Shown: piece after piece, positions 1-64,000 of the stretch | Layout of the letters: every line of letters begins with the position of its first letter | Numbering within the stretch: the stretch's first letter is position 1 | DNA from: Bacteroidales bacterium | GTDB lineage: Bacteria > Bacteroidota > Bacteroidia > Bacteroidales > B39-G9 | NCBI GenBank assembly: GCA_023133485.1 | Contig: JAGLWK010000006.1 | Span: 12,218-76,217, forward strand | Direction of reading: 5' to 3' | DNA: 64,000 bases | Program-made: the position numbers and the translations under genes | Notes under the pieces: model-generated | Told to the model about the DNA's origin: nothing | The model's input: the letters and a program-made list of their open reading frames with translations, nothing else | The model's database searches: none

Positions 1-1326
1 ATTGCAAATTCATATCTAAAATTATCAGAACCAAATAAAGCCTTAAAATATGCTTTAGAAAGCAAAGAATTAGTAAAAAATATTGATTCAAAAGAATACC
101 AAAAGAATGTTTATCAAATTTTATCGGAAATTTATGCTGAATTGATTAATTATTCTGAAGCATACAAATATAAAGTTGAATCTGCAATACTACAGGATTC
201 TATTTATAATAATGATATTAAAAACAGAATCACAAATTTACAGGCAATATATGAACTTGATAAAAAACATACAGAAATTAAATTGTTAAAAAAAGTAAAT
301 GAAATTCAACAATTAATTCGTAATATTTTTATTGTTGGATTTATTGCAGTTATTATAGTTGTTATAGTGATATTTATTAGTCTTAAACAAAAACAAAAAG
401 CTAATAAAACTTTAATCAAAAAAAAGAATGAAATAAATAAACAGAAAAAAGAAATTCAATATCAGGCAGAAAACTTACAGGAAATAAATATTTTATTAAA
501 GGACAAAAACAATGAAATAAATATCCAAAAAAAGAAAATTGAAAAAACACATAGTCAAATTACTGACAGTATTAATTATGCAGGACTTATTCAGACTGCT
601 GTTTTACCATCATATGAAGACATTAATAAAATATTAACTGAATATTTTATCCTTTTTAAACCAAGAGATATTGTAAGTGGAGATTTTTACTTAATTAAAA
701 AAATAAATGAGTATATTATTATTGCTTTAGCTGATTGTACAGGACACGGTGTGCCTGGAGCATTTATGAGTATGCTTGGTATAGCTTTAATAAATGAAAT
801 AGTGAGAAAAAATGAAATTTATTCTCCCGATAAAGCCTTAAATAATCTTAGAGAACATATAAAAACATTATTAAATCAAAAAGGATTTGATGGATATAGT
901 AATGAATCACATGATGGAATGGATATTGCTCTTTGTGCTATTAACACAAAAACCAATATTATACAATATGCTGGTGCTAATAATCCTATGTATATAATAA
1001 GAGAAAATGATAAAAAAACCGAATTAATTGAACTGAAACCTGATTATATGCCGATAGGTATTTATATAAAAGAACAACCCTTCAATAGCATTACAATGCA
1101 GCTTAAAAAAAATGATGTATTATATCTTTTCTCTGATGGATATATTGACCAGTTTTCCCAAAAAGGAGGCAATAAGTTTCTTAAAAGCAGATTCAATGAA
1201 ATATTGCTTGGAATTTATAATAAACCAATGAATGAACAAAAAGAAATACTTGACAAAACTATCGAAAATTGGAAAGGAAATATTGAACAAATTGATGATA
1301 TTACAGTGTTTGGGATTAGAATTTGA
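1..1326 (+). CDS. TPR / single-TM / SpoIIE-PP2C family protein phosphatase (5' end outside window)
   Basis: Frame 1 is open from base 1 (IANSYLKLSEPNKALKYALES..., TPR-like) into listed ORF 142..1326. It has one TM helix (IFIVGFIAVIIVVIVIFISL), a K/E/Q-rich coiled coil, and PP2C/SpoIIE motifs SGDFY, ADCTGHGVPGAFMSM, DGMDIAL, FSDGY, DDITV. Confidence 0.8.
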   Translation: MANSYLKLSEPNKALKYALESKELVKNIDSKEYQKNVYQILSEIYAELINYSEAYKYKVESAILQDSIYNNDIKNRITNLQAIYELDKKHTEIKLLKKVNEIQQLIRNIFIVGFIAVIIVVIVIFISLKQKQKANKTLIKKKNEINKQKKEIQYQAENLQEINILLKDKNNEINIQKKKIEKTHSQITDSINYAGLIQTAVLPSYEDINKILTEYFILFKPRDIVSGDFYLIKKINEYIIIALADCTGHGVPGAFMSMLGIALINEIVRKNEIYSPDKALNNLREHIKTLLNQKGFDGYSNESHDGMDIALCAINTKTNIIQYAGANNPMYIIRENDKKTELIELKPDYMPIGIYIKEQPFNSITMQLKKNDVLYLFSDGYIDQFSQKGGNKFLKSRFNEILLGIYNKPMNEQKEILDKTIENWKGNIEQIDDITVFGIRI

Positions 1327-1391
1327 TGTTATTTTTTTAGTAAAAAAAAGTTAATTATATATAATTATAAATAATAAATAAACTTATAAAA

Positions 1392-3548
1392 ATGAGAATT
1401 TTAATATTTATATACATTATTTTTCAACTAATTTTGATAAATAATAACAGCCTAATTGCTCAAAATAGAATTGTTATCGACAGCCTGAATAATGAGCTTA
1501 AAACTGCTACAGAAGATTCCCAAAAGGTATTTTTCCTGAATGAATTAAGTTGGGAATATATATTTTCAGATACTGAAAAATCCAAAGAATATGCTCAACA
1601 AGCATTTGAATTAGCTGATAATATAAATTATAAAAAAGGAATTGCGCAGGCATATAATAACTTTGGTATAATCTGTCATATACAGGGTAACAATGACTTG
1701 GCTTTAGAATATTATAAAAAAAGATTAAAAATTAGTATTGAACTTAATGATAAATCTGGTATATCAAGTTGTTATAATAACATGGGAATTTTAAATAAAA
1801 ATCAGGGTAATTATATTGAGGCAATTATATGTTATCAAAACTCATTAAAAATATTTGAAGAGTTAAATGATAAGCTAAATATTTCGAAATGTTTAAGTAA
1901 TATTGGAAATTTACATATCTATCAATCAGATTTCTTAAAAGCATTGGATTATAACGAAAAAGCATTAAAAATTAAATATGAAATAAATGATAAAAAAGGA
2001 ATAGCAGATTGTTACAATGGAATTGGATATATATATACCAAAATGAATAATTATTTAAAAGCTATTGAATATTATCAAAAAGCATTAAAAATAAAAGAAG
2101 AAATAGGAGATAAACGTGGTATTTCACATTGTTATAATCATATAGGTAATAATTATAAAAATAAGAAAAATTATAAAAAGGCAATTGAGTATATAAGAAA
2201 ATCTTTAAAATATAAACAGGAAATGGGAGATAAACGTGGTATTTCTTTTGTTTTCACAGATATAGCAGATATTTATCTATTACAAAATAATTATTCAAAA
2301 TCAATTGAATTAAATTGTAAAGCCCTTGAAATATCTAAAGAAATAGGGGATAAGCATCAAATTCAAAGTGCTTATCAAAGCCTTTCTAAAAATTATGAAA
2401 AACTGAACAATTATAAAAAAGCATTTGAATATAATATTCTTTATATTGAAATGCATGATAGCATTTTTAATGAAGAAAAACATAAACAAATAGCTGAACT
2501 TGAAACAAAATATCAAACCGAAAAAAAAGAGCAGGAAATAAAACTACAAAAAGCCGAATTAGATAAAAAAGAAATAAAAATAAAACAACAAACAACACAA
2601 AAGTATGCTTTTCTATGTGGATTTATATTAGTTGCCATGTTAGGATTAGTGGTTTTATACAGTTACCGTCAAAAGAAAAAAGCAAATATTCTTCTTGCCA
2701 AACAAAACGATGAAATTCTTCAGCAAAAAGAAGAGATTACTACCCAAAGGGATGAGATAGTAATACAAAGAGACACAATTACTATACAAAAAGAAGAAAT
2801 TACTGATAGCATAAAATATGCCAAGCGAATACAAACAGCAGTGCTTCCTGATGAAAATACTGTAAAACAGGTATTATCGGAACATTTTGTGCTTTTCAAA
2901 CCAAAAGATATTGTCAGCGGCGATTTTTACTGGATGATCCAAAAAGAAGATAAAATAATTTTAGTAGCTGCCGATTGTACCGGACATGGTGTGCCTGGTG
3001 CATTTATGAGCATGCTCGGTATTTCATTTTTAAACGAAATAATTATTAAACACAAGATTACTACTGCAAGTGAGATACTTAATAAATTACGAACATATGT
3101 AAAAGAAACATTAGGACAAACCGGTGAAACAGGCGAAGCAAAAGATGGTATGGACATTGCTTTATGTATTTTTGACTATAAGAATATGAAATTACAATAT
3201 TCAGGAGCATATAATCCATTGTATATAATACGAAATAGTGAACTTCTTGAAACAAAAGCTGATAAAATGCCTATAGGTATCCATATTAAAGAGAAAGAAA
3301 GTTTTACCAATCATGATATCAATATTAACAAAGGTGATGCAATATACATGTTTTCTGATGGTTATGCTGACCAGTTTGGGGGTGAAAACGAAAGTAAATT
3401 TAAAACCAAACCATTTAAAGATTTATTAATTAATATTCAGAATGAATCTATGAGTAAACAAAAAGAAATACTTGATAAAACTATCGAAGATTGGAAAGGA
3501 AACCTTGAACAAATCGATGATATTACAGTCATTGGAATTAGAATATAA
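1392..3548 (+). CDS. TPR-repeat / single-TM / SpoIIE-PP2C family protein phosphatase
   Basis: 718-aa ORF with a signal/anchor N-terminus and about 8 TPR-like units (Y.N.G..Y...G.Y..A..YY.K.L.I). It has a TM helix (FLCGFILVAMLGLVVLY), a coiled coil, and the same C-terminal phosphatase motifs as the upstream paralog. Confidence 0.85.
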   Translation: MRILIFIYIIFQLILINNNSLIAQNRIVIDSLNNELKTATEDSQKVFFLNELSWEYIFSDTEKSKEYAQQAFELADNINYKKGIAQAYNNFGIICHIQGNNDLALEYYKKRLKISIELNDKSGISSCYNNMGILNKNQGNYIEAIICYQNSLKIFEELNDKLNISKCLSNIGNLHIYQSDFLKALDYNEKALKIKYEINDKKGIADCYNGIGYIYTKMNNYLKAIEYYQKALKIKEEIGDKRGISHCYNHIGNNYKNKKNYKKAIEYIRKSLKYKQEMGDKRGISFVFTDIADIYLLQNNYSKSIELNCKALEISKEIGDKHQIQSAYQSLSKNYEKLNNYKKAFEYNILYIEMHDSIFNEEKHKQIAELETKYQTEKKEQEIKLQKAELDKKEIKIKQQTTQKYAFLCGFILVAMLGLVVLYSYRQKKKANILLAKQNDEILQQKEEITTQRDEIVIQRDTITIQKEEITDSIKYAKRIQTAVLPDENTVKQVLSEHFVLFKPKDIVSGDFYWMIQKEDKIILVAADCTGHGVPGAFMSMLGISFLNEIIIKHKITTASEILNKLRTYVKETLGQTGETGEAKDGMDIALCIFDYKNMKLQYSGAYNPLYIIRNSELLETKADKMPIGIHIKEKESFTNHDININKGDAIYMFSDGYADQFGGENESKFKTKPFKDLLINIQNESMSKQKEILDKTIEDWKGNLEQIDDITVIGIRI

Positions 3549-3765
3549 ATACATATCTATATAATTATTTTTTTTATTTGCTTTTGCAGTATAAAATTTC
3601 TTAACTTACCTAATATTAAATTATTTTGTTGTGTTAATAACAAGATAACGTATTGTAACAAAAAGCTAAGGCTTAGCCTGTACATTACATTATATTTTCT
3701 ATCATACAGTTATTAACATCTTGAAAAACAATAAGTACATTATTCACATTTTAAAAATCACAAAA

Positions 3766-4254
3766 ATGAAAAAAATTTCCTTCATAGTTTTTTTATTACT
3801 ATTTGCTAGTAAGTTAATTTATAGCCAAAGTAATTCTCCTGAAGTTATTTCTACAACAGGAAATTATTTTGAAAACGAAAATGCTTCATTAAGTTTTACA
3901 ATTGGTGAACCAATTATAGAAACCCTATCAGGAAGTGATTTAATTATAACCCAGGGCTTTCAGCAAAGCAAATATGAAATTACTCCGGTAATTGATATTT
4001 TGGGTGATGATATTTTTGTTAAGGTATATCCGAATCCAACATCACAATTTATTATTGTTGATATTGGACAATATACTGCTGAAAAATATTCTTTGGATAT
4101 TATCAATATCAAAGGCGAAAGACTTTTTAACACACGGATTGTCAATGAAAAAACTATTTTAAATTTAGATAAGTATTCTTTATCAGAATTAATATTAAGA
4201 ATTTTTAATGATAAAAATAAAATGATAAAGAGTTTTAAAATAATCAAAATCTAA
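3766..4254 (+). CDS. small secreted protein with T9SS (Por) C-terminal sorting domain
   Basis: The ATG at 3766 gives MKKISFIVFLLLFASKLIYSQ, a signal peptide; the listed TTG at 3721 is less likely. The C-terminal ~80 aa (VKVYPNPTSQFIIVD...YSLDIINIKGERLF...IKSFKIIKI) fits the T9SS CTD pattern. It is a near-identical paralog of 14421..14909. Confidence 0.75.
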   Translation: MKKISFIVFLLLFASKLIYSQSNSPEVISTTGNYFENENASLSFTIGEPIIETLSGSDLIITQGFQQSKYEITPVIDILGDDIFVKVYPNPTSQFIIVDIGQYTAEKYSLDIINIKGERLFNTRIVNEKTILNLDKYSLSELILRIFNDKNKMIKSFKIIKI

Positions 4255-4280
4255 TTAGAGCTTGTCTATAAAGTTGATAA

Positions 4281-4363
4281 AAACCCTCGGGGTTTAATAA
4301 AATTATAAAAATATAAATTGTAAAATATTTGTTTTCAATTAATTAGTAAAACCCCGAGGGTTT
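4281..4363. repeat. pair of mutually reverse-complementary 15-nt hairpin sequences flanking a 53-bp AT-rich spacer
   Basis: AAACCCTCGGGGTTT (4281-4295) and AAACCCCGAGGGTTT (4349-4363) each form a 6-bp stem with a 3-nt loop. The two are exact reverse complements including the loop. The same arrangement recurs at 14936-15018. Confidence 0.6.
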
Positions 4364-4376
4364 GATTATAAAGTCC

Positions 4377-4410
4377 GAAAATTCAATTTACTAAACTAAA
4401 ATTATAAATC
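4377..4410 (+). promoter_or_regulatory. conserved leader immediately 5' of all four giant genes
   Basis: AAAATTC(A/T)ATTT(A/C/T)CTAAACTAAAATTATA(A/T)ATC directly precedes the ATG at 4411, 9230, 15066 and 18823. Confidence 0.4.
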
Positions 4411-7400
4411 ATGAAAAAATTATTATTCTTTTTATTTGTTGCTTTGTTTGCAAATATTTATTTATTTGCTCAAACTCCCCAATCTTTTAATTATCAGACA
4501 ATTATCAGAAACAGTTCAGGAGAGATCATAGCAAATCAAAATGTGAGCATGCAGATAAGTATCTTGCTTGGTAGTGTTGATGCAAGTGCTGTTTATACCG
4601 AAACACATCAAGACACAACAAATCAATTTGGTCTGATAAACCTTAAAATAGGAGAAGGGACTACAACAGATGACTTTTCGGCAATTGATTGGGCTAATAA
4701 TTATGCTTTCATAAAAATTGAATTGGATATTAATGGTGGAAGCGATTATCAGGAAATGGGAGTATCACAATTACTTTCAGTACCTTATGCATTATATTCA
4801 AAAAATACCGAAAATGTTAATGATGCAGATGCTGACCCTGAAAACGAAATTCAGGACTTACAAATAAATGGTAATATTTTAACAATAACTCTAAATGGTA
4901 TAGCCACCGAAATTGATTTAAGCCAATATGACCAAAGTGGTATGAATATTAATGATGCAGATGCTGATACAACAAACGAAATTCAAAATTTGGATATTAC
5001 AGGGAATACCTTGTCAATTACACAGGGAAACTCAATAATAATTCCAACAACCGAAAATGTTTGGAGTTCTGACGGTAGTAATATCTTTTATAATCAGGGA
5101 AATGTCGGAATTGGTTCCCTAACACCATCAGGTAGATTAGAAGTAAAAGGAGATGTTACAGGAAGTCCTGATGATATATTATTTGGAGTAATAAATAATA
5201 ATGGTGATACTGTTCTTGCTGTTTATCAAGGAGGAGTGAGAATATATGTTGATACTACTACATCAAAAGCCACAGGTAGTAAAGGAGGTTTTGCAGTTGG
5301 TGGATTTAATGCAGGAAAATCCAATTCAATGGAATATCTTATAGTTACTCCGGACAGTGTTAGAATATATATTGATGATGATACATTAAAAGCTACCGGT
5401 AGTAAAGGAGGATTTGCAGTTGGTGGATTTAATGCAGGAAAAGGAACAATAACAAATGAATTATTAAGAATAACAAAAGATAGTACCCGAATATATGTTA
5501 GTAATGAAACAAAAGCTACCGGCAGCAAAGGAGGTTTTGCAGTTGGTGGATTTAATGCAGGAAAATCAGGAATTACAAATTTTTTACAACTTACACCCGA
5601 TAATTATTTTATTGGAAATCAAAGTGGATTAAATTTAACAAGTGGAATTTATAACTCAACCTTGGGTTACCAAAGTGGTCGTTTTATTAATGAAGGACAA
5701 AGTAATGCATTTATAGGTTATCAAAGTGGTTATAATACAACCATTGGGAGTGGCAATCTTTTTCTTGGATATCAAACAGGTTTTAGTAACGAAGATGGAA
5801 ACTATAATTCATTTCTGGGATATCTCGCAGGCTACTCAAATACAATAGGAACTTTTAATACATTCTTGGGGAGTTTTTCAGGATTCAATAATATTGATGG
5901 ATACAGCAATACTTTTGTCGGTGACTCAACCGGATATAATAATATTAATGGTTATTATAACACCTTTTTAGGAACAGGTTGTGGAAATCATAATATATCC
6001 GGAAATAAAAATGTTTTTATTGGTAATCAATCGGGTTATTTAAATACTTCGGGTATAAGAAATATATTTATTGGTAATCAATCAGGATGGTCAAATACTA
6101 CAGGTGTTCGTAATATTTTTATCGGAAATGTTGCCGGAGCATATCAGGAAACAGGTAGCCAAAATGTTTTTATTGGTAATGCCAGCGGATATTATAGTAC
6201 GGATACATGGGGAAATGTTAACATTGGTTATTATAGCGGATTTACTACTACAACAGGTTCTGCAAATACTTTTGTAGGAGCACTTACAGGATATTCGAAC
6301 ACAACTGGTTTTTCAAATACTTTTATTGGCATTGAAGCAGGATATTCAATGGACACAAGTTGCTGTAATACATTTTTAGGTGATCATGCTGGTTATTTTG
6401 TAACAAGTGGAGAAAGTAATGTTTTTATAGGTGCTAATGCCGGTTATAATGAATCTCAATCAGATATAGCAAGTAGTTCAAATGTATTTATTGGTAATTA
6501 TTCAGGTTTTAATAGCGCCAGTGGTGGAAATAATGTCTTTATTGGAAATGAAGCAGCTCGTAATAATATTGAATCCTGGGATAATGTAATTATTGGAAAT
6601 CAAAGTGGTTTTAGTAATACAACCGGATGGTCAAATGTAATGCTTGGATATGAAGCCGGCAGAAGCAACACAATTGGTAATGCTAATGTTTTTATTGGAA
6701 CCCGTGCAGCTTATAGCAATATTGAAGGATTTAATAATATTATGATGGGAAATAGTGCAGGTTATTTATTCACCATAGGTAATGAAAATATTTTTATAGG
6801 AAATAGCAGCGGATATAACAGCAATGATACATGGGGAAATAATTTTATCGGTTTTGAAAGTGGTATCAGCAATGAATCAGGGAATGCCAATACTTTTGTT
6901 GGAACGAAAACCGGTTATTCAAATATTTCAGGTGGTGTAAATACATTTATTGGATATGAAGCAGGATATTCAAATGTTACAGGATCTGTTAATACATTTC
7001 TTGGCTATAAAGCAGGTCATTCAGTTGATTCAAGTAATAATAATGTGATGATAGGAAGAAGTGTTGGATATTGGGCTAAACAAAGTGAGTCGAATGTTAT
7101 TATGGGAGTTTATGCAGGATTTAATGATTCAGGTAGTGATTTATATAGTGGTTCAAATGTAATAATTGGGCATGAGGCTGCTTATAAAAGTATTGGTGGA
7201 TATTCAAATGTAATTATTGGTGACCTTGCTGGCTATTATAATGAAGAATCATTCAATAATGTTTTTTTGGGTTCTGAAAGTGGATATAGCAATACTACCG
7301 GAAATAGCAATGTTTTTGTAGGAAACAGAAGCGGATTAAGCAATACAACTGCAGGTGACAATGTTTTTATAGGTAACTACAGTGGAAATTTAAACACAAC

Positions 7401-8616
7401 CGGAAGTGAAAATGTTTTTATTGGCTGGATTACCGGGCAATCAAACACAACTGCTAATGGAAACGTCTTTGTTGGTTCTGCATGTGGTGAAAGTAATACA
7501 ACAGGTGATAAAAACACATTTATTGGAATACATGCAGGTCAAAATAATACCGAATCATTTGAAAACACAATAATAGGTGCATGGACAGCTGATCATGATT
7601 CACTTGGAAGTAGAAATACTTTATATGGCTCGCAAGTATGCAGAGACCTTAGAGGAGGATGGGGGAATACTATTTTTGGATACAATGCTGGAAATATTTT
7701 AATTGAAGGTAATAGGAATGTTTTTATTGGCTATCAGGCAGGAGCAAATGAAACAAATTCAAATAGACTTTATATTTCAAATTGGGCAGCAGATTCTATT
7801 CAAGCATTAATATATGGAGAATTTGATAATGATATTTTAATGTTTAACGGGAATGTTGGCATAGGAAAATATCCAAATTATGCATTAGATATAAATGGTG
7901 ATTTAAGTATTAGTGGTTCGATAATTTCAAATGGGCCCCTGGAAGTTGATGGAATTAAATTCTTAAATAGTTTTGGCCCTGATTCAAATTATATGGCTGA
8001 AGGTAACTATATGGCTTTTGGTCATTCTGGGTCTTCGGAAGATTTTATTGGATATAAAAATAACACCTTTTATTTTTTAGATTCACCAGGAGGAGGTGAT
8101 ATACATGATCCTAATTTAGTTTTTGGTGGAAATGTAGCAATAGGAAATATTGATTATACCCAAAAATTAGACGTAGATGGAAATGCTCGTTTCAGACAAG
8201 TTGGTTCTGATGCATTTGCATTTGATCTCAGTATTACAAGTGACGGAACACTTACCACTCAAACTTCGGATAAACGATTAAAAACCAATATACAACCTTT
8301 AAATGAAGGATTGAGCAAAGTTTTAAAACTAAATGGGTATACATTTAACTGGAAGTCTGAAAATGATTCTAAAACAGATGCAGGTTTAATTGCTCAGGAG
8401 GTACTTGAGATTTTTCCAGAAGCAGTTTTCATAAATCCCTACGATGGATACTACGGAATAAACTATTCAAGATTCCCAGCCCTATTTATTGAGGCTTTTA
8501 AGGAACTGAATATAAATATTGAAAATCAACAAAAAATTATTAAGGACCAAAAAAGCAAAATTACAGAACTAGAAAACCGTTTAACCGAAATTGAAAAATT
8601 ATTGACTAAAGAATAG
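4411..8616 (+). CDS. giant secreted beta-solenoid repeat protein, tail-fibre-like, C-terminal peptidase-S74-type intramolecular chaperone domain (type A)
   Basis: 1401 aa with signal peptide MKKLLFFLFVALFANIYLFAQ. It contains three VRIY(V/I)D..(S/L)KATGSKGGFAVGGFNAGK units and dozens of 17-residue N.F(I/L)G...G..NT.G.. repeats, then a neck LYISN...ALIYGEFDND. The C-terminus SDKRLKTNIQPL...GYTFNWK...GLIAQEV..IFPEAV plus coiled coil matches the S74 autoprocessing chaperone pattern. Confidence 0.8.
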   Translation: MKKLLFFLFVALFANIYLFAQTPQSFNYQTIIRNSSGEIIANQNVSMQISILLGSVDASAVYTETHQDTTNQFGLINLKIGEGTTTDDFSAIDWANNYAFIKIELDINGGSDYQEMGVSQLLSVPYALYSKNTENVNDADADPENEIQDLQINGNILTITLNGIATEIDLSQYDQSGMNINDADADTTNEIQNLDITGNTLSITQGNSIIIPTTENVWSSDGSNIFYNQGNVGIGSLTPSGRLEVKGDVTGSPDDILFGVINNNGDTVLAVYQGGVRIYVDTTTSKATGSKGGFAVGGFNAGKSNSMEYLIVTPDSVRIYIDDDTLKATGSKGGFAVGGFNAGKGTITNELLRITKDSTRIYVSNETKATGSKGGFAVGGFNAGKSGITNFLQLTPDNYFIGNQSGLNLTSGIYNSTLGYQSGRFINEGQSNAFIGYQSGYNTTIGSGNLFLGYQTGFSNEDGNYNSFLGYLAGYSNTIGTFNTFLGSFSGFNNIDGYSNTFVGDSTGYNNINGYYNTFLGTGCGNHNISGNKNVFIGNQSGYLNTSGIRNIFIGNQSGWSNTTGVRNIFIGNVAGAYQETGSQNVFIGNASGYYSTDTWGNVNIGYYSGFTTTTGSANTFVGALTGYSNTTGFSNTFIGIEAGYSMDTSCCNTFLGDHAGYFVTSGESNVFIGANAGYNESQSDIASSSNVFIGNYSGFNSASGGNNVFIGNEAARNNIESWDNVIIGNQSGFSNTTGWSNVMLGYEAGRSNTIGNANVFIGTRAAYSNIEGFNNIMMGNSAGYLFTIGNENIFIGNSSGYNSNDTWGNNFIGFESGISNESGNANTFVGTKTGYSNISGGVNTFIGYEAGYSNVTGSVNTFLGYKAGHSVDSSNNNVMIGRSVGYWAKQSESNVIMGVYAGFNDSGSDLYSGSNVIIGHEAAYKSIGGYSNVIIGDLAGYYNEESFNNVFLGSESGYSNTTGNSNVFVGNRSGLSNTTAGDNVFIGNYSGNLNTTGSENVFIGWITGQSNTTANGNVFVGSACGESNTTGDKNTFIGIHAGQNNTESFENTIIGAWTADHDSLGSRNTLYGSQVCRDLRGGWGNTIFGYNAGNILIEGNRNVFIGYQAGANETNSNRLYISNWAADSIQALIYGEFDNDILMFNGNVGIGKYPNYALDINGDLSISGSIISNGPLEVDGIKFLNSFGPDSNYMAEGNYMAFGHSGSSEDFIGYKNNTFYFLDSPGGGDIHDPNLVFGGNVAIGNIDYTQKLDVDGNARFRQVGSDAFAFDLSITSDGTLTTQTSDKRLKTNIQPLNEGLSKVLKLNGYTFNWKSENDSKTDAGLIAQEVLEIFPEAVFINPYDGYYGINYSRFPALFIEAFKELNINIENQQKIIKDQKSKITELENRLTEIEKLLTKE

Positions 8617-9157
8617 ATACAGTAATATAAATCAAAATTACTCTGCCGGGTTTAATAATGTTTCTGATTTAGGTAATATTTTTATAGGAAAATATGCTGG
8701 TTTAAATGAATTAGAATCATACAAATTATATATAGAAAATTTTGATACTAATAGTGCTAATGCCTTAATTTTTGGTGAGTTTGATAATGATAGCATTCGT
8801 TTAAATGTTTCTGAAACCATTTTAAAATTACATCCGGTAAAATTCAAATATTCTGATGAATGGAAAAAACGAAATCCAACAATCAAAGATAAATATTATT
8901 ATAATTTCATTGCTCAGGAATTTAAAGAAGTATTTCCAAATTCAGTAAAAGGGAGTGGAAAATATCTTAAAGATGATAAAGAGGAAATTTTACAATTAGA
9001 TTCTTATAATGCTCAAATTGTTGCAATTAAAGCCATTCAGGAACTAATTAAAGAAAATAAAGAATTAAAAGCTAAAATAAACCAGATAAATGAATTATCT
9101 GAACAGATTAATGAATTAAAACAACTAATTGATGAAAAATTTGCCGAAGGTCATTAA
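8606..9157 (+). pseudogene. start-less orphan C-terminal cassette of a giant-fibre gene (type B S74-like end)
   Basis: The frame is open 8606..9157 with no ATG/GTG/TTG start at its 5' end. It translates to ...GNIFIGKYAGLNELESYKLYIENFDTNSANALIFGEFDNDSIRLNVSETILKLHPVKFKYSDEWKKRNPTIKDKYYYNFIAQEFKEVFPNSVKGSGKYLKDDKEEILQLDSYNAQIVAIKAIQELIKENKELKAKINQINELSEQINELKQLIDEKFAEGH*. This is nearly identical to the end of gene 9230..14050, but the region between the neck and ASETILKL is missing. Confidence 0.7.
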
Positions 9158-9229
9158 ATAATAATCTAATGAATACTATATTCAAAAAATATTAAAAAAA
9201 TTCTATTTACTAAACTAAAATTATATATC

Positions 9230-12200
9230 ATGAAAAAATTATTATTTATTGTTATTTCTTTATTAGTAAATATCTGTTTATTTGCTCAGGCTCCCCAATC
9301 TTTTAATTATCAGACAATTATTAGAAACAGTTCAGGAGAGATCATAGCAAATCAAAATGTGAGCATGCAGATAAGCATCTTGCTTGGTAGTGCTGATGCA
9401 AGTGCTGTTTATACTGAAACACATCTGGACACAACAAATCAATTTGGTTTGATTAACCTTAAAATAGGAGAAGGAACTACAACAAATGACTTTTCTGCAA
9501 TTGATTGGGCTAATACCCTTACTTTCATAAAAATTGAATTAGATATAAATGGAGGAAGCAATTATCAGGAAATGGGAGTATCGCAATTACTTTCAGTACC
9601 TTATGCATTATATTCAAAAAATACTGAAAATATTGATGATGCAGATGCTGATCCTGAAAACGAAATTCAAAATTTGGATATTACAGGGAATACCTTGTCA
9701 ATTACACAGGGAAACTCAATAATAATTCCAACAAACGAAAATGTATGGAGTTCTGACGGAAGTAATATCTTTTATAATCAGGGAAACGTCGGAATTGGTT
9801 CCTTAACACCATCAGGTAGATTAGAAGTAAAAGGAGATGCTACAGGAAGTACTGATGATATATTATTTGGAGTAATAAATAATAATGGTGATACTGTTTT
9901 GGCTGTTTATCAGGGAGGAGTGAGAATATATGTTGATACTATTACGTCAAAAGCAACCGGTAGTAAAGGAGGTTTTGCAGTTGGTGGATTTAATGCAGGA
10001 AAATCCAATTCAATTGAATATCTTAGAGTTACTCCGGACAGTGTTAGGATATATGTAGATGATAATATATCAAAAGCAACCAGTAGTAAAGGAGGTTTTG
10101 CAGTTGGTGGATTTAATGCAGGAAAAGGAACAATAACAAATGAATTATTAAGAATAACAAAAGATAGTGCCCGAATATATGTTAGTAATGAAACGAAAGC
10201 TACCGGCAGCAAAGGAGGTTTTGCAGTTGGTGGATTTAATGCAGGAAAATCAGGAGTTACAAATTTTTTACAACTTACAGCCGATAATTATTTTATTGGA
10301 AATGAAAGTGGAGTAAGCATAACAAGTGGAATTTATAATTCAACCTTAGGTTACCAAAGTGGTCGTTTTATTAATGAAGGACAAAGTAATGCATTTATAG
10401 GTTATCAAAGTGGTTATAATACAACCATTGGGAGTGGTAATCTTTTTCTTGGATATCAAACAGGGTTTAGTAACGAGGATGGAAACTATAATTCATTTCT
10501 GGGATATCTCGCTGGTTACTCAAATACAATAGGAACTTTTAATACATTCTTGGGGAGTTTTTCAGGATTCAATAATATTGATGGATACAATAATACTTTT
10601 GTCGGTGACTCAACCGGATATAATAATATTAATGGTTATTATAACACCTTTTTAGGAACAGGTTGTGGTAATAAAAACATTTCAGGTATTATGAATGTAT
10701 TTATTGGTAATCGTTCGGGATATCAAAATATAGATGGAAGTAGAAATGTATTTATTGGAAATTATGCCGGTAATGAAAACTTAAGCGGATATAAAAATGT
10801 ATTTATTGGACATGGAGCTGGAGCTTATCAGGAATCCGGAAGTCAAAACGTTTTTATTGGAAATTTAGCGGGTTTATTAAGTACTGAAACCTGGGGTAAT
10901 ATTAATATAGGTTTCCATAGTGGCTATAATACTACAACAGGCTCTTCAAATACTTTTGTAGGAGCACTTACAGGATATTCGAACACAACTGGTTTTTCAA
11001 ATACTTTTATTGGCATTGAAGCAGGATATTCAATGGACACAAGTTGCTGTAATACATTTTTAGGTGATCATGCTGGTTATTTTGTAATAAGTGGAGAAAG
11101 CAATGTTTTTATAGGTGCTAATGCCGGTTATAATGAATCTCAATCAGATATAGTAAGTAGTTCAAATATATTTATTGGTAATTATTCAGGTTTTAATAGC
11201 GCCAGTGGTGGAAATAATGTCTTTATTGGAAATGAAGCGGCTCGTGCTAATGAAGAATCATGGGACAATGTTATTATTGGAAATCAAAGTGGTTTTAGTA
11301 ATACAACCGGATGGTCAAATATAATGCTTGGATATGAAGCCGGAAGAAACAACACAATTGGAAATTCAAATGTTTTTATTGGAACCCATGCAGCTTATAG
11401 CAATATTGACGGATATAACAATATTATGATGGGTAATAATGCCGGCTATTTATTTACTACAGGGAATGAAAATATTTTCATTGGTAATAATAGTGGTAAC
11501 AATAGCAATGCTTGTTGGGGTAATATTTTTATGGGATTTGAAAGCGGTATAAATAATACTACGGGAAGCTCCAATACATTTATTGGTACAAAAACAGGTT
11601 ATTCAAGTATTGATGGATGGGTAAATACTTTCATTGGACATAAAGCAGGTTATTCAGTGGATTCAAGTAGTAATAATGTAATGATTGGTACCAAGACTGG
11701 TTATTGGGCAGAGAATAGTGATAGAAATGTGATTGTTGGAACATTTGCAGGTTATCATAATTCAATAAGTGATTCTTTAAGCTCATCCAACGTAATAATT
11801 GGTTATGAAGCTGCTTATAATAGCATTAGCGGAGAAGCAAATATTTTTATAGGACAAAGAGCTGGATATTCAAATGAAGACACCTGGAACAATATATTTA
11901 TTGGAAACGAAAGTGGCTACAGCAATACCACAGGGATAGAAAATGTATATCTTGGAAGCCTTTCAGGTTATTATGCTAAAAACAGCTCGTCAAGTGTATT
12001 TATAGGATCCTCAACAGGTTATAATTTCAATCAATCTGATAGTGCTAGTAGTTCACATGTTTTTATTGGAAATGGAGCAGGATATAATAGTGTTGGAGGA
12101 GAATTAAACGTATTTATCGGATACAATGCAGGATATTCAAATGAGCAATCGTTTAATAATGTTTTTCTTGGCTGTGAAAGTGGTTTCAATAATGCTACCG

Positions 12201-14050
12201 GAAATTCAAATGTTTTTTTAGGAACGCGCTCTGGTTTTGGAAATATTGATGGATATAACAATATCATGATGGGAAGTGACGCAGGCTATAATTCTGCAAC
12301 AGGTAATGAGAATATATTTATTGGTAACAAAAGTGGTTATAATAGTAACGATTGCTGGGGCAATGTATTTATGGGTTTTGAAAGTGGTATAAATAATACA
12401 ACAGGAAGCTCCAATACATTTATTGGCACTAAAGCAGGTTATTCAAACGTAGATGGTTGGGTAAACACTTTCATTGGTCATAAAGCAGGATATACAACTG
12501 ATTCAAGCAATTATAATGTAATGATAGGTAGAAGTGCAGGATATTATATTAAAAAATGTGATAAAAATGTAATCATTGGAGTAAATGCCGGTTTCCATGA
12601 ATTGCAAACTGATGTTTTTAGTGAATCAAATGTAATTATAGGTCATGAAGCTGGTTATAAGAGTACAGGAGGAGCAACAAATGTATTTATAGGTCATCAG
12701 GCTGGATATTTTAATGAACAAACTTGGAGTAATGTATTTATTGGTAATGAAAGTGGTTATAGTAACACCACTGGTAGTGATAATGTTTTTATGGGATATC
12801 AAAGTGGATTTGCCAATACAACGGGAAGAGAGAATGTTTTTATCGGTTGGCTTGCAGGTTCATCAAATACAACTTCACTTGGAAATGTCTTTGTTGGTGC
12901 AACTGCGGGAGAATCAAATACAACCGGTCATAGTAATACATTTATTGGTTTACATGCTGGAACAAAAAATGTTACTGGAAGTGATAATACAATAATTGGT
13001 GCATGGACTGCAGATGGTGATTCTGTTGGGACAGGTAATACTATCCTTGGTAGTATGGCAGCAAGAGATTTAAGAGGATATGAGAATACTATTTTCGGAT
13101 TTAATGCAGGTAATGATTTAATTGAAGGTAATAGAAATGTTTTTATTGGCTATCAGGCAGGATATCATGAAATAGGTTCAAATAAACTTTATATTTCAAA
13201 TTGGACAGCAGATTCTATTCAGGCATTAATATATGGAGAATTTGATAATGATATTTTAATGTTTAACGGGAATGTCGGCATAGGAAAATATCCTGATAAA
13301 CCTCTTGATATTGCCAGAAATGGTGGTATACAAATAAGCCTTACTGATTCTGCTTCTTCAACTAACGAGATATATTTTGTTGATAATGGACAAATAAGAA
13401 GTTGTGATAATAATCACCGCATTATTTTCTTTAGAGACCAGGATAAAATGGAATTCAGAGAATATGGCGATATAATTTTTTCATCCGGTTCATTAGATGG
13501 TTTTAGGACTAATAACATGGTAATCAATAGTGTTGGCGACCTGAGTATAAATGGTGATGCATTTAAACCTATAGCAGGTGGTTGGGAATCAACTTCTGAT
13601 AAAAGAATTAAAACCGATATTCAAGATATTGAAAATGCTTCTGAAACCATTTTAAAATTACATCCGGTAAAATTTAAATATTCTGATGAATGGAAAAAAC
13701 TAAATCCAACAATCAAAGATAAATATTATTATAATTTCATTGCTCAGGAATTTAAAGAGGTATTTCCAAACTCTGTAAAAGGCAGTGGAAAATATCTTAA
13801 AGATGATAAAGAAGAAATTTTACAATTAGATTCTTATAATGCTCAAATTGTCGCAATTAAAGCTATTCAGGAACTTATTAAAGAAAATAAAAAGCAAAAA
13901 GAACTAATTAATAATTTGCAACAGGCAAATTCAGAAAAGTATAATGAAATTAATGAATTAAAAGCTAAAATAAACCATATAGATGAATTATCAGAACAGA
14001 TTAATGAATTAAAACAATTAATTGATGATAAATTTGCCGAAGGTCATTAA
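9230..14050 (+). CDS. giant secreted beta-solenoid repeat protein, tail-fibre-like, C-terminal S74-type domain (type B)
   Basis: 1606 aa. The N-terminal ~650 aa are near-identical to gene 4411..8616, except for a missing ~47-aa DADA..EIDLS unit. It has about 55 17-residue repeats and a C-terminus SDKRIKTDIQDIENASETILKLHPVKFKYSDEW...FIAQEFKEVFPNSV plus coiled coil ending LIDDKFAEGH. Confidence 0.8.
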   Translation: MKKLLFIVISLLVNICLFAQAPQSFNYQTIIRNSSGEIIANQNVSMQISILLGSADASAVYTETHLDTTNQFGLINLKIGEGTTTNDFSAIDWANTLTFIKIELDINGGSNYQEMGVSQLLSVPYALYSKNTENIDDADADPENEIQNLDITGNTLSITQGNSIIIPTNENVWSSDGSNIFYNQGNVGIGSLTPSGRLEVKGDATGSTDDILFGVINNNGDTVLAVYQGGVRIYVDTITSKATGSKGGFAVGGFNAGKSNSIEYLRVTPDSVRIYVDDNISKATSSKGGFAVGGFNAGKGTITNELLRITKDSARIYVSNETKATGSKGGFAVGGFNAGKSGVTNFLQLTADNYFIGNESGVSITSGIYNSTLGYQSGRFINEGQSNAFIGYQSGYNTTIGSGNLFLGYQTGFSNEDGNYNSFLGYLAGYSNTIGTFNTFLGSFSGFNNIDGYNNTFVGDSTGYNNINGYYNTFLGTGCGNKNISGIMNVFIGNRSGYQNIDGSRNVFIGNYAGNENLSGYKNVFIGHGAGAYQESGSQNVFIGNLAGLLSTETWGNINIGFHSGYNTTTGSSNTFVGALTGYSNTTGFSNTFIGIEAGYSMDTSCCNTFLGDHAGYFVISGESNVFIGANAGYNESQSDIVSSSNIFIGNYSGFNSASGGNNVFIGNEAARANEESWDNVIIGNQSGFSNTTGWSNIMLGYEAGRNNTIGNSNVFIGTHAAYSNIDGYNNIMMGNNAGYLFTTGNENIFIGNNSGNNSNACWGNIFMGFESGINNTTGSSNTFIGTKTGYSSIDGWVNTFIGHKAGYSVDSSSNNVMIGTKTGYWAENSDRNVIVGTFAGYHNSISDSLSSSNVIIGYEAAYNSISGEANIFIGQRAGYSNEDTWNNIFIGNESGYSNTTGIENVYLGSLSGYYAKNSSSSVFIGSSTGYNFNQSDSASSSHVFIGNGAGYNSVGGELNVFIGYNAGYSNEQSFNNVFLGCESGFNNATGNSNVFLGTRSGFGNIDGYNNIMMGSDAGYNSATGNENIFIGNKSGYNSNDCWGNVFMGFESGINNTTGSSNTFIGTKAGYSNVDGWVNTFIGHKAGYTTDSSNYNVMIGRSAGYYIKKCDKNVIIGVNAGFHELQTDVFSESNVIIGHEAGYKSTGGATNVFIGHQAGYFNEQTWSNVFIGNESGYSNTTGSDNVFMGYQSGFANTTGRENVFIGWLAGSSNTTSLGNVFVGATAGESNTTGHSNTFIGLHAGTKNVTGSDNTIIGAWTADGDSVGTGNTILGSMAARDLRGYENTIFGFNAGNDLIEGNRNVFIGYQAGYHEIGSNKLYISNWTADSIQALIYGEFDNDILMFNGNVGIGKYPDKPLDIARNGGIQISLTDSASSTNEIYFVDNGQIRSCDNNHRIIFFRDQDKMEFREYGDIIFSSGSLDGFRTNNMVINSVGDLSINGDAFKPIAGGWESTSDKRIKTDIQDIENASETILKLHPVKFKYSDEWKKLNPTIKDKYYYNFIAQEFKEVFPNSVKGSGKYLKDDKEEILQLDSYNAQIVAIKAIQELIKENKKQKELINNLQQANSEKYNEINELKAKINHIDELSEQINELKQLIDDKFAEGH

Positions 14051-14420
14051 TATTTAATTATCAATTAAAATAAAATACTCATACATACTGGTTATGTGAA
14101 GGTTATGCCTTATGAAATGAAAGATTTGACAAAATGACAGTTTGAATTTTTAGGGCATAATCTTTTACAAAATTAATTAATTATGTACCTATCATAGTTA
14201 AAATTAAAAATAGTAAAGAAAATATTTTAGTTCCATCCTTTAATATTACCATTGAACCAAATATACGCTATTATCACAAATACATTTTATAAAAAAACCT
14301 TATTCCTTTATTTTTATTTTTTATTATTTAGCGATATTTAATACCTTGTATTTTTAAATTTCATAATTACAATTGGTATAATCCGATAAATACATTATTC
14401 ACATTTTAAAAATCATAAAA

Positions 14421-14909
14421 ATGAAAAAAATTTCCTTATTAGTTTTTTTATTACTACTTGTTAGTAAGCTGATTTATAGCCAAAGTAACTCTCCTGAAGT
14501 TATTTCTACAACAGGAGATTATTTTGAAAATGAAAATGGTTCATTAAGTTTTACAATTGGTGAACCAATTATAGAAACCTTATCAGGAAGTGATTTAATT
14601 ATAACCCAGGGCTTTCAGCAAAGCAAATATGAAATTACTCCGGTAATTGATATTTTGGGTGATGATATTTTTGTTAAGGTCTATCCTAATCCAACATCAC
14701 AGTTTATTATTATTGATATTGGACAAAATAATGCTGAAAAATATTCTTTGGATATTATCAATATCAAAGGCGAAAGACTTTTTAACACACGGATTGGCAA
14801 TGAAAAAACTATTTTAAATTTAGATAAGTATTCTTTATCAGAATTAATATTAAGAATTTTTAATGATAAAAATAAAATGATAAAGAGCTTTAAAATAATC
14901 AAAATCTAA
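14421..14909 (+). CDS. small secreted protein with T9SS C-terminal sorting domain (paralog of 3766..4254)
   Basis: 162 aa. It differs from the 3766 copy at only a few residues and has the same downstream hairpin pair and giant-gene leader. Confidence 0.75.
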   Translation: MKKISLLVFLLLLVSKLIYSQSNSPEVISTTGDYFENENGSLSFTIGEPIIETLSGSDLIITQGFQQSKYEITPVIDILGDDIFVKVYPNPTSQFIIIDIGQNNAEKYSLDIINIKGERLFNTRIGNEKTILNLDKYSLSELILRIFNDKNKMIKSFKIIKI

Positions 14910-14935
14910 TTAGTGTTTGTCTATAAAGTTGATAA

Positions 14936-15018
14936 AAACCCTCGGGGTTTAATAAAATTATAAAAATATAAATTGTAAAATATTTGTTTTCAATTAATTA
15001 GTAAAACTCCGAGGGTTT
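14936..15018. repeat. second copy of the reverse-complementary hairpin pair
   Basis: AAACCCTCGGGGTTT (14936-14950) and AAACTCCGAGGGTTT (15004-15018). The single C>T change keeps pairing as a G-U wobble. Confidence 0.55.
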
Positions 15019-15065
15019 GATTATAAAGTCCGAAAATTCTATTTCCTAAACTAAAATTATATATC

Positions 15066-18000
15066 ATGAAAAAATTATTATTTATTATTATTTCGTTATT
15101 AGTAAACATCTGTTTATTTGCTCAAACTCCCCAATCTTTTAATTATCAGACAATTATTAGAAACAGTTCAGGAGAGATCATAGCAAATCAAAATGTGAGC
15201 ATACAGATAAGTATCTTATTTGGTAGTATTGATGCAAGTGCTGTTTATACCGAAACACATCTGGATACAACAAACCAATTTGGTCTGATAAACCTTAAAA
15301 TAGGAGAAGGGACCACAACATATGACTTTTCTGCAATTGATTGGTCTAATACCCCTGCTTTCATAAAAATTGAATTAGATGTGAATGGTGGAAGCGATTA
15401 TCAGGAAATGGGAGTATCACAATTACTTTCAGTGCCTTATGCATTATATTCAAAAAATACCGAAAATATTGATGATGCAGATGCTGACCCTGAAAACGAA
15501 ATTCAGGACTTACAAATAAATGGTAATATATTAACAATAACTCTAAATGGCACAGCCACCGAAATTGATTTAAGCCAATATGACCAAAGTGGTATGAATA
15601 TTAATGATGCAGATGCTAACCCTGAAAACGAAATTCAGGACTTACAAATAGATGGTAATATTTTAACAATAACCCTAAATGGTACAGCTACAGAAATTGA
15701 TTTAAGTTCTTATATTGACAATACTGATAATCAAGAACTTAGCATAATTAATGATACCCTTAGTATTGCAGGTGGAACAAATATTATTGATTTAAGCATA
15801 TACGACCAAAGCGGTATGAATATTAATGATGCAGATGCTGATACAACAAATGAAATTCAAAATTTGGATATTACAGGAAATACTTTGTCAATTTCACAGG
15901 GAAACTCAATAATAATTCCAACAACCCCAAGTATTTGGAGTTCTGACGGTAGTAATATCTTTTATAATCAGGGAAATGTCGGAATTGGTTCCCTAACACC
16001 ATCAGGTAGATTAGAGGTAAAAGGAGATGCTACCGGAAGTCCTGACGATATTTTATTTGGAGTAATAAATAATAATGGTGATACTGTTTTGGCTGTTTAT
16101 CAGGGAGGAGTAAGAATATATGTTGATACTGCTACATCAAAAGCTACAGGTAGTAAAGGCGGATTTGCAGTTGGTGGATTTAATGCAGGGAAATCCAATT
16201 CAATTGAATATTTTAGAGTTACTCCTGATAGTGTGAGAATATATGTTGATACTGCTACGTCAAAAGCAACTGGTAGTAAAGGCGGATTTGCAGTTGGTGG
16301 ATTTAATGCAGGCAAAACAAATGGACTAGAGTTGTTAAGAGTAACAGACGATAGTGTTCGTATTTATGTAAAAAATACTACGTCAAAAGCCACAGGTAGT
16401 AAAGGTGGATTTGCAGTTGGTGGATTTAATGCAGGGAAATCAGGAGTTACAAATTTTTTAGATCTTACACCAAATAATTATTTCATTGGCCACGAAGCAG
16501 GATTTTCAAATACAACAGGATTGTATAACTCATTTATTGGTTATAATTCCGGTTATTCAAATACCATAGGTGAACGCAATATATTTATGGGTTATTATTC
16601 GGGATATTCAAACCTAGATGGATATAACAATCTATTTATTGGAGATTCTTCTGGTTATTCTAATTCAAGTGGTATTCGAAATATTTTCCTCGGTAACCGA
16701 GCAGGAAAAGCAAATACTACAGGATACCAAAATATTGCTATTGGAATGTATGCTGGTTATGAAAATACAATAGGGAATCGTAATGTTTTCATTGGAACCG
16801 CTGCTGGTTATGATAATACAGAGGGAATAACAAATGTGTTTATAGGTAATTTTGCAGGTGGATATAATACCTTAGGTAGCCAAAATGTTTTTATTGGAAG
16901 AACGGCAGGATACCTTAATACAACAGGTTCTAGTAATGTTTATGTTGGTATGGAGGCTGGTTTCAATAGCGATACAGCCCAACAAAATGTATGTATTGGC
17001 ATCCATAGTGGCTACAGTAATACAGGAGGATGGAGCAATGTTTTTGTTGGAGATAATACAGGATTTTCCAATACTACAGGTCACGATAATGTTTTTATAG
17101 GAAGTGGTACAGGTTATTATAACACCATTGGTTGTAATAATACGCTTCTTGGAATTCAAGCAGGTTATTCAAATACAGAAGGAACCAGTAATGTTTTCCT
17201 GGGATCTTTTTCTGGATGGAATAATACTACAGGTAATTATAATATTTACATTGGAGACCATGCTGGTCACGATAGCGATACAGCAGGTTCCAATGTTAGT
17301 ATAGGTTTTTACGCCGGATGTAAAAATGCGGGAGGAGGTAATAATGTTTTTATCGGAGATAATACAGCACAAGAGAACACAACTGGTAGCTCAAATGTTT
17401 TTATAGGAAAAGCAACAGGTGCTGAAAATACTACTGCTAATTATAATACATTCATCGGGAATGAAAGCGGACATAGTAATATAGAAGGGGAACAAAATAC
17501 ATTTTTTGGTGCTTCATCCGGCGTTTGGCACGCGGTTGGTGATAGTAATGTATTCATTGGAGTTGCAAGTGGAGCAAATCATATTAACGGAAGCAGCAAT
17601 ACTATGATAGGACCTTATGCAGGTTCCAATTCAAACGGAAGCGGAAATGTGTTTTTAGGTAATCATGCAGGTAATGACGAACAGGGATCAAATAAATTGT
17701 ATATCGAAAATACAGGACATGATAGTGCAAATGCATTGATCTATGGTGAGTTTGATAATGATATTCTTCGCTTTAATGCAGATGTAACTATAAAAGGAAA
17801 TCTAACTATTAAAGGCTCTGATAATTATAATTTGTTCCTTGGTGATTCTGCCGGTTATTTCAATTCTTCAGGTCAACAAAATACTTTTATTGGTACAGAA
17901 GCAGGAAATTTAAATAGCACAGGTTCCAAAAATGTATTCTTAGGAGCCTGGGCAGGAGAGTCTAATACTTTTGGTAGCAATAATACTTTCATGGGAAGAG

Positions 18001-18749
18001 CAGCAGGTTGTTCTAATACTGAGGGTAATGGTAATATATTTCTGGGAGACTGTGCAGGTGTTTATAATTCTACAGGAAGTGGAAATGTCTTCATGGGAAA
18101 TGGGACCGGATATGATAACACAGTTGGTGATTCAAGTGTATTTATTGGATACAATGCAGGTCGTTACGAAACGGCATCATACCGGTTGTATATTGAAAAT
18201 AGCCAGTCTGATAGCGAAAATGCCCTGATTTATGGTGAATTTGATAATGACAGTCTTTGGTTAAATGCTGATGTAAAAATCAAAAATTCATTAAGCGTTG
18301 GTGGAAATGTTGGTATTGGCACTATCATCCCCGATAAACTATTACATGTTGCCGGTGATGCAAGAATAGAAGGAGACATTTATTGGGGTACAGCAGAAGA
18401 TATATATATTAAACCAGACTTTGTTTTTAATATTGATTATCAAGATAATTATCAGATTCTTGATATTGAAAAATTTATAAAGAAAAATAATCATTTGCCT
18501 TGGTTAACTTCAGCCAAAGATGAAAACGATGGAATAAACATGACACGAATGCAGTTTGAAACACTCGAAGCAGTTGAAAATCTCCAACTACAAGTAATTG
18601 AGTTAAAAAAGGAAAATGAAAGGCAAAAAGAAATAAATAATAATTTACAACAGGCAAATTCCGGAAAGTATAATGAAATTAATGAATTAAAACAACTAAT
18701 TAATGAATTAAAACAACTAATTGATGATAAATTTTCTGAAAGTCATTAA
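15066..18749 (+). CDS. giant secreted beta-solenoid repeat protein, tail-fibre-like, HLPW-type C-terminal module (type C), two neck motifs
   Basis: 1227 aa with the same signal peptide and N-domain, and extra DADA(D/N)PENEIQDLQI.GNILTITLNGTATEIDLS units. It has two LYIEN...ALIYGEFDND necks (~17685-17820 and ~18178-18290). The C-terminus is DFVFNIDYQDNYQILDIEKFIKKNNHLPWLTSAKDENDGINMTRMQFETLEAVENLQLQVIELKKEN, with no SDKR.K S74 motif. Confidence 0.8.
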   Translation: MKKLLFIIISLLVNICLFAQTPQSFNYQTIIRNSSGEIIANQNVSIQISILFGSIDASAVYTETHLDTTNQFGLINLKIGEGTTTYDFSAIDWSNTPAFIKIELDVNGGSDYQEMGVSQLLSVPYALYSKNTENIDDADADPENEIQDLQINGNILTITLNGTATEIDLSQYDQSGMNINDADANPENEIQDLQIDGNILTITLNGTATEIDLSSYIDNTDNQELSIINDTLSIAGGTNIIDLSIYDQSGMNINDADADTTNEIQNLDITGNTLSISQGNSIIIPTTPSIWSSDGSNIFYNQGNVGIGSLTPSGRLEVKGDATGSPDDILFGVINNNGDTVLAVYQGGVRIYVDTATSKATGSKGGFAVGGFNAGKSNSIEYFRVTPDSVRIYVDTATSKATGSKGGFAVGGFNAGKTNGLELLRVTDDSVRIYVKNTTSKATGSKGGFAVGGFNAGKSGVTNFLDLTPNNYFIGHEAGFSNTTGLYNSFIGYNSGYSNTIGERNIFMGYYSGYSNLDGYNNLFIGDSSGYSNSSGIRNIFLGNRAGKANTTGYQNIAIGMYAGYENTIGNRNVFIGTAAGYDNTEGITNVFIGNFAGGYNTLGSQNVFIGRTAGYLNTTGSSNVYVGMEAGFNSDTAQQNVCIGIHSGYSNTGGWSNVFVGDNTGFSNTTGHDNVFIGSGTGYYNTIGCNNTLLGIQAGYSNTEGTSNVFLGSFSGWNNTTGNYNIYIGDHAGHDSDTAGSNVSIGFYAGCKNAGGGNNVFIGDNTAQENTTGSSNVFIGKATGAENTTANYNTFIGNESGHSNIEGEQNTFFGASSGVWHAVGDSNVFIGVASGANHINGSSNTMIGPYAGSNSNGSGNVFLGNHAGNDEQGSNKLYIENTGHDSANALIYGEFDNDILRFNADVTIKGNLTIKGSDNYNLFLGDSAGYFNSSGQQNTFIGTEAGNLNSTGSKNVFLGAWAGESNTFGSNNTFMGRAAGCSNTEGNGNIFLGDCAGVYNSTGSGNVFMGNGTGYDNTVGDSSVFIGYNAGRYETASYRLYIENSQSDSENALIYGEFDNDSLWLNADVKIKNSLSVGGNVGIGTIIPDKLLHVAGDARIEGDIYWGTAEDIYIKPDFVFNIDYQDNYQILDIEKFIKKNNHLPWLTSAKDENDGINMTRMQFETLEAVENLQLQVIELKKENERQKEINNNLQQANSGKYNEINELKQLINELKQLIDDKFSESH

Positions 18750-18822
18750 ATAATAATCTAATGAATACTATAATTCAAAAAATATTACAAAAATTCAATT
18801 TTCTAAACTAAAATTATAAATC

Positions 18823-21800
18823 ATGAAAAAATTATTATTTATTGTTATTTCTTTATTAGTAAATATCTGTTTATTTGCTCAAACTCCCCAATCTTTTAAT
18901 TATCAGACAATTATTAGAAATAGTTCAGGGGAAATCATAGTAAATCAAAATGTGAGCATGCAGATAAGTATATTGTTTGGCAGTATTGATGCAAGTGCTG
19001 TTTATACTGAAACACATCAAGACACAACAAATCAATTTGGATTGATAAACCTTAAAATAGGAGAAGGGACTACAACAGATGACTTTTCTGCAATTGATTG
19101 GGCTAATAATCCTGCTTTCATAAAAATTGAATTAGATATAAATGGTGGAAGCAATTATCAGGAAATGGGAGTATCGCAATTACTTTCAGTGCCTTATGCA
19201 TTATATTCAAAAAATACAGAAAATATTAATGATGCAGATGCTGATCCTGAAAACGAAATTCAGGACTTACAAATAGATGGTAATATTTTATCAATAACTC
19301 TAAATGGTACAGCTACTGAAATTGATTTAAGTCAATATGACCAAAGTGGTATGAATATTAATGATGCAGATGCTGACCCTGAAAACGAAATTCAGGACTT
19401 GCAAATAGATGGTAATATTTTAACAATATCTCTAAATGGTACAGCTACAGAAATTGATTTAAGTTCTTATATTGACAATACTGATAATCAGGAACTTAAC
19501 TTAAGTAATGATACCCTTAGTATTTCAGGCGGAACAAATACTATTGATTTAAGTATATACGACCAAAGTGGTATAAATATTAATGATGCAGATGCTGATA
19601 CAACAAATGAAATTCAAAATTTGGATATTACAGGGAATACCTTGTCAATTACACAGGGAAACTCAATAATAATTCCAACAACCGAAAATGTTTGGAGTTC
19701 TGACGGTAGTAATATCTTTTATAATCAGGGAAATGTTGGAATAGGCTCATTAACACCATCAGGTAGATTAGAGGTAAAAGGAGATGTTACAGGAAGTCCT
19801 GACGATATTTTATTTGGAGTAATAAATAATAATGGTGATACTGTTTTGGCTGTTTATCAGGGAGGAGTAAGAATATATGTTGATACTGCTACATCAAAAG
19901 CTACAGGTAGTAAAGGAGGATTTGCAGTTGGTGGATTTAATGCAGGGAAATCCAATTCAGTTGAATATCTTAGAGTAACTCCGGACAGTGTTAGAATATA
20001 TGTTGATACTGCTTCATCAAAAGCAACCGGTAGTAAAGGAGGTTTTGCTGTAGGTGGTTTGAATGCAGGCAAAACAAATGGACTGGAGTTGTTAAGAGTA
20101 ACAGACGATAGTGTACGTATTTATGTAAAAAATGCTACGTCAAAAGCCACAGGTAGTAAAGGTGGTTTTGCAGTTGGAGGTTTTAATGCAGGAAAATCAG
20201 ATGCTGTTAATTTTTTAGATCTTACACCAAAAAATTATTTAATTGGACACAGAGCTGGTCAGTCAATTACGGATGGAGATTATAATACCTTTTTCGGATA
20301 CGAAAGTGGTATATCAAATACATCAGGATATAATAATGTTTTCCTTGGTTATAATAGTGGATATATGAATACTACTGGTGCGCAAAATATCTTTATCGGC
20401 AAAAATTCTGGATACGATAATATTTCCGGTTTAGGAAATGTTTGTCTTGGTACTTTTACAGGCATGAATCTTGAAAATGCAAATTATAATGTATTTATTG
20501 GCGATGGCGCAGGAAAAACAGACTCTACAGGAAGCAATAATATTTTTATTGGCAGTTCTTCAGGTGCTGATAATTTGATAGGAACAGAAAATATATTTCT
20601 TGGAACAAATTCCGGTATTCATAATATTGATGGGGATAATAATATCTTTATCGGTAATAATTCAGGAAACTTTAACGAACAAGGAGAATATAATACATTT
20701 ATAGGATATAGAAGCGGGTATAAAAATACAACAGGCAACAGAAATCTTTTTCTTGGATATCAATGTGGTCATGAAAATATAATAGGCGACAAAAATCTTT
20801 TTATTGGTTATGAATGTGGTTATGAAAATGATTCTGCAAGTTATAATCAATTTATTGGTTACCAGTGTGGATACAATAATAGATTTGCTAAGTATAATAC
20901 ATTTATCGGATACATGTGTGGTTATTATAATACAGGAATATTAAGTAAACCCGATAGCGGATCTTATAATGTTTTTATCGGAAAACAATGTGGCTATAGT
21001 AATACAATAGGAAACAAAAATGTTTTTCTTGGTTATGAAAGTGGTTATTCAAATACAGATGGAGTTAATAATGTTTTTATAGGTTCAAAAACCGGTAGGA
21101 GTAACACAAGTGGTTTTAATAATGTTTTCCTCGGAAATAATGCAGGATATATGAATACAGAGGGAGACAGAAATGTTTTCCTCGGAAATACTGCAGGTTT
21201 CTCCAATACATCTGCATATCATAATATTTTTATCGGAGAAGCTGCCGGTTATGGTAATAAAGACGGAAGGTATAATATTTTTATTGGCTCAACTGCGGGT
21301 TATTATACCGATTCGGCAAATTCTAATATTTTTATAGGAACTGATGCAGGAGAATCTAATATAAATGGTGCAGGGAATGTTTTTATAGGTCAAGGTGCAG
21401 GAGTTCGTCATAAGGAAGGTGATAATAATGTGTTTCAGGGAATATTTGCAGGATATGAAGACACTTCAGGTGTTTATAATGTTTATATAGGAAACCGTGC
21501 AGGAATGGATAACATAACAGGACAAAGAAATGTTCTTTTAGGATGTTATGCAGGAGGAAATAGTCCAACAGGTAATAAAAATGTTTTTATTGGGAACTTC
21601 GCAGGATATAACGAAACTAATTCTGAGCGATTATATATTGAAAATTCAAGTACTGATTCAACCCAAGCACTTATTTATGGAGAATTTGATAATGATAGCC
21701 TTTGGTTCAATGCCGATGTAAAAATCAAGAATTCATTAAGCGTTGGTGGAAATGTTGGTATTGGCACTGTAACACCAGATAAACTATTACATGTTGCTGG

Positions 21801-22164
21801 TAATGCAAGAATAGAAGGAGACATTTATTGGGGTACAGCAGAAGATATATATATTAAACCAGACTTTGTTTTTAATATTGATTATCAAGATAATTATCAG
21901 ATTCTTGATATTGAAAAATTTATAAAGAAAAATAATCATTTGCCTTGGGTAACTTCAGCCAAAGATGAAAACGATGGAATAAACATGACACGAATGCAGT
22001 TTGAAACACTCGAAGCAGTTGAAAATCTCCAACTACAAGTAATTGAGTTAAAAAAGGAAAATGAAAGGCAAAAAGAACTGATTAATAATTTACAACAGGC
22101 AAATTCCGAAAAGTATAATGAATTAAGACAACTAATTGATGATAAATTTTTCGAAGGTCATTAA
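18823..22164 (+). CDS. giant secreted beta-solenoid repeat protein, tail-fibre-like, HLPW-type C-terminal module (type C)
   Basis: 1113 aa. The N-terminal ~470 aa and C-terminal ~170 aa are near-identical to gene 15066..18749, while the central repeat block is divergent (more Cys/Tyr-containing repeats such as GYQCGYNN). Confidence 0.8.
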   Translation: MKKLLFIVISLLVNICLFAQTPQSFNYQTIIRNSSGEIIVNQNVSMQISILFGSIDASAVYTETHQDTTNQFGLINLKIGEGTTTDDFSAIDWANNPAFIKIELDINGGSNYQEMGVSQLLSVPYALYSKNTENINDADADPENEIQDLQIDGNILSITLNGTATEIDLSQYDQSGMNINDADADPENEIQDLQIDGNILTISLNGTATEIDLSSYIDNTDNQELNLSNDTLSISGGTNTIDLSIYDQSGININDADADTTNEIQNLDITGNTLSITQGNSIIIPTTENVWSSDGSNIFYNQGNVGIGSLTPSGRLEVKGDVTGSPDDILFGVINNNGDTVLAVYQGGVRIYVDTATSKATGSKGGFAVGGFNAGKSNSVEYLRVTPDSVRIYVDTASSKATGSKGGFAVGGLNAGKTNGLELLRVTDDSVRIYVKNATSKATGSKGGFAVGGFNAGKSDAVNFLDLTPKNYLIGHRAGQSITDGDYNTFFGYESGISNTSGYNNVFLGYNSGYMNTTGAQNIFIGKNSGYDNISGLGNVCLGTFTGMNLENANYNVFIGDGAGKTDSTGSNNIFIGSSSGADNLIGTENIFLGTNSGIHNIDGDNNIFIGNNSGNFNEQGEYNTFIGYRSGYKNTTGNRNLFLGYQCGHENIIGDKNLFIGYECGYENDSASYNQFIGYQCGYNNRFAKYNTFIGYMCGYYNTGILSKPDSGSYNVFIGKQCGYSNTIGNKNVFLGYESGYSNTDGVNNVFIGSKTGRSNTSGFNNVFLGNNAGYMNTEGDRNVFLGNTAGFSNTSAYHNIFIGEAAGYGNKDGRYNIFIGSTAGYYTDSANSNIFIGTDAGESNINGAGNVFIGQGAGVRHKEGDNNVFQGIFAGYEDTSGVYNVYIGNRAGMDNITGQRNVLLGCYAGGNSPTGNKNVFIGNFAGYNETNSERLYIENSSTDSTQALIYGEFDNDSLWFNADVKIKNSLSVGGNVGIGTVTPDKLLHVAGNARIEGDIYWGTAEDIYIKPDFVFNIDYQDNYQILDIEKFIKKNNHLPWVTSAKDENDGINMTRMQFETLEAVENLQLQVIELKKENERQKELINNLQQANSEKYNELRQLIDDKFFEGH

Positions 22165-22190
22165 TTGGAAGCTTTAATATAAACTAAAAA

Positions 22191-22220
22191 AGTCCTGATC
22201 GAATAAATCAGGGCTTTTTG
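22191..22220 (+). terminator. intrinsic terminator of the giant-gene array
   Basis: AGTCCTGAT-cgaataa-ATCAGGGCT forms a 9-bp stem (one G-U pair) followed by TTTTTGTTG, 27 nt after the stop at 22164. Confidence 0.65.
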
Positions 22221-22222
22221 TT

Positions 22223-22237
22223 GTGATCCAGCTGGGT
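22223..22237. repeat. attL core (duplicate of tRNA-Lys 3' end)
   Basis: Identical to 41714-41728. The following bases CTTGAACCTGAAT resemble tRNA TTCGAACCCAGGA with mismatches. Confidence 0.75.
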
Positions 22238-22344
22238 CTTGAACCTGAATTGTTGCAACGTTCGTGTTTGTTGTGTTTGTAAAATATTTAAAACTCAATC
22301 GTTAAACAATTGGTAAACATTTGTTGGTTTATTGTTTTTTTTTT

Positions 22345-22889
22345 TTTGATAGCAAAAAACTACCCGGCTAAATCTTGGATTAATTTATTTGATAACAAAT
22401 AAATTAACCGGTTAAAAGTCGATTTTTTATCATATTTTTTATGATAGCAAAAAAAACCCAAGCTCTTTCCGATCTGATTTTTTTTGATAGTAAAATTATT
22501 TTTTATTTAATGATCTTTTTTTATTAGATTTTTTTAATAGTAAAAACTTAATATTCAGTACCGGACCTTTTTAATATTTGATAGCAAAAAGCGCACCGGG
22601 ACAAAAGCCCGATAGAGCTATTTGATAGCAAAACTGTTTTTAATATAATAAGTTCCTGTTCTCATGAGATTAATTGCCGGTATTTTTGATAGTAAAATTA
22701 TTTTTTATTTAATGATCTTTTTTTATTAGATTTTTTTAATAGTAAAAACTTAATATTCAGTACCGGACCTTTTTAATATTTGATAGCAAAAAGCGCACCG
22801 GGACAAAAACTCGATAGAGCTATTTGATAGCAAAACTATTTTTAATATAATAGGATCTTGTGCCCATGAGATTAATTGCCGGTATTTTT
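22345..22889. repeat. array of 12 same-orientation copies of TTTGATAGCAAAA-type 13-mer, including a 202-bp tandem duplication
   Basis: Motif starts are at 22345, 22388, 22440, 22483, 22533, 22577, 22621, 22685, 22735, 22779, 22823 and 22877. Variants are TTTGATAACAAAT, TATGATAGCAAAA, TTTGATAGTAAAA, TTTAATAGTAAAA and TTTAATAGCAAAA. Starts 4-7 repeat as 8-11 exactly 202 bp later. Most spacers contain CCGG. Confidence 0.85.
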
Positions 22890-22904
22890 AATAGCAAAAT
22901 CATT

Positions 22905-23018
22905 TTATATCGTTATAATTCCCAAAAAATGCAAAACCAAAACAATTGCTAAAATAATTAAGCCAATATAAAGGTTTGCTAACAGGTATTTTTTTCGTGA
23001 TGTATAACGCTTTTTCAT
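22905..23018 (-). CDS. 37-aa basic-N-terminus single-TM peptide (not in ORF track)
   Basis: Read on the minus strand it gives MKKRYTSRKKYLLANLYIGLIILAIVLVLHFLGIITI*. Its ATG overlaps the TGA of the upstream ORF as ATGA (23018-23015), which suggests translational coupling. Confidence 0.45.
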   Translation of the reverse strand: MKKRYTSRKKYLLANLYIGLIILAIVLVLHFLGIITI

Positions 23019-23512
23019 TGTTTGTTAAATTCAAGATTATTAGCTTTGTCTTGTAAAATTATAGCATTTGCGTTTTTTATAATGTTTATTATATCTCTTA
23101 AAAGAATTTGGTCAATTTCTATTAATTTATTTTCATTTTCATTTTCGTTTTTCTTTTTAAATACAACATTTCCTTTATCAATTATTTTATTAAATTTATC
23201 AATATCATCAATTAATACTTGTGGGTTTATTTTATTATTTTTATCTGCATAATACATGATTTCTTTTTTTTCATCTTTTAATTCACTATTTTTTAACTTA
23301 TGATTTTTAATAATTAATTTTGATAAATATTCTCCGAAACCTAAAAATTCTTTTATTAAAGGGATTTCAAGAAAACATGGTGAGATGTTTATCTTTATTT
23401 GTATTTCTGCAATTTGAATTTTTTCAATTAACTTATCAACATTAAAATAAAAACCATCAATAAAAACTAATGATGAGTTTTTTAGTTCTGTTATAAAATC
23501 TTTTTTTTTCAT
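23015..23512 (-). CDS. hypothetical protein, second gene of repressor operon
   Basis: 165-aa ORF starting 11 bp after the stop of the XRE gene on the same strand. It has no TM helix and no motif I recognise. Confidence 0.5.
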   Translation of the reverse strand: MKKKDFITELKNSSLVFIDGFYFNVDKLIEKIQIAEIQIKINISPCFLEIPLIKEFLGFGEYLSKLIIKNHKLKNSELKDEKKEIMYYADKNNKINPQVLIDDIDKFNKIIDKGNVVFKKKNENENENKLIEIDQILLRDIINIIKNANAIILQDKANNLEFNKQ

Positions 23513-23523
23513 AATTATTTATT

Positions 23524-23874
23524 TTATTTATTTAAAATTTCAATAATTTCATTTTTTGCTTTTAACAATTCTTTCAAATGTTTGTTTTCTGTTTTTATTT
23601 TTTCTATATCATTATAATTAATATCACCACTTATATTATTTTTATTTCCGTTTACTTTATGACCTAAATCAATATTACCATGTGTGTTGTTTTCAAAAAA
23701 ATAAGCAACTGGCACTTCTAAAACTGCAGCAAATTTTATTAAATACTTGCTTTCCATACTATCTCTTGTAATGCATTTATAAAAATTAGCAGACGACATT
23801 CCAACTTTACCACAAAGTTTTGTAATTGGTATTTTTCTTTTTTCTGCTAATATTTTAATTTTTTTTATACTCAT
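23524..23874 (-). CDS. XRE/cI-like helix-turn-helix transcriptional regulator
   Basis: The N-terminus IKILAEKRKIPITKLCGKVGMSSANFYKCITRDSMESKYLIKFAAVLEVPVAYFF fits the HTH_XRE pattern. It is transcribed divergently from the early operon. Confidence 0.75.
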   Translation of the reverse strand: MSIKKIKILAEKRKIPITKLCGKVGMSSANFYKCITRDSMESKYLIKFAAVLEVPVAYFFENNTHGNIDLGHKVNGNKNNISGDINYNDIEKIKTENKHLKELLKAKNEIIEILNK

Positions 23875-23896
23875 TATCAGTTAGATAGAATAATTG

Positions 23897-23939
23897 TGTA
23901 AAATATAAGTGTCAATTATTTGCAATACTGTAAAATATA
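23897..23939. promoter_or_regulatory. candidate operators in divergent cI/cro-like intergenic region
   Basis: TGTAAAATATA occurs twice (23897-23907 and 23929-23939), 32 bp apart, between the divergent starts at 23874 and 23993. Confidence 0.45.
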
Positions 23940-23992
23940 GTATATACTTGTATTGTTAATATAATAATTATTAATCAAAAATCAAACCAATC

Positions 23993-24265
23993 ATGAAAAC
24001 ATTTAGGCAAATTTACTACTGTTTACCCGAAACCATCCAGACAAATTTTAGAAAAAAGCTTATTGAATTGAGCGGAATATCCATTGCAACCTTTTACAAA
24101 TATCTTGGTGAAAGGTCATCTATCCCAAAGTTGACAAAAAGAGAAATTTTTGAATTGTTAAACATTTACGTCAACGAAGCTATCAACGTATTGGAAGATA
24201 TTAAAGAAAATATTTCAATTAAAGATTTATTTACCGAACCGGTAACTGATGGTGTTGAAGTGTAG
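23993..24265 (+). CDS. small HTH-like early regulator (Cro position)
   Basis: 90 aa. The segment LSGISIATFYKYLGERSSIP looks like a helix-turn-helix. It is the first gene of the rightward operon. Confidence 0.5.
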   Translation: MKTFRQIYYCLPETIQTNFRKKLIELSGISIATFYKYLGERSSIPKLTKREIFELLNIYVNEAINVLEDIKENISIKDLFTEPVTDGVEV

Positions 24266-24299
24266 TTCTAATTAATTAAAAATCATTAAAATTAAAATC

Positions 24300-24647
24300 A
24301 TGGATAAAAAATCATATTTAAAAGAAATCAAGTTGCTTGAAAAAGAATTTGAAGATGAAGTTAAATGTTTTATGGAATTACTTAACAGAGTTAATTCTTC
24401 CGAAAGTATTGGGGCTGATGTTGAATTTTCTTTTTCAATAAAAAAAGATGCTGTTTCAAAAACCTTTAGATACAAAATACATGGTTATGGAGAAAATTAT
24501 TTTGTTAAATTTGATAAGGACGATTATTTCACTTTTGATAGTACAAGAGACTATGAAAGGTGTATTGAGTTTTTGGAAGAAATACGTATTGGGATACAAA
24601 AATTCAAGCAATGTTTTTTATTAGACGAAGGCAAAATCCTTTTATAA
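24300..24647 (+). CDS. hypothetical protein
   Basis: 115-aa ORF tightly packed in the rightward operon. Confidence 0.45.
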   Translation: MDKKSYLKEIKLLEKEFEDEVKCFMELLNRVNSSESIGADVEFSFSIKKDAVSKTFRYKIHGYGENYFVKFDKDDYFTFDSTRDYERCIEFLEEIRIGIQKFKQCFLLDEGKILL

Positions 24648-24662
24648 TTTAAACCCGCACCC

Positions 24663-25013
24663 ATGAAACTAACAAAATCAGAAACCGAAGTCATTGAAGC
24701 AATGGAAGAAAGTCAAAAGTCTTTACGTAAGAAAATTGGTTTAAAACAAAGAATTATTTTAGCATACAAAGCCTTTATGATTGAAAACTACAGATTTCAG
24801 CTACCTTATCAATATTATTGCAAATTGGCATTTAAGGCTTATGAGTGTGATAATAATAGGCGAAAATCAAAATGTAATAATCAGGCAAAGGTTGCTTTAG
24901 CTAATCCGTTCGTTGAAATTAAAATAGAAGAATCTGAACATTTTTATCACGTATGTTTAGAGTGTAGTAAAAAATATATTGGAACTGATGGAGAAGATTT
25001 TGATTTTAATTAA
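24663..25013 (+). CDS. hypothetical protein with Cys-pair (zinc-ribbon-like) motifs
   Basis: 116 aa containing CDNNRRKSKC and CLECSKKY. Its N-terminus MKLTKSETEVIEAM is paralogous to the next ORF. Confidence 0.45.
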   Translation: MKLTKSETEVIEAMEESQKSLRKKIGLKQRIILAYKAFMIENYRFQLPYQYYCKLAFKAYECDNNRRKSKCNNQAKVALANPFVEIKIEESEHFYHVCLECSKKYIGTDGEDFDFN

Positions 25014-25046
25014 AGTAAAATCTTTTTATAATTTAAACTCGCACCC

Positions 25047-25262
25047 ATGCAACTAACAAAATCAGAAAGAGAAATTCTTGAAGCAATGAAAGGAAACTTT
25101 GAATTGCCTTTAATATTTAAAGGAGAAATACTTAAAAACCACCAAAGACATTACAATGCCGTTGATAAATTAAAAGAAAAAGGTTTAGTAATGTTGAACG
25201 ACCAAAACATAATGGTTTTTACAAAAAAGTATGTTGATATGTTTTATAATAATAAGGATTAA
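25047..25262 (+). CDS. hypothetical protein (N-terminal paralog of 24663..25013)
   Basis: 71 aa beginning MQLTKSEREILEAM. Its upstream leader ATAATTTAAAC(C/T)CGCACCC-ATG is duplicated. Confidence 0.45.
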   Translation: MQLTKSEREILEAMKGNFELPLIFKGEILKNHQRHYNAVDKLKEKGLVMLNDQNIMVFTKKYVDMFYNNKD

Positions 25263-25263
25263 G

Positions 25264-25602
25264 TTAATCAGTATTATTTAATATGTTTTCAACTTTAATA
25301 ATCATATAAATTAATCCTATGAAAGACAACAAAGCATACCAACATAATCCTTGCGTTAACCAAAATTGCCAACCAGACCAATCGAATGATTTAAAAATTA
25401 AAAAAGCCGGAGCAATTAAACCAATAGTTATAATGGCAAGGATAACCAATATACTTTGGGCTATATTTTGGGCAAATAGTCTTTTTATGTGCTTAATCCA
25501 CCAAAATATCATAAACGTTAAACTAATAGCAGAGAACATAGTAGTCATAAATGCAATTACAATAAATGTGTTTGTGTTCATTATTTCTTTAATTACGTTC
25601 AT
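25264..25602 (-). CDS. multi-pass membrane protein, antisense to surrounding operon (moron-like)
   Basis: 112 aa with about 4 hydrophobic helices (FIVIAFMTTMFSAISLTFMIFWWI, ILVILAIITIGLIAPAFLIF, LCWYALLSFIGLIYMII). The overlapping + strand ORF 25319..25654 looks spurious. Confidence 0.5.
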   Translation of the reverse strand: MNVIKEIMNTNTFIVIAFMTTMFSAISLTFMIFWWIKHIKRLFAQNIAQSILVILAIITIGLIAPAFLIFKSFDWSGWQFWLTQGLCWYALLSFIGLIYMIIKVENILNNTD

Positions 25603-25670
25603 AAGTTTTTTTATTAATTACCGTATAATACGGTTTTATCCTTTTCACTTTTAACAAATATAACAACTTA

Positions 25671-25928
25671 ATGGAATCAAACACAAACAAATTACCATTC
25701 TATCTAATCAATATTGACAAAACTGTTGCTTTCAAAGTTTATGATAACAATTACATTGAAATTGTTGAACTTAAATCTTTTAAAAACTCAAATCTTTACA
25801 CATATTCACAACAAAAAAATGTAAGTAAAATTATTTTAGAAAAAATCATTAACAGTAACACTATAATTGATGAGTTACAATACGAATTACATAAACACAA
25901 AATTGTTAATGCTTTATTACAAACATAA
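25671..25928 (+). CDS. hypothetical protein
   Basis: 85-aa ORF in the rightward operon. Confidence 0.4.
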   Translation: MESNTNKLPFYLINIDKTVAFKVYDNNYIEIVELKSFKNSNLYTYSQQKNVSKIILEKIINSNTIIDELQYELHKHKIVNALLQT

Positions 25929-25954
25929 TGTTTAACTGATGCAAAAACCCGAAA

Positions 25955-26230
25955 ATGCCATTAGAAGAAACACTTGAAGATATTAAGAATGATTTAAAAA
26001 AGTTACTTAACAATAACGATAATGATAAACTACCTGCATGGTTACCTGAATTATTATTAACACCAGGTCAGCTTGCAGATGTTTTAAAAATTTCGTCTCA
26101 GGAAGTAAGACGTAAAATTAAAACAGGAAAGATAAAATCCGTTTCTCACGGGCCAAAAGAATTTGAGTTACGTGTTAAGTACAAAGATTTTATTGATTAT
26201 TTAAAAACTTTAAACAATACAGATGTTTGA
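25955..26230 (+). CDS. excisionase-type (MerR/HTH_17-like) DNA-binding protein
   Basis: LLTPGQLADVLKISSQEVRRKIKTGKIKSV matches the short winged-HTH excisionase pattern. Confidence 0.55.
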   Translation: MPLEETLEDIKNDLKKLLNNNDNDKLPAWLPELLLTPGQLADVLKISSQEVRRKIKTGKIKSVSHGPKEFELRVKYKDFIDYLKTLNNTDV

Positions 26231-26405
26231 TATTCTTAAAAAATCCGTCCATGGTAAACCATTTATATACGATAACAAGCTATATAAAATAGTAATTATC
26301 AAAAAGGAAACTCTTGTTATTGAAAGGTCAGTTGTTAACGGACTTATCAGGCATGAATTACCTATAAATAAAATTACTCAATTAAAAATTTTCACAATCA
26401 AATAA
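26223..26405 (+). CDS. hypothetical protein
   Basis: 60-aa ORF overlapping the previous stop by 8 nt. Confidence 0.35.
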   Translation: MFDILKKSVHGKPFIYDNKLYKIVIIKKETLVIERSVVNGLIRHELPINKITQLKIFTIK

Positions 26406-26439
26406 ATATGTTACATATAAAAACTTTTTTCTGTGTTGT

Positions 26440-26640
26440 GTTTTGTTGGTTAAGGCATGGTTCTTTACTTGGCGGTTGGGAGCCGTGCCTTTTTAAAGAC
26501 TTTACTCCTGGCGTGGTGATTAGAAACCTCACAAAAAGGAGTGGTTCGAAGCAAGCCGGTAGTTTATTTAACTGCCGGCAGCTTTCCAAAGTTATCTTGC
26601 TTTGAAATAAGAAAAGAGTTTCTACGCTGATAAGCGGAAT
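26440..26640. other. G+C-rich hairpin-dense non-coding island (candidate origin or structured RNA)
   Basis: I counted 72/160 G+C (45%) for 26441-26600 against 14/60 (23%) for 26341-26400. Stems include AAGGCATGGTTC/GAGCCGTGCCTT (12 bp), ACTCCT/AGGAGT, GCCGGTAGT/ACTGCCGGC (9 bp), CAAAG/CTTTG and CGCT/AGCG. Only overlapping both-strand ORFs are listed here. Confidence 0.5.
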
Positions 26641-26680
26641 AATAAAAAAAATTATTAATGATATAAACAACTTTAATATT

Positions 26681-27097
26681 ATGGATGGAATTCAAACAGC
26701 AATTGACGGAACTTATACCGTATTTTACAAAGAAATTTGGGACAAAAAATTTAAAAAACAAGTAATAATTAGTGATCCAAAACAAGCAAGTTTTATAACT
26801 AATGAATTAAATAAGCAGGAGATCGTCTCATTACTCACAGGATTTTTAAATTATTATGATAAAATATTTTTAATGTATGGAGATGTCAGAGACAAGAAGA
26901 AAAATATTGTTTTATTATTTAAAAAACTTGATAATATTAAAAAATCTGATATTAATATATTTTTCAAACAAGTTATAGAAGTTCTACCTGAATTTTTTGA
27001 TATAATAACTACAGAAAAAAGCAAATCTTATATAACACAATTTAACAAAATTAACAAAATCAAAGACGTTTGTCAGACGTTTGAAAACGTTGCTTAA
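26681..27097 (+). CDS. hypothetical protein
   Basis: 138-aa ORF immediately upstream of the Rep iterons. Confidence 0.45.
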   Translation: MDGIQTAIDGTYTVFYKEIWDKKFKKQVIISDPKQASFITNELNKQEIVSLLTGFLNYYDKIFLMYGDVRDKKKNIVLLFKKLDNIKKSDINIFFKQVIEVLPEFFDIITTEKSKSYITQFNKINKIKDVCQTFENVA

Positions 27098-27234
27098 ACG
27101 AACGTTTCATTAAGCAAGAAAAAATCAACGTAAATAGCTAATTTTCAACGTCTTAACCCTTCCTTGTTAATAAAGGAACAGGTTTGACATTTAGGACGTT
27201 GCTTAAACGTTTGAAATAGTTGCTTAAACGAACT
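27060..27234. promoter_or_regulatory. iteron/hairpin cluster upstream of Rep
   Basis: TTGCTTAAACG occurs at 27090-27100, 27199-27209 and 27220-27230. An inverted TTAAGCAA at 27110-27117 can form an 8-bp hairpin with copy 1. GACGTTTG occurs twice (27065, 27076) and CGTTTGAAA twice (27078, 27207). Confidence 0.55.
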
Positions 27235-28605
27235 ATGTTTTTTATGAAAAAAAGCTTTGATATAAAAAAATACAACCGGGTTAGGTCAAATGTTGTTTCT
27301 GCTTTAAGGAGAAAAAACCTAAGATTGATAAAAGATGTTGGAAATTTTATAAAAAACAATGATTTACCCGAAGAACAAGTCAATCATTTAAGACGATTAT
27401 GTAGAAATATTGGTTTTTGTGCTTTTTTTTCTCTTTACAGTGATGATTTGGTTAGTGGTGAGAAAAAATATTACAGTAGCTATTCCTGCGATAATAAAAA
27501 TTGCAATATCTGTAATTGGTTAAGACAGAAAAGAATAAGAAGAAAATATACAAAATGGTTTAAAAACAATGAAAAGTTGGTTGTTCTTAATAATAAAAAA
27601 AGGAATGTAAGAAAGATTGTTACAACAACTCAGTATAACGATAAATATAAAAACAATAACAATTATGAATTTATTAAATATTGTGAGTATGATGTAATGA
27701 GTATTACGTTAACCGTGCCGCATTATAAAGATATTGGATTTAATGGAAGTAAATATTATTTTAATGAGATTATTGGACTATTCAGGGATCTTTATAAAAA
27801 CAAAGAATTTAAAGAGTGGGTGTATGGCGGTGAGTATGGAATAGAAGCAACACGGACAGATAAAAACGGTTGGAATATTCACATGCACGGATTATTACTT
27901 GTTAAACGAGAGATACAGAATCGTAATAAGTTGCATAAAGTTATTTTAAAAATATGGAATGAATTATCTGTAAATAAAGAAAGTAAGCGTTTGTTTTTTT
28001 CCCGGGAAGCCATTAGTAAAATAAAAAAATCAAATAAAATGATTGATGAAAATTATATAAATCAATTAAATCCACAAGGTGCAACAATGCTCACTATTGA
28101 AACAATTTATAGTTTAAGGAAAGGCGAAAAAGTAAGAACAAACAATATTGCAAGTGATGCAATGATGAAAGCAGTAAGAGAAGCTATATCATATCATTTT
28201 GAGCCACAATGTTTTGATAAAGACACAAAAGAATTTCGACTTGATGAGTTAGCAGAGATATTACCAAAAGTTTACAGAAAAGTTCTTTACAGAAAATTTG
28301 GTTGTTTTTATGGCGAAAAGGAACTTAACGTTAATTATAAGGAAGAAAGATTATTAGAAGATTTAAAAGATGCAACCGAGATTATTGCAGACGAAGATAC
28401 AGGAGAAATATTAAGCGAATTTGAATTTTTTATATGCGACCCTGCAAGAGTATTTCATAATACCGAAAAGGAACTTGAAATTGTTTTGAGTAAAGAAGCC
28501 AAGAGAGACATATTAAAACTTGAAGCAGGTTCATCGGCAATAGCTCTTGATATTATGAGTCAATTAGTATTAGAGAAAATAAAATCAAAATATACAAACA
28601 ATTAA
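27235..28605 (+). CDS. HUH-type rolling-circle replication initiator (Rep)-like protein
   Basis: It carries the ordered RCR motifs MSITLTVPH (motif 1-like), WNIHMHGLLLV (HUH) and REAISYHFEP (candidate catalytic Tyr), plus an N-terminal Cys cluster CDNKNCNICNW. The ATG at 27235 is preferred to the listed TTG at 27220. Confidence 0.6.
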   Translation: MFFMKKSFDIKKYNRVRSNVVSALRRKNLRLIKDVGNFIKNNDLPEEQVNHLRRLCRNIGFCAFFSLYSDDLVSGEKKYYSSYSCDNKNCNICNWLRQKRIRRKYTKWFKNNEKLVVLNNKKRNVRKIVTTTQYNDKYKNNNNYEFIKYCEYDVMSITLTVPHYKDIGFNGSKYYFNEIIGLFRDLYKNKEFKEWVYGGEYGIEATRTDKNGWNIHMHGLLLVKREIQNRNKLHKVILKIWNELSVNKESKRLFFSREAISKIKKSNKMIDENYINQLNPQGATMLTIETIYSLRKGEKVRTNNIASDAMMKAVREAISYHFEPQCFDKDTKEFRLDELAEILPKVYRKVLYRKFGCFYGEKELNVNYKEERLLEDLKDATEIIADEDTGEILSEFEFFICDPARVFHNTEKELEIVLSKEAKRDILKLEAGSSAIALDIMSQLVLEKIKSKYTNN

Positions 28606-28627
28606 TTATTAATTAAAACCTATAATT

Positions 28628-29050
28628 ATGTTAAAATTACAAGTAATTGGCAATCTTGGTTCAGATGCTAAGGTTAACGAAGTAAACGGACGTAAAGCAA
28701 TTAATTTTAATATTGCTGAAAACCGTAATTATAAAGACAAGGAAGGAATTAAACATGAAGTTACAACATGGTTAAATTGTACAATGTGGAAAGATAATAA
28801 CCAGAGTGTTGAAATTGTCAAGTATTTAAAAAAGGGTACAAAGGTTTATATTGAAGGTTTGCCTGCAGTACAAACTTATGTGAATAAAGAAAAGAAAACA
28901 ATTGGCATGTTTGGTTTGAATGTTAGAAACATTGAGTTGTTAAGTAAAAAAACCGAAGAAGAAAGTACATTTGAAAAACCATCAGAGAAAGTAAATAAAA
29001 GTGATATTTCAGAAGAAGCACTTCCTTCTAATGACGGTATGCCGTTTTAA
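28628..29050 (+). CDS. ssb: single-stranded DNA-binding protein
   Basis: OB-fold SSB pattern MLKLQVIGNLGSDAKVNEVNGRKAINFNIAENR...TWLNCTMW...GTKVYIEG...L, followed by an acidic/Pro tail ending DGMPF. Confidence 0.85.
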   Translation: MLKLQVIGNLGSDAKVNEVNGRKAINFNIAENRNYKDKEGIKHEVTTWLNCTMWKDNNQSVEIVKYLKKGTKVYIEGLPAVQTYVNKEKKTIGMFGLNVRNIELLSKKTEEESTFEKPSEKVNKSDISEEALPSNDGMPF

Positions 29051-29064
29051 TTAAAAATGGGGTT

Positions 29065-29370
29065 ATGAATGAAATAAAAAGCAAAGTAATGATAAGATTA
29101 ACCGATGATGGTTTAAAATTGGTTGAATCTTTAAAAATATCTGTTGATGAAACAAGTATGTCAAAATCTTTTATGAAAGCAGCCGATAAGGTTGTTAATG
29201 AGATACCAAGATTAAAAAACAATAACGAAGCTTTAGAAGCAGAAAATAAACTTTTAAAAGAAGGGTATATGTTACTTTATAAGGTTTTGGAAAAAAAGAA
29301 AAATATTGAAAAAGAACTTGATGAAGTAATGAGGGATAGTAGAAATTTATTATTTATTGATATGTATTAA
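29065..29370 (+). CDS. hypothetical coiled-coil protein
   Basis: 101-aa ORF in the operon after ssb. Confidence 0.45.
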   Translation: MNEIKSKVMIRLTDDGLKLVESLKISVDETSMSKSFMKAADKVVNEIPRLKNNNEALEAENKLLKEGYMLLYKVLEKKKNIEKELDEVMRDSRNLLFIDMY

Positions 29371-29372
29371 TT

Positions 29373-29576
29373 ATGAAATATAAAAACGTTTTTACAGATG
29401 ATATTGTAAATATTATTTTAATTAATAGTAAAATAGTTACTTATATTAAAGAAGAACCACAAATTATAATAGAAGGCAAAAAGGAATTTGTAATAAAAGA
29501 ATTTTCAAAACCTTTACACGTATTTCAAAAATGTTATAATAAAGTTTGTTTTGATAGTAAAATATTTTCAAGATAG
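29373..29576 (+). CDS. hypothetical protein
   Basis: 67-aa ORF starting 2 nt after the previous stop. Confidence 0.4.
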   Translation: MKYKNVFTDDIVNIILINSKIVTYIKEEPQIIIEGKKEFVIKEFSKPLHVFQKCYNKVCFDSKIFSR

Positions 29577-29692
29577 TCTGATGAATATCGGAACCGGAAT
29601 TATTAAAAACAGTTTTGCTATCAAATATTATAACCGGACACAATAACTGGTTAGTTTTTTGTTATCAAAATATAAAATAGTTTAATAAATTA

Positions 29693-29721
29693 AAGCCTGA
29701 GTTTTACTTGGGCTTTTTTTT
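29693..29721 (+). terminator. intrinsic terminator ending the replication module
   Basis: AAGCCTGAGT-ttt-ACTTGGGCTT forms a 10-bp stem with two G-U pairs, followed by TTTTTT. Confidence 0.6.
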
Positions 29722-29766
29722 GTTAATAAAGAAGCAGTTTTTTAAAATCTTACTTAAATTTTACTT

Positions 29767-29895
29767 AAACCTTATCGAAACCTTATTTTGATTTTTTTTG
29801 AAAAAAACAAATAATTTGTAAGATATTAATTATTAATATTTTATAAAAACACAACCCTACCTTAAACCTTATCAAAACCTTATATTAAACCTTAT
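29767..29895 (+). promoter_or_regulatory. AAACCTTAT iterons (2 + 3 copies, 11-12 bp phasing)
   Basis: Copies lie at 29767, 29778, 29864, 29875 and 29887, with an inverted ATAAGG at 29913. A TAttTTTG sequence (Bacteroidetes -7 box form TAnnTTTG) lies at 29930-29937, 20 nt before the ATG at 29957. Confidence 0.5.
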
Positions 29896-29956
29896 AGTAT
29901 ATATGCTTTGTTATAAGGAAAATATTATATATTTTTGAGAAAAACAAAAACAAATT

Positions 29957-30148
29957 ATGTCAGATTATCTAACTCCAAGTGAGATACTGACAAAACACAC
30001 ACAGCTACGTACAATTTGGAACAATAAACAAATAGGTTATTTATTGAATTTAAGACTTGTTAAAGGGAAAAAGTTACAACGAACATGTCTTGTTGACGAA
30101 CAAGATGTATTAAATTTGTATAAATTTGTAAAAAGTTCCAAAAAATAA
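29957..30148 (+). CDS. small hypothetical protein (possible DNA-binding)
   Basis: 63-aa ORF after the iterons, at the head of the structural block. Confidence 0.4.
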   Translation: MSDYLTPSEILTKHTQLRTIWNNKQIGYLLNLRLVKGKKLQRTCLVDEQDVLNLYKFVKSSKK

Positions 30149-30301
30149 AATTTTCTTACCATTTAATTACCAACCATTTATAAACTTTATTAACAGCCTG
30201 TTGATAAATTGAGTAACTACTCCGTAATGGGGAGTACTTGCCATGTATTGAATCAGTGTATAGTTTTGTATTAAAATTAAACTAATTAAAATTTTTTTAT
30301 T

Positions 30302-30781
30302 ATGAAACTATTTAGATTTATAATGGCATTTATGTCTTTGATTTTTCAAAGTGTTTGGAAATTCTCACGTGATTATGTAATACCCGTTATTGATTTTATA
30401 AATGTAATTAAGCAAATGCTTGAAATGGAAGTTGATGTTGCAAAATGTTTACTTAATAAAAAAGCATTTGAATATGATTCTTTTTTTATTGAATATCTTA
30501 ATTGTGCTGAAAGTATTATATATAAAATAATGCGAGCTTTTATTGAGAGCGTTAAAGTTTTGGTACCGGATATTGAAGAAACAAAATGGAACGAAATCTT
30601 ACTCGCCCTTGTGGTTTATATTAAAGACTTATCTAAACATCAAAAAGCATATTTATATTTTAAGCTTGCATCATTAATGGTTTTAAAGTTGGCTCCAGAT
30701 AAATATGAATTACATTCGAATCATAGTGATTTTCTTGTCCAATTTAATTATACATATCGCAAAAACAAAAAGAGACAATAG
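30302..30781 (+). CDS. hypothetical protein with hydrophobic N-terminus
   Basis: 159 aa beginning MKLFRFIMAFMSLIFQSVW. Confidence 0.45.
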   Translation: MKLFRFIMAFMSLIFQSVWKFSRDYVIPVIDFINVIKQMLEMEVDVAKCLLNKKAFEYDSFFIEYLNCAESIIYKIMRAFIESVKVLVPDIEETKWNEILLALVVYIKDLSKHQKAYLYFKLASLMVLKLAPDKYELHSNHSDFLVQFNYTYRKNKKRQ

Positions 30782-31257
30782 TGGGGTTTTTATCTGCAAT
30801 ATTAATTGGCTCCGGTGCCATTGCTGCTGTTTCTTATGTAATCAAGGGACTTAACACACAGGCAACCGGCGATGCTTTAACTTCAAAAATAAAGGAAGTT
30901 ATATTTAAAGGTATTAAGATTCGTAATTTTAATGCTTATGTGAACTTTGATATTTCTTTTGAACATACCAATCCAACAAATAAAAATCTGACTTTTAATT
31001 ATATGTTTCTTGATATGTTTATTGGTGATGAGAATATCGCAGAGATACGAAAATCAGATATGAACAAAACTGTATATGCAAATCAGGTTACAAAGATTAA
31101 AATGCCTGTATCCGTATCTGTAAAAGATTTGGGAGTGTCGGTTATAAAAGTATTCAAATCTGGTAATATTCCCGATAAGATAAAGATAAAAGGGAATATA
31201 AAAGTAAACGATTTTGTAAGTGAGTATAACGAAGAATATCCGTTAAAAAAGCAGTAA
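30781..31257 (+). CDS. N-terminally anchored beta-rich protein
   Basis: The GTG start overlaps the previous stop. It has a TM helix FLSAILIGSGAIAAVSYVI followed by beta-strand-like sequence. Confidence 0.5.
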   Translation: MGFLSAILIGSGAIAAVSYVIKGLNTQATGDALTSKIKEVIFKGIKIRNFNAYVNFDISFEHTNPTNKNLTFNYMFLDMFIGDENIAEIRKSDMNKTVYANQVTKIKMPVSVSVKDLGVSVIKVFKSGNIPDKIKIKGNIKVNDFVSEYNEEYPLKKQ

Positions 31258-31260
31258 TAA

Positions 31261-32919
31261 ATGAGTCAACTTGGAGCGATTGAAATATTAAAACAAAATA
31301 AAAAACTTGATTTTTCAGGCTTTAAACCTACATATAAGATACTTGACGACTATAGTCATTTAATAAGTAAAGCTAAAGGCGGACGTGAATTTATTGTTGT
31401 TGGTGGATTAAAAGAAACATTAAAAGTTATAAATAATGTTGTTTCTGATTATCACAATGAAGTTAGTGATCTTGCTGGTTATTTAAGAGACGATAGTAAA
31501 GAGCAGTCGGCTTTTAATGTTTGGCATTGGATGGTAACCAATCTTAAATACAAACTTGACAAAAGAGGTAAGGAAGAAATAAGAACACCTGCAAGGTCGT
31601 ATTTAGATAGGCATTTTGGAATTGATTGTGATGATTATTCTGTTATGGGAGTTTCATTGCTTTATAATATGGGTTATAATCCTGAATTTAATATTGTTGC
31701 ATTTAATTATAAAGAAAATTTCGGACATATATATATTACAGTAAATGGAGTTGTTGTTGATGGAGTTATGAAAAAATTCAACAGGCATCCTGATAATATA
31801 ACTAAAACAAAAATTATGAGTTTAGATATTGAAGTTTTAAAAGGTGTTGATAATATCAATACACTTGATGGTATATGTGGTTTTGGTGCAATTGAACGCG
31901 CCGATACTGTTACACAAAGTTTAATGAACGCGCAGTCCGATTTAGCGAAAAGGGCTGTTGCCGGTGTTGGTGGACTTTCTCCTGAAATGAGAAAAGTCAG
32001 AACAATGGTTTTATTGAATGGTTCTGATGAGAGAGATGTTTTACTTGATGTAATGCCTTATGTTGATGATATTGGTAATAATGGTGAGTTTTATTTTAAA
32101 AACGAAGATGTTGCTGATGCTGTAGAGGAGTATCTTGATGGTATTATTGAAGATGATCTTGTTGAAAATGACGATTTTGAAACCGAATATTATATTGACG
32201 GACTTGGACAATTAGGACGTAGAAGAAGAAAAAGAAGAAGTAAAGCAAGTAGGAGTGTAAGAAAAGTAAAAAGAAAAGCACGAAGAAAAGAATTTTTTAG
32301 CAAGGTTAAAAAAGGAGTTAAGAAAGCTACTAAAAAAGTTGGAAGAAGTCTTGTAAGATTTAATCCTTTAACAATTGCAGCACGTAATGGTTTAATTGTT
32401 GCTTTTGGTGTTAATTTTCGGGGTTTTGCCACAAAGGTTAAAAAGAATCCTAATGCTTATAAAAAAGTTGTTAGGTTTTTTGAAAAAATGGGAGGTAAGA
32501 AAAAAAACCTTGATAAAGCTATTAATAAAGGTGCGGGTAAAAAGGCATTTCTGGGTTTTAAAGGACTTGGTGAGCCTATTACTATTGGTGGGGCAATAAC
32601 TATGGCTATGGGTGCTCTTGTTAAAATCGGGAAATGGCTCGGTGATAAAATATCATCTGTTGATATTAAAAAAATTATTGAACGTAAAAAATCAAAAACA
32701 AGAGACGATATTGACACACCTTCATCTATAACAGAAGAAACTAATTATAAAAACAAAGGATATAATGATCCTGATGAGGAGAAATATATAACCAATATGG
32801 TAGCTACTGAAACTTCAAGGGAAAATCCCGAAGGTGAAGAAGGAAGTAAATTATCAAAATGGATACCTATAGGGATTGCAGCCGTAGGGTTAATAGCATT
32901 ATTAATGTTTAAAAATTAA
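31261..32919 (+). CDS. large structural-module protein: transglutaminase-like Cys-protease-like N-domain, polybasic region, C-terminal TM
   Basis: 552 aa. GIDCDDYSVMGVSLLYNMGY...FGHIYITVNGVVVDG resembles the Cys/His/Asp transglutaminase-like core. It also has RRRRKRRSKASRSVRKVKRKARRKEFFSKVKKGVKKATKK and a terminal helix WIPIGIAAVGLIALLMF. Confidence 0.5.
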   Translation: MSQLGAIEILKQNKKLDFSGFKPTYKILDDYSHLISKAKGGREFIVVGGLKETLKVINNVVSDYHNEVSDLAGYLRDDSKEQSAFNVWHWMVTNLKYKLDKRGKEEIRTPARSYLDRHFGIDCDDYSVMGVSLLYNMGYNPEFNIVAFNYKENFGHIYITVNGVVVDGVMKKFNRHPDNITKTKIMSLDIEVLKGVDNINTLDGICGFGAIERADTVTQSLMNAQSDLAKRAVAGVGGLSPEMRKVRTMVLLNGSDERDVLLDVMPYVDDIGNNGEFYFKNEDVADAVEEYLDGIIEDDLVENDDFETEYYIDGLGQLGRRRRKRRSKASRSVRKVKRKARRKEFFSKVKKGVKKATKKVGRSLVRFNPLTIAARNGLIVAFGVNFRGFATKVKKNPNAYKKVVRFFEKMGGKKKNLDKAINKGAGKKAFLGFKGLGEPITIGGAITMAMGALVKIGKWLGDKISSVDIKKIIERKKSKTRDDIDTPSSITEETNYKNKGYNDPDEEKYITNMVATETSRENPEGEEGSKLSKWIPIGIAAVGLIALLMFKN

Positions 32920-32932
32920 AAATATTTTAGTC

Positions 32933-33499
32933 ATGGCAAATAAAAAAACGGGTTTTATAAGAAAACCAAAAGAATTAAAAAAAACAATGGCAGGTAATTT
33001 AACTAATGCGGTTGTGCGTAATGGTTCCGCACTTGGTGTTGCTGTTGTTAATAATAAGTTTAAAGCAAAACTTCCTGAAAAAGCTCAAAAAATACTTGGT
33101 CCTGCCCAAATGATTTTGGGTGTAATTGGTGAGGCTTATGTAGAACAGCCACAGGCGAGGGCAATAGCTGAGGGTATTGGTGCTGCCGGTACAATTGAAG
33201 CAGCTAAAGCTTTTGATAAAAACAATAAACTTGGGCTTTCCGGTGTGGGTGAGGTTGATAGTGGAAGCTCCGAAAACGAAACGTCTAAAAAAGATGCTGG
33301 CGGTCCCGACTGGGACGAAATGGCAAGACAGGCAGAGGAAGATGTTAGAAATATGGGTGGTGAAGATGAATCTGAATCAGAATCAGAATTGGAGACAGAA
33401 CAGGAAACGGAACAGGAACAAAAACCTCAAAGAGAATATTACGAAGACGAAGAAATAAGAGGTGTTGGCTCTGTTGATGTTGTGGATTTGATGTTATAA
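32933..33499 (+). CDS. hypothetical protein, Gly/Ala-rich hydrophobic core and highly acidic C-terminus
   Basis: 188 aa with a GIGAAGTIEAAKAF region and then EDESESESELETEQETEQEQ. Confidence 0.5.
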   Translation: MANKKTGFIRKPKELKKTMAGNLTNAVVRNGSALGVAVVNNKFKAKLPEKAQKILGPAQMILGVIGEAYVEQPQARAIAEGIGAAGTIEAAKAFDKNNKLGLSGVGEVDSGSSENETSKKDAGGPDWDEMARQAEEDVRNMGGEDESESESELETEQETEQEQKPQREYYEDEEIRGVGSVDVVDLML

Positions 33500-33564
33500 T
33501 ATATTGTTATAAAATATAGTAAAGTAAATTGAATTTAATTTTTAATCTTAAATAAATTTTTATC

Positions 33565-34326
33565 ATGGAAGAAAACGAAGTAGTAGATTATACAGATGTG
33601 CTTCTTGGAATTAACGATGTTGATTCAGAAGAAGAATTAACGGAGCTTGAAGGGCTTGAAGGTCGTAGACGTTTTAGCAGAGGTGCTATGCGAAGATATG
33701 CAGGTAAGAGAGTTCGAAAAGCAGTACAAAAAAAGTATGTTACAAAAGGGCAAGTAAGTATTGCATCTAATTTTGGTGAATTATCAAAACAAACACAGGC
33801 TTTAATGAAGCAAGGTAAAATTCAATATGGTGATGAACCTTTTTATATTAGAAAAGCCATTAGCGGTGGTAGTGGTATTATTGAATTATTTGAAGATTCA
33901 ATTGATAAGTCTTCTGGGGTTACGAATATTTCAAAAGGGAAATTGGCAACTTATATTAATCTTGCATTTGAAAGGATTGAAGTAAATCACGAAACATCAA
34001 CAACTGTTACTGACGTAAAAGATTGTGCGTTTACACCAATGACACCAGCAACTACTGACCTTGCGCTACTGAATGGTGAAATCGAAGTGATTGTTGCGGG
34101 TAAAACTCTTTTAAAAACACCTTTAAATCAGTGTGTGCAACCAAAAAAAGGAATTATAGGAGGTTTAGCAAATGGGTTTAATTTGAAAGCGGTTAAGCTT
34201 GTAAAAGAAGATGAGCCTATACAAATTCGTTTGCATATAGCAGCCGGTAAAACAATTGACACAACTGCTGCTAAAAAAGATTTTATTGAAGTTGTTATGC
34301 TCGGGGCGTCAACAAAACAGCGGTAG
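33565..34326 (+). CDS. candidate virion protein with Arg/Lys-rich N-terminal arm and beta-rich body
   Basis: 253 aa. An acidic N-terminus is followed by RRRFSRGAMRRYAGKRVRKAVQKKY, and the remainder has alternating hydrophobic beta-like patterns. Confidence 0.5.
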   Translation: MEENEVVDYTDVLLGINDVDSEEELTELEGLEGRRRFSRGAMRRYAGKRVRKAVQKKYVTKGQVSIASNFGELSKQTQALMKQGKIQYGDEPFYIRKAISGGSGIIELFEDSIDKSSGVTNISKGKLATYINLAFERIEVNHETSTTVTDVKDCAFTPMTPATTDLALLNGEIEVIVAGKTLLKTPLNQCVQPKKGIIGGLANGFNLKAVKLVKEDEPIQIRLHIAAGKTIDTTAAKKDFIEVVMLGASTKQR

Positions 34327-34404
34327 TTTATTTTATTTATAAGTATGTTTGATTAATAATAAGGAGGTGTTTTAAAAGCACCTCTTTATTTAAAAATTAC
34401 TAAT

Positions 34405-35289
34405 ATGTATTCAGAACATTATCAAGAAGAACATTTACCGGAAGAAGAATATTATTCAGAAGAAGATTTTCCCGAACGTAGAATTGAAGAAGCAAGAAAA
34501 TCTGTAATTGTCCCACACGGATATCCGACCCCTCTATCATTTGAAAAGGAAGTTTTATATCAAAATTTAATAATTGAAATATCTTCGACTTCAAATTCTT
34601 TTATAAAAAATTTTGAAATAGAACTTGATAGAGATTACGATTATTGTGTTGGTTTTGGTGTGTTTGTTTCTACTGGTGGTTCATATGTTGAAAATAATGT
34701 TTGTTTAAACATATACGATTCAGTAAGGAGTTATTTTGATTTTACGAATATAGATTTGTTTAAAATCAATTCTACTGTTTGGAAAAATAATTATTTTTTC
34801 CCGACTTTTATTTGTGCAAGAGGTAACGTTCTGAGTTTTGCAGTAAAGGGCAATAAACTTGATGTTGATTTGAAATTTTCTGTTTTTTTAAAACTTGTTA
34901 GAGGAAAAAAAATAGAAAAACCGCTTTATGATTATAATTTTCAACAGACAAAGATGGTACATTTTTTATCTGATGCAATTGCAAGTGATGAATTTGATGT
35001 TAAATTAAATAATGAATACAAGGAAGTTGTTGGGTTTACGGTTAATGGTAATTTATTGAGTTTTTTGAATATGAAAATAAAAACAAATACTAAAATATAT
35101 TTACCTTTAATTAATATGGCAAATATTGTAAATAGTTCAGGGGTTCCTTTGTTTTTTAAGTTTTTACCTTTAAACATACCAGCATATAGAAATATTGTTT
35201 CTTTATATTATGATAAGTTTGCAGATTCTGGTTTAGAAGATGTGTATTTAATAACAACATTTTTATTACGAAGGTTACATAAAGGTTAA
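34405..35289 (+). CDS. candidate major capsid protein (tandem duplicated beta-rich domains)
   Basis: 294 aa with two ~110-aa halves that align: FEIELDRDYDYCVGFGVF.../FDVKLNNEYKEVVGFTVN..., FFPTFICARGNVLSF/FFKFLPLNIPAYRNIVSL, and DLKFSVFLKLVR/DVYLITTFLLRR. Confidence 0.45.
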   Translation: MYSEHYQEEHLPEEEYYSEEDFPERRIEEARKSVIVPHGYPTPLSFEKEVLYQNLIIEISSTSNSFIKNFEIELDRDYDYCVGFGVFVSTGGSYVENNVCLNIYDSVRSYFDFTNIDLFKINSTVWKNNYFFPTFICARGNVLSFAVKGNKLDVDLKFSVFLKLVRGKKIEKPLYDYNFQQTKMVHFLSDAIASDEFDVKLNNEYKEVVGFTVNGNLLSFLNMKIKTNTKIYLPLINMANIVNSSGVPLFFKFLPLNIPAYRNIVSLYYDKFADSGLEDVYLITTFLLRRLHKG

Positions 35290-35290
35290 T

Positions 35291-35683
35291 ATGCTTAAAA
35301 AAATCATAGATAATTATATTGAGTTAAACAAGATAAAAAAATATTGTTTAATAGATGAAGTTTGGACTATGTCTGAATGGGAGTCTGATAATGTATTGTC
35401 ACTGAGTAATGATATTATTTTTGTTTATGATTTTAATTCTCTTGTCAATATTGATGTTGTAACTGATTTTTTGAAGGGTTTTATTGTTTTACGTAGCCCG
35501 AAAAAATTTATTGACTATAAACAATTGGTTATTGCAAGAAATATCGGTGAGGCAATACAGTTAAGTTCTTCTTTTATTTCTATTCACAATACAAGTCTAA
35601 CATTCGAAATAGCAACAAGCAAGCTTTATAGCACAATGTATTCAGGTCATATTAAATTTATAAGATTGCGAAATGTTAACTAA
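35291..35683 (+). CDS. hypothetical protein
   Basis: 130-aa ORF starting 1 nt after the previous stop. Confidence 0.45.
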   Translation: MLKKIIDNYIELNKIKKYCLIDEVWTMSEWESDNVLSLSNDIIFVYDFNSLVNIDVVTDFLKGFIVLRSPKKFIDYKQLVIARNIGEAIQLSSSFISIHNTSLTFEIATSKLYSTMYSGHIKFIRLRNVN

Positions 35684-36461
35684 AAACGAAATATTTGAGT
35701 TAATAAAAACAAATGAGACGCCTTTTTGGAAACTTATGTTATCAAAAGGTTATAATACTACTGTTAATATTGGTTCTTATAATCTTGAAAATGTTGGTAA
35801 AGATGCAACTATTGATGAAAAAGTTAAAAAGTCATGTCAGGCGTTGGATTTTAAATTGAAAATTTTTGACGATGCAAAAGATACAAAGTTTGCGATTACT
35901 ATGTCAAATGCAAAAACATCAAATCAAGATGGAATATTAGGTCCTTTTGAATTTGTTATTGATGCAGAATATAAAAATAACAATCAACAGTTTAATAATA
36001 TTGAAGGATTAGGATATATTTCATCTGACAGGCTTAGTGAGATGTTAAGTATTGAAAGAGAAAAGAGTAAAATTGAGTTGGAAAAAGCATTATTAGAGCG
36101 TGATAAAAGAGATATGAAAAAGCAATTAAGTTTAAAAGATGATGAATTGCAGGGAATAATATCAAAAAACGAGTCAGGAACCGAAAAACTTGCAAATGTA
36201 ATAGTTAAGGCAGCCGAAAAGGGTTATAGTGTTTTAATGGATGGAAATGGTGGTAATCTTGCTGGTGTTAAAGATAACAAGGTAAGAGAGGATGAGGAAG
36301 AAAAATCGGAGGAACAAATAATAGTTGAAGAAATAGCAACTAATATTTTTAATGAAATAAAGGATAAGGAAAAATTAAAAAAGGTTAAGGTTTTTGTTGA
36401 ACAATTTATTGAAAAAATAAAATCAACTAATGGGATTCGTACAGAAAAAAACGAAGATTGA
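35673..36461 (+). CDS. acidic coiled-coil protein (scaffold-like)
   Basis: 262 aa with a central LSIEREKSKIELEKALLERDKRDMKKQLSLKDDELQ and an acidic tail. Confidence 0.5.
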   Translation: MLTKNEIFELIKTNETPFWKLMLSKGYNTTVNIGSYNLENVGKDATIDEKVKKSCQALDFKLKIFDDAKDTKFAITMSNAKTSNQDGILGPFEFVIDAEYKNNNQQFNNIEGLGYISSDRLSEMLSIEREKSKIELEKALLERDKRDMKKQLSLKDDELQGIISKNESGTEKLANVIVKAAEKGYSVLMDGNGGNLAGVKDNKVREDEEEKSEEQIIVEEIATNIFNEIKDKEKLKKVKVFVEQFIEKIKSTNGIRTEKNED

Positions 36462-36627
36462 AATAATAATACCTTATTTAGATAACGATTCCGAAAAGGT
36501 TACAAAATATATTGAAGATATTTTATCAAATACAGACATAAACGATTTACGAATTATGTCTGAAATATCAAAACGCCCGCAGATTAAAAAAATGGCGTTA
36601 AATGCTGCAAATAAATTTATTAATTAA
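36430..36627 (+). CDS. small hypothetical protein overlapping previous gene in +1 frame
   Basis: 65-aa ORF. It overlaps the previous gene by 32 nt, and the overlap contains an A7 run (36445-36451). Confidence 0.35.
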   Translation: MGFVQKKTKIEIIIPYLDNDSEKVTKYIEDILSNTDINDLRIMSEISKRPQIKKMALNAANKFIN

Positions 36628-36647
36628 TTATTTAAAATTGTTTTATT

Positions 36648-36869
36648 ATGAAATATCCAAAAAAGCCTAAACTAAAAAGTTTACCGAAAAGGCCTAAGGC
36701 ATCTGCAACCGTTCAAACGTGGGAAATCTATGAGAAAAGATGCCAAGAGGTGCAGAAAGAAAATGCAACTAAGTTAAAAAACTGGGAAAGTGATAAGAAA
36801 AAAATTGATTTAGGTTTGAAGAAAAAACAAAAAATCCAGGAAAAAACCAAAGGTATTGGTAGGATGTAA
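36648..36869 (+). CDS. Lys-rich small protein
   Basis: 73 aa, beginning MKYPKKPKLKSLPKRPKASA... and very basic. Confidence 0.4.
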   Translation: MKYPKKPKLKSLPKRPKASATVQTWEIYEKRCQEVQKENATKLKNWESDKKKIDLGLKKKQKIQEKTKGIGRM

Positions 36870-36991
36870 TTAAAATTTTGATAGCAAAAAAAACAAAGAA
36901 CAAAACTGATCATGTTAGATCTATAATTGTTTTGCTATCAAATATATTCCTACAGTTTAATGTCCGGGAAGTTTTTTGTTATCAAAAAAAT

Positions 36992-37918
36992 ATGGCAGAA
37001 ATAAAAGAAATATTATCATATCAGGGAAAAACCGTATTTCCAAAAGGCAGTAGTTTAAATGTACGTCATTTACCGTCTGTTAAAAAAGGGAAGATACTTT
37101 TCAATGTAAAACGAGGCAAGTCTGTTGGAACTGCTACTGGTGGTTTTGTTTTTTTTAGTAATGATAAGGTTGGTAGTAAAAACGTATGGTCTCAAATATT
37201 TTTACCTAAAAAATATAACGGCAAAAACACAGGGTATGTAAGAACTGATGTTGTTGGTTTTGATATTGTTGAAGAAGCAGGCGGGGATGTTACAGGGAAT
37301 GATTCAAAAACAGTAATAAGAGGACTTGTTAAAAATGATGTTCTTATATATAAGAGATTGCTGGTAATTTCAGAAGTGCTTGAAAGATCAGAAAGATTAA
37401 ATGTTAATATAGGTAGTTCAAAAGAATTATTATCACAGTTAACAAACAGATATGAAGCACGTCAGAAATCTTTAAGAAAAAACAAGGCTGTTGAAACAAT
37501 TGATTTTTTTGATAATGTTTATTCATGGCTAAAAAATAAATTTGGTTTATCTGGTATATATAATATTGGTGCAGTACAGTTTATTCCTATAGCTGTTGGT
37601 GCCGTTGCGGGTATAGTTGCATCGGTGGCATTATATTATATGTTTAAGCCGAAATATGATGAGAGTCAGCGGGATTTGAAAATCACTGGTTGTTTTAAAG
37701 AGTTTTTGAATAAATTACCTGAAGATAAAAAAAATAAAATTACGGAAGATTTGGAAAAACAAATTGACGATGCTTATAATGTTGGTTTAACTGAAGGTAA
37801 GTTTGGCAGTCTTTTTTCAACCTTAAAGTATGTTTTAATAGCTGGTGGTGGTTTTGTTCTTATAAGCAAGTTGCCTGATTTAATTAATAAAACTAAAAAT
37901 AGTAAAAAGGGTGAATAA
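36992..37918 (+). CDS. membrane protein of lysis/structural block
   Basis: The ATG at 36992 (MAEIKEIL...) is preferred because the listed 36878 start runs through the intergenic motif cluster. TM helices are FIPIAVGAVAGIVASVALYYMF and YVLIAGGGFVLISKL. Confidence 0.5.
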   Translation: MAEIKEILSYQGKTVFPKGSSLNVRHLPSVKKGKILFNVKRGKSVGTATGGFVFFSNDKVGSKNVWSQIFLPKKYNGKNTGYVRTDVVGFDIVEEAGGDVTGNDSKTVIRGLVKNDVLIYKRLLVISEVLERSERLNVNIGSSKELLSQLTNRYEARQKSLRKNKAVETIDFFDNVYSWLKNKFGLSGIYNIGAVQFIPIAVGAVAGIVASVALYYMFKPKYDESQRDLKITGCFKEFLNKLPEDKKNKITEDLEKQIDDAYNVGLTEGKFGSLFSTLKYVLIAGGGFVLISKLPDLINKTKNSKKGE

Positions 37919-38417
37919 TAGTTTTGAAAATATTAAATATTTTAAATTAAAAGAATTTGATTCTCCAGACATGTATGGTTCAGGTAAAAATATGCAGCGT
38001 AGGTTTTTGTTAAAATTAGATAAAGCAAGGGAAACTGCCAATATTCCTTTTATTATAACTTCCGGTTTTAGAACAGAAAATTATAATCAGGAACTTATCG
38101 ACAAAGGCTATCAGGCCGTTAATGAATCCGCACACTGTATTGGATTAGCAGCTGATATTTATTATTCTCAAAAAAATTTTAATATTATGCTTAATTCTTT
38201 AATTGGTGCAGGATTTAAGCGTATTGGTATTGGTAAAAGTTTTTTTCATGTCGATATTGACGATAATAATCGTCCATCACCTGCTGTTTGGGTTTATGAT
38301 ACTACACCCTCATCAATTGCGAAACTTAAAGGAAAAATATATAATTATATAAAAGATATTATTGCGTCAAAAAAAAAGTTAAAACATTTTGTTTGTTGGT
38401 TACAGGAGCCGTATTAG
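37911..38417 (+). CDS. peptidase M15 family (zinc D-Ala-D-Ala carboxypeptidase-like) cell-wall hydrolase, probable endolysin
   Basis: SGFRTENYNQ...ESAHCIGLAADIY...GIGKSFFHVDID matches the M15A H-x6-D...H-x-D zinc site. The GTG start overlaps the upstream stop. Confidence 0.8.
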   Translation: MNNSFENIKYFKLKEFDSPDMYGSGKNMQRRFLLKLDKARETANIPFIITSGFRTENYNQELIDKGYQAVNESAHCIGLAADIYYSQKNFNIMLNSLIGAGFKRIGIGKSFFHVDIDDNNRPSPAVWVYDTTPSSIAKLKGKIYNYIKDIIASKKKLKHFVCWLQEPY

Positions 38418-38447
38418 TTTTTACAACTATAAAAATAAGTGAGACAA

Positions 38448-38915
38448 ATGATTAAACACGAAATAAAAGGATACGATATTAGCCTTGATATAATAAAAAC
38501 TATACCGCAAGCAAGGGCATTAAACGTAGAAAATTCTATTACGGAATATGACACATTTATACCAACGTCAACAATATACACCGAAGGTGCTGTAATAGAT
38601 GTAAGAACAAGCGATTATGTAACACTATATTGGCAGAAATCAGCTTCAGATGCTGATAATTCATGTTTAAGAATTATTACACTTGAAACATCAGGTGGGA
38701 CAGTTGATTATCGGGAAGTTTTTGATGGTGTAATTACGGGAGGTGTGATATCTTTATCAGAAGTTGTTTACGAGATTGATAAGGCTGTGGGTGTTAATAA
38801 AAAAACATTTAACGTTGTGGGCTTAAATTATATTCGCTTTGATGTTGCAAAAGCAACAGATGTAGGTACCGACTCAATATTTACAACAAAAATTAGTAAA
38901 CGACCAACTCCTTGA
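38448..38915 (+). CDS. small beta-rich virion-protein candidate
   Basis: 155 aa from the ATG at 38448, with alternating beta-strand-like sequence (VTLYWQK, CLRIITLE, YIRFDVAK). Confidence 0.45.
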   Translation: MIKHEIKGYDISLDIIKTIPQARALNVENSITEYDTFIPTSTIYTEGAVIDVRTSDYVTLYWQKSASDADNSCLRIITLETSGGTVDYREVFDGVITGGVISLSEVVYEIDKAVGVNKKTFNVVGLNYIRFDVAKATDVGTDSIFTTKISKRPTP

Positions 38916-38983
38916 TTTATATTTAAAAAATCACAGGGAATATACAAGTTTAATATAGTTAAATGTTTTTATGAAAAACAGAT

Positions 38984-40183
38984 ATGAGGGAATCAATATA
39001 CAGCAAAGATATTAGATGTATATTTAGGGAGGTTTTTAATTCTGAACAAGATGTTATTCGGAATGGCGTCTTAGTTGGTAGTGCAGCTTTTATTAATAAT
39101 GGTTTGATAACACTCATTGATGATGTTAATTCTTATGTAGATTGTAAAAAATTAATAAATAAAATATGTTCTGTTCGTTTTAAAATTAAACCAATTGATT
39201 TTCATCAATATCAATATTTAGCTGATTTTAGACATAGTGGTGGAATAGGTTGTATTTATATTAATATAAATAATGGTATTGTTTTTGTAAGTAGTGGAAA
39301 TATTTATGTTGATGGTGTGCAAACAAATGTTGTTACAGCAGGAGTTTACAATGAGATAGTTGTTGTTGGTATAAATATTAATTGTACAAAATTAGTTTTT
39401 TTTGCTAAAAACGACCATAGTGTTAATCAAATGTTCGGCGGTGAAGTAGATTTAATAGAGGTCTATGGAGGAGTTCTTTCGACCGAAGAAATAAGTAATT
39501 TATATAATAACAAAGCATATAAAGAGACTTTATTCAAAGATGAAGTATTAAGTATAGATTCAAGATTGGGAGAGGTTATTGATAGATGGGGTAATTCTAT
39601 TATTAATACAGATGTTGATATTATTAGGGATGGTTATATATATAACCAATATTATAATGGTATAACATCTCTACTTGCGATTTTTAATAATGTTAAATTA
39701 AATTTTGGTGAGGGTAATTTTAGTATTTTAGTTTGGATAAAAGCCACTGTCGATAATACAGTGAGATATAAGGTAATTTTAGGAAAAACCGAAACGGAAA
39801 ACAAGAATGTTTATAGATTATTTTTATTTAGTAGTAATGGTTATCCTTATTTAAGAATAGCTAATGGTTTAACATGGATTGATATAAGTTATTTTCAAGA
39901 TTTAAGAGATAATGTATGGCATTTAGTATGTGTAACTGTAAACAGAAGCGGAAACGGTATTATGTATGTAGATGCTTGTGCGGGTACACCGGTTAGTTTA
40001 AATTTTTTTTTAGGCAGCATTGATAATATTAATAATTTAAGTGTCGGATTTGATTCTGACTGGGGGGTTGCGAATGCTTATTTTGAAGGAGCTATAAGCG
40101 TGTTAAAATTTGTAAAAAAAGAATTGACTGCAGAACAAATATCACAAATTTTTATGTCAACTAAAAATTATTACGGATTATAA
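38984..40183 (+). CDS. LamG/concanavalin-A-like lectin domain protein (receptor-binding/spike candidate)
   Basis: 399 aa. FSILVWIKAT...VWHLVCVTVNRSGNGIMYVDACAG...FEGAISVLKFVKKELTAEQISQIF is typical of Laminin_G_3-type domains, and an earlier similar half suggests two such domains. Confidence 0.6.
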   Translation: MRESIYSKDIRCIFREVFNSEQDVIRNGVLVGSAAFINNGLITLIDDVNSYVDCKKLINKICSVRFKIKPIDFHQYQYLADFRHSGGIGCIYININNGIVFVSSGNIYVDGVQTNVVTAGVYNEIVVVGININCTKLVFFAKNDHSVNQMFGGEVDLIEVYGGVLSTEEISNLYNNKAYKETLFKDEVLSIDSRLGEVIDRWGNSIINTDVDIIRDGYIYNQYYNGITSLLAIFNNVKLNFGEGNFSILVWIKATVDNTVRYKVILGKTETENKNVYRLFLFSSNGYPYLRIANGLTWIDISYFQDLRDNVWHLVCVTVNRSGNGIMYVDACAGTPVSLNFFLGSIDNINNLSVGFDSDWGVANAYFEGAISVLKFVKKELTAEQISQIFMSTKNYYGL

Positions 40184-40209
40184 ATTTTAAATATAAAAAA
40201 CTTATCTTC

Positions 40210-40431
40210 ATGAATAATATTCCAGATATACCGGGAGGAGCGTTAACAATAATGGCAATATTGTTAAATATTAACGAATGGGTTTTTGTTCATTTGAATT
40301 TTAATTTTGTTATGACATTTATAATATCTTTATTATCAGTAGTATATTTAGTTTGTAGAATTTATTTAGTATTTATTAATATAAAAAAAGGTAAAATAGA
40401 ATTAAGAAAGAATATAAAAAATAGTGATTAA
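40210..40431 (+). CDS. holin-like two-TM small protein
   Basis: 73 aa with helices GGALTIMAILLNINEWVFV and FVMTFIISLLSVVYLVCRIYLVFI and a basic C-terminus. It lies next to the lysin block. Confidence 0.45.
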   Translation: MNNIPDIPGGALTIMAILLNINEWVFVHLNFNFVMTFIISLLSVVYLVCRIYLVFINIKKGKIELRKNIKNSD

Positions 40432-41603
40432 AGATTATTCCATTTTTCCATTTCTTTAAATTTTAACTTATCAACTATTTTAGCATAAATTTGTGTTGTT
40501 TTTAAATCTTTATGTCCTAAAATTTTACTTATTACCTCAATTGGTATTCCTATCGTTAAGCTAATTACAGCAAATGTATGTCTTGAGCAATGAAATGATA
40601 TGTTTTTATTGATATTTGCATAAAGTATTATGATTTTTAAAAATTCGTTTGTTTTTTGGTTTGTAATAACTCTAAACAATTTTTCTTCTGGTTCTTTTTT
40701 TGTTAAATGTTTTATAGCATGCCTGGTTAACGGTATTGTTATATATTCTTTGGTTTTATGCTGTTTAAAAGACAGTTGGTTGTTGTTTATATTACAACTT
40801 TTTAATCTTTCCATATCACTGTATCTAACACCAGTATAACAAGCGAAAAGAAAATATCTTAATACGTTTTTTAATTTTTCTGGTATATTTTTTATGAGTA
40901 GTTTTTCGAGTGATTTTAATTCTTCAATTGTTAGAAATTCTTTATGAGTTTCTTCATATCTTATTTTTAAATGTGCAAATGGATTTTTGGTTATTAAGTT
41001 TTTTCTAATAGCTATATTTAATAGTTTTTTTATAGCTTTAAAACTTCCAGATATTGTATTGGTACAATTATTTAATTTATTTCTAAGATAAAATTCGTAT
41101 TCATTTAAAAAGTTCAAGTCAATATCTGTTATAAGTATAGTGTTTCTAAATTTTTTTAATTTTGATAATTCTTTCTTATAATACTTAATTGTTCCTTTTG
41201 CATATTTCCCTGGCATTAATTCAATTTCTTTTTTAAAAAAATCAAAAAATGACAAAGGTTCTGAATTATTTGAATATGTTTTTTTTAAAATATTGAAAGA
41301 AATTTCTTTGTTTTGGAGTTGAAGATTTAATAAAATATCATCAATTTTTAATTTTTCTTTAATTAAAAAATGGTTGATTTTATTTGAAAGTGGATGTTGT
41401 GATTTGACTATACCTTTCCCTTCATCCCAAAAGGAAGGTTTTATAAACTTGTTTAAACTAATATAATTAGTTTTTCTGTTTATTGTTATTCTTATGTAGA
41501 AGCAAGCCGTTTCGTCTTTACGAATAAAATCCTTTCTTAAAATGATTTTAGTGTTTAACGATTTGTTTAACGGCCCGTTTATCGTTAAACAATTGGTAAA
41601 CAT
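40428..41603 (-). CDS. tyrosine-type site-specific integrase
   Basis: 391 aa with the Bacteroidetes integrase layout (arm-binding N-domain, SAM-like core binding). The catalytic region has VRYSD, HCSRHTFA and LGHKDLKTTQIYAKI. It lies 110 bp from the tRNA 3' end. Confidence 0.9.
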   Translation of the reverse strand: MFTNCLTINGPLNKSLNTKIILRKDFIRKDETACFYIRITINRKTNYISLNKFIKPSFWDEGKGIVKSQHPLSNKINHFLIKEKLKIDDILLNLQLQNKEISFNILKKTYSNNSEPLSFFDFFKKEIELMPGKYAKGTIKYYKKELSKLKKFRNTILITDIDLNFLNEYEFYLRNKLNNCTNTISGSFKAIKKLLNIAIRKNLITKNPFAHLKIRYEETHKEFLTIEELKSLEKLLIKNIPEKLKNVLRYFLFACYTGVRYSDMERLKSCNINNNQLSFKQHKTKEYITIPLTRHAIKHLTKKEPEEKLFRVITNQKTNEFLKIIILYANINKNISFHCSRHTFAVISLTIGIPIEVISKILGHKDLKTTQIYAKIVDKLKFKEMEKWNNL

Positions 41604-41713
41604 TTTTAGTTTGTTTAAAAAATGAAAACAAATGTTTAACGATACAAAAACCCGAAAATCAATTAATTATGTTTTTTAGGCGAATGTTTTCAAACGCTTA
41701 AAAAACGCTTTTA

Positions 41714-41728
41714 GTGATCCAGCTGGGT
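41714..41728. repeat. attR core
   Basis: GTGATCCAGCTGGGT is identical to 22223-22237 and overlaps the discriminator, 3' acceptor strand and T-stem of the tRNA. Confidence 0.75.
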
Positions 41729-41787
41729 TTCGAACCCAGGACCCCATCCTTAAAAGGGATGTGCTCTACCAGCTGAGCTACTGAATC
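41715..41787 (-). tRNA. tRNA-Lys (anticodon UUU)
   Basis: The reverse complement folds as a 73-nt cloverleaf: GATTCAG TA GCTC AGCTGGTA GAGC A CATCC CTTTTAA GGATG GGGTC CTGGG TTCGAAA CCCAG CTGGATC A. No CCA is encoded. Confidence 0.9.
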
Positions 41788-41900
41788 AAATTCTTCAAAA
41801 ATCGACTGCAAAGATAATAGCAATATTTTATTTTACAAATGCATTTAACATTTTTTTAATATATATATTATTTTTATATAAACATCAGAAATAGAGCATA

Positions 41901-42941
41901 TTAAAACATAAATACTTTTCTATCGCCATTTGATTTTGCATATCCTCTGAACATTCCTGAGGTATTAAAACTGAATGTTATATTACCTGTTTTATCTATT
42001 GCAATTATACCTCCATTTCCATTGGCTTTAACCAATTTGTTGTTAATAACATAATCTGCAGCTTCTTGTAGTGAATAGTTTTTGTATTCTATTAAAGCCG
42101 ATATATCATAAGCTACAACATACCTGATAAAGTATTCACCATGTCCTGTAGATGAAATTGCACATGTTTTATTATTTGCATATGTTCCTGCACCAATTAT
42201 CGGCGAATCACCTATTCTTCCGTATTTTTTGTTAGTACGACCTCCTGTTGATGTTCCTGCTGCAAGATTTCCATATTTATCTAAAGCAACACAACCAACT
42301 GTTCCGTGTTTATTTTCTGATAATTCATTTTCTTTTTTCAAAATTTTCTGAAGATTTTCCCATCTTTTATCAGTATAAAAATATTCCCGGTCAACTATTT
42401 CAAGATTTTGATTTTTTGCGAATTCTAAAGCACCTTCACCTGAAAGTAATACGTGTTCGGAATTTATCATAACCAGTTTTGCAGCAGATATAGGATTTTT
42501 TATATTTGTAACTCCTGCCACAGCACCTGCATTTAAAGTTTTGCCATCCATTATTGAGGCGTCAAGTTCATTAGTGCCATTATGTGTAAATACAGCACCC
42601 TTTCCCGCATTAAAAAGCGGTGAATTTTCAAGTATCATTATTGTTTTTTCAACTGCATCAATAGCTGTACCATTATTTTTCAGGATATAAATACCGGAAT
42701 CTAAAGCTTCACTTAATTTTGTTTTATACTTAACCTGAATAGAATCAGGAATATCGTTTTTCGAAAAATTCCCTGCACCACCATGAATAGCGATTGCGTA
42801 CAGATTATTATTATAATTTTCGTTTTTTTTATTCGTATTATTTCCTATATCTATATTCAAGAATTTAATTACTGGAATAAATAATATAACCGGTATAATA
42901 AACAGAACTATTATCCATAAGTATGGTTTTATTGTCTTCAT
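41901..42941 (-). CDS. isoaspartyl peptidase / L-asparaginase (Ntn-hydrolase, asparaginase_2 family)
   Basis: IHGGAG, LFNAGKGAVFT, the autoprocessing site HGTVGCVALD, and GDSPIIGAGTYA. It has an N-terminal signal/anchor. Confidence 0.85.
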   Translation of the reverse strand: MKTIKPYLWIIVLFIIPVILFIPVIKFLNIDIGNNTNKKNENYNNNLYAIAIHGGAGNFSKNDIPDSIQVKYKTKLSEALDSGIYILKNNGTAIDAVEKTIMILENSPLFNAGKGAVFTHNGTNELDASIMDGKTLNAGAVAGVTNIKNPISAAKLVMINSEHVLLSGEGALEFAKNQNLEIVDREYFYTDKRWENLQKILKKENELSENKHGTVGCVALDKYGNLAAGTSTGGRTNKKYGRIGDSPIIGAGTYANNKTCAISSTGHGEYFIRYVVAYDISALIEYKNYSLQEAADYVINNKLVKANGNGGIIAIDKTGNITFSFNTSGMFRGYAKSNGDRKVFMF

Positions 42942-43066
42942 AAGATAATATTTTAATCTTTGGATTTACAGTAATGTAAATTTACTAAAAATAATCATTA
43001 AAATAATTACTATTTTTCAAGCATAATTAGTGCTTATAAGAAAACCTTTGAAATTTATAATTATAC

Positions 43067-43395
43067 TGTCATTTCGACTGCCTGCCTGTCCGGTAGGCCA
43101 ATGTTAATAAGTTAAGGCTGAAAGCCGTTAATGTATAAGCACAGGGCAATCGCCCTGTGTGATTATAAATATTATGGTATAGCCCTGAAGGGCGTTATGT
43201 AAATACATTTCGTCCTTTCAGGACTTTTTCCCTTTCGTCATTAATCGTAGGGCGTTGCCCTACGCTAGTACACATAGCCCTTTTAGGGCTAAAACTGTTA
43301 ACTTATTGACATTGGTACAGTAGGCAGGAAAGGAGAAATCTTATTTGATTGATATACATTTTGTTATGAGATTTCTCCTTTCAGTCGAAATGACA
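43067..43395. repeat. ~330-bp foldback / MITE-like element
   Basis: A 14-bp perfect terminal inverted repeat TGTCATTTCGACTG (43067-43080) / CAGTCGAAATGACA (43382-43395). The arms extend imperfectly (CCTGCCT...CCAATGT.AATAAGTTAA). There are five or more internal mini-hairpins such as CACAGGGC-aatc-GCCCTGTG and CGTAGGGC-gtt-GCCCTACG. Confidence 0.65.
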
Positions 43396-43501
43396 ATATA
43401 GGAGTTTTCTTAGATGCATTAATTAAGAGAAATATAATTTTTCTGTTAAAAAATATTAATTTAGCAGTCAGAGTAAAATCATTAAAAATATTTCTTATTG
43501 C

Positions 43502-45334
43502 ATGAAAAGCAGGCTTTTATTTTTCTTAAAATATACTTTATACTGGTTATCGGTTTTTATTTTATTTAAAATCCTGTTTTTAATTGTTTATTTCCAAAAA
43601 TCATCTGAATTAAACTTTATCGAAATATTAAAAATATTTTATTACGGAATAAAACTTGATATTTCTTCTACAGCTTATATTCTTACCATTATTTCATTAA
43701 TATTTGCTTTTAGTTTTTTAATAAACAACAGGTTTTTAGCATATGTAATCAATATATATACTATAATTTTTTTGCTAATTACTGTATTATTAATTACAGT
43801 CGATTTACAACTTTATAATTTCTGGGGATTCAGGTTAGATGCTACTCCATTATTATATATTACCACACCAAAAGAAGCAATGGCATCTGTTACTACATCA
43901 ATGATAATTAAATTCTTTGTATTTTTAATCGCCTTAATATCAACATGTTATTATATATATTATATTTTTTTAGGGAAAAAACTTAAAAAAATAGAAAAAA
44001 CAGATTATAAAATATTACTTGTATTTATTTTTATTTTTTCAACATTAATTATACCTGTTAGGGGCGGTGTAGGGATAGCTCCAATTAATATTGGTTCTGC
44101 ATATTTTCATAAAAATCAGTTTGCCAATCATGCTGCAATTAATGTAACATGGAATGTATTTTATTCAATATCTAAAAGGAAAGTTTTAAATAATAATTAT
44201 TCTTTTTTCAATGAAAATAAAGTAGAAAGTTTATTTAATGAACTTACTGAAGATAATAGCACATTGAATAAAGTTATTAAAAATAATCGTCCAAATATTA
44301 TTATAATCATTTTAGAAAGTTTTACAGCTAATGTAATCAAACCATTAGGTGGTTTAGATAGTATAACTCCTAATTTTAACAAACTTACAGAAGAAGGAAT
44401 ATTATTTAATAATTTTTATGCAAGTGGTGACAGGTCTGATAAAGGAATAGTTTCTATAATAAGTGGATATCCTGCCCAGCCTACAACATCAATTATTAAG
44501 CATGCTCAAAAAACACAATCACTACCATTTTTAAGTAAAGATTTAAAAATATACGGTTATTCCAGTGCGTTTTATTATGGTGGAGATATTGATTTTGCAA
44601 ATATGAGGTCGTATTTTGTTATCGGAGGTTTTGACGAAATAATAGATAAAGACAATTTTGCTTCTTCATTAAATAATACAAAATGGGGAGTTCATGACCA
44701 ATATGTATTAGATAGGTTTTTTAGTGATATAAACAACTCCAATACACCATTTTTTAAGGTGCTATTTACATTAAGCAGCCATGAACCTTTTGATGTACCA
44801 ATGGAAACCGTAATTAAAGGTAAATCAGAGGAAGAAAAATTTTTAAATTCAATTTATTATACCGACAAATGTATAGGTAATTTTATTAATAAGGCAAAAC
44901 ATACAAAATGGTGGGATAATACCCTTATTATTCTAATTGCTGACCATGGTTCAAGACATCCGGATAAAATACCAAATTATTCTCCTAAAAAATTCAGCAT
45001 CCCAATGTTATGGCTTGGAGGTGTTTTATCAGTAAAGGATACTGTTATTAATAGATATTCCTCTCAAACTGATATTCCAAATACAATTTTAAGTCAACTT
45101 TCAATTAAAAATAAAGATTATATTTACAGTAAAAATATATTTTCTGATAATTCTAATTCATACTCATACTATGTTTTTAATGATGGATTTGGATTTTTAA
45201 CCGATAGTTTAAAGCTGGTTTACAACAATATAAGCCAGAAATATATTATCAAAAACGGCAAAATATCACAAAAAAATGAAAATTATGGAAAAGCTTATTT
45301 ACAATATGTTATGAATGATTTTACTCATAAATAG
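43502..45334 (+). CDS. LTA-synthase-family / sulfatase-like membrane phosphotransferase
   Basis: 610 aa with about 5 N-terminal TM helices and then an alkaline-phosphatase-superfamily domain (IIIILESFTAN, SGDRSDKG, TLSSHEPF, LIADHG). Confidence 0.75.
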   Translation: MKSRLLFFLKYTLYWLSVFILFKILFLIVYFQKSSELNFIEILKIFYYGIKLDISSTAYILTIISLIFAFSFLINNRFLAYVINIYTIIFLLITVLLITVDLQLYNFWGFRLDATPLLYITTPKEAMASVTTSMIIKFFVFLIALISTCYYIYYIFLGKKLKKIEKTDYKILLVFIFIFSTLIIPVRGGVGIAPINIGSAYFHKNQFANHAAINVTWNVFYSISKRKVLNNNYSFFNENKVESLFNELTEDNSTLNKVIKNNRPNIIIIILESFTANVIKPLGGLDSITPNFNKLTEEGILFNNFYASGDRSDKGIVSIISGYPAQPTTSIIKHAQKTQSLPFLSKDLKIYGYSSAFYYGGDIDFANMRSYFVIGGFDEIIDKDNFASSLNNTKWGVHDQYVLDRFFSDINNSNTPFFKVLFTLSSHEPFDVPMETVIKGKSEEEKFLNSIYYTDKCIGNFINKAKHTKWWDNTLIILIADHGSRHPDKIPNYSPKKFSIPMLWLGGVLSVKDTVINRYSSQTDIPNTILSQLSIKNKDYIYSKNIFSDNSNSYSYYVFNDGFGFLTDSLKLVYNNISQKYIIKNGKISQKNENYGKAYLQYVMNDFTHK

Positions 45335-45352
45335 AAAAATATATTAAGGGAA

Positions 45353-45481
45353 CCTCTAATAACTGTATTTTTTAAGCGATGGTTGGAATGATGGAATAAT
45401 GGAATAATGTAATCGTGGAATAATGTTGTTTTCTCAATATTCCATTTTTCCGATATTCCAATATTCCTGAATTTTTAGAGG
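45353..45481. repeat. foldback repeat built from GGAATA/TATTCC units
   Basis: CCTCTAA (45353) and TTAGAGG (45475) bracket four GGAAT(G/A)A units on the left arm and four ATTCC units on the right arm. Confidence 0.55.
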
Positions 45482-45532
45482 TGCACTTAAATATATTCAC
45501 AAAGTTACTAGTGTTAACTTATTAAATATTAA

Positions 45533-46663
45533 TACATTATCAAAAATAATAAACATCTCCATATAATTTCTTTTAATATTCCATATCCACCTGATTATGG
45601 TGGAATAATAGATGTGTTTTATAAAATAAAAGCACTAGCAGGAATAAAAATTCATCTTCATTGTTTCGAATATGGAAGAGAACATTCTGAAACATTAGAG
45701 AAATATTGTTATTCAGTAAATTATTATAAAAGATTTTCAGGCTTAAAGTATTTTATTCAAAAAAAACCTTATATAGTTTGTACACGCTCAAACAGGCATT
45801 TAGAAGCAATTTTATTGAATGATGATTATCCGATTTTATTCGAAGGCATACATACTACCTATCTATTGAATAATAAAAAATTTAATGATAGAATTAAAAT
45901 AGTAAGAACACATAATATTGAACACGAATATTATTATAATTTATACAGAAATGACAATAGTTTTATAAAAAAATATTTCTTTAAATATGAGGCTAAAAAA
46001 CTTAAATCTTATGAAAATATATTAATAAATGCTTCTTCAATTGCATCAATATCAAAAAATGATTATATATATTTTAACTATAAATATTCAAATGTATATC
46101 ATATTCCTGCGTTTCATCCTTACGAATCAATAAAAAGCATTCCGGGTAAAGGTGATTATGTATTATATCATGGCAATTTATCAGTTGGAGAAAATATATA
46201 CGCAGCTTTATTTCTGATTAATAAAATATTTAAAAATATTGATATTCCATTTATTATAGCAGGGCGAAACCCCGATAAAAAAATTAAAAATGAAGTTTTT
46301 AAATATAATAATATTAGTTTAAAGAGTAATTTGAAAAATGAAGAACTTACAGAATTAATATTAGATGCACATATAAATATTTTACCTGCTTTCCAGGGTA
46401 CAGGCTTAAAACTAAAATTATTAACTGCAATATTTAATGGACGCCATTGCATTGTAAATAATACAATGGTTCAAAATACAGGTTTGGAAAATTTTTGTTC
46501 GATAAAAAATACTGCTGAAGAAATAAAAACAGAAATTACAAGATTATTCAAAATTCCTTTTACATCGGAACAAATTGAAAAACGGAAAAAAATCCTTTAT
46601 AGTCAATTTTCAAATATTGAAAATGCAAAAAAAATAATTAAGTTATTGAATATTCCTAAATAG
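45533..46663 (+). CDS. glycosyltransferase (GT4-like); start codon uncertain
   Basis: The listed start is GTG 45614, but the frame is open from 45533. The upstream in-frame codons read KHLHIISFNIPYPPDYGGIID, the PP..GG N-terminal signature of this glycosyltransferase type. That stretch contains no ATG/GTG/TTG. Confidence 0.65.
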   Translation, partial: YIIKNNKHLHIISFNIPYPPDYGGIIDVFYKIKALAGIKIHLHCFEYGREHSETLEKYCYSVNYYKRFSGLKYFIQKKPYIVCTRSNRHLEAILLNDDYPILFEGIHTTYLLNNKKFNDRIKIVRTHNIEHEYYYNLYRNDNSFIKKYFFKYEAKKLKSYENILINASSIASISKNDYIYFNYKYSNVYHIPAFHPYESIKSIPGKGDYVLYHGNLSVGENIYAALFLINKIFKNIDIPFIIAGRNPDKKIKNEVFKYNNISLKSNLKNEELTELILDAHINILPAFQGTGLKLKLLTAIFNGRHCIVNNTMVQNTGLENFCSIKNTAEEIKTEITRLFKIPFTSEQIEKRKKILYSQFSNIENAKKIIKLLNIPK

Positions 46664-47046
46664 AGTCCGTCAATAAAGTTATTTTATTTTGAATAAACAT
46701 AAAAATCACAAATTTCAAGTACCAAAATACAAATAATAATCAAATCCCAATAGCCTAAATATCAAACTGTTTTGGTCATTAAGTATTAGATATTGTAATT
46801 TATTTGAGATTTGTTTTTTGTTATTTGGTGCTTTAATTCAAAAATTGTTTGACATTATAGATAAACACTAAATAGTATCTGCAAGAAAACCCTTGATATT
46901 TTTAATTAAAATGTTATTTCGGGGTGTTTTATAAACAAATAACTGTATTTAATGGAAAAAAGGTTTAAATAATAAATCAATTTTTGTAAATTTATTATTA
47001 ATATAGTAATCAATATTATAATTCAAGAGGTTAAAGCATTATAGAT

Positions 47047-49236
47047 ATGGCATATTATTCATATTTACATTTTTTTTGTTTTATATTTTATTTATACATG
47101 GCAGGGTTAATAATAATTAATAACCCAAAAGCTTTGTTAAACAGGTTAGCTTCTGTTCTTTTTTTTACATTCTTCATTTGGAGTTTTTCAATGGTATTCG
47201 TACATAATATTCATATACCAAAAGATACAGCTTTTATTTTTAATAAAATAAGTTCATTTGGATGGATAAGTTTTCCGGCTATATCATTATGTCTTTTTCT
47301 GGTTTATGCTGAAAAACGAAAAATATTAAACAATAAGCTAATTTGTTTATTAATATTTATTTTGCCTGTAATATTAATTTATATTCAACATAAACATCAT
47401 CTTATTATTTGTGATGTTTCAAAACAAACCTATGGATGGGAAGGTATCTGGTCTAATTCAATTTGGGCTACCGTTTATTTTACTTATTTCCTTGTATATT
47501 TATTTGTTATATTTTATATTCTTGGTACACACCTAAATAAAATAAAAAATAGTATAAAAATTAAACCATTAAAACTTATTATTATTACAATAATCATAAC
47601 TTCTACTATTGGTTTTTATACTAATATTATTCAACCTTTACATAATATCAGAATAGTTCCTGACCTTGGAGATGTTTCAATAATTTTTTGGTCAGTGGGT
47701 ATTTATTATGCAATTATCAGATATAAACTTTTTACTATTACTCCTGAAAAAGTTGCAGAAGATATTATTGAAACAATGTCTGATACATTATTGTTACTCG
47801 ATCATGATAGAAAAATAATAAGAATAAATTCAGCAACTATTAAATTGTTCGAATATTCTGAAAAAGAATTAATCGGACAGTTAGTTGATATGTTTTTTGA
47901 AAATGAAGTAAAAGAATTATTTGAACAAAAAAATTTTTATAATAAAGAAAGAATCTTAATCACAAAAACAGGTAAAAAAATACCAATACTTTTTTCAGGC
48001 TCAATATTAACTGATAAAAAAAATAGAAAAAAAGGTATTGTTTGTTTAATCAATGATATTTCAGAATTAAAATTAGCACGTCAAAAACTAATTTCAATTG
48101 AAGAAGCTAATAAATTAAAAACAGCATTTGTTGCAAACATGTCGCATGAAATACGTACTCCAATGAATGCGATTATTGGCTTTTCTGAAGTTTTGTTACA
48201 GCCGGATCTTTCCGTTGAAAACAAACAAGAATATCTTGGTTATATTATAAACAGCGGAAATAATTTATTAAATATTATTGATGATATTATTGATATATCA
48301 AAAATTGAAGCAGGTCAGGTAAAAATAGAAAAAATTTCATTTAATATTGATCATTTACTTTTTGAAATATATACATATTATAATGAGAAAAAAGACAAAA
48401 ATAATACTCAAAATATTGATATTAAATATAATATAAATGATAATTATAAAGATATTATTATTACAACCGACCCAAACAGATTTAGGCAAATTTTAACAAA
48501 TCTTATTGAAAATGCACTCAAATATACGAATGAAGGTTATATAGAAATAGGATACAATATAAAAAATAATGAATATATAAGATTTTATGTTAAGGATACA
48601 GGAATAGGTATTCCAAATGATAAATTCGATGAAATCTTTGAAAGATTTGGAAAACTTGAATATTCTGAAAATAAGACAAATACAGGTACTGGTTTAGGCT
48701 TATCTATATCAAAAAATCTTGTGAAATTATTAGGCGGTGAAATTTGGGTTGAATCAAATGTTAATAAAGGTTCTACATTTTATTTTACTATTCCTTATGT
48801 AACAACAACTAATAGCAAAAATGATTTAATCGAAACTACTATTACTATTAATAATAACAATAATAATTATAACTGGAGTGATAAAACGATACTTGTTGCC
48901 GAAGATGAAGATGATAGTTTTTTATATATCAACGAAATATTAATTAAAACAAAAGTTAATATTTTAAGGGCTAAAAACGGCTTTGAAGCTATTGAAATAT
49001 GCAGAACCAATAATAATATAGATTTAATACTAATGGATATTAAAATGCCGGAAATTGATGGATATGAAGCCATGAGCCAAATAAAAAAAATCAGGAAAGA
49101 CATTCCGGTAATTTGTCAAACAGCATATGCAACCGAAAGTGAAAAGAAAAAATGCTTAGAAGCCGGATGTTTGGATTATATCACAAAACCAATTAAAACT
49201 AAAGTACTATTAGAAAAAATAGCTAAAGTATTTTGA
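47047..49236 (+). CDS. hybrid sensor histidine kinase / response regulator
   Basis: 729 aa with about 7 N-terminal TM helices, a PAS-like segment, the HisKA H-box MSHEIRTPMNAI, HATPase motifs (NAL.YT, DTGIGI, GTGLGLSI) and a C-terminal receiver (LVAEDEDD...DLILMDIKMPEIDGYE). Confidence 0.85.
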   Translation: MAYYSYLHFFCFIFYLYMAGLIIINNPKALLNRLASVLFFTFFIWSFSMVFVHNIHIPKDTAFIFNKISSFGWISFPAISLCLFLVYAEKRKILNNKLICLLIFILPVILIYIQHKHHLIICDVSKQTYGWEGIWSNSIWATVYFTYFLVYLFVIFYILGTHLNKIKNSIKIKPLKLIIITIIITSTIGFYTNIIQPLHNIRIVPDLGDVSIIFWSVGIYYAIIRYKLFTITPEKVAEDIIETMSDTLLLLDHDRKIIRINSATIKLFEYSEKELIGQLVDMFFENEVKELFEQKNFYNKERILITKTGKKIPILFSGSILTDKKNRKKGIVCLINDISELKLARQKLISIEEANKLKTAFVANMSHEIRTPMNAIIGFSEVLLQPDLSVENKQEYLGYIINSGNNLLNIIDDIIDISKIEAGQVKIEKISFNIDHLLFEIYTYYNEKKDKNNTQNIDIKYNINDNYKDIIITTDPNRFRQILTNLIENALKYTNEGYIEIGYNIKNNEYIRFYVKDTGIGIPNDKFDEIFERFGKLEYSENKTNTGTGLGLSISKNLVKLLGGEIWVESNVNKGSTFYFTIPYVTTTNSKNDLIETTITINNNNNNYNWSDKTILVAEDEDDSFLYINEILIKTKVNILRAKNGFEAIEICRTNNNIDLILMDIKMPEIDGYEAMSQIKKIRKDIPVICQTAYATESEKKKCLEAGCLDYITKPIKTKVLLEKIAKVF

Positions 49237-49247
49237 TTTTATAACCT

Positions 49248-49375
49248 GATTAATCAGTTTCGTTGAGCACTTCGTGGTTCATAAATTTTGAAATTATTTG
49301 ATGCAAAGGCAGTCGGCATACGATTGCTATTAGATTGACAGTTGGACAAAAAGAATTTGCCTACTGTCAATTGTT
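49248..49375 (+). repeat. dispersed ~130-150-bp repeat, copy A
   Basis: Homologous to the reverse complement of 63268-63416. Shared blocks are (C/T)TGAGCACTTCGTGGTTCATAAATTTTG(A/G)AATTATTTGATGCAA, ATTGCTAT, ATTGACAG and AAGAATTTGCCTACTGT(C/T)AATTGTT. Confidence 0.7.
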
Positions 49376-49417
49376 CCCGAGTACTCGGGATTAATTTGTT
49401 TGTTTTTGTACGAATTA

Positions 49418-50053
49418 TTATTTTTTCTGATAAAACTTGCAAAAATCTTTTATTCCACATTCGTTACATTTTGGTTTTCGTGCCGTACAAGTATATCTGC
49501 CATGAAGTATCAACCAGTGATGAGCAATAGGAATTAATTTTTCAGGTATATGTTTAACTAACTGTTTTTCAGTTTCTAAAGGAGTTTTTGAATTTGTACT
49601 TAATCCTGTTCTTGCTGCAACTCTAAATACATGAGTGTCAACTGCCATTGTTGGTTTATTGTAAACAACTGATGCAATAACATTAGCTGATTTTCTACCT
49701 ACACCAGGTAGTTTTTGTAATTCATTAATATCAGATGGAACAACAGCTTTAAAATCGTTAATTAATACTTTTGCCATTCCAATTAAATGTTTTGTTTTAT
49801 TATTAGGATAAGAACAGCTTTTAATTATCTCGTAAACAGTTTTATGTTCTGAATTTGCAAGGAATTCAGGCTCAGGAAAATGTTTAAAAAATTCTGGAGT
49901 TATTATATTTACACGTTTATCTGTACATTGGGCTGATAATATTACAGCTACTATCAATTCATACGGACTTTTATAATGGAGTTCTGTTTCAACTACTGGT
50001 TTGTTCTGCTGAAAATATTCTAATATCTTTTTATATCTTTCGTTTTTATTCAC
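49418..50053 (-). CDS. nth: endonuclease III
   Basis: HhH-GPD motifs (LPGVGRKSANV, VDTHV) and the C-terminal 4Fe-4S cluster C-x6-C-x2-C-x5-C (CTARKPKCNECGIKDFC). Confidence 0.9.
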   Translation of the reverse strand: MNKNERYKKILEYFQQNKPVVETELHYKSPYELIVAVILSAQCTDKRVNIITPEFFKHFPEPEFLANSEHKTVYEIIKSCSYPNNKTKHLIGMAKVLINDFKAVVPSDINELQKLPGVGRKSANVIASVVYNKPTMAVDTHVFRVAARTGLSTNSKTPLETEKQLVKHIPEKLIPIAHHWLILHGRYTCTARKPKCNECGIKDFCKFYQKK

Positions 50054-50214
50054 AATACAAAATATTATTAATAATCATATATAATGTCTTTTTCTCTATA
50101 AATATAAGATTATTTGTCGTTCATACAATTTTCTTACAGTTTTTATACTTTTGGGTACAATTTTTGCTATAATAAAAACTTTTATCAATATTGAACTATT
50201 AAAATTAAAAATTA

Positions 50215-52620
50215 ATGAAATATATATATTGGACAGTTATGTTGTCCTTGTTTTGTTTTAATATTATTAATGCACAAAAGATAAAAGTCATTAACAAAAC
50301 AAATTTACAGCCAATTGAAAATGTAAGTATATTCAATAAAGAAAAAAGCAAATCAACTATTACTGATTCTAAAGGAGAAGCAGATATATCAGTTTTCGAT
50401 AAAAAAGAAATTTTATTTTTTCAACATCCGTCATTTAAGGATTTATCAATATCATATGAAAAAATTGAAACTTCTGATTTTAAAGTAAATCTATCAGAAA
50501 GTATTGTTCATATTGGCGAAATAGTTATATCGGCTAACAAGTGGGAGCAAAACATAAATGAAATTCCAAACAAAATAACATCAATTACAATTGATGAAAC
50601 AATATTTAATAATCCACAGACATCGGCTGATTTGCTGAAAACATCAAACGAAGTTTTTATTCAAAAAAGTCAGTTGGGTGGCGGAAGTCCAATGATAAGG
50701 GGTTTTGCTGCAAACAAAGTATTGCTTGTTGTTGATGGCATAAGAATGAACAATGTGATTTTTAGGAGCGGAAACCTTCAAAATGTAATATCTATTGATC
50801 CGAATATTATTGAAGGTACAGAAATAATATTCGGACCGGGCTCAATAATATACGGAAGTGATGCCTTAGGAGGAGTAATGGATTTTCATAGTAAAACACC
50901 AAAATTTACAACAAACGGAACACAAAATATAAAATTCAATTCTTTTGTCCGCTATTCATCAGCAAATAATGAAAATACAGGACATTTTGATATAAATCTG
51001 GGATACAAAAAGCTGGCTTTTGTTAGTAGTCTTACATATAGTGATTATTCAGATCTTAAGATGGGTAGTCATAATAATTCAGAATATGTTCGAATAGAAT
51101 ATGCTGTTAAGTATAAAGATAATGATACTATAGTACAGAACAGCAATAAAAATATACAAAGATTTACAAGATATGATCAAATAAACTTTATGCAAAAAGT
51201 AAGGTTTAAACCAAATAATTTAATAGATATAAATTATATTTTTCATTTTTCAAAAACTTCGGATATACCGCGATATGACAGACTAATCCAATATAAAGAT
51301 AATCAACTTAAATACATAAAATGGAATTACGGTACACAAAAATGGCAAATGCATGTTTTAAATCTAAAATACTCAAAACAAACTAAGTTATACGATGAGA
51401 TAAAAATTAGTTCTGCATATCAAAAAAATGAAGAAAGCAGGATAAGTAGAAAATTTGGAAAAACAAACCAGAAAAATCAAATTGAAAAAGTTGATATGGT
51501 TTCTTTAAATTTAGATTTTGATAAAATAATAAAAGAAAAAAATACTATTTTTTATGGTACCGAAGGAATATATAACTATGTAAACTCAAGTGCCTATGAA
51601 ACATATACTGATACTAATATACAAACTGCTATAGGCACCCGTTATCCTGATGGAGGAACCAATTACTTCTCTTTTGCTTCATATATTAATTACAAATATA
51701 ATTTTAGCAAAAATCTTATTTTTAATTCCGGCATACGATATAGCCGTATTATTTTAAATTCTTCAATTGATGATACTTCATTTTATCATTTGCCTTATGA
51801 TATAATTGAACTAAATACTGGAGCATTGAATGGAAGTATTGGAATGGTTTATAAACCAAATATAACTCAACAATACAATCTTAATATTTCTTCAGGTTTC
51901 AGAGCTCCAAATCTTGATGATCTTGCAAAAGTATTTGATTCTGAACCTGGTGTAATAATTGTCCCAAATAAAGAACTTAAGCCTGAATACGCATACAATA
52001 TTGATGTTGGAAGTAATTATAATTTTAATAACAGGATAAAATTTGATCTTACTGTTTTCTACACAATATTAAAAGATGCAATGGTACGAAGGGATTTCCA
52101 GTTCAACGGACAAGATTCAATTGAATATGATGGAGAAATGAGCAAAGTCAAAGCTGTTGTAAATGCTGCTTCTGCAAATATTTATGGTGGTTCGTTTTCA
52201 TGTTATTCTGATATTACTGAAAAATTTTCTTTTAAAACAAATATCACATATATGAAAGGTGAAGACGATGAAGGATTACCACTAAGGCATGTTTCTCCAT
52301 TGTTCGGAAGCACTCATATTATGTATAATACAACAAAGCTAAAGATTGATATTTATTCAGATTATAACGGACAAATAACTAATAAAAATCTTGAATCTTC
52401 AGAACAAAATAAACCATATATGTATGCAACTGATGATAACGAAAATCCATACTCACCTTCATGGCTTACTTTTAACATAAGAACTGCATATCAGGTTAAT
52501 TCAAATACACAAATAAACTTTGGTGTTGAAAATATTTTAGATAACAGATACCGTCCTTATTCATCAGGAATATGTGCGCCAGGAAGAAATTTTATTGTTA
52601 CTTTAAGGGTTATTATATAG
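50215..52620 (+). CDS. TonB-dependent outer-membrane receptor
   Basis: Signal peptide, a carboxypeptidase-regulatory-like N-domain, the plug motif GGGSPMIRGFAANKVLLVVDGIRMNN, and a long beta-barrel. Confidence 0.85.
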   Translation: MKYIYWTVMLSLFCFNIINAQKIKVINKTNLQPIENVSIFNKEKSKSTITDSKGEADISVFDKKEILFFQHPSFKDLSISYEKIETSDFKVNLSESIVHIGEIVISANKWEQNINEIPNKITSITIDETIFNNPQTSADLLKTSNEVFIQKSQLGGGSPMIRGFAANKVLLVVDGIRMNNVIFRSGNLQNVISIDPNIIEGTEIIFGPGSIIYGSDALGGVMDFHSKTPKFTTNGTQNIKFNSFVRYSSANNENTGHFDINLGYKKLAFVSSLTYSDYSDLKMGSHNNSEYVRIEYAVKYKDNDTIVQNSNKNIQRFTRYDQINFMQKVRFKPNNLIDINYIFHFSKTSDIPRYDRLIQYKDNQLKYIKWNYGTQKWQMHVLNLKYSKQTKLYDEIKISSAYQKNEESRISRKFGKTNQKNQIEKVDMVSLNLDFDKIIKEKNTIFYGTEGIYNYVNSSAYETYTDTNIQTAIGTRYPDGGTNYFSFASYINYKYNFSKNLIFNSGIRYSRIILNSSIDDTSFYHLPYDIIELNTGALNGSIGMVYKPNITQQYNLNISSGFRAPNLDDLAKVFDSEPGVIIVPNKELKPEYAYNIDVGSNYNFNNRIKFDLTVFYTILKDAMVRRDFQFNGQDSIEYDGEMSKVKAVVNAASANIYGGSFSCYSDITEKFSFKTNITYMKGEDDEGLPLRHVSPLFGSTHIMYNTTKLKIDIYSDYNGQITNKNLESSEQNKPYMYATDDNENPYSPSWLTFNIRTAYQVNSNTQINFGVENILDNRYRPYSSGICAPGRNFIVTLRVII

Positions 52621-52737
52621 TTGTTATAGTGCATTCCCCACATTGAAATTTCAATTAATTTCTTTAGCTAACGAAAAAGGGGGAATAAAAAAAGAAAAAA
52701 TGACTATTTTAGTAAAATTGTAACAGGCAGATAATCA

Positions 52738-53226
52738 ATGACTAATTTTTACGTTAGTCAGAATTTAAAAAAATACGAAATGACAGAAAGACTTATTCTA
52801 ACAATAATTGCAGTCGTTATGCTTTTACTGACAATTCAGAAAAAATATAAATGGACTATTATTATTACTTCGGGACTAGCATTTGGAATTTTAATTACTT
52901 GGACAGGAATACCACTTGTCATAACAGCAGGAATGATAATATATACAATTACAGCATTCATGAGTATTATTTATGGAGTCAGGAATAAAGAATTAAGCAA
53001 TATTGAAAGAATAATAATTGGATTAATTGGGCTTTGGGCATTAACAGCAAACCTCTTTGCAATTATGCATTTGCCATATGCTAATGAAATTAATCTAAGT
53101 ATGATGATTCCATTGATCGGTTATATCTTTTTAATTATAAAAGGACTTTTTAGAAAGAAAGAATTTGGATTCTTAACAATATTAAATGCTGAATTTTTAC
53201 TTAGACTCTTGAGATTCTGGAATTGA
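52738..53226 (+). CDS. multi-pass membrane protein, unknown function
   Basis: 162 aa with 4-5 hydrophobic helices. The true start may be the internal Met of MTERLIL. Confidence 0.5.
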   Translation: MTNFYVSQNLKKYEMTERLILTIIAVVMLLLTIQKKYKWTIIITSGLAFGILITWTGIPLVITAGMIIYTITAFMSIIYGVRNKELSNIERIIIGLIGLWALTANLFAIMHLPYANEINLSMMIPLIGYIFLIIKGLFRKKEFGFLTILNAEFLLRLLRFWN

Positions 53227-53590
53227 AAAATAGAAAAACGCACTATAACATCGGGTCTTAAAGCATACGGGGTTTTGGTGTTTTGCAAACTTTGTACTAT
53301 CTTCAACTTTTTCCAACGGGGGATAGCGAAACAGGGCGAAAAACCCGTACAGCTTCAAACCCGAGGACCGTTACTATCACATATTTAATGGGTAATGTTT
53401 TAATGATTGAATAATTACAGAAAATCATGATAGAAAAAGAAACATTTTTTTAAAGATTAATAAGAGAACCAAATGAAATAACATTTACGCATTTTATCAT
53501 TTATGCATTTAATCATTTCCACTAAAATAACAGTAGAACCATATAGTTAAAGATTTTTTATTGATGATTAATTAAATTTATTGATTATTT

Positions 53591-54010
53591 TCATTCTTTT
53601 ATAAAACTTTCTATTGCTAATTTATAACTGTCTAAACCAAAGCCGGTTATGCTTCCTTTACAATAAGGTGCAATTAATGATTTATGGCGAAATTCTTCTC
53701 TTGCATAAATATTTGAAATATGAACTTCGATAACAGGTATTGTTATAGCTGCTATAGCATCAGCTATTGAAACAGATGTATGAGTATAACCACCGGGATT
53801 TAAAACAATTCCATCATAAGAAAAACCAACTTCCTGAATTTTATTAATGATTTCACCTTCAATATTCGATTGAAAATAATCAATCTTAATATCAGTAAAA
53901 TATTTTCGTAAATTTGTTAAATATTCAGAAAAATCTTTTATTCCGTATATTTCAGGCTCTCTTTTTCCAAGAAGGTTTAAATTAGGTCCGTTGATTATTT
54001 GAATTTTCAT
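53591..54010 (-). CDS. aroQ: type II 3-dehydroquinate dehydratase
   Basis: MKIQIINGPNLNLLGKREPEIYG...NPGGYTHTSVSI.DA...P.IEVHISNI..RE.FRH.S matches the AroQ signature. Confidence 0.9.
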   Translation of the reverse strand: MKIQIINGPNLNLLGKREPEIYGIKDFSEYLTNLRKYFTDIKIDYFQSNIEGEIINKIQEVGFSYDGIVLNPGGYTHTSVSIADAIAAITIPVIEVHISNIYAREEFRHKSLIAPYCKGSITGFGLDSYKLAIESFIKE

Positions 54011-54038
54011 TTTTTTGAATTTATTGAAAATTTATTTT

Positions 54039-54114
54039 TACCGCAAGGAACGCTAAGTTGTTTAATGTGTATTATTTGCGAACTTTGCGATTTCCTTAGC
54101 GTTCTTTGCGGTTA
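54039..54114. repeat. palindromic element in aroQ/xerD divergent intergenic region
   Basis: CCGCAAGGAACGCTAAG pairs with CTTAGCGTTCTTTGCGG (17 bp, 1 mismatch) around a 37-nt spacer that carries TTTGCGA twice. Confidence 0.5.
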
Positions 54115-54299
54115 AGTTAAATAATTTATATTACTCAAATAAAACATAATACAATTTGTTATTGAAGACTGATTTTTTACTAAAAACTAATTATTATTTA
54201 GTTTTAACATCTTTCATAAAATTGAAAAGTAATAATTTTATTCAAAAGTAAGAAGTCTATCATAAAAATATTAATTTTGATAAGATTAAATAAATTTTC

Positions 54300-55199
54300 A
54301 TGGATTGGAAAAATGCTAAAAATGAATTCAGGAACTTTTTAAAAATTGAAAAGTCTCTTTCTCAAAACACAATTACAGCATATTTAACAGATATTGAGAA
54401 ACTTACTCAGTTTTTAGAATATAATAATTTAAAATTAGTGCCTGAAAAAATTGAATTATCGCATTTAAGAGAATTTATAAACTGGATAAATGAATTGGGA
54501 ATAAATCCCCGAACTCAGGCTCGCGTAATTTCAGGTATAAAAGCTTTTTATAAATATTTGTTACTTGAAGAAATAGTTGATAAAGATCCTACTACTTTAT
54601 TAGAAGCACCAAGAATAGGCAGAAAACTTCCAAGCGTATTATCAATACAGGAAATTGATAAATTAATAGCTGCAATTGATCTTAGTACAGAAACCGGACA
54701 TAGAAATAAAGCAATTATCGAAACTTTATATAGCTGTGGATTAAGAGTTTCGGAACTTATTAATTTAAAATTAACCAATCTTTATTTTGATATGGGATTT
54801 ATTAAAGTAACAGGAAAAGGAAATAAGGAAAGATTGGTTCCTATAAGTTCGAAAGCTATAAAAGAAATAAATTATTATAGCGAACATTATAGAAATAAAT
54901 TAGATATTGATAAAAAATATGAAAATTATGTTTTTCTTAATCGTAGGGGAAAAGGATTGACCAGAGTAATGATTTTTACAATAATAAAAGATATTGCAAA
55001 AAAAATAAACTTAAAAAAGAATATAAGCCCACATACTTTCAGACATTCATTTGCAACTCATTTAATTGATGGTGGTGCCGATTTAAGAGCAGTACAGGAA
55101 ATGCTGGGACACGAATCAATTATTACTACAGAAATATATACACATCTTGACAGGCAATATCTTAGAGATACTATTATTCAGTATCATCCGAGAGCGTAG
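54300..55199 (+). CDS. xerD: site-specific tyrosine recombinase XerD-type
   Basis: 299 aa with an N-terminal SAM-like core-binding domain. The catalytic region has GLRVSELI, HTFRHSFATHL and LGHESIITTEIYTHL. Confidence 0.8.
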   Translation: MDWKNAKNEFRNFLKIEKSLSQNTITAYLTDIEKLTQFLEYNNLKLVPEKIELSHLREFINWINELGINPRTQARVISGIKAFYKYLLLEEIVDKDPTTLLEAPRIGRKLPSVLSIQEIDKLIAAIDLSTETGHRNKAIIETLYSCGLRVSELINLKLTNLYFDMGFIKVTGKGNKERLVPISSKAIKEINYYSEHYRNKLDIDKKYENYVFLNRRGKGLTRVMIFTIIKDIAKKINLKKNISPHTFRHSFATHLIDGGADLRAVQEMLGHESIITTEIYTHLDRQYLRDTIIQYHPRA

Positions 55200-55660
55200 T
55201 TAATAAATTAATTGTTCAATTGTTTCATTGTCCAATTGTTGAAATACAACAAGTAATACCGATTGGACATTCAATATAGTCCAATTTTATTAGACTATTT
55301 TCATGTAGCATCGGCATTAACCATTATAATTACAATTGGTATAATATAGAAAAAAGTATTTACAACTCAATAATATAGATGCCTATAAAGCAGCTATTAA
55401 TTTAAGCAATTATATGTGGGAAATTGTTGTCCAATGAAAAATATAATCATATTTTCAAATAATTATATAAGTTGTCAAAAGAACTAAATCAACTTATCAA
55501 ATATACAAATCTAAAATTAAAAGTCTAACAATAGAACAATTGAGCAATAGAACACTTTAGACCTGCCTGTCGGCAGTCATGTTTATGCCATGAATGATTA
55601 CAAGTTATTTTAGTATTTAGTTCATACTTGATTTTAATCTATAATCTGGCTGAATATTCA

Positions 55661-57484
55661 TTACATTCTGTCTGGTGCTTCAATGCCTAATAAATTTAAT
55701 GTGTATAGAATAATTTTACCGCAAGAATCAGATAATAACAAACGAAAATTTCTTTTATCATCATCAGGTTCTTTTAAAATTGAATAATCGTGATAAAACT
55801 GATTATATTCTTTTACCAATTCATAAACATAATTTGCAATAACAGCCGGACTATATGTGTTTCCAGCTTCTTTAATTACCATAGGAAATTCACAAATTAA
55901 TCGGATAATGTCAATTTCTTTTTCATTAAAATCTATATTCTTACTTATTTCATTAATTATCTTGATTTTATTTTCTTCAGCTTTTTTAAGTACTGATTTT
56001 ATTCTTGCATGTGTGTATTGAATAAACGGACCTGTATTTCCATTAAAGTCAATTGATTCTTTAGGATCAAACATCATATTCTTTTTGGGATCTACTTTTA
56101 ATATAAAATATTTTAAGGCTCCCAAAGCAATGATTTTATACACTTTTTCTGCTTCTTCTTTTGAATAATCTTCAAGTTTTCCTAATTCGCTTGACATTTC
56201 TCTTGCAGTATCAATCATTTCTTGCATAAGGTCATCAGCATCAACAACTTTTCCTTCTCTTGATTTCATTTTGCCCGATGGTAATTCAACCATGCCGTAT
56301 GAAAGATGATTTATGTTTTCTGCCCAATTATAGCCTAATTTTTTTAATATCAATTTCAATATCTGGAAATGATAATTTTGTTCATTACCAACAACATAAA
56401 TACTTTCGTTAAGGTCAAACTCGCTAAATCGTTGATGAGCTGTTCCAAGGTCTTGAGTAATATAAACTGAAGTGCCATCTGCTCGTAATAATAATTTTTC
56501 ATCAAGTCCGACATCAGTCAGATTTGCCCAAACTGAACCATCTTCTTTTTTAAGGAGGACACCATCTTCAAGTCCTTTTTCTACTATTTTTTTTCCTAAT
56601 TTATATGTTTCGGATTCGTAATATATTTTATCGAAGTTTATTCCAAGATTTTTGTATGTTATATCAAAACCTTTGTAAACCCAATTATTCATCATATTCC
56701 ATAAATCAAATACTTCTTTATCATTTGATTCCCATTTACGCAAAATATCCTGTGCTTCTTTCAATAATTGTGCTTCTTTTTCTGCTTTATTCTTATCAAT
56801 ACCTTTATTAATAAGTTGGTTAACCTGTTCATTAAATTCCATATTAAACTTTACGTAATAATCGCCAACAAATTTATCTCCTTTAATACCTGTTTTTTCA
56901 GGGGTTTTATTTTCTCCCCATTTTTTCCATGCAAGCATTGATTTACAGATATGAATACCTCTGTCGTTAATTAGATTTACTTTTGTAACATCATGTCCGT
57001 TTGCCTTGAGTATTTCAGCTACTGAATGTCCTAACAAGTTGTTTCTTATATGTCCGAGATGAAGAGGTTTATTTGTATTAGGTGATGAAAACTCAATCAT
57101 TATTTTTTGTCTGTCTTCACTTAAACTATAAATACCATATTTTTTATGTTTAAATAAATAGTTAAGATGATCAATCCAGAATTTAGTATCAATTATCAGG
57201 TTTAAAAATCCTTTAATTACGTTATAATCATTTATTACATTAGTATTATTTTTAAGATATAGTCCAATTTCGTTTCCTGTTTGTTCAGGAGATTTTTTTG
57301 AAAATCTCAAAAAAGGGAATACAACTATAGTATAATTACCTTTAAAATCTCGCCTTGTTTTCTGAAATTGAATTTCATCAATTTTTATATCATATTCATA
57401 TATTTCTTTGATTGCTTTAGCAACTTCTTCCTTTATAATTAATTCAATATTCATTTTAGTTAATTCTTTGTTTTGAATTGGCAA
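55661..57484 (-). CDS. argS: arginine--tRNA ligase
   Basis: Class I HIGH motif SSPNTNKPLHLGHIRN, an MSSR-type region (MKSREGKVV), and a DALR anticodon-binding C-terminus ending in M. The true start may be the internal MNIELII. Confidence 0.9.
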   Translation of the reverse strand: MPIQNKELTKMNIELIIKEEVAKAIKEIYEYDIKIDEIQFQKTRRDFKGNYTIVVFPFLRFSKKSPEQTGNEIGLYLKNNTNVINDYNVIKGFLNLIIDTKFWIDHLNYLFKHKKYGIYSLSEDRQKIMIEFSSPNTNKPLHLGHIRNNLLGHSVAEILKANGHDVTKVNLINDRGIHICKSMLAWKKWGENKTPEKTGIKGDKFVGDYYVKFNMEFNEQVNQLINKGIDKNKAEKEAQLLKEAQDILRKWESNDKEVFDLWNMMNNWVYKGFDITYKNLGINFDKIYYESETYKLGKKIVEKGLEDGVLLKKEDGSVWANLTDVGLDEKLLLRADGTSVYITQDLGTAHQRFSEFDLNESIYVVGNEQNYHFQILKLILKKLGYNWAENINHLSYGMVELPSGKMKSREGKVVDADDLMQEMIDTAREMSSELGKLEDYSKEEAEKVYKIIALGALKYFILKVDPKKNMMFDPKESIDFNGNTGPFIQYTHARIKSVLKKAEENKIKIINEISKNIDFNEKEIDIIRLICEFPMVIKEAGNTYSPAVIANYVYELVKEYNQFYHDYSILKEPDDDKRNFRLLLSDSCGKIILYTLNLLGIEAPDRM

Positions 57485-57809
57485 TTTAATATTTGTTTAT
57501 TGATTTTTGTATATTACACTAAAAAAATTGCTATCCTGAAAATTTAAGCGGGAACATAAATATAAGAAAAAATCCATTAGGATTGACCTGTTTATAGAAT
57601 AAGTAGAAAATTCCTGAATATTAGCTCCATCGGAGCGACCTGATTATAAAAAATTCATGTGTTTGTTCTGAATTCATGAAGAAAAGCATGTGGTAGGAGC
57701 GATGCAAAGGGCTAAAACCCTAGTAAGGTTATTCAACAGGTTTAGCCCTATAATAAAATTTTTAAGCAGATAGTGCAGTATCCCTTAAATTTGTACACTC
57801 TTTTCACCA

Positions 57810-57893
57810 CTCTTTTTCCTTTCTGGGAGGCAAAATATTAAACCGTAGCTATGGCTATGCTTGAATATTTTGCCTCCCAGAAAGAAAAAAGAG
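57810..57893. repeat. long near-perfect hairpin (30-bp arms)
   Basis: CTCTTTTTCCTTTCTGGGAGGCAAAATATT pairs with AATATTTTGCCTCCCAGAAAGAAAAAAGAG (1 mismatch) around a 24-nt loop. It lies between the methyltransferase stop and the argS start. Confidence 0.7.
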
Positions 57894-57931
57894 CAGTAAA
57901 AATTTAGCAAACCTATTTAAGGGAAACTACA

Positions 57932-58738
57932 CTAGTTTTTCGTTAATACAAAGCTCCAATATTCGAATTTGCCATTATTAATTGAGTCGAAACGTTTTGT
58001 ACCCTTTGTTCCGGCAAATTTTGTAAACGATTTTTTTAACATTCCCGGAATTTTTTTCTGAATGAGCATTTCTCTCCGTTTTGTATCCATCTCTAGTCCT
58101 TTGGAAACATTTTTTGTTATTTCTTGCTCACTGCTAATGCTAAAGCCACAGCTCAGAAGTTTTTTGCGTATGACTTCTACTTCTTCTTTTTCTATCATAT
58201 CGGCAAATAAAAAGTGACCATTAGGGCTTAAAATTCGACGTACTTCACTAAAGAAAGTTTTTATGTCGCTATAACATCTTGCTGATTCAACATTAACAAC
58301 AGCATCGTAAGTTTCTACATCGAAAGGTATTTTTTCACCCCTGCCTTCAACAAACGATAAGCCGGGAACATTATAACATTGATTGCAGTATTTAATAACA
58401 CTGGAAGAAATGTCAACGCCAGTGTATTTCTTAGGTTTATAGTAACGGGCAATATAATGTGCTCCGCCACCTCTGCCTGAACCTACTTCTAACACCCTTT
58501 TATTTTCGAGCTTTACACTACTTACTACATGATCGTATAACTGAATACAAAATCGGTTTATTTCATCTTCTTTTTCCAGCATAATTGGTTCATTTCCATT
58601 AAGACTTGAATATCCATAATTCATGAAGTTTACAGAATTATCTTTAACAAAACGGATTAACAGTTTATGCCATATCCTCCACATAGGTCTGCGCATTACA
58701 GCAGGAAATTCACAATAATTATCAACAAAATTTGCCAT
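57932..58738 (-). CDS. class I SAM-dependent methyltransferase
   Basis: Motif I VLEVGSGRGGGAHY, post-I DIS, and motif II/III AVVNVES...GHFLFAD. Confidence 0.8.
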   Translation of the reverse strand: MANFVDNYCEFPAVMRRPMWRIWHKLLIRFVKDNSVNFMNYGYSSLNGNEPIMLEKEDEINRFCIQLYDHVVSSVKLENKRVLEVGSGRGGGAHYIARYYKPKKYTGVDISSSVIKYCNQCYNVPGLSFVEGRGEKIPFDVETYDAVVNVESARCYSDIKTFFSEVRRILSPNGHFLFADMIEKEEVEVIRKKLLSCGFSISSEQEITKNVSKGLEMDTKRREMLIQKKIPGMLKKSFTKFAGTKGTKRFDSINNGKFEYWSFVLTKN

Positions 58739-58865
58739 GTTAGAAAGTTATTAATTTGACTGCAAATATAAACCAAAAAATCAGATATAAAAATAATATC
58801 GTAGTATAGCTTAATAAAATTTTTTTTGTTTGCTTGCCGTCAAAAAACAGGTGTATAATTCTATT

Positions 58866-59819
58866 TTATTTTAATTTTAATTTATCTCTACTAATAAATA
58901 TTTTTTCAAAAAGATTAGATTTTGTTCCACTAAAATATGCTTCTTCGTTCAATGAAGTTGTAATAATATATTGATTAACAGTATCTGCAATAAAAGCATT
59001 TACTTTAACAGGATTAAAATTATTACCTTCAATAGTAAGAGAAAACTCAGGCTGGATTAGTGAATTTTCGTTAACATCATCAATAAAATCATAACTTGTA
59101 AGCATAGAAACCGAGTTGAAATAATTTGCTGTTTCCGTGGAATCGGTAATCAAACCATTTAACATCCATTTATTGTTTTGTTTTAAAACAACAAACGAAC
59201 TATCAGCAGGATAACTGAATGTTAATTTAGTCCAGTCTTCTTTATTTGATTTAATAATCGTTTTATTCCTGAATGTATTTGCATCTCTGTTAAATGTCAT
59301 ACTTAAAAAGCCATCAACAGCATACACCTCGTTTTCTTCAGTAAGCCTGACAAAAGATGTCATTTGTGTTCTTCTTGTCATAGGGTCTTGTTTGTAATCA
59401 AATTTTCCTATTAATAAATCGGAAACAACTTTTCCATCTTCTTCAACAATAACTCGTGTACTTAATGAATCGGTTACTTCATAATCTTCCCATTTCTCTT
59501 TGGCAGTTGCAGCAACTCTTTTTGGTTTAAGCTTTATTAATTCAGATAAAATATTTTGAACGGCTTCTTCGTCTGCATTAACTTCTTTATTTTCAATTCT
59601 AAGTTTCCATGTAGTATTTTTTTTAACCAATATCAATTCATTTTCTTTTAATCTATGAATTATCTTTATTAAAGAAACTTTAGATGTATCAATACTTACA
59701 AGTTCACTTTTAAAGGTTCTTTCACCATTTTTGCTGTCAAAATATTTAATTACCAGTACAATAAGTACTAACGCTATAATAACTGCTAATAAACTTCTGA
59801 AATTTATTTTTCTAAACAT
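58866..59819 (-). CDS. DUF4340-like protein, last gene of gldAFG-type operon
   Basis: 317 aa with an N-terminal anchor. It overlaps the gldG-like stop by 8 nt. The position and size match the conserved partner of GldG-type proteins. Confidence 0.55.
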   Translation of the reverse strand: MFRKINFRSLLAVIIALVLIVLVIKYFDSKNGERTFKSELVSIDTSKVSLIKIIHRLKENELILVKKNTTWKLRIENKEVNADEEAVQNILSELIKLKPKRVAATAKEKWEDYEVTDSLSTRVIVEEDGKVVSDLLIGKFDYKQDPMTRRTQMTSFVRLTEENEVYAVDGFLSMTFNRDANTFRNKTIIKSNKEDWTKLTFSYPADSSFVVLKQNNKWMLNGLITDSTETANYFNSVSMLTSYDFIDDVNENSLIQPEFSLTIEGNNFNPVKVNAFIADTVNQYIITTSLNEEAYFSGTKSNLFEKIFISRDKLKLK

Positions 59820-61329
59820 AACCTTCCTCCATTCTTTTAATTCTTATATTTCGTTTTACCTGCATTCTGAAAATACCATAAATTATTATTAAAATAATTG
59901 GTAATAAAAAGTTTAAATATTTTAAAACAGATTTTGTTGAATCTTCTATTTGGTCTAATGGTCTCGAAGTTACTCCTTTTGTTCGGAGTTCAATCAAACC
60001 TGTATCATCAGACAAGAAATCAATAGAGTTAACCATAAGGCTTACATTGTCTTCCTGAAGTTGTTGAGCAGCCTGTCCTTCACCGTTTACAGGAAAATTA
60101 CCATCACTAATAATAATCATTTCAGAGTTATTTTTTCCTGCTAATTCTCCTTTAACATGTGCTGCTACTATTAGATTTGATAACGGAAAATCAACTTCTG
60201 TCCATTGTTTACTAATATCGAAATAAAGCGGTGATGATTGTGTTCCTGATTTTTTTGAAGTTTTCGCCAAAGGTGTAAAAGATACAGTTGAATCACCTGT
60301 AAACGAGATTGTACTGACAAATTGTAGTATCACTGTTTCAAGTCCTTTAGTTACCGGATGATCTTCAAAATTTGTGATAATCGGAATATAAGGAAACTGA
60401 ACTTGTGTATTAAATGAAAACATTCCTTGTTGTTGACGCACTCCAACACTTGCACAATTAGCATCAATAATAAAATTGTCTTCTATTACAATTCCCTTTT
60501 TTGTAAGCCATGTTTCCATACCAGTTGTTAGTGAACTACCGGTTGCTTTTGACAGGTCGCCATCTACTCTGTTGTATGCAATAAATAGTTTCCCCCCAGA
60601 ATTTAAGTATTCATCTAATTGTTTAAGGTGGTTATCAGGAAATGAATCTTTAGGAGCAACAATAGCAACTGTTTTGTATTTGCTAAGTTCGTTAGTACTA
60701 TCTGTTAATGAAACAGGTTCAATATTATATAATACTGATAATTGAGAATATACTTGTTGATATGAACGAATAGATGGTTCACTATGTCCCTGAAGAAATC
60801 CTATAACCGGTTTATCAATTACTGATATTTTTTTTATACTTGATGAAAGAGCATATTCCATTGCTGCGCCCGGTTGCATAAAAGGAATTACATCAGTTTC
60901 TTCACCAATTTGAATAACTGCACCAAGAAATGCCTTTTGCTGTTTTACCTGATCTTTTTCCCTTATATTAATAATTACCGGTTGAACTCCTGCCATTGCA
61001 GCCTCACGCTCGGTTTCTTCATCTTCATTTGGATTAACAAATTCGTACACCAACATTCCATATGATGAATTAGAATATTCAATCAATAATTCTTTAAAAT
61101 CTCTTCTTGTTTTTGCTATATCAGGTGGCAGGTCCACTGAAAAATAAGCAGTTATTGTTACAGGGTCATTTAATGATTTTAAAATATCTTTAGTTGCCCG
61201 GCTTAGTGTATATCTGTTATCTTCAGTAAAATCAAGACGTAAAAAGAATTTATCTGATATAACATTAATTAGAACAAGTACTATTAGTATTCCTAATATA
61301 TAATAAGTTACTGAGTTTTTAGTTTTCAT
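59812..61329 (-). CDS. gldG: GldG-family ABC-transporter auxiliary protein
   Basis: 505 aa with N- and C-terminal TM anchors flanking a large periplasmic domain. It lies directly downstream of the ABC-2 permease and ATPase. Confidence 0.65.
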   Translation of the reverse strand: MKTKNSVTYYILGILIVLVLINVISDKFFLRLDFTEDNRYTLSRATKDILKSLNDPVTITAYFSVDLPPDIAKTRRDFKELLIEYSNSSYGMLVYEFVNPNEDEETEREAAMAGVQPVIINIREKDQVKQQKAFLGAVIQIGEETDVIPFMQPGAAMEYALSSSIKKISVIDKPVIGFLQGHSEPSIRSYQQVYSQLSVLYNIEPVSLTDSTNELSKYKTVAIVAPKDSFPDNHLKQLDEYLNSGGKLFIAYNRVDGDLSKATGSSLTTGMETWLTKKGIVIEDNFIIDANCASVGVRQQQGMFSFNTQVQFPYIPIITNFEDHPVTKGLETVILQFVSTISFTGDSTVSFTPLAKTSKKSGTQSSPLYFDISKQWTEVDFPLSNLIVAAHVKGELAGKNNSEMIIISDGNFPVNGEGQAAQQLQEDNVSLMVNSIDFLSDDTGLIELRTKGVTSRPLDQIEDSTKSVLKYLNFLLPIILIIIYGIFRMQVKRNIRIKRMEEGYV

Positions 61330-61378
61330 TTTCTATAATTTGAATTATAATATAGTCAAAATAATATATAATAATATT

Positions 61379-62104
61379 CTATCCCTCAAGACTTCGCTTT
61401 GTTAATATAGCTTCTGTTGATAACAGTCCGAAAGTTATTATTGACAGAAAATATAACAGGTCTTTTGTATCAATAACTCCTCTTGAAATAGATTCAAAGT
61501 GAGTTGAAATACTAAGGAAATTGAATGTTTCACCAACTATTCCTGTAAAATTTCCGGCAAGGACATTAAAAATGATATGAAAAAATATACCAATAAACAG
61601 AGCTAATAAAAAAGCAATTATTTGGTTATTTGAAATACTACTTGTAAATAAACCTATACTAATATATGCAGCACTCATAAGTATTAATCCTAAATATCCC
61701 GAAATTACTGCACCATGGTCAATATTTCCTAAATTTGCTATTGTTATATAATAAGGAATTGTTAGTACTAAAGCAATAATAATAAGTATTAGTGTTGCAG
61801 TAAATTTACCTGAAACAACCTGCCAGTTGGTAACAGGTTTAGTAAGTAGTAATTCAATTGTTCCCGACCTGTTTTCTTCTGCCAAAAGTCGCATGGTTAA
61901 AGCAGGAATAAAGAAGAAAAGTGTCCAATAAGCAATACCGAAAAACGATTGTAAACTTGCCTGATTAACAAAAAACACATCTCCTCCATAGAGCCATGTG
62001 AAAAATCCACTGAATCCGAGAAATGCTATAAGCATAATATATGCTATTAACGAATCAAAAAATGATTGCAATTCTCGTTTTGCTATTATCCATATTTTAT
62101 TCAT
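61379..62104 (-). CDS. gldF: ABC-2 type transporter permease (GldF-like)
   Basis: 241 aa with 6 TM helices. The N-terminus IIAKRELQSFFDSLIAYIMLIAFL is typical of GldF. Confidence 0.65.
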   Translation of the reverse strand: MNKIWIIAKRELQSFFDSLIAYIMLIAFLGFSGFFTWLYGGDVFFVNQASLQSFFGIAYWTLFFFIPALTMRLLAEENRSGTIELLLTKPVTNWQVVSGKFTATLILIIIALVLTIPYYITIANLGNIDHGAVISGYLGLILMSAAYISIGLFTSSISNNQIIAFLLALFIGIFFHIIFNVLAGNFTGIVGETFNFLSISTHFESISRGVIDTKDLLYFLSIITFGLLSTEAILTKRSLEG

Positions 62105-62149
62105 AAATTTTGAAATTATAAATTGTTAAAAGTCATTAATTTTAGATAT

Positions 62150-63079
62150 TTAATTCAGAGTTAATTCACGGAAAACATCTTCAAGTTTAGTTTCAAAAGG
62201 AGTCATTTCAGTTAATATCCATCCTTTGTCAACACAAAGTTGAAAAATCGCTTTTCGGGACGTTTCATCTTTTTTGCTTTGTATTTCAAAAGACATTTCT
62301 GTATTGATAACAGGGTCAACTACTTCAATAGAACTTATTTCCTGTAATGATTTAATAACCTGGTTCTTATCAGGAGCTTCAATTGAAATTTTTAACAGTT
62401 CTTTACCTTGTGAGCGTTTTCTAAGTTCTTCGGATGTACCGTCTGCAACGATTTTGCCATTATTAATTATAAGTATTCTGTCGCATGTTGCTTCAACTTC
62501 AGCTAAAATATGTGAACATAAAATGATGGTTTTTTCACGTCCGATATTCTTTATAAGTTTCCTGATTTCAACTATTTGATTAGGGTCAAGACCTGCAGTT
62601 GGTTCATCTAATATTAAAACTTTTGGCTCATGTATTAATGCCTGTGCCAGTCCAACTCTTTGTTTATATCCTTTTGAAAGTTCTCCTATTTTTTTATGTT
62701 TTTCACCTTCAAGCCCGCAAACACTGACCATTTCGAGAATTCGTTCTTTTAAAATATCTTTTTTTAAGCCATGTAGTTCGCCAACAAATTTCAGATAATC
62801 AATTACAGGCATTTCAGGGTATAAAGGATTATTTTCAGATAAGTAACCAATATTTTTTTTAATTTCTTCAGGATTATCTTTAACAGAATATTCTCCTACC
62901 ATTATGTTTCCTGATGTAGGTGCCATATATGATGTAATAGCTTTCATAGTAGTTGTTTTTCCGGCACCATTTGGACCTAAAAAACCTAAAACTTCACCGG
63001 TTTTTACTTGAAACGATATATTATCAACGGCTTTTTGAGTGCCATATATCTTTGTAAAATTTTCTACGTATATATTCAT
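62150..63079 (-). CDS. gldA: ABC transporter ATP-binding protein (GldA-like)
   Basis: Walker A GPNGAGKTT, signature LSKGYKQRV, and Walker B LILDEPTAGLD. It is the first gene of the operon. Confidence 0.75.
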   Translation of the reverse strand: MNIYVENFTKIYGTQKAVDNISFQVKTGEVLGFLGPNGAGKTTTMKAITSYMAPTSGNIMVGEYSVKDNPEEIKKNIGYLSENNPLYPEMPVIDYLKFVGELHGLKKDILKERILEMVSVCGLEGEKHKKIGELSKGYKQRVGLAQALIHEPKVLILDEPTAGLDPNQIVEIRKLIKNIGREKTIILCSHILAEVEATCDRILIINNGKIVADGTSEELRKRSQGKELLKISIEAPDKNQVIKSLQEISSIEVVDPVINTEMSFEIQSKKDETSRKAIFQLCVDKGWILTEMTPFETKLEDVFRELTLN

Positions 63080-63267
63080 TCTTTATAATTTTTTTTGCAA
63101 AAAAAAGCAAAAAAAAGCAAAAAATATCAATTTAAAAAGTTAAGAATTGTTAATATTTTTTATTTTCTTTGTTTTAATATATTTATCCTAAATTATTCAC
63201 AAATAAGTATTAATTTTAAATATGAAATAATAATAATTCGTGCAAAAAGCAGATAAGTTGACAGTTA

Positions 63268-63416
63268 ACAATTAACAGTAGGCAAATTCTTTGTCAATTG
63301 TCAACTGCTTTCTGTTTGCTGTCAATTCGATAGCAATTGGATACCTACTGTCTACTTGCATCAAATAATTCCAAAATTTATGAACCACGAAGTGCTCAGC
63401 GAAGCTAATTAATCAA
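63268..63416 (-). repeat. dispersed repeat, copy B (inverted relative to copy A)
   Basis: See 49248-49375. This copy has an extra ~20 bp (GCAAACAGAAAGCAGTTGACAA) relative to copy A. Confidence 0.7.
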
Positions 63417-63435
63417 ATTATAAGTACATAAAATC

Positions 63436-64000
63436 ATGAGAAAAAAAATCATTTTATTCAGCATAACTTTTATTGTTTTATCATGTTGTTCTGTAACATA
63501 CGGACAAAAGAAAAAGAAAAAACAAAAACCATTGAAAACGCAGGAACAATTGCAAAAATTACCTGTATATAATTCATTATCAGATGCATTGCAATATAAA
63601 AAACGTGTTTATAAATTAAATCTTGATAATAAAGAACTTACAGAACTATCATCACAAATAGGTAAACTAATTAATTTACAGGAATTATACCTTAGAAATA
63701 ATAAGTTATCAGAATTACCACCTGAATTGTGGGAACTTGCTAATCTCCAGAAATTATTACTCGGAGAAAATAATATAGCTGATCTGCCACCTGAAATCGG
63801 GAATTTGAAAAATCTTGAAGAACTCGACCTTTTTTCAAATCTTTTATCAACAATACCACATGAAATCGGGGAATTGAAAAAACTTAAAAAGCTTGACCTG
63901 AACTGGAATCAGATTATGGAACTACCTGAAGAAATAGGGCAGCTTACTGATATTCAGTATTTATATCTCGAAAGAAATAAACTTGACAAATTCCCTGAAA
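63436..64000 (+). CDS. leucine-rich-repeat lipoprotein/secreted protein (3' end outside window)
   Basis: The ATG at 63436 gives MRKKIILFSITFIVLSCCSVTYG, a signal peptide. It is followed by 23-residue LRRs (L..L..L.L..N.L..LP.E...L). The frame is open to the window end. Confidence 0.8.
   Translation, partial: MRKKIILFSITFIVLSCCSVTYGQKKKKKQKPLKTQEQLQKLPVYNSLSDALQYKKRVYKLNLDNKELTELSSQIGKLINLQELYLRNNKLSELPPELWELANLQKLLLGENNIADLPPEIGNLKNLEELDLFSNLLSTIPHEIGELKKLKKLDLNWNQIMELPEEIGQLTDIQYLYLERNKLDKFPE

Follow-up and report, generated by a model that had tools for sequence, protein, structure and literature searches.

Four genes of a little-studied family of Bacteroidota surface fibers stand in tandem on the chromosome of an uncultured Bacteroidales bacterium. 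Between the first two lies an open frame that resembles the end of such a gene and has no start codon, which raises the question of whether this cassette is a functional unit or a piece left over from an earlier gene. On the basis of the current analysis of the window (that is, the whole stretch of 64,000 nt), it is quite probable that the cassette is a pseudogene fragment of recent origin, namely the 3' remnant, now without function, of a paralogous secreted fiber gene, stranded by recombination within the tandem array. The features around it are as follows:

Giant gene 1: 4411-8616, + strand, 1401 aa, stop TAG at 8614-8616.
Cassette: 8606-9157, + strand, open over 184 codons in the +1 frame with respect to gene 1, bounded upstream by TGA (8603-8605) and at its end by TAA (9155-9157).
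Junction J1: 8617-8640, + strand, putative illegitimate junction of the gene 1 stop with the remnant's penultimate repeat.
Repeats and neck: 8641-8807, + strand, about one and a half terminal repeats followed by the neck ('LYIEN...ALIFGEFDNDS').
Junction J2: 8803-8808, + strand, microhomology AAATG(T/C) of 5-6 nt, an in-frame join according to register alignment.
Type-B Peptidase_S74, distal two-thirds: 8803-9061, + strand, 95.8% identical to gene 2 positions 13633-13891.
C-terminal coiled-coil tail and stop: 9062-9157, + strand, 94.8% identical to gene 2 positions 13955-14050.
Spacer between cassette and gene 2: 9158-9229, 72 nt, including the conserved 33-nt leader that precedes each of the four giant genes.
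Giant gene 2: 9230-14050, + strand, 1606 aa, with 'LYISNW' neck, type-B tip, complete S74 and coiled coil.

First, the open frame could be confirmed as the initial annotation had described it: it spans 552 nt, opens 8-10 nt ahead of the gene 1 stop (ten bases had been claimed) in the +1 frame, and has no ATG, GTG or TTG at its 5' end. None of these codons, nor CTG, occurs anywhere along the cassette frame, where only ATA, ATT and ATC were found. The gene 1 and cassette frames are both open over 8 nt only (8606-8613). At the composition of the window (29% GC), the probability that such a frame is open by chance is ∼4e-8, and the other two + frames contain 19 and 36 stops across the cassette. 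No signal peptide, N-terminal domain or conserved leader could be identified ahead of the cassette; its S74 part is preceded by about one and a half repeats and the neck, and by nothing more. In the NCBI annotation, 8627-9157 is a 176-aa CDS with an ATA start (MCK4661323.1, 'tail fiber domain-containing protein'), and the cassette is better described as a gene remnant than as this deposited protein. A longer ENA gene call (P0107, 188 aa) was rejected as a genetic-code artefact in which TGA 8603-8605 is read as Trp. An antisense ORF at 8638-8886 showed no family match.

Gene 1 consists of a signal peptide, a conserved N-terminal domain, GxxNxFxG repeats, an 'LYISNW' neck, a type-A tip and a complete Peptidase_S74 domain (PF13884, 67.8 bits, profile positions 1-57/58). 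Its stop is native, because a 65% identical homolog (P0032) terminates at the equivalent position. In a search for the donor lineage of the type-A end, the best hit was 65% identical, which neither supports nor opposes horizontal import. The composition profile showed no foreign signature, and no exact-protein records were found for gene 1 and P0001.

The cassette itself appeared to be a mosaic. Behind the gene 1 stop, the repeat consensus is recognizable only from ∼8636 (YSAGFNN...), and no homology to the J1 segment 8617-8640 could be found elsewhere in the window. The neck that follows is of the 'LYIEN' type of genes 3 and 4, yet the repeat/neck part shares only 71% nucleotide identity with the internal neck of gene 3 (17643-17778), 74% with its terminal neck (18176-18267) and 72% with the neck of gene 4. 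Thus, none of the extant necks is a close match (≤74%), and that of gene 1 is the least similar, its matches being limited to stretches of 31 nt (84%) and 11 nt (91%), with ∼42% amino acid identity over 74 residues. J2 marks the switch from neck-type homology to S74 homology of the gene 2 type. The order proposed earlier, namely a terminal repeat, a neck and then a jump to the S74 region, was reproduced, the jump being J2, and the near-identity to the type-B end of gene 2 is borne out by the two alignments listed above. The missing segment is also real; in gene 2, it takes up 124 residues from the neck to 'SETILKL' rather than the ∼110 estimated before, and it includes SDKRIK (gene 2 aa 1456). 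In addition, gene 2 positions 13892-13954 (63 nt, that is, 21 aa or three heptads) are missing from the cassette before the coiled-coil tail. No intact gene is closer to the 3' part of the cassette than gene 2. At 95.5% identity, the part that they share exceeds the similarity of any other 3' region in the four genes, suggesting a duplication or conversion event that was separate and recent.

In its 3' part, the cassette shows homology to the PF13884 chaperone/autocleavage domain of endosialidases, phage tail fibers and MyRF, and, as in those systems, the usual trimerizing coiled coil follows. Its score exceeds the family threshold (31.1 bits versus a gathering score of 22; E 2.9e-7), and the match spans only profile positions 15-58 of 58. 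The Ser-Lys dyad (S-x4-K, 'SDxRxK'), located at the start of the domain, is absent, in contrast with gene 1 (SDKRLK) and gene 2, both of which carry complete S74 copies. This motif was kept as SDxRIK in all ∼50 related type-B-like ends, with one variant, SDRLIK (L025). It has been reported that the dyad is indispensable for self-cleavage in the Peptidase_S74 family (PMC8326128); autocleavage should therefore be impossible for the cassette, considering the missing dyad and the partial profile match. Unlike the norm of the S74 family, the cassette is not at the C-terminus of a complete fiber or spike protein, and both the upstream stalk and the tip are absent.

To place the cassette in its array, the following features are also needed:

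Small Por_Secre_tail ORF with hairpin and leader: 3731-4420, + strand, upstream of gene 1.
Gene 1 neck island: 7767-7874, + strand, 108 nt, 97% identical to the gene 2 neck (13186-13293).
Collinear block: 9086-9300, + strand, matching 18678-18893 (gene 3 end, 73-nt spacer and gene 4 start) at 91.7%.
Giant gene 3: 15066-18749, + strand, with an internal neck (17643-17778), more repeats and a second neck.

The segment 3731-4420 is duplicated at 14386-15075 upstream of gene 3 (96.1% identity, ungapped), which defines two super-units: small gene, gene 1, cassette and gene 2; and small gene, gene 3 and gene 4. Given this duplicated Por_Secre_tail gene and leader, the cassette occupies by position the expected end of the first giant gene of its unit. 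The collinear block begins in the last 72 nt of the cassette and continues through the spacer into the start of gene 2; accordingly, the claimed parallel between the cassette end with its spacer and the end of gene 3 with the gene 3-4 spacer could be verified. Gene 3 ends in a non-S74 type-C module, of which the last 72 nt and the downstream spacer take part in this parallel, and its internal neck looks like an in-frame fusion of two neighboring genes. The 97% neck island of genes 1 and 2 is flanked by ∼70% identity and stops abruptly at 7875, the point where types A and B diverge. To judge by this pattern, it marks a recombination tract at the module boundary, and exchange at the neck does occur. 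Together with the collinearity, the island supports the initial reading of the cassette as evidence of modular recombination in the array. A tblastn search with all three C-terminal module types identified no other cassette-like remnants in the window.

The next issue is how recently the cassette was part of a gene. Its comparison with the gene 2 end revealed 11 synonymous and 5 non-synonymous differences (dS 0.195, dN/dS 0.09), where ∼25 non-synonymous changes would be expected if it had drifted since the split (P∼2e-6). Such a low ratio suggests that the cassette was part of a working gene until recently, and this recent membership in a selected gene would explain an intact frame without present function. 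It should be noted that low dN/dS would also be expected were the frame still under selection, as would in-frame indels (J2 and the 63 nt corresponding to three heptads), and that the NCBI pipeline calls the cassette a CDS. We infer, nevertheless, a lack of function, and the cassette is probably inactive.

In the proposed history, the J1 join would have brought the 3' part of an older gene (the final one and a half repeats with neck and C-terminal module) directly behind the gene 1 stop, and this older gene would thereby have lost promoter, signal peptide and >90% of the coding sequence. Through the microhomology-mediated J2 join (AAATG, 8803-8808), the neck would have come to adjoin the middle of a type-B S74 intramolecular-chaperone domain, with loss of the tip domain and of the Ser-Lys autocleavage motif. 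The frame would remain open as a legacy of the recently selected gene and not through current translation. We infer the parent gene and the order of events; the latter, as well as the choice between a displaced end and a deleted neighbor, rests on parsimony, since the closest relatives were only 61-72% identical when the cassette was used as query against genome and metagenome contigs, and no outgroup genome above about 60-70% protein identity was found. We slightly favor the former end of the gene in the gene 1 slot, because the arrangement is collinear with the second gene unit. The old end would then have been pushed aside through homology-facilitated illegitimate recombination by a block, either incoming or paralogous, comprising ISNW neck, type-A tip, S74 and stop. 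The same product would result if a third gene had stood between genes 1 and 2 and been largely deleted, which appears equally simple, because the internal neck of gene 3 looks like the fusion of neighbors. With regard to the earlier proposal that gene 1 swapped its C-terminus and stranded its old end, the stranded start-less C-terminal fragment stands, whereas it need not be the former end of gene 1 itself.

The cassette resembles the ordinary gene remnants of tandem paralog arrays, which arise by unequal crossing-over or microhomology-mediated deletion. Short-microhomology junctions, a mosaic of paralogs and the loss of the 5' end and start codon are shared with them, and the array around the cassette bears conversion tracts and, in gene 3, a fusion scar. 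Nothing essential differs; the unusual point is the intact frame, which is explained by recency in view of the dN/dS. The cassette can be regarded as an ordinary product of recombination between tandem copies of a gene, and it reveals no new mechanism. It matters mainly for annotation and evolutionary reading: considered with the neck conversion tract and the gene 3 scar, it documents that the conserved neck (ALIYGEFDND) is the site at which C-terminal modules are swapped.

A second kind of system, the orphan cdiA-CT/rhs-CT fragments of CDI, Rhs and T6SS effector genes, is similar in several respects. Like them, the cassette is start-less, follows directly after a full-length paralog (it begins 0-25 nt from the gene 1 stop) and keeps a piece of the conserved region preceding the variable end. 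In orphan CT fragments, part of the conserved region is kept as well, and their origin has been explained by insertion of a new end via an upstream homologous crossover and a downstream illegitimate join (PMC6336857). On the other hand, the cassette belongs to an unrelated family, a Bacteroidota secreted fiber with an S74 chaperone, which has no toxin and no immunity gene, and just a 72-nt spacer separates it from gene 2. Furthermore, its variable module is itself deleted, its homology tract with the upstream gene is weak and not near-identical, and it is single and not recurrent across related loci.

This likeness bears on whether the cassette might be a maintained silent donor, that is, whether recombination at the neck could re-attach its module to an expressed fiber gene, as the initial annotation had suggested. 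In favor of such a role, the neck and repeat are retained ahead of the module as in orphan CT fragments (PMC6336857), the frame is open with a low dN/dS, genes 1 and 2 show clear signs of neck recombination, and the array's most similar 3' segment, the S74-B part shared with gene 2, is compatible with recent transfer. However, the mature fiber would be altered by the tip domain alone, and this domain is missing, as are the Ser-Lys dyad and the first third of S74, so that a recombinant would not be expected to self-cleave. With a neck ≤74% identical to any expressed neck (∼40 nt at ∼85% to that of gene 1), the cassette should also be ill suited to homologous recombination. Only one copy was found in the window, and a comparable start-less truncated fragment was found in none of the ∼50 type-B-like ends among the 86 loci retrieved by the cassette query (L001-L006 and L012-L091). 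A silent donor is therefore unlikely.

Elsewhere, where the contig permits judgement, the type-B-like ends close ORFs of hundreds of residues; the exceptions were L007-L009, with an in-frame TGA, and one short gene (L027). Three short S74 proteins considered as candidate orphan cassettes were rejected: P0026 (L007-L009) is a gene split by the in-frame TGA, P0027 (L010) results from a scaffold gap (a run of N), and P0028 sits on a short contig.

Antigenic variation from silent cassettes (Neisseria pilS, Borrelia vls, Mycoplasma MgPar) involves many cassettes and a variable exposed region. The present cassette is likewise a promoter-less partial copy of a surface protein near expressed, recombining relatives; in contrast with those systems, it is one cassette, it carries only chaperone and coiled coil, the chaperone being cleaved off in complete S74 domains, and no dedicated recombination signal was seen at it. 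The broader idea that Bacteroidota S74 fibers diversify their ends by neck-anchored module exchange, with displaced ends as a reservoir and the cassette as a still-usable donor, appears improbable. If true, it would be a non-toxin analog of the CDI/Rhs orphan-CT logic, and the 97% neck island of genes 1 and 2 would be a footprint of such exchange.

Translation of the cassette, either as a free 176-aa protein from ATA 8627 or as an extension of gene 1 by a +1 shift at ACU-AAA-G (8605-8611), is very unlikely. The NCBI entry and the low dN/dS speak for such a product, and a Lys-tRNA slipping from AAA to AAG at 8608-8611 would shift translation into the cassette frame within the permissive 8-nt window. 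Nevertheless, a canonical start, signal peptide and conserved leader are all absent, the codon after the putative slip site is GAA and not a stop, and no pausing or stimulatory element was identified in a scan that covered only sigma-70 promoters and terminators. The ENA call does not help, because it depends on TGA as Trp. Moreover, a fusion would put the repeat, neck and truncated S74 behind a complete self-cleaving S74, and no homolog has a domain after the S74 tail.

Finally, an assembly or sequencing artefact, in which near-identical tandem paralogs were mis-joined or a 1-nt error near 8608 split a single ORF, deserves very little credit: the source is a metagenome-assembled genome, the array holds blocks at 91-96% identity and a 1-nt deletion in AAA 8608-8610 would join the two frames, but J1 has no repeat on either side, J2 shares only 5-6 nt and the 63-nt indel is not flanked by long repeats (assembler k-mer sizes far exceed all of these), gene 1 stops at its native position, and a second assembly agrees. 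This independent assembly, ENA contig L092, whose sample may be the same or related so that the population is not necessarily independent, covers 5930-9712 with 6 SNPs and no indel (99.84% identity), reproduces all junctions and shows 0 SNPs within 8600-9230. An assembly error is thus an unlikely cause of the arrangement, and the check at 8600-8620 left the observation of the cassette unrefuted.

Several sequence elements were also searched for. Scans for sigma-70 promoters, terminators and the Bacteroidetes -7 motif gave counts at or below shuffle expectation, with no terminator-like site between gene 1 and gene 2; no inverted repeats pointing to an invertible or shufflon-like element were found around the cassette, and no Rfam RNA families matched in the region. 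One weak promoter-like match lies in the spacer (9192-9221), with nothing diagnostic between gene 1 and gene 2. The sole recombinase noticed in the window belongs to an integrated element at tRNA-Lys.

The cassette is an open frame of 184 codons (8606-9157, + strand) between giant genes 1 and 2, limited by TGA at 8603-8605 and TAA at 9155-9157 and lying in the +1 frame with respect to gene 1, which stops with TAG at 8614-8616. No in-frame ATG, GTG, TTG or CTG was found across the entire frame. The other two frames of the same stretch contain 19 and 36 stops, and the probability that such a frame stays open by chance at the composition of the window (28.7% GC) is ~4e-8. These frame, stop and start-codon checks bear out the initial annotation, which had described a start-less 552-nt frame opening before the gene 1 stop. 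The surrounding array contains four giant genes, arranged head to tail within the window, and a hairpin that occurs twice:

4411-8616, + strand: giant gene 1, ending in a complete Peptidase_S74 domain (type A)
9230-14050, + strand: giant gene 2, ending in a complete Peptidase_S74 domain (type B)
15066-18749, + strand: giant gene 3, ending in a third module (type C), no Pfam match
18823-22164, + strand: giant gene 4, ending in the third module (type C), no Pfam match
4281-4363 and 14936-15018: hairpin in a duplicated block, ~15-nt GC-rich stems within 31-nt arms, AAACCCTCGGGGTTT...AAACCCCGAGGGTTT

Every giant gene has an N-terminal signal peptide and a conserved region of ~400 aa, followed by a long GxxNxFxGxxAG repeat run, the neck (LYI.N...ALIYGEFDND) and a C-terminal module. 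The type-A and type-B ends are divergent (39% amino-acid identity). A 690-nt ungapped duplicate (96.1%) is shared by the upstream flanks of gene 1 (3731-4420) and gene 3 (14386-15075), and comprises a small Por_Secre_tail (T9SS-sorted) ORF, the hairpin, a leader and the start of the giant gene. Since this block is repeated before gene 3, the array consists of two super-units, one formed by the small ORF, gene 1, the cassette and gene 2, and the other by the small ORF, gene 3 and gene 4. A 33-nt leader (…AAAATTCTATTT[A/C]CTAAACTAAAATTATATATC-ATG; 91-98% conserved when compared over 33-43 nt) directly precedes all four giant genes (4378-4410, 9197-9229, 15033-15065 and 18790-18822) and may serve as a shared promoter-proximal or translation-initiation element. 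The type-C ends (18060-18746 and 21499-22161; …PDFVFNIDYQDNYQILDIEKFIKKNNHLPW…) share the coiled-coil tail …LKQLIDDKF.E.H with the type-B end, and may represent an uncharacterised alternative C-terminal module.

Two junctions could be located inside the cassette:

8617-8640, + strand: J1, between the gene 1 stop and the last repeat but one of a different gene
8803-8808 (AAATG), + strand: J2, in-frame join from the post-neck 'DSIRLN' into a type-B S74 domain at its middle

At J1 no repeat consensus can be recognised before ~8636; one full repeat and then a neck of the LYIEN type follow, in which one residue is conservatively changed (ALIFGEFDND). The stretch 8672-8807 shares 71-74% identity with the gene 3 and gene 4 necks. 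The resemblance to the gene 2 end noted initially was confirmed over both 3' blocks, with nucleotide identities of 95.8% (8803-9061 versus 13633-13891) and 94.8% (9062-9157 versus 13955-14050). Between them, gene 2 has 63 nt that the cassette lacks (13892-13954); they encode 21 aa, or exactly three heptads, of the terminal coiled coil. Genes 3 and 4 also differ in this segment, with gaps of 10 and 20 alignment columns, and coiled-coil length varies between paralogues. The proposed parallel with the end of gene 3 and the following spacer likewise holds: 9086-9300 aligns at 91.7% identity with 18678-18893, a stretch that runs from the gene 3 end across the spacer into gene 4. The segment absent relative to gene 2, between the neck and 'SETILKL', is real but measures 124 residues rather than the ~110 first estimated. 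The Pfam S74 match in the cassette covers only profile positions 15-58 of 58, and the SDxRxK motif, which supplies the Ser-Lys dyad, is lost; this dyad is indispensable for autocleavage in the S74 domain family (PMC8326128). Thus, the cassette carries a partial Peptidase_S74 domain devoid of the catalytic dyad. All sequence between the neck and SDxRxK, which in the mature fibre would form the distal tip, is also missing.

Over 117 comparable codons, the cassette differs from the gene 2 end by 11 synonymous and 5 non-synonymous substitutions (dS 0.195, dN 0.018, dN/dS 0.09), one of the five being the J2 junction codon itself. Neutral drift of the cassette since the split would predict ~25 non-synonymous changes (P ~2e-6), which indicates that the cassette sequence belonged to a functional gene for almost the whole of its separate history and was stranded only recently. 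Such recent stranding suffices to explain the unbroken frame, so the open frame alone is no evidence of present function. When polarity was judged against more distant homologues, at least two of the five replacements (R/L at 8870 and N/D at 9089) seemed to have arisen on the gene 2 side.

Two one-step histories fit the cassette, displacement having a slight edge over deletion. In a displacement, a block made up of the ISNW neck, the type-A tip, the S74-A domain and a stop would have replaced the 3' part of the unit's first giant gene, through an illegitimate join combined with homologous crossover within the repeats, and the old gene end would have been left downstream as the cassette. Old ends stranded in this manner are known from orphan cdi, rhs and T6SS modules (PMC6336857). 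From the end of the cassette through the spacer into the start of gene 2, the sequence is collinear with the stretch leading from the gene 3 end across its spacer into gene 4, and genes 1 and 3 have duplicated upstream flanks; by position, therefore, the cassette corresponds to the end of the gene 1 slot. In addition, a distant homologue (P0032) combines the ISNW neck with a type-A end, and identity between genes 1 and 2 drops from 85% to ~70% around 7300. A deletion that began shortly after the stop of gene 1 and ended in the final repeats of a third gene would fit as well, since no extant neck closely resembles that of the cassette and gene 3 contains an internal neck followed by a fresh repeat run:

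17643-17778 (aa ~860-905): gene 3 internal neck, with ~14 post-neck residues, new repeats and a second, terminal neck after it

This arrangement has the look of two neighbouring fibre genes fused in frame. The initial proposal that gene 1 gained a new type-A end and stranded its former one is thus favoured by positional collinearity, but only slightly over deletion.

The cassette marks the neck as the place where these Bacteroidota fibre genes recombine. An exchange of modules there is also visible independently of the cassette: over 108 nt, the gene 1 neck (7767-7874) and the gene 2 neck (13186-13293) differ at only 3 positions (97% identity), with ~70% identity on either side, and their similarity ends exactly where the type-A and type-B modules diverge. 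Such a pattern is what a recombination or conversion tract leaves at a module boundary.

Because the donor role and the translation routes each face objections, we regard the cassette as quite probably a relic. A retained silent donor, as suggested initially, is unlikely: it could supply neither tip nor cleavable chaperone and has little homology to expressed necks. Translation is still harder to credit. A free-standing protein, which would lack a signal peptide, requires either the ATA start (8627) of the 176-aa NCBI call (MCK4661323.1, 'MAG: tail fiber domain-containing protein [Bacteroidales bacterium]', 107-kb contig) or, as in the 188-aa ENA call P0107 starting at TTG 8591, TGA 8603-8605 read as Trp. 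The latter is a genetic-code artefact, presumably of a code-4 gene model on an AT-rich contig, and correction of database annotation is the practical value of this analysis. A +1 slip at AAA-G (8608-8611), within an 8-nt permissive window, is formally possible, but the codon after the slip site is not a stop, a pausing signal was not found there, and the extension would follow a chaperone domain that cleaves itself off. An assembly or sequencing artefact is equally improbable, since an ENA contig (L092; ERZ23498665, sample SAMN18200500) matches 5930-9712 at 99.84% with no gap, and no indel restoring one ORF at 8600-8620, its six SNPs (four in gene 1 repeats, two in the gene 2 signal peptide) all lie away from the junctions, sequence shared at J1 and J2 is 5-6 nt at most, far below assembler k-mers, and the gene 1 stop is native because P0032 (65% identical to gene 1) ends at the equivalent residue. 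No homologue shows a gene 1-cassette fusion of the kind that error correction would produce, and sequencing error need not be invoked. In its logic the cassette recalls the orphan CT fragments known from CDI and Rhs loci, but it lacks their complete module, immunity gene, near-identical homology tract and recurrence, and its family is unrelated to theirs; the most fitting label is that of an ordinary gene remnant within a tandem array of recombining paralogues.

A search with the cassette retrieved 86 related loci from genomes and metagenomes, and ~50 type-B-like ends among them were analysable. All of these keep SDxRxK (one variant, SDRLIK, in L025), and none shows a truncation like that of the cassette. 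Where the contig permits judging, they terminate ORFs hundreds of residues long, except for one short gene (L027) and a gene with an in-frame TGA (L007-L009). No genome closer than ~60-70% protein identity to this locus was found. Short S74 database proteins were rejected as orphan candidates, being products of the latter nonsense-split gene or of a scaffold gap (L010). In the split gene (L007 8744-10360; Bacteroidales MAGs, for example, GCA_021738625.1), the TGA lies inside the neck (…STPLI*GDFA…) and separates a 400-aa ORF from a 119-aa S74 ORF in the same arrangement in three assemblies; this gene is a nonsense pseudogene unless the stop is recoded.

Downstream of the array, 22223-41787 looks like an integrated element of ~19.5 kb:

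27220-28605: Rep_1-like protein (weak)
28628-29050: SSB
40428-41603: tyrosine integrase, adjoining tRNA-Lys
41714-41787, - strand: tRNA-Lys(ttt)

A family match was absent for most of its scanned ORFs; a transglutaminase-like protein and a Laminin_G_3 protein are also encoded. The 3' 15 nt of the tRNA-Lys (GTGATCCAGCTGGGT) are repeated exactly at 22223-22237, 59 nt past the gene 4 stop.

Follow-up and report, generated by a model that had tools for sequence, protein, structure and literature searches.

Omega, the small ribbon-helix-helix-type global regulator of pSM19035 and the inc18 plasmids, works at several loci through arrays of 7-10 short repeats; these heptads are contiguous (7-bp period), mix direct and inverted copies and lie in promoters. 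On the IncP plasmid RK2, the global regulator KorB, a ParB-family protein with the ATPase IncC as its partner, acts at a distance and at several operons through the operators OB1-OB12, which are 12 copies of the 13-bp palindrome TTTAGCSGCTAAA. The Cox boxes of P2, the Apl boxes of 186 and the Xis sites of lambda place one small protein both at an attachment arm and at regulatory regions, coupling recombination to transcription; such sites number 2-6, are contiguous at about one helical turn and extend over less than 100 bp. The iterons of P1 incA and F incC form a second, larger cluster of sites that bind the replication initiator of a theta replicon, titrating it or pairing with it and thereby setting a threshold. 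A further array of this general form is sopC of the F plasmid, in which a 43-bp unit with an inverted-repeat motif for protein binding is directly repeated 12 times (PMC3177203).

Here we describe an array at the left end of an integrated element in a Bacteroidales contig; the window is the whole 64,000-nucleotide stretch that was analysed. A motif scan with the 13-mer TTTGATAGCAAAA returned 12 matches with at most two mismatches at 22345-22899, all on the plus strand, with box starts at 22345, 22388, 22440, 22483, 22533, 22577, 22621, 22685, 22735, 22779, 22823 and 22887. The preliminary description had reported 12 co-oriented boxes in 545 bp; the count and the orientation hold, and the end of the array moves from 22889 to 22899. 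Start-to-start distances are 43, 52, 43, 50, 44, 44, 64, 50, 44, 44 and 64 bp, of which 43-44 bp is the most frequent. The consensus TTTGATAGCAAAA forms the quasi-palindrome TTTGnTAnCAAA. The array can be broken down into seven distinct units, a duplicate of 202 bp and one more box. The tandem duplication noted earlier is recovered by TRF with a period of 202, its two plus-strand copies (22481-22682 and 22683-22884) carrying four boxes each and differing at eight positions (96% identity), all of them in spacers and none in boxes, and it is recent. The spacers of units 1-7 share 17-60% mutual identity while their boxes differ by 0-2 bases, and because neutral copies would have decayed along with the spacers, this retention points to selection on the boxes. 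Most spacers also carry CCGG, as first described, and its eight occurrences in the array amount to 14.4 per kb against 1.44 per kb across the element, a tenfold enrichment. The 11 spacings lie near whole helical turns at 10.6-10.7 bp per turn, with marginal significance (P about 0.015-0.03).

The motif is specific to the element. A count over the whole window gave 36 matches to TTTGATAGCAAAA against 12.7 +/- 3.4 in shuffled sequence, with none of 100 shuffles reaching 36, and at one mismatch or fewer 15 of the 16 matches in the window fall inside the integrated element, which makes up 30% of it. No ORF of at least 50 aa lies between 22164 and 23015, in agreement with the earlier view of the array as non-coding. 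Its resemblance to CRISPR had likewise been dismissed, and we concur: the conserved unit is only 13 bp, the spacers measure 30-51 bp, the duplication of four units took in their spacers as well, and the element has no cas genes. The consensus sequences of IHF, FNR and DnaA sites and of integron attC do not fit the boxes by eye, a literature search for the motif string retrieved primers only, and an Rfam search of 22000-42000 at E <= 1 returned, besides the tRNA, only a Thr-leader match due to chance (24.8 bits, the threshold being 55), with nothing in the array.

The element is a member of an uncharacterised family of integrative rolling-circle elements; it encodes a Rep_1-family protein, and no relatives were present in the GenBank phage collection (INPHARED) or among PLSDB plasmids. 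Its attL core (22221-22245) is a copy of the 3' end of tRNA-Lys (86% over 28 nt), and the attR partner lies at 41712-41736; the tRNA-Lys gene is at 41714-41787 (minus strand). The repeat ATCGTTAAACAATTGGTAAACATTT at 22298-22329 recurs with 91% identity at 41581-41612, beside the int start codon, and is probably an integrase arm-type site. The array begins 15 bp past this repeat and 100 bp from the attL core. On its other side, a 37-aa hydrophobic ORF on the minus strand (22905-23018, read by eye from the sequence) ends with a stop codon at 6 nt from box 12; at its other end, its start codon and the stop of the ORF before it overlap in an ATGA. This is the final gene of a leftward operon (23015-23874, minus strand) that is transcribed towards the array and contains a 165-aa ORF (23015-23512) and a candidate Cro/CI-type HTH repressor (23524-23874). 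The tyrosine integrase, of Bacteroidota type (Arm-DNA-bind_5, Phage_int_SAM_5, Phage_integrase), is encoded on the minus strand at 40428-41603; as proposed earlier, circularisation would place the array upstream of int, with both on one strand.

The same boxes recur inside the element. Module A (29550-29669) consists of a plus-strand box at 29550 and two minus-strand boxes at 29613 and 29657, at intervals of 63 and 44 bp and with CCGG in the spacers, and is located at the end of the early/replication operon; directly after it comes the sole strong intrinsic terminator predicted in the element (29692-29716, plus strand). Module B (36877-36986) has its plus-strand box at 36877 and its minus-strand pair at 36930 and 36974, at intervals of 53 and 44 bp, and lies between a 73-aa gene and a 308-aa gene (ATG at 36992). 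The kinship between array and modules claimed in the preliminary description is thus confirmed, with the same layout and 44 bp between the minus-strand copies, and box 7 shares an identical 25-nt stretch (TTTGATAGCAAAACTGTTTTTAATA) with the box at 29613. At several metagenomic loci, a GC hairpin precedes TTTTGCTATC in the manner of an intrinsic terminator; the window has a single weak case of this (22614-22594), so the feature is not general.

Set against the described systems, the array is close in form to sopC/SopB, which also has 12 direct repeats at about 43 bp with an inverted-repeat motif bound by one protein and adjoins its own operon. Unlike F, the element has no SopA/ParA-type ATPase and no ParB-type protein and it integrates into the chromosome; the spacers of the array are not conserved, and three-box modules made of these boxes stand at operon boundaries as well. 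Compared with omega, the boxes here are 12-13 bp long and 4-6 helical turns apart, they occur at operon 3' ends and in intergenic gaps without detectable promoters, and the fold of the binder is predicted only. The KorB palindrome is similar in style, but KorB sites are dispersed singly rather than as phased triplets or a tandem array. In contrast to the Cox, Apl and Xis sites, the period here is about 44-55 bp and the span 555 bp. The P1 incA and F incC iterons differ in that the present element is a rolling-circle replicon with a separate, identified origin, and its boxes do not track Rep.

We found box modules in four of nine lineages of the element family, each with two direct and one inverted box, spacings of about 44 and 55 bp and CCGG in the spacers, and in three of these four a cluster of boxes adjoins the stop codon with which the leftward repressor operon ends. 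The locus L053, whose integrase is of the same type as that of the window (E = 5e-75), has three modules with box intervals of 55 and 45 bp, and one of them begins where the attP arm repeat ends. L055 has four modules with spacings of 44 and 55 bp, built from the variant box TGATTGCAAAA; one module is found at 6 nt from the stop codon that closes the leftward operon, another at the position equivalent to module B. In L058, six co-oriented boxes with CCGG spacers run up to within 3 nt of the leftward operon's stop codon. Copy number at the end of this operon is 3 or 6 in relatives against 12 here, and how the boxes are oriented to the genes on either side is not the same in the window as in L053, L055 and L058. 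The box-bearing lineages form no single group by Rep identity.

The presence of the boxes follows that of a 101-aa protein, encoded in the window at 29065-29370 (plus strand) by a gene that ends 180 nt upstream of module A. Homologues of this protein occur in 4/4 box-bearing and 0/5 box-free lineages (hypergeometric probability 1/126), a count over nine lineages in which some loci of the box-free lineages cover only part of the element, so that a module may sit outside the fetched stretch. The preliminary description had held that absence of the array from syntenic relatives would count against it; the boxes are absent in five lineages and present in four, and because their presence tracks one gene, this pattern argues for a function, although not one that is essential to the element family. 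A homologue search with the 101-aa protein, or with a small protein of the Runella-like locus L026, returned almost nothing, and an exhaustive HMMER search for homologues of the former led to two further loci, both with a module. In L061, a three-box module extends from the stop codon of the gene onwards (spacings of 55 and 43 bp, three CCGG), and on the L059/L060 contig, which encodes a DnaG-type primase and an S49 protease, a three-box module with CCGG lies at the early/late boundary (spacings of 45 and 56 bp). L059 is a tailed-phage-like contig, with no integrase near its module. As would be expected of an operator cluster, the sites co-occur with a specific element-encoded protein across independent genomes.

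A wider scan by DNA pattern alone gave further loci in which no homologue of the 101-aa protein was detectable, namely the Pseudoalteromonas corticovirus L001, Pedobacter L020, L026 and termite-gut contigs. By phmmer, neither L001 nor L020 shared a protein with the window element; only a weak reciprocal link connects small proteins of L001 with those of L026, and PM2 itself has no boxes. Many pattern-scan matches in collections of genomes and metagenomes belonged to unrelated coding or tandem repeats and are not to be taken for the module.

We infer from this co-occurrence that the 101-aa protein is the most likely binder of the boxes. It was absent from the list of HTH proteins that the preliminary description had offered as binders, and those candidates are not supported: the Cro/CI-like repressor (23524-23874) has a separate repeated motif of its own in the switch region, and HTH_17 proteins, which do not track the boxes, are present in box-free relatives and missing from the precomputed annotation of two box-bearing ones. 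The family of the 101-aa protein conserves the pattern LTIRLt..e..L.e.LK....SASKALLkAAd.V, and its secondary structure is predicted with low confidence (pLDDT 58.7) as a strand at 8-12, helices at 14-22 and 34-49 and then long helices or a coiled coil; the two AlphaFold models of the candidate have pLDDT values of 58.7 and 70.1. A Pfam search with the protein gave no match, a profile search of the PDB gave coiled coils only, and Foldseek against the PDB found nothing. Comparison by hhalign with five classical ribbon-helix-helix sequences, those of CopG, Arc, Mnt, ParG and omega, produced an alignment in register that was not significant (3.7-6% probability). The conserved sequence pattern and the low-confidence model tentatively suggest a ribbon-helix-helix-like fold. 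Within the family, several links are weak, with E = 3e-4 from the window to L053 and, to L058, a match via a two-sequence profile only.

The array has the form of a centromere, and a centromere-like or tethering site similar to sopC would explain its 12 co-oriented quasi-palindromic boxes mostly 43-44 bp apart, their helical phasing, the variation in copy number among relatives (3, 6, 12) and a candidate binder that, like many centromere-binding proteins, combines a small DNA-binding-like head with a coiled coil. A large complex of protein would form on it and segregate, tether or compact the circular element, whether episomal or replicating, and the scattered three-box modules would act as secondary sites like those of the plasmid-prophage N15. 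The partner NTPase of a partition locus is not found: a search of the ORFs of at least 80 aa in 22.2-41.8 kb for Walker-A motifs, canonical or deviant, gave none, which also speaks against the packaging or partition site proposed at the outset, and no Pfam or PHROGs match in the element indicates a ParA, ParM (actin-like) or TubZ-type NTPase. Moreover, an integrating element needs no partition in lysogeny, the modules sit at operon boundaries and gene stop codons as transcription control would have it, and five related lineages do without boxes, all of which make this reading unlikely. The position of the array so close to the probable arm repeat and the attL core, and the L053 box that begins where the attP arm repeat ends in an element with the same integrase type, could instead mean that a bound protein bends or wraps the int-distal arm and steers the direction or efficiency of integration and excision in the manner of Cox or Xis; P2 Cox and 186 Apl use one motif in the att arm and in promoters. 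The boxes are not themselves integrase arm-type sites, being confined to the int-distal side and occurring also 7 and 14 kb inside the element, and a different repeat flanks the att core on both sides in the window and in L053, the repeats of the two being analogous but not alike. That the array serves as an extension of the attachment arm is also quite doubtful: its 555 bp far exceed known att arms, a gene apparently separates the box cluster of L058 from the presumed end of that element, what stays constant from lineage to lineage is not att but the stop codon that closes the leftward operon, the L059 module occupies an early/late boundary with no integrase gene nearby, and the excisionase-like HTH_17 protein does not follow the boxes.

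A role in replication, as an origin with nick sites or iterons for the rolling-circle Rep or as a single-strand origin, was among the earlier suggestions and is now very improbable. The TTGATA in the box does resemble CTTGATA, the nick core of the pC194/phiX174 group, the array is non-coding and has the same sense as rep, which follows about 4.3 kb downstream, and the corticovirus found by DNA pattern belongs to a group that also replicates by rolling circle. Against this, a nick sequence ACCCTTCCTTG(A/T)TAATAA(A)GG precedes rep by 35-60 bp in the window, L002, L005 and L007, at 27160-27185 and between conserved direct repeats in the window, and matches the pC194 origin CTTATCTTGATAATAAGGG; judged by this conservation, the rolling-circle origin is the pC194-like nick sequence (27163-27183) and not the array. 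Five relatives that bear Rep lack boxes, and 12 tandem nick sites would cut the replicon into mini-circles; a double-strand origin in the array is largely refuted. Folding of the array as a single strand is modest, without asymmetry between strands (z = -3.3 on the plus and -3.6 on the minus strand), and involves short local palindromes only, which also speaks against a single-strand origin. The array might, finally, have no function of its own, being an end module amplified by replication slippage or unequal crossing-over whose extra copies are neutral. The recent duplication and the varying copy number among relatives would fit such an origin, as would an unrelated chromosomal 44-bp tandem repeat with the same 12-mer that varies from 2 to 5 copies between near-identical loci. 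Units 1-7 are old, however, and their spacers have diverged past alignment, yet the boxes remain within two mismatches and the phasing and CCGG are kept, which leaves neutrality improbable.

Of the roles first suggested for the array, a multimerised operator or a sink for a regulator stands as the best reading, whereas a promoter array does not. The Bacteroidetes -33/-7 promoter (TTTG, 19-21 nt spacer, TAnnTTTG) does not occur in the array, where two isolated TAnnTTTG matches have no -33 partner; canonical examples were found elsewhere in the window at 41816(-), 29930(+), 30261(+) and 25662(-). Sigma-70-like TTGATA-16-TATAAT sequences at 22622 and 22824 are probably irrelevant in a Bacteroidales host. 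We put at about even the chance that the array is an expanded boundary or operator cluster for a small DNA-binding protein encoded by the element, the likeliest being the product of 29065-29370. The same protein would bind modules A and B, at the early/late boundary and before the distal late genes. Spacings of about 44, 55 and 64 bp, being near whole helical turns, would set the bound proteins on one face of the DNA, where they might assemble cooperatively into an extended nucleoprotein complex. As a guess from its position, the array most likely serves as a boundary element, a protein roadblock or insulator. In the prophage, transcription between host DNA and the repressor operon would be blocked at the array, and in the circular form so would transcription from the repressor operon across attP into int. 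The number of boxes would have risen through tandem duplication, and 12 copies would additionally buffer the regulator. Such a role does not account for the need for 12 copies or for the part played by CCGG.

A more speculative reading, which we regard as improbable, is that the module and its partner protein constitute an undescribed, portable and ATPase-free system for organising mobile-element DNA. Bridging by the coiled coil would draw the element into three looped domains (early, structural and lysis/int/att) that serve as transcription boundaries made by protein, with the array as the master anchor or tether. The 12-box anchor could then tether or segregate the episome, like sopC without SopA.

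The regulatory DNA of Bacteroidota mobile elements is poorly described, and what is gained here is a cis element of fixed geometry together with a specific candidate partner protein. Module and protein appear to move together between unrelated elements, including rolling-circle elements, a tailed-phage-like contig and possibly others, and the pair of site and protein looks like a portable control cassette. If the boundary reading is true, the array would exemplify how protein can define operon boundaries in phage-like elements, and it would show such a boundary expanding by tandem duplication at the end of a prophage.

In a Bacteroidales metagenome-assembled genome, a 19.5-kb element has inserted into the tRNA-Lys gene (41714-41787), and its left end carries the array; the element has its attL core at 22221-22245, its attR core at 41712-41736 and a Bacteroidota-type tyrosine integrase at 40428-41603. 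Searching with TTTGATAGCAAAA at ≤2 mismatches, we recovered 12 copies in 22345-22899, all 12 on the plus strand, at successive spacings of 43, 52, 43, 50, 44, 44, 64, 50, 44, 44 and 64 bp. The box is a quasi-palindrome, TTTGnTAnCAAA, whose asymmetric centre is conserved. The window holds 36 matches versus 12.7 ± 3.4 in shuffled sequence, and 15 of 16 matches with ≤1 mismatch fall inside the element, itself 30% of the window. A tandem 202-bp unit (22481-22682, second copy 22683-22884) differs at eight positions between its copies, none within a box. Since the spacers of units 1-7 have diverged beyond alignment with one another (17-60% identity) while the boxes around them are conserved, the 13-mer bears the mark of selection. 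Eight copies of CCGG lie in the 555-bp array (14.4 per kb versus 1.44 per kb element-wide), and no ORF of ≥50 aa was found in the array region. Six further boxes form two modules sharing one layout, module A at 29550(+)/29613(-)/29657(-) and module B at 36877(+)/36930(-)/36974(-); box 7 and the box at 29613 have 25 identical bases in common. The spacings lie near whole helical turns (best fit 10.6-10.7 bp per turn, P about 0.015-0.03), and those of 44 and 55 bp are seen again in relatives. The preliminary description is thereby borne out in its twelve co-oriented motifs, its 202-bp duplication with few substitutions, its non-coding assignment and its layout shared with sites at 29.6 and 36.9 kb; of its array limits the start at 22345 stands and the end at 22889 is corrected to 22899.

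A leftward operon that includes a Cro/CI-type repressor gene (23524-23874) is transcribed towards the array and ends in a putative small ORF, read directly from the sequence (23018-22905), whose stop lies 6 nt from box 12. The repressor has a separate repeated motif, TGTAAAATATA, distinct from the array box and present twice at 23897-23940 in the 119-bp divergent switch region between its gene and the first rightward gene; these copies are probably its own operators. The rightward early operon encodes an HTH_17 protein, a Rep_1-family rolling-circle initiator (27220-28605) and an SSB, and the late block encodes an endolysin and a lectin-like protein. The only strong terminator (29692-29716) is next to box sites. 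No recognisable capsid or terminase was found in the element (22221-41736), tblastn of Rep and of a 101-aa protein (29065-29370, plus strand) matched nothing in the GenBank phage collection, and tblastn of Rep matched nothing among PLSDB plasmids. About 80 Rep homologues occur in metagenomes, all at ≤49% identity and many on 15-21-kb contigs. The element is a member of an uncharacterised family; an integrative plasmid is one possible identity, an unusual phage of tailless or ssDNA type another.

Several other features of the window were observed. At least five AACCTTAT repeats with a period of about 10-12 bp (29740-29935) lie upstream of a canonical Bacteroidetes promoter at 29930 (TTTG-N19-TATTTTTG) and the ORF 29957-30148; the equivalent place holds another short repeat, TATGAAAAA x3, in the relative L002, and eight ATACCGG-type repeats (8770-8870) before an RHH-like 143-aa gene in the relative L005. 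An 84-nt direct repeat (24628-24711 and 25012-25095, 86% identity) spans the upstream regions and first codons of the neighbouring small genes 24663-25013 and 25047-25262, which points to local gene duplication. Because a canonical Bacteroidetes promoter lies on the minus strand at 25662 (TTTG-N21-TATATTTG), the real gene there is suggested to be the minus-strand ORF 25264-25602 and not the overlapping plus-strand ORF 25319-25654. Very large ORFs, for instance 15066-18749 and 18823-22164, lie in the host DNA left of the element (5300-22164) and have internal repeats (CATTAAATCC every 123 bp), suggesting repetitive surface proteins.

The preliminary description had looked to syntenic relatives for conservation of the array, and these proved divided. 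In the first two, L002 (integrated) and L005, neither the motif nor an array is present, and no such modules were found in L002, L005, L054, L056 or L057, a de novo local-repeat search included. Sampling beyond L002 and L005 yielded the box-bearing relatives L053 (also handled as L052), L055 and L058. L053 runs int, arm repeat, attP core, arm repeat and then boxes at 4749(-), 4804(-) and 4849(+), with two more modules at 5747/5802/5847 and 3250/3295/3350; its spacings are 55 and 45 bp and its spacers contain CCGG and CTGATCAG. L058 has six co-oriented boxes, TTTTG(T/C)TATCA(T/A)T, with CCGG in the spacers, and 3 nt separate the end of this cluster from the stop codon of the final gene in a leftward HTH operon. 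L055 carries a variant box, TGATTGCAAAA, in four (-,-,+) modules with 44- and 55-bp spacing, one of them 6 nt from the leftward-operon stop codon and another between a 73-aa and a 303-aa gene, the position of module B. The window, L055 and L058 thus all have a cluster of 3 to 12 boxes at the leftward-operon 3' end, the largest being the window's, and in L053 modules lie close to this place. Relative to the module frame, box orientation in the window is inverted compared with L053, L055 and L058. The box-free L057 has dense short-repeat arrays at 9723-9913 and 11842-12865 (ATCACAGGC x7 and CCGGAACCC x6), and the box-free L056 has CCCTTTAAGG x5 at 2577-2835, downstream of an HTH gene; all three arrays may be site clusters of an analogous kind with other specificity.

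When all ORFs of the element were compared with those of the relatives, one gene tracked the boxes, that of the 101-aa protein, which ends 180 nt upstream of module A. Homologues are present in L053 (8403-8807), L058 (8610-9011) and L055 (6101-6364 and 5813-6097), and none was found in L002, L005, L054, L056 or L057, so that the family occurs in 4/4 box-bearing and 0/5 box-free lineages (hypergeometric probability 1/126). The HTH proteins proposed earlier as binders lose ground, as the presence of HTH_17 proteins does not follow that of the boxes. Judged by Rep identity, the box-bearing lineages fall into more than one group (the window sits with the box-free L002 and L054), which makes shared descent alone a poor explanation of the co-occurrence. 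As an independent test, loci of new homologues were fetched through the protein alone and then inspected for modules. Exhaustive HMMER searching with the 101-aa protein as query returned three more small homologues. In one of these loci, L061, a three-box module begins at the gene's stop codon, GCTATCA(-), TTTGATAGCATTA(+) and AATGATAGCAATA(+), with spacings of 55 and 43 bp and three CCGG in the first spacer. The L059/L060 contig, of roughly 40 kb, counts as a different kind of element because it carries a DnaG-type primase and an S49 protease; its CCGG-containing module, TTTTGCAATCACT(-), TTCTGCAATCATT(-) and CTGATTGCATTTC(+) at 45 and 56 bp, sits at the early/late boundary behind a terminator hairpin, with one extra box just 3' of the homologue gene. 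In these comparisons, protein family and three-box module travel together. Members of the family have in common the pattern LTIRLt..e..L.e.LK....SASKALLkAAd.V, after which comes a coiled coil, and a low-confidence model of the 101-aa protein gives strand-helix-helix and then long helices. The predicted N-terminal head looks like a ribbon-helix-helix; searches of Pfam, PDB profiles and Foldseek, and hhalign against approximate CopG, Arc, Mnt, ParG and omega sequences, gave nothing significant for that fold, and the family has no relative in Pfam, PDB or the phage database.

We consider it an even chance that the array is a site array for the 101-aa protein with a regulatory or boundary role. 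The array does not pass the tests that define a partition locus, origin, promoter array, CRISPR array, arm-type sites and Rfam families (an Rfam search returned no family), which agrees with the earlier statement that it is not CRISPR-like; for an operator cluster, the one criterion testable computationally is co-occurrence with one specific element-encoded protein, and this is what we found. A centromere or tether working without an ATPase is unlikely. In form the closest known system is F sopC, with 12 direct repeats of 43 bp each carrying an inverted-repeat SopB site (PMC3177203); the partition role first suggested finds no NTPase, there being no Walker-A motif in element ORFs of ≥80 aa. 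That the array extends the att arm architecturally is quite improbable; it adjoins attL, and a repeat next to both att ends, ATCGTTAAACAATTGGTAAACATTT, probably provides the integrase arm-type sites. Neutral amplification, to which the 202-bp duplication might point, is equally improbable beside boxes conserved among diverged spacers.

A replication element is very improbable. Rep is of the rolling-circle type, and the nick-type sequence ACCCTTCCTTG(A/T)TAATAA(A)GG, which matches the pC194 origin TTCTTTCTTATCTTGATAATAAGGGTAAC (PMC7072734), lies not in the array and instead precedes rep by 35-60 bp in the window (27160-27185), L002, L005 and the further locus L007, flanked in the window and L002 by direct repeats 128-130 bp apart. 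The double-strand origin maps to 27065-27233 (nick core 27163-27183), with the pC194-like CCTTCCTTGTTAATAAAGG between 39-bp direct repeats (27065, 27195), and the nick sequence is kept in L002 (9895), L005 (6145) and L007 (190); this family-wide conservation disposes of the origin role put forward earlier. A single-strand origin finds no support either, ssDNA folding of the array being modest and equal on both strands. The suggested promoter role fares no better: host promoters are canonical Bacteroidetes (TTTG-N19-TATCTTTG before the tRNA, similar ones at 29930 and 30261 before late genes), and a scan of this type found no match with a -33 partner inside the array. The element's best sigma-70-type matches, at 22622-22649 and 22824-22851 (TTGATA-16-TATAAT, 11/12), have boxes 7 and 11 as their -35 hexamers and run rightward, opposite in sense to the repressor operon; a Bacteroidales sigma-A probably does not use them.

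Scans of public collections for the exact pattern mostly returned unrelated coding or tandem repeats, with a few non-coding look-alikes of 44- or 55-bp spacing and different spacers, in a Pseudoalteromonas corticovirus (L001 = L012), Pedobacter (L020), a Runella-like locus (L026/L043) and termite-gut contigs (L027 106-162 and 800-856; L029 635-760; L046 2600-2723; L048 483-539). All are leads, not evidence. The termite-gut boxes are pairs or triplets of TTTGATAGCAAA at 44-bp spacing, and their spacers contain GC hairpins. These boxes lie ahead of different toxin-antitoxin operons (PIN/VapC-like, RelE/YoeB-like, HicAB), and their conserved flanks suggest a repeated cassette boundary. L001, a 10,236-bp circular genome with a PM2-type coat protein, has three boxes (9268-9500) in a leftward operon between a 160-aa DUF3653 gene and a 79-aa gene, the third 12 nt before the latter's start codon; the PM2 genome has no boxes. 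The small proteins encoded directly downstream of the boxes in L001 and L026 are mutual, weak best matches, and no link from them to the 101-aa protein was found. A chromosomal intergenic 44-bp tandem repeat with TTTGATAGTAAA, in 2, 2, 3 and 5 copies between a histidine-phosphatase gene and a convergent gene in the near-identical loci L038, L050, L044 and L042 (L042 5317-5505), is probably unrelated.

Established, then, are a selected 13-bp site, a fixed three-box geometry, operon-end or boundary placement, duplication-driven expansion and co-distribution with one protein family. Plasmid and phage global regulators that reuse one site at several loci, such as omega heptads, KorB operators, Cox/Apl boxes and incA iterons, are closest in logic. 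We know of no description of a three-box 44/55-bp geometry with CCGG spacers, and because the 101-aa family also lacks relatives in Pfam, PDB and the phage database, array and protein would represent a variant, not previously described, of a known type of regulator-site system. The 101-aa protein would bind the boxes as an oligomer on one DNA face. Because the sites have no detectable promoters and lie at operon 3' ends (in three lineages no more than 3-6 nt from a stop codon), by a terminator or at the early/late boundary in L059, they are most likely protein roadblocks, insulators or distal operators separating transcription units. For the left end this would mean a barrier that stops transcripts of the leftward repressor operon before att, so that they enter neither host DNA in the prophage nor int in the circle, and that also protects this operon against convergent transcription coming in, while twelve sites holding a large share of the regulator may buffer its free concentration.

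Follow-up and report, generated by a model that had tools for sequence, protein, structure and literature searches.

A candidate orphan accessory cassette behind the putative repressor of an integrative rolling-circle element from Bacteroidales

The putative leftward operon and its boundaries

The window analyzed in this study is the whole 64,000-nucleotide stretch of DNA, which comes from a Bacteroidales MAG. Within the window, a gene for a probable helix-turn-helix (HTH) protein of the XRE/Cro-C1 type is followed on the same strand by two further open reading frames, and this operon sits at the left end of an integrated element (Table 1). Nowhere in the window is the DNA richer in AT than in the operon interval, where GC falls to 20%; for the 165-aa gene alone, it is 18.9%. 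The first-pass annotation had placed a 165-aa ORF on the minus strand after an 11-bp gap, and the coordinates determined here agree with it. It had also pointed to a 37-aa ORF that overlaps the 165-aa ORF by ATGA. This ORF was found at that place, and its translation is identical to MKKRYTSRKKYLLANLYIGLIILAIVLVLHFLGIITI.

Table 1 Positions of the operon, the element ends, and the other features discussed in the text, in window coordinates.
Feature	Position	Strand	Description
attL	22223-22245	plus	Displaced copy of the tRNA-Lys 3' end; 21/23 identical to attR
25-nt perfect repeat ATCGTTAAACAATTGGTAAACATTT	22298-22322	plus	Second copy at 41581-41605, overlapping the integrase start
Repeat array	22336-22906	minus	10 same-strand copies of the pseudo-palindrome TTTGCTATCAAA; read as putative tandem terminators of the HTH operon
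37-aa ORF	22905-23018	minus	Start codon overlaps the TGA stop of the 165-aa ORF (ATGA)
165-aa ORF, KAT68_00570	23015-23512	minus	Start 11 nt past the HTH stop
XRE/Cro-C1-type HTH gene	23524-23874	minus	116 aa; C-terminal coiled-coil-like tail
Divergent intergenic switch region	23875-23992		16-nt direct repeats, candidate operator/promoter elements
90-aa gene	23993-24265	plus	First gene of the rightward operon; Cro-like position; orphan
Rolling-circle HUH Rep and SSB	27220-29050	plus	Rep_1-like, 461 aa; SSB, 140 aa; conserved replication core defining the family
Tyrosine integrase	40428-41603	minus	Arm-DNA-bind_5, SAM_5, and catalytic domains
tRNA-Lys(UUU)	41714-41787	minus	3' end at 41714-41736 is attR

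The HTH gene diverges from the early operon across the switch region, which is 118 nt long and separates the leftward HTH operon from the rightward early genes. Both direct and inverted repeats are present in this region, and the 16-nt direct repeats are located at 23892-23907 and 23924-23939. The window was also scanned for sigma-70 promoters. The number of matches was equal to the shuffled expectation, and the Bacteroidota consensus differs from the sigma-70 consensus. A sigma-70-type match inside the 165-aa gene was set aside for these two reasons.

The 116-aa protein was compared with several collections. The Pfam scores for HTH_26 (18.6 bits, with a cutoff of 22) and for Phage_CI_repr (13.9 bits) were both below threshold, the PHROG 8 transcriptional regulator was matched at 2.5e-5, and a word-indexed protein search returned the self-match only. 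The syntenic homologues of this protein carry HTH_3, HTH_26, or HTH_31, and a family HMM built from the related loci recovers the 116-aa protein at 1.8e-25. With the HMM built from these loci, about 34 of them were found to have a minus-strand XRE-type HTH gene upstream of Rep, at a distance of 1.5-4 kb. These syntenic copies indicate that the HTH gene belongs to the conserved backbone. The 116-aa protein is a putative maintenance repressor encoded by the first gene of the leftward operon. The earlier description of the gene as cI-like holds for its position and probably for its HTH type; it does not extend to the Pfam scores or to the C-terminus, where Pfam detected no Peptidase_S24 autocleavage domain and a short coiled-coil-like tail is present instead.

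Beyond the 37-aa ORF lies the repeat array. Part of it is a tandem duplication with units of 202 nt, at 22481-22682 and 22683-22884. One module of motif, hairpin, and T-run lies in each of these units (22570-22640 and 22772-22842). The motif TTTGCTATCAAA occurs 17 times in the window, compared with 1.65 expected, and 16 of these copies are within the three large intergenic regions of the element. The alignment of the intergenic regions revealed the composition of the module, in which a motif and a hairpin of variable sequence are followed by a T5-6 run, and a second motif begins with this run. The modules are always oriented along the local direction of transcription, and the same module also ends the two other transcription units. 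The module RNA folds as an extended hairpin with z-scores of -1.3 to -3.1. One copy was flagged by a terminator scan, and Rfam reported tRNA only. From these sequence features, the modules are read as putative terminators that close the three transcription units of the element. A reading of the array as iterons or as a single-strand origin was rejected as the main one because the copies elsewhere are inverted to follow transcription and a T-run stands behind each hairpin.

No terminator-like sequence was found between the HTH, 165-aa, and 37-aa genes, and the terminator-like modules are present only past the 37-aa ORF. The 37-aa ORF would therefore lie inside the HTH transcript. The 11-nt gap, the ATGA overlap, and the downstream modules are all compatible with co-transcription with the HTH gene. 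We infer that the three genes form one transcript, which by analogy would be made while the element is quiescent.

The integrated element and its relatives

The 23 nt of the tRNA-Lys 3' end recur at the far side of the operon as attL, and this recurrence delimits an integrated element that spans 22246-41713, or about 19.5 kb. Outside it are the large genes at 4411-22164. The domain set of the integrase is typical of Bacteroidota. The integrase gene is co-oriented with the HTH operon, and the two become neighbors across attP in the excised circle. The order in the circle is HTH, 165-aa gene, 37-aa ORF, terminators, attP, and int, all on one strand, and this circular-form gene order is the classical layout of a lysogeny module. 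The two copies of ATCGTTAAACAATTGGTAAACATTT flank the att core in attP and may be arm-type integrase sites.

The Rep protein of the element keeps the invariant HUH histidines and the conserved tyrosines. The element also encodes a transglutaminase-like Cys-His-Asp protein, an SH3b-plus-TM protein, and a LamG-domain protein. No capsid, portal, terminase, or P-loop ATPase or motif was recognized in the element by Pfam, PHROGs, or motif search, and the late proteins of the relatives likewise showed no capsid or packaging genes when compared with PHROGs. The sole structural-type match, at 1.8e-7, was between the LamG protein and a PHROG labelled 'virion structural'. The AlphaFold2 model of a 294-aa late protein was unusable, with a pLDDT of 34. 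No match was obtained by DNA and protein comparison with 50,697 phage records, nor by single-protein scans of IMG/VR. The element had been called a prophage at first. The integrase and the att repeats at tRNA-Lys are compatible with this name, but recognizable capsid and packaging genes are lacking.

A group of rolling-circle ssDNA viruses related to FLiP is the closest point of comparison for the element as a whole. Like the element family, it has Bacteroidota hosts, a rolling-circle Rep, an SSB, and no packaging ATPase. The published group includes Bacteroidetes prophages, with the SSB present, the packaging ATPase absent, and sizes of up to about 17 kb (PMC5894146). Homologues of the FLiP structural lytic enzyme were found in 8 relatives and none in the window element itself. 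The Rep of the element is Rep_1-like, whereas that of the FLiP group is M13 CRI-like. The FLiP MCP and Rep showed no similarity to the element family by phmmer or hhalign, with hhalign probabilities below 30%.

The relatives were collected through Rep, which has 82 homologues at 29-49% identity. The Rep alignment led to 51 genomic loci, nearly all from Bacteroidota, and to 3 IMG/VR contigs, and 5 contigs were added by exact look-up. Carriers of related elements include Hymenobacter saemangeumensis, Phaeodactylibacter xiamenensis, and Flavilitoribacter nigricans. One relative is a complete circle of 16.9 kb with a 30-nt terminal overlap. This indicates that the family exists both in a free and in an integrated form.

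The comparison of these loci focuses attention on the place behind the repressor. In 26 of the 33 relatives, tightly linked, co-oriented ORFs come after the HTH gene, often with gaps of 3-11 nt or with a 4-nt overlap. Nearly all of these HTH-linked ORFs are singletons (53/57). The ORFs in this slot are envelope-targeted in 20 of 38 cases, compared with 104 of 592 backbone ORFs (p = 3e-6). The difference is larger for lipoprotein-like signals, which are carried by 12/38 slot ORFs and 10/592 backbone ORFs (p = 2e-10). The cargo of the relatives that can be recognized includes a Schlafen AlbA_2 protein, an NYN RNase, and an OMP beta-barrel-like protein, and a YafQ toxin pair is located nearby. 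The region between the repressor and attP/int is a hypervariable cargo slot of the element family. The arrangement that had been described, with passenger genes behind the repressor, is real at this locus, and variable passengers occupy the same position across the related elements.

The pair itself is found only here. It had been suggested that conservation of the pair beside XRE repressors be checked in related elements, and this check was negative, as no counterpart of the 165-aa or the 37-aa product was found in any of the 59 related loci. Since neither gene is conserved in these loci, no ordinary lysogeny function is indicated. The relatives carry the HTH backbone gene with non-homologous, envelope-rich genes behind it, and the pair is accordingly best read as accessory cargo.

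The two open reading frames behind the HTH gene

The 165-aa ORF is a real gene. At 18.9% GC, about 11% of random codons are stops, and the probability of 165 open codons by chance, computed from the base composition, is about 3e-9. The frame is thus not due to chance. Its codon usage (0.214) is close to the mean of the confident genes in the window (0.225). From the sequence, the product is predicted to be soluble and mostly helical, with no TM segment and no signal peptide. Only the self-match was returned from a word-indexed set of 5.8 billion proteins and from an exhaustive HMMER search of 1.84 billion representatives, so that at the level of sequence the protein is a strict orphan. It matched no Pfam family at E up to 0.1 and no PADLOC entry at E up to 1. 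The absence of a recognizable motif in the pair, as noted at first reading, was borne out by sequence searches of Pfam, PHROGs, PADLOC, NCBIfam, and PDB, none of which gave a meaningful match to either product. The AlphaFold2 model of the 165-aa protein has a pLDDT of 38 and is unusable.

The 37-aa ORF demands a more careful judgment. Its product is absent from a collection of 15 billion proteins, which indicates that the ORF is unannotated, in agreement with the initial remark that it is unlisted. A degenerate DNA pattern for NLYIGLIILAIV was used as the query for relatives of the peptide, and none were found in the metagenome or viral collections. The basic N-terminus and the single TM helix claimed for the peptide were both recovered. 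The N-terminus is KKRYTSRKK, the net charge is +6, and residues ~12-37 are predicted to form one TM helix (hydrophobic segment 18-36) with an N-in topology.

An alternative is that, of the two, the 165-aa ORF is the sole real gene. The 37-aa ORF would then be open by chance, as part of the 3' untranslated region that precedes the terminators, and the 165-aa protein would be a lone orphan cargo protein or the product of a decaying gene, with no role assigned. Several observations are in its favor. The chance of 37 open codons at this composition is about 0.04, and an open frame alone is weak evidence at this length. The ORF is not conserved, and the codon tests do not support it: its total codon usage falls between the spurious and the true distributions, and the synonymous-only test gave a likelihood ratio of about 0.9, a test of such low power that a spurious antisense ORF outscores real genes. 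A 44-aa ORF with a TTG start in another frame spans the same DNA, with codon scores that are equal or better. The 18.9% GC content together with a low-complexity NENENE stretch at this locus suggests weak constraint.

Other observations speak against a chance frame. The TGA used in the ATGA overlap is the rarest stop codon and ends 8 of 46 genes. The peptide was also compared with the other ORFs of 30-50 aa that start with ATG. The six frames of the window contain 118 such ORFs, the peptide included, and a TM segment was defined as KD19 >= 2.5. In none of the others does a TM segment occur together with an N-terminal charge of +4 or higher; in the peptide, the TM segment is strong and the N-terminus has a charge of +6. 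The ORF exactly fills the space up to the terminator array, from which its stop is 6 nt away. When these points are weighed together, the 37-aa ORF is probably translated, and the alternative of a lone 165-aa gene is considered unlikely, though it is the most serious of the competing readings.

Proposed function and comparison with known systems

The explanation that we prefer is that the 165-aa and 37-aa genes form an orphan accessory ('moron') cassette in the hypervariable slot of the ~19.5-kb integrative rolling-circle element. The 37-aa product would be translated by coupling to the 165-aa gene. According to the positive-inside rule, the peptide would insert N-in as a single-pass peptide of the inner membrane, and its basic cytoplasmic N-terminus may contact the soluble 165-aa partner. 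The pair would then act at the cytoplasmic membrane and shield the carrier cell from incoming phages or competing elements, either by blocking DNA entry or by a triggered permeabilization of the membrane. An orphan accessory cassette that protects its carrier at the membrane is the best explanation available, and it is held tentatively, with slightly less than even confidence. The family-wide bias towards surface proteins in the slot argues for exclusion at the level of entry. The cytoplasmic partner and the toxin-like peptide keep an abortive or an addiction mechanism under consideration.

The abortive mechanism would be of the Rex type. In this case, the 165-aa protein would sense the phage and activate the peptide, the membrane would be depolarized, and the cell would be killed or arrested. 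The lambda rexAB genes are located behind cI and transcribed with it from PRM, and they encode a soluble RexA of 31 kDa and a RexB with four TM helices (PMC11077077). Similarly, Sbash gp30/31 combines DUF4747 with a four-TM topology, and CarolAnn 43/44 is co-expressed with the repressor (PMC6426596). The pair described here shares with lambda rexA/rexB, Sbash gp30/31, and CarolAnn gp44/43 the arrangement of two co-oriented genes directly behind the repressor. A soluble protein and a membrane product that would be translationally coupled, and a peptide with the size and charge of small pore-forming toxins of the Hok and TisB type, are also consistent with a Rex-type system. The proteins themselves are different. 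RexA and gp30 are DUF4747 proteins of ~31 kDa, whereas the 165-aa protein is an orphan with no sequence or domain similarity to them; no DUF4747 or RexA-like signal was found, and it did not match any PDB sequence, RexA included. A single TM helix is predicted in the 37-aa peptide, compared with four in RexB and Sbash gp31 (PMC11077077, PMC6426596). Surface lipoproteins are the main cargo of the relatives at this position, an indication of exclusion at the level of entry rather than of abortive systems. The term Rex-like, used in the first-pass annotation, is thus appropriate for the position and for the soluble-plus-membrane layout, and not for the domain content or the number of TM helices. 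Judged by sequence, the pair does not belong to RexAB, and a Rex-type abortive infection is rather improbable.

In an addiction or toxin-antitoxin-like module, the peptide would be a membrane toxin that the 165-aa protein neutralizes, and the module would stabilize the element rather than act against phages. Small peptides with a basic end and a TM helix are typical membrane toxins. The type I TA toxins of the Hok, TisB, and Fst class are ~30-50 aa long with a single TM helix and a charged end, and the 37-aa peptide is like them in all three respects. These toxins are controlled by antisense RNA and are not known to depend on translation of a protein gene upstream; in contrast, no antisense element was identified at the 37-aa ORF. 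In one relative, a YafQ-type toxin pair is located near the same region, and the element family also occurs as a free circle, which would gain from stabilization; the integrated element, on the other hand, has little need of it. No TA family was matched, and it is unusual for known protein-protein TA pairs that the toxin comes second and that its translation depends on that of the larger protein. An addiction role is considered quite improbable.

The idea that both ORFs belong to a single gene, either broken by an indel in the assembly or read through by frameshifting, with a ~200-aa membrane protein anchored at its C-terminus as the product, is highly improbable: the two frames abut, and a basic stretch with a TM helix behind it at the end of the protein resembles a tail anchor, but ATGA overlaps are a common coupling device, and a stop two codons upstream of the ATG in the 37-aa frame confines any shift to an 8-nt window.

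Returning to the preferred reading, a membrane-level accessory cassette would, if functional, be a sequence-novel and very compact protection system from Bacteroidota, in which prophage-encoded defence has been little studied. A much stronger statement can be formulated, namely that the pair is a new two-component anti-phage system with one of the smallest membrane effectors known, that it is carried by an undescribed temperate family of ~17-20-kb rolling-circle elements of Bacteroidota without any recognizable capsid or packaging genes, and that the slot is a general hotspot for new envelope-level defence or exclusion genes. This statement taken as a whole is a long shot. The wider and more useful result is a collection of about 60 rolling-circle integrative elements with a variable, envelope-protein-rich slot behind the repressor. 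Searches for exclusion and defence genes can be directed at this slot as a well-delimited site. The element family may be viral or plasmid-like, and the collection can be used to ask which of the two applies.

Among the known systems, the lysogeny-module genes of lactococcal phages are closer architectural precedents than Rex. Extra genes between int and the repressor give superinfection exclusion in these phages, including pairs of a membrane and a soluble protein, and for some of the lactococcal genes in this place no resistance phenotype was seen (PMC7693887). Sie2009 is a small membrane protein, and SieF7/2AB (= TP901-1 orf2/3) consists of a membrane and a soluble protein (PMC7693887). The lactococcal Sie genes, like the pair, are flanked by the repressor and int/attP and share their orientation; their products are small and membrane-associated, sometimes with a synergistic soluble partner, and the gene content varies among related phages (PMC7693887). 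The pair is found on the minus strand between the HTH gene and attP/int, and the predicted single-pass 37-aa peptide, provided that it is translated, would be the small membrane product.

There are also differences. The lactococcal genes belong to tailed phages of Gram-positive hosts, Sie2009 is larger and has an N-terminal anchor, and a metalloprotease-like zinc motif, present in the soluble partner of SieF7/2AB, is missing from the 165-aa protein. Neither product showed homology to a characterized Sie or Ltp protein in Pfam, PHROG, or PADLOC. The ltp gene of S. thermophilus phage TP-J34 is a lipoprotein gene in the lysogeny module (PMC3952083). Ltp-type lipoproteins resemble the lipoprotein-rich cargo of the relatives, whereas the pair carries no lipoprotein signal and its larger protein is predicted to be cytoplasmic. 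A two-component exclusion at the membrane level with a SieF7/2AB-like layout is favored over a strict Rex-type abortive system. The pair would represent a sequence-orphan case of a well-known pattern, the 'moron in the immunity region', in which the arrangement of the genes is familiar.

Repeated motifs in the intergenic regions and at the element ends

The pseudo-palindrome TTTGCTATCAAA was found in 17 copies versus 1.65 expected, and 16 of these copies lie within the three large intergenic regions of the element. Each module runs in the order of motif, variable hairpin, and T-run/motif. The motif was not found in any of the related loci, and it is therefore specific to this element. Its role could be that of a terminator or of a protein-binding site, or it could combine the two.

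The direct repeat ATCGTTAAACAATTGGTAAACATTT is confined to the two ends of the element. In the excised form, its copies bracket the att core, and the right copy overlaps the start codon of the integrase. The repeat may be an arm-type site for the integrase, or it may regulate expression of int.

Coordinates of the features in the window and of cargo examples in related loci
Feature	Position	Strand	Remark
TTTGCTATCAAA regions	22336-22906, 29550-29669, 36877-36986		module direction follows transcription
202-nt tandem duplication	22481-22884
44-aa ORF	22900-23034	-	TTG start; different frame, spans entire 37-aa ORF
Four very large proteins	4411-22164	+	1401, 1606, 1227 and 1113 aa; just beyond attL
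112-aa protein	25264-25602	-	three strong hydrophobic segments
552-aa late-region protein	31261-32919	+
308-aa late-region protein	36992-37918	+
ATCGTTAAACAATTGGTAAACATTT	22298-22322, 41581-41605		25-nt perfect direct repeat
Cargo, L029	97-855
Cargo, L001	4728-5411
Cargo, L057	6798-7499
Cargo, L003	3475-3964

Coding potential within and beside the element

The 44-aa ORF showed no notable features. Because it overlaps the 37-aa ORF and scores slightly above it in codon usage, codon statistics cannot decide which frame is translated, if any. The 112-aa gene sits alone on its strand amid the rightward early genes and is a candidate second accessory membrane gene. The single relative of its product is a minus-strand ORF in the related locus L044. 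In the 552-aa late protein, a transglutaminase-like Cys-His-Asp triad is conserved, and the tail is long and basic. The 308-aa late protein has at its N-terminus a domain resembling SH3b, with a TM segment after it. These two late proteins are common to the subgroup of related loci L001, L007 and L042-44.

The very large proteins outside the element are host surface proteins or the remnants of another element. The 1113-aa protein has an N-terminal signal peptide, and the repeats in the 1227- and 1113-aa proteins, the two tested, match PHROG "tail spike / virion structural protein" families.

Cargo and the element family

In the relatives, the cargo downstream of or near the XRE-type HTH gene includes a Schlafen AlbA_2 protein, an NYN RNase, an outer-membrane beta-barrel-like protein, a YafQ toxin pair, and numerous lipoproteins. 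This slot appears to be a hotspot where genes for defence and surface modification collect.

The window element (22246-41713) and its relatives (L001-L059) apparently form an undescribed family of Bacteroidota replicons of roughly 17-20 kb. The family gene set comprises a HUH Rep_1-like Rep, an SSB, the leftward XRE HTH gene, and an HTH_17-like 91-aa gene, and the late-gene modules occur in two alternative versions. Both the integrated state and a free circle (L003) were seen. Genes for a capsid, for packaging or for a P-loop ATPase could not be recognised in this family. The FLiP-related rolling-circle group (PMC5894146) has traits similar to those of this family, and the sole link found between the two is a lytic enzyme.
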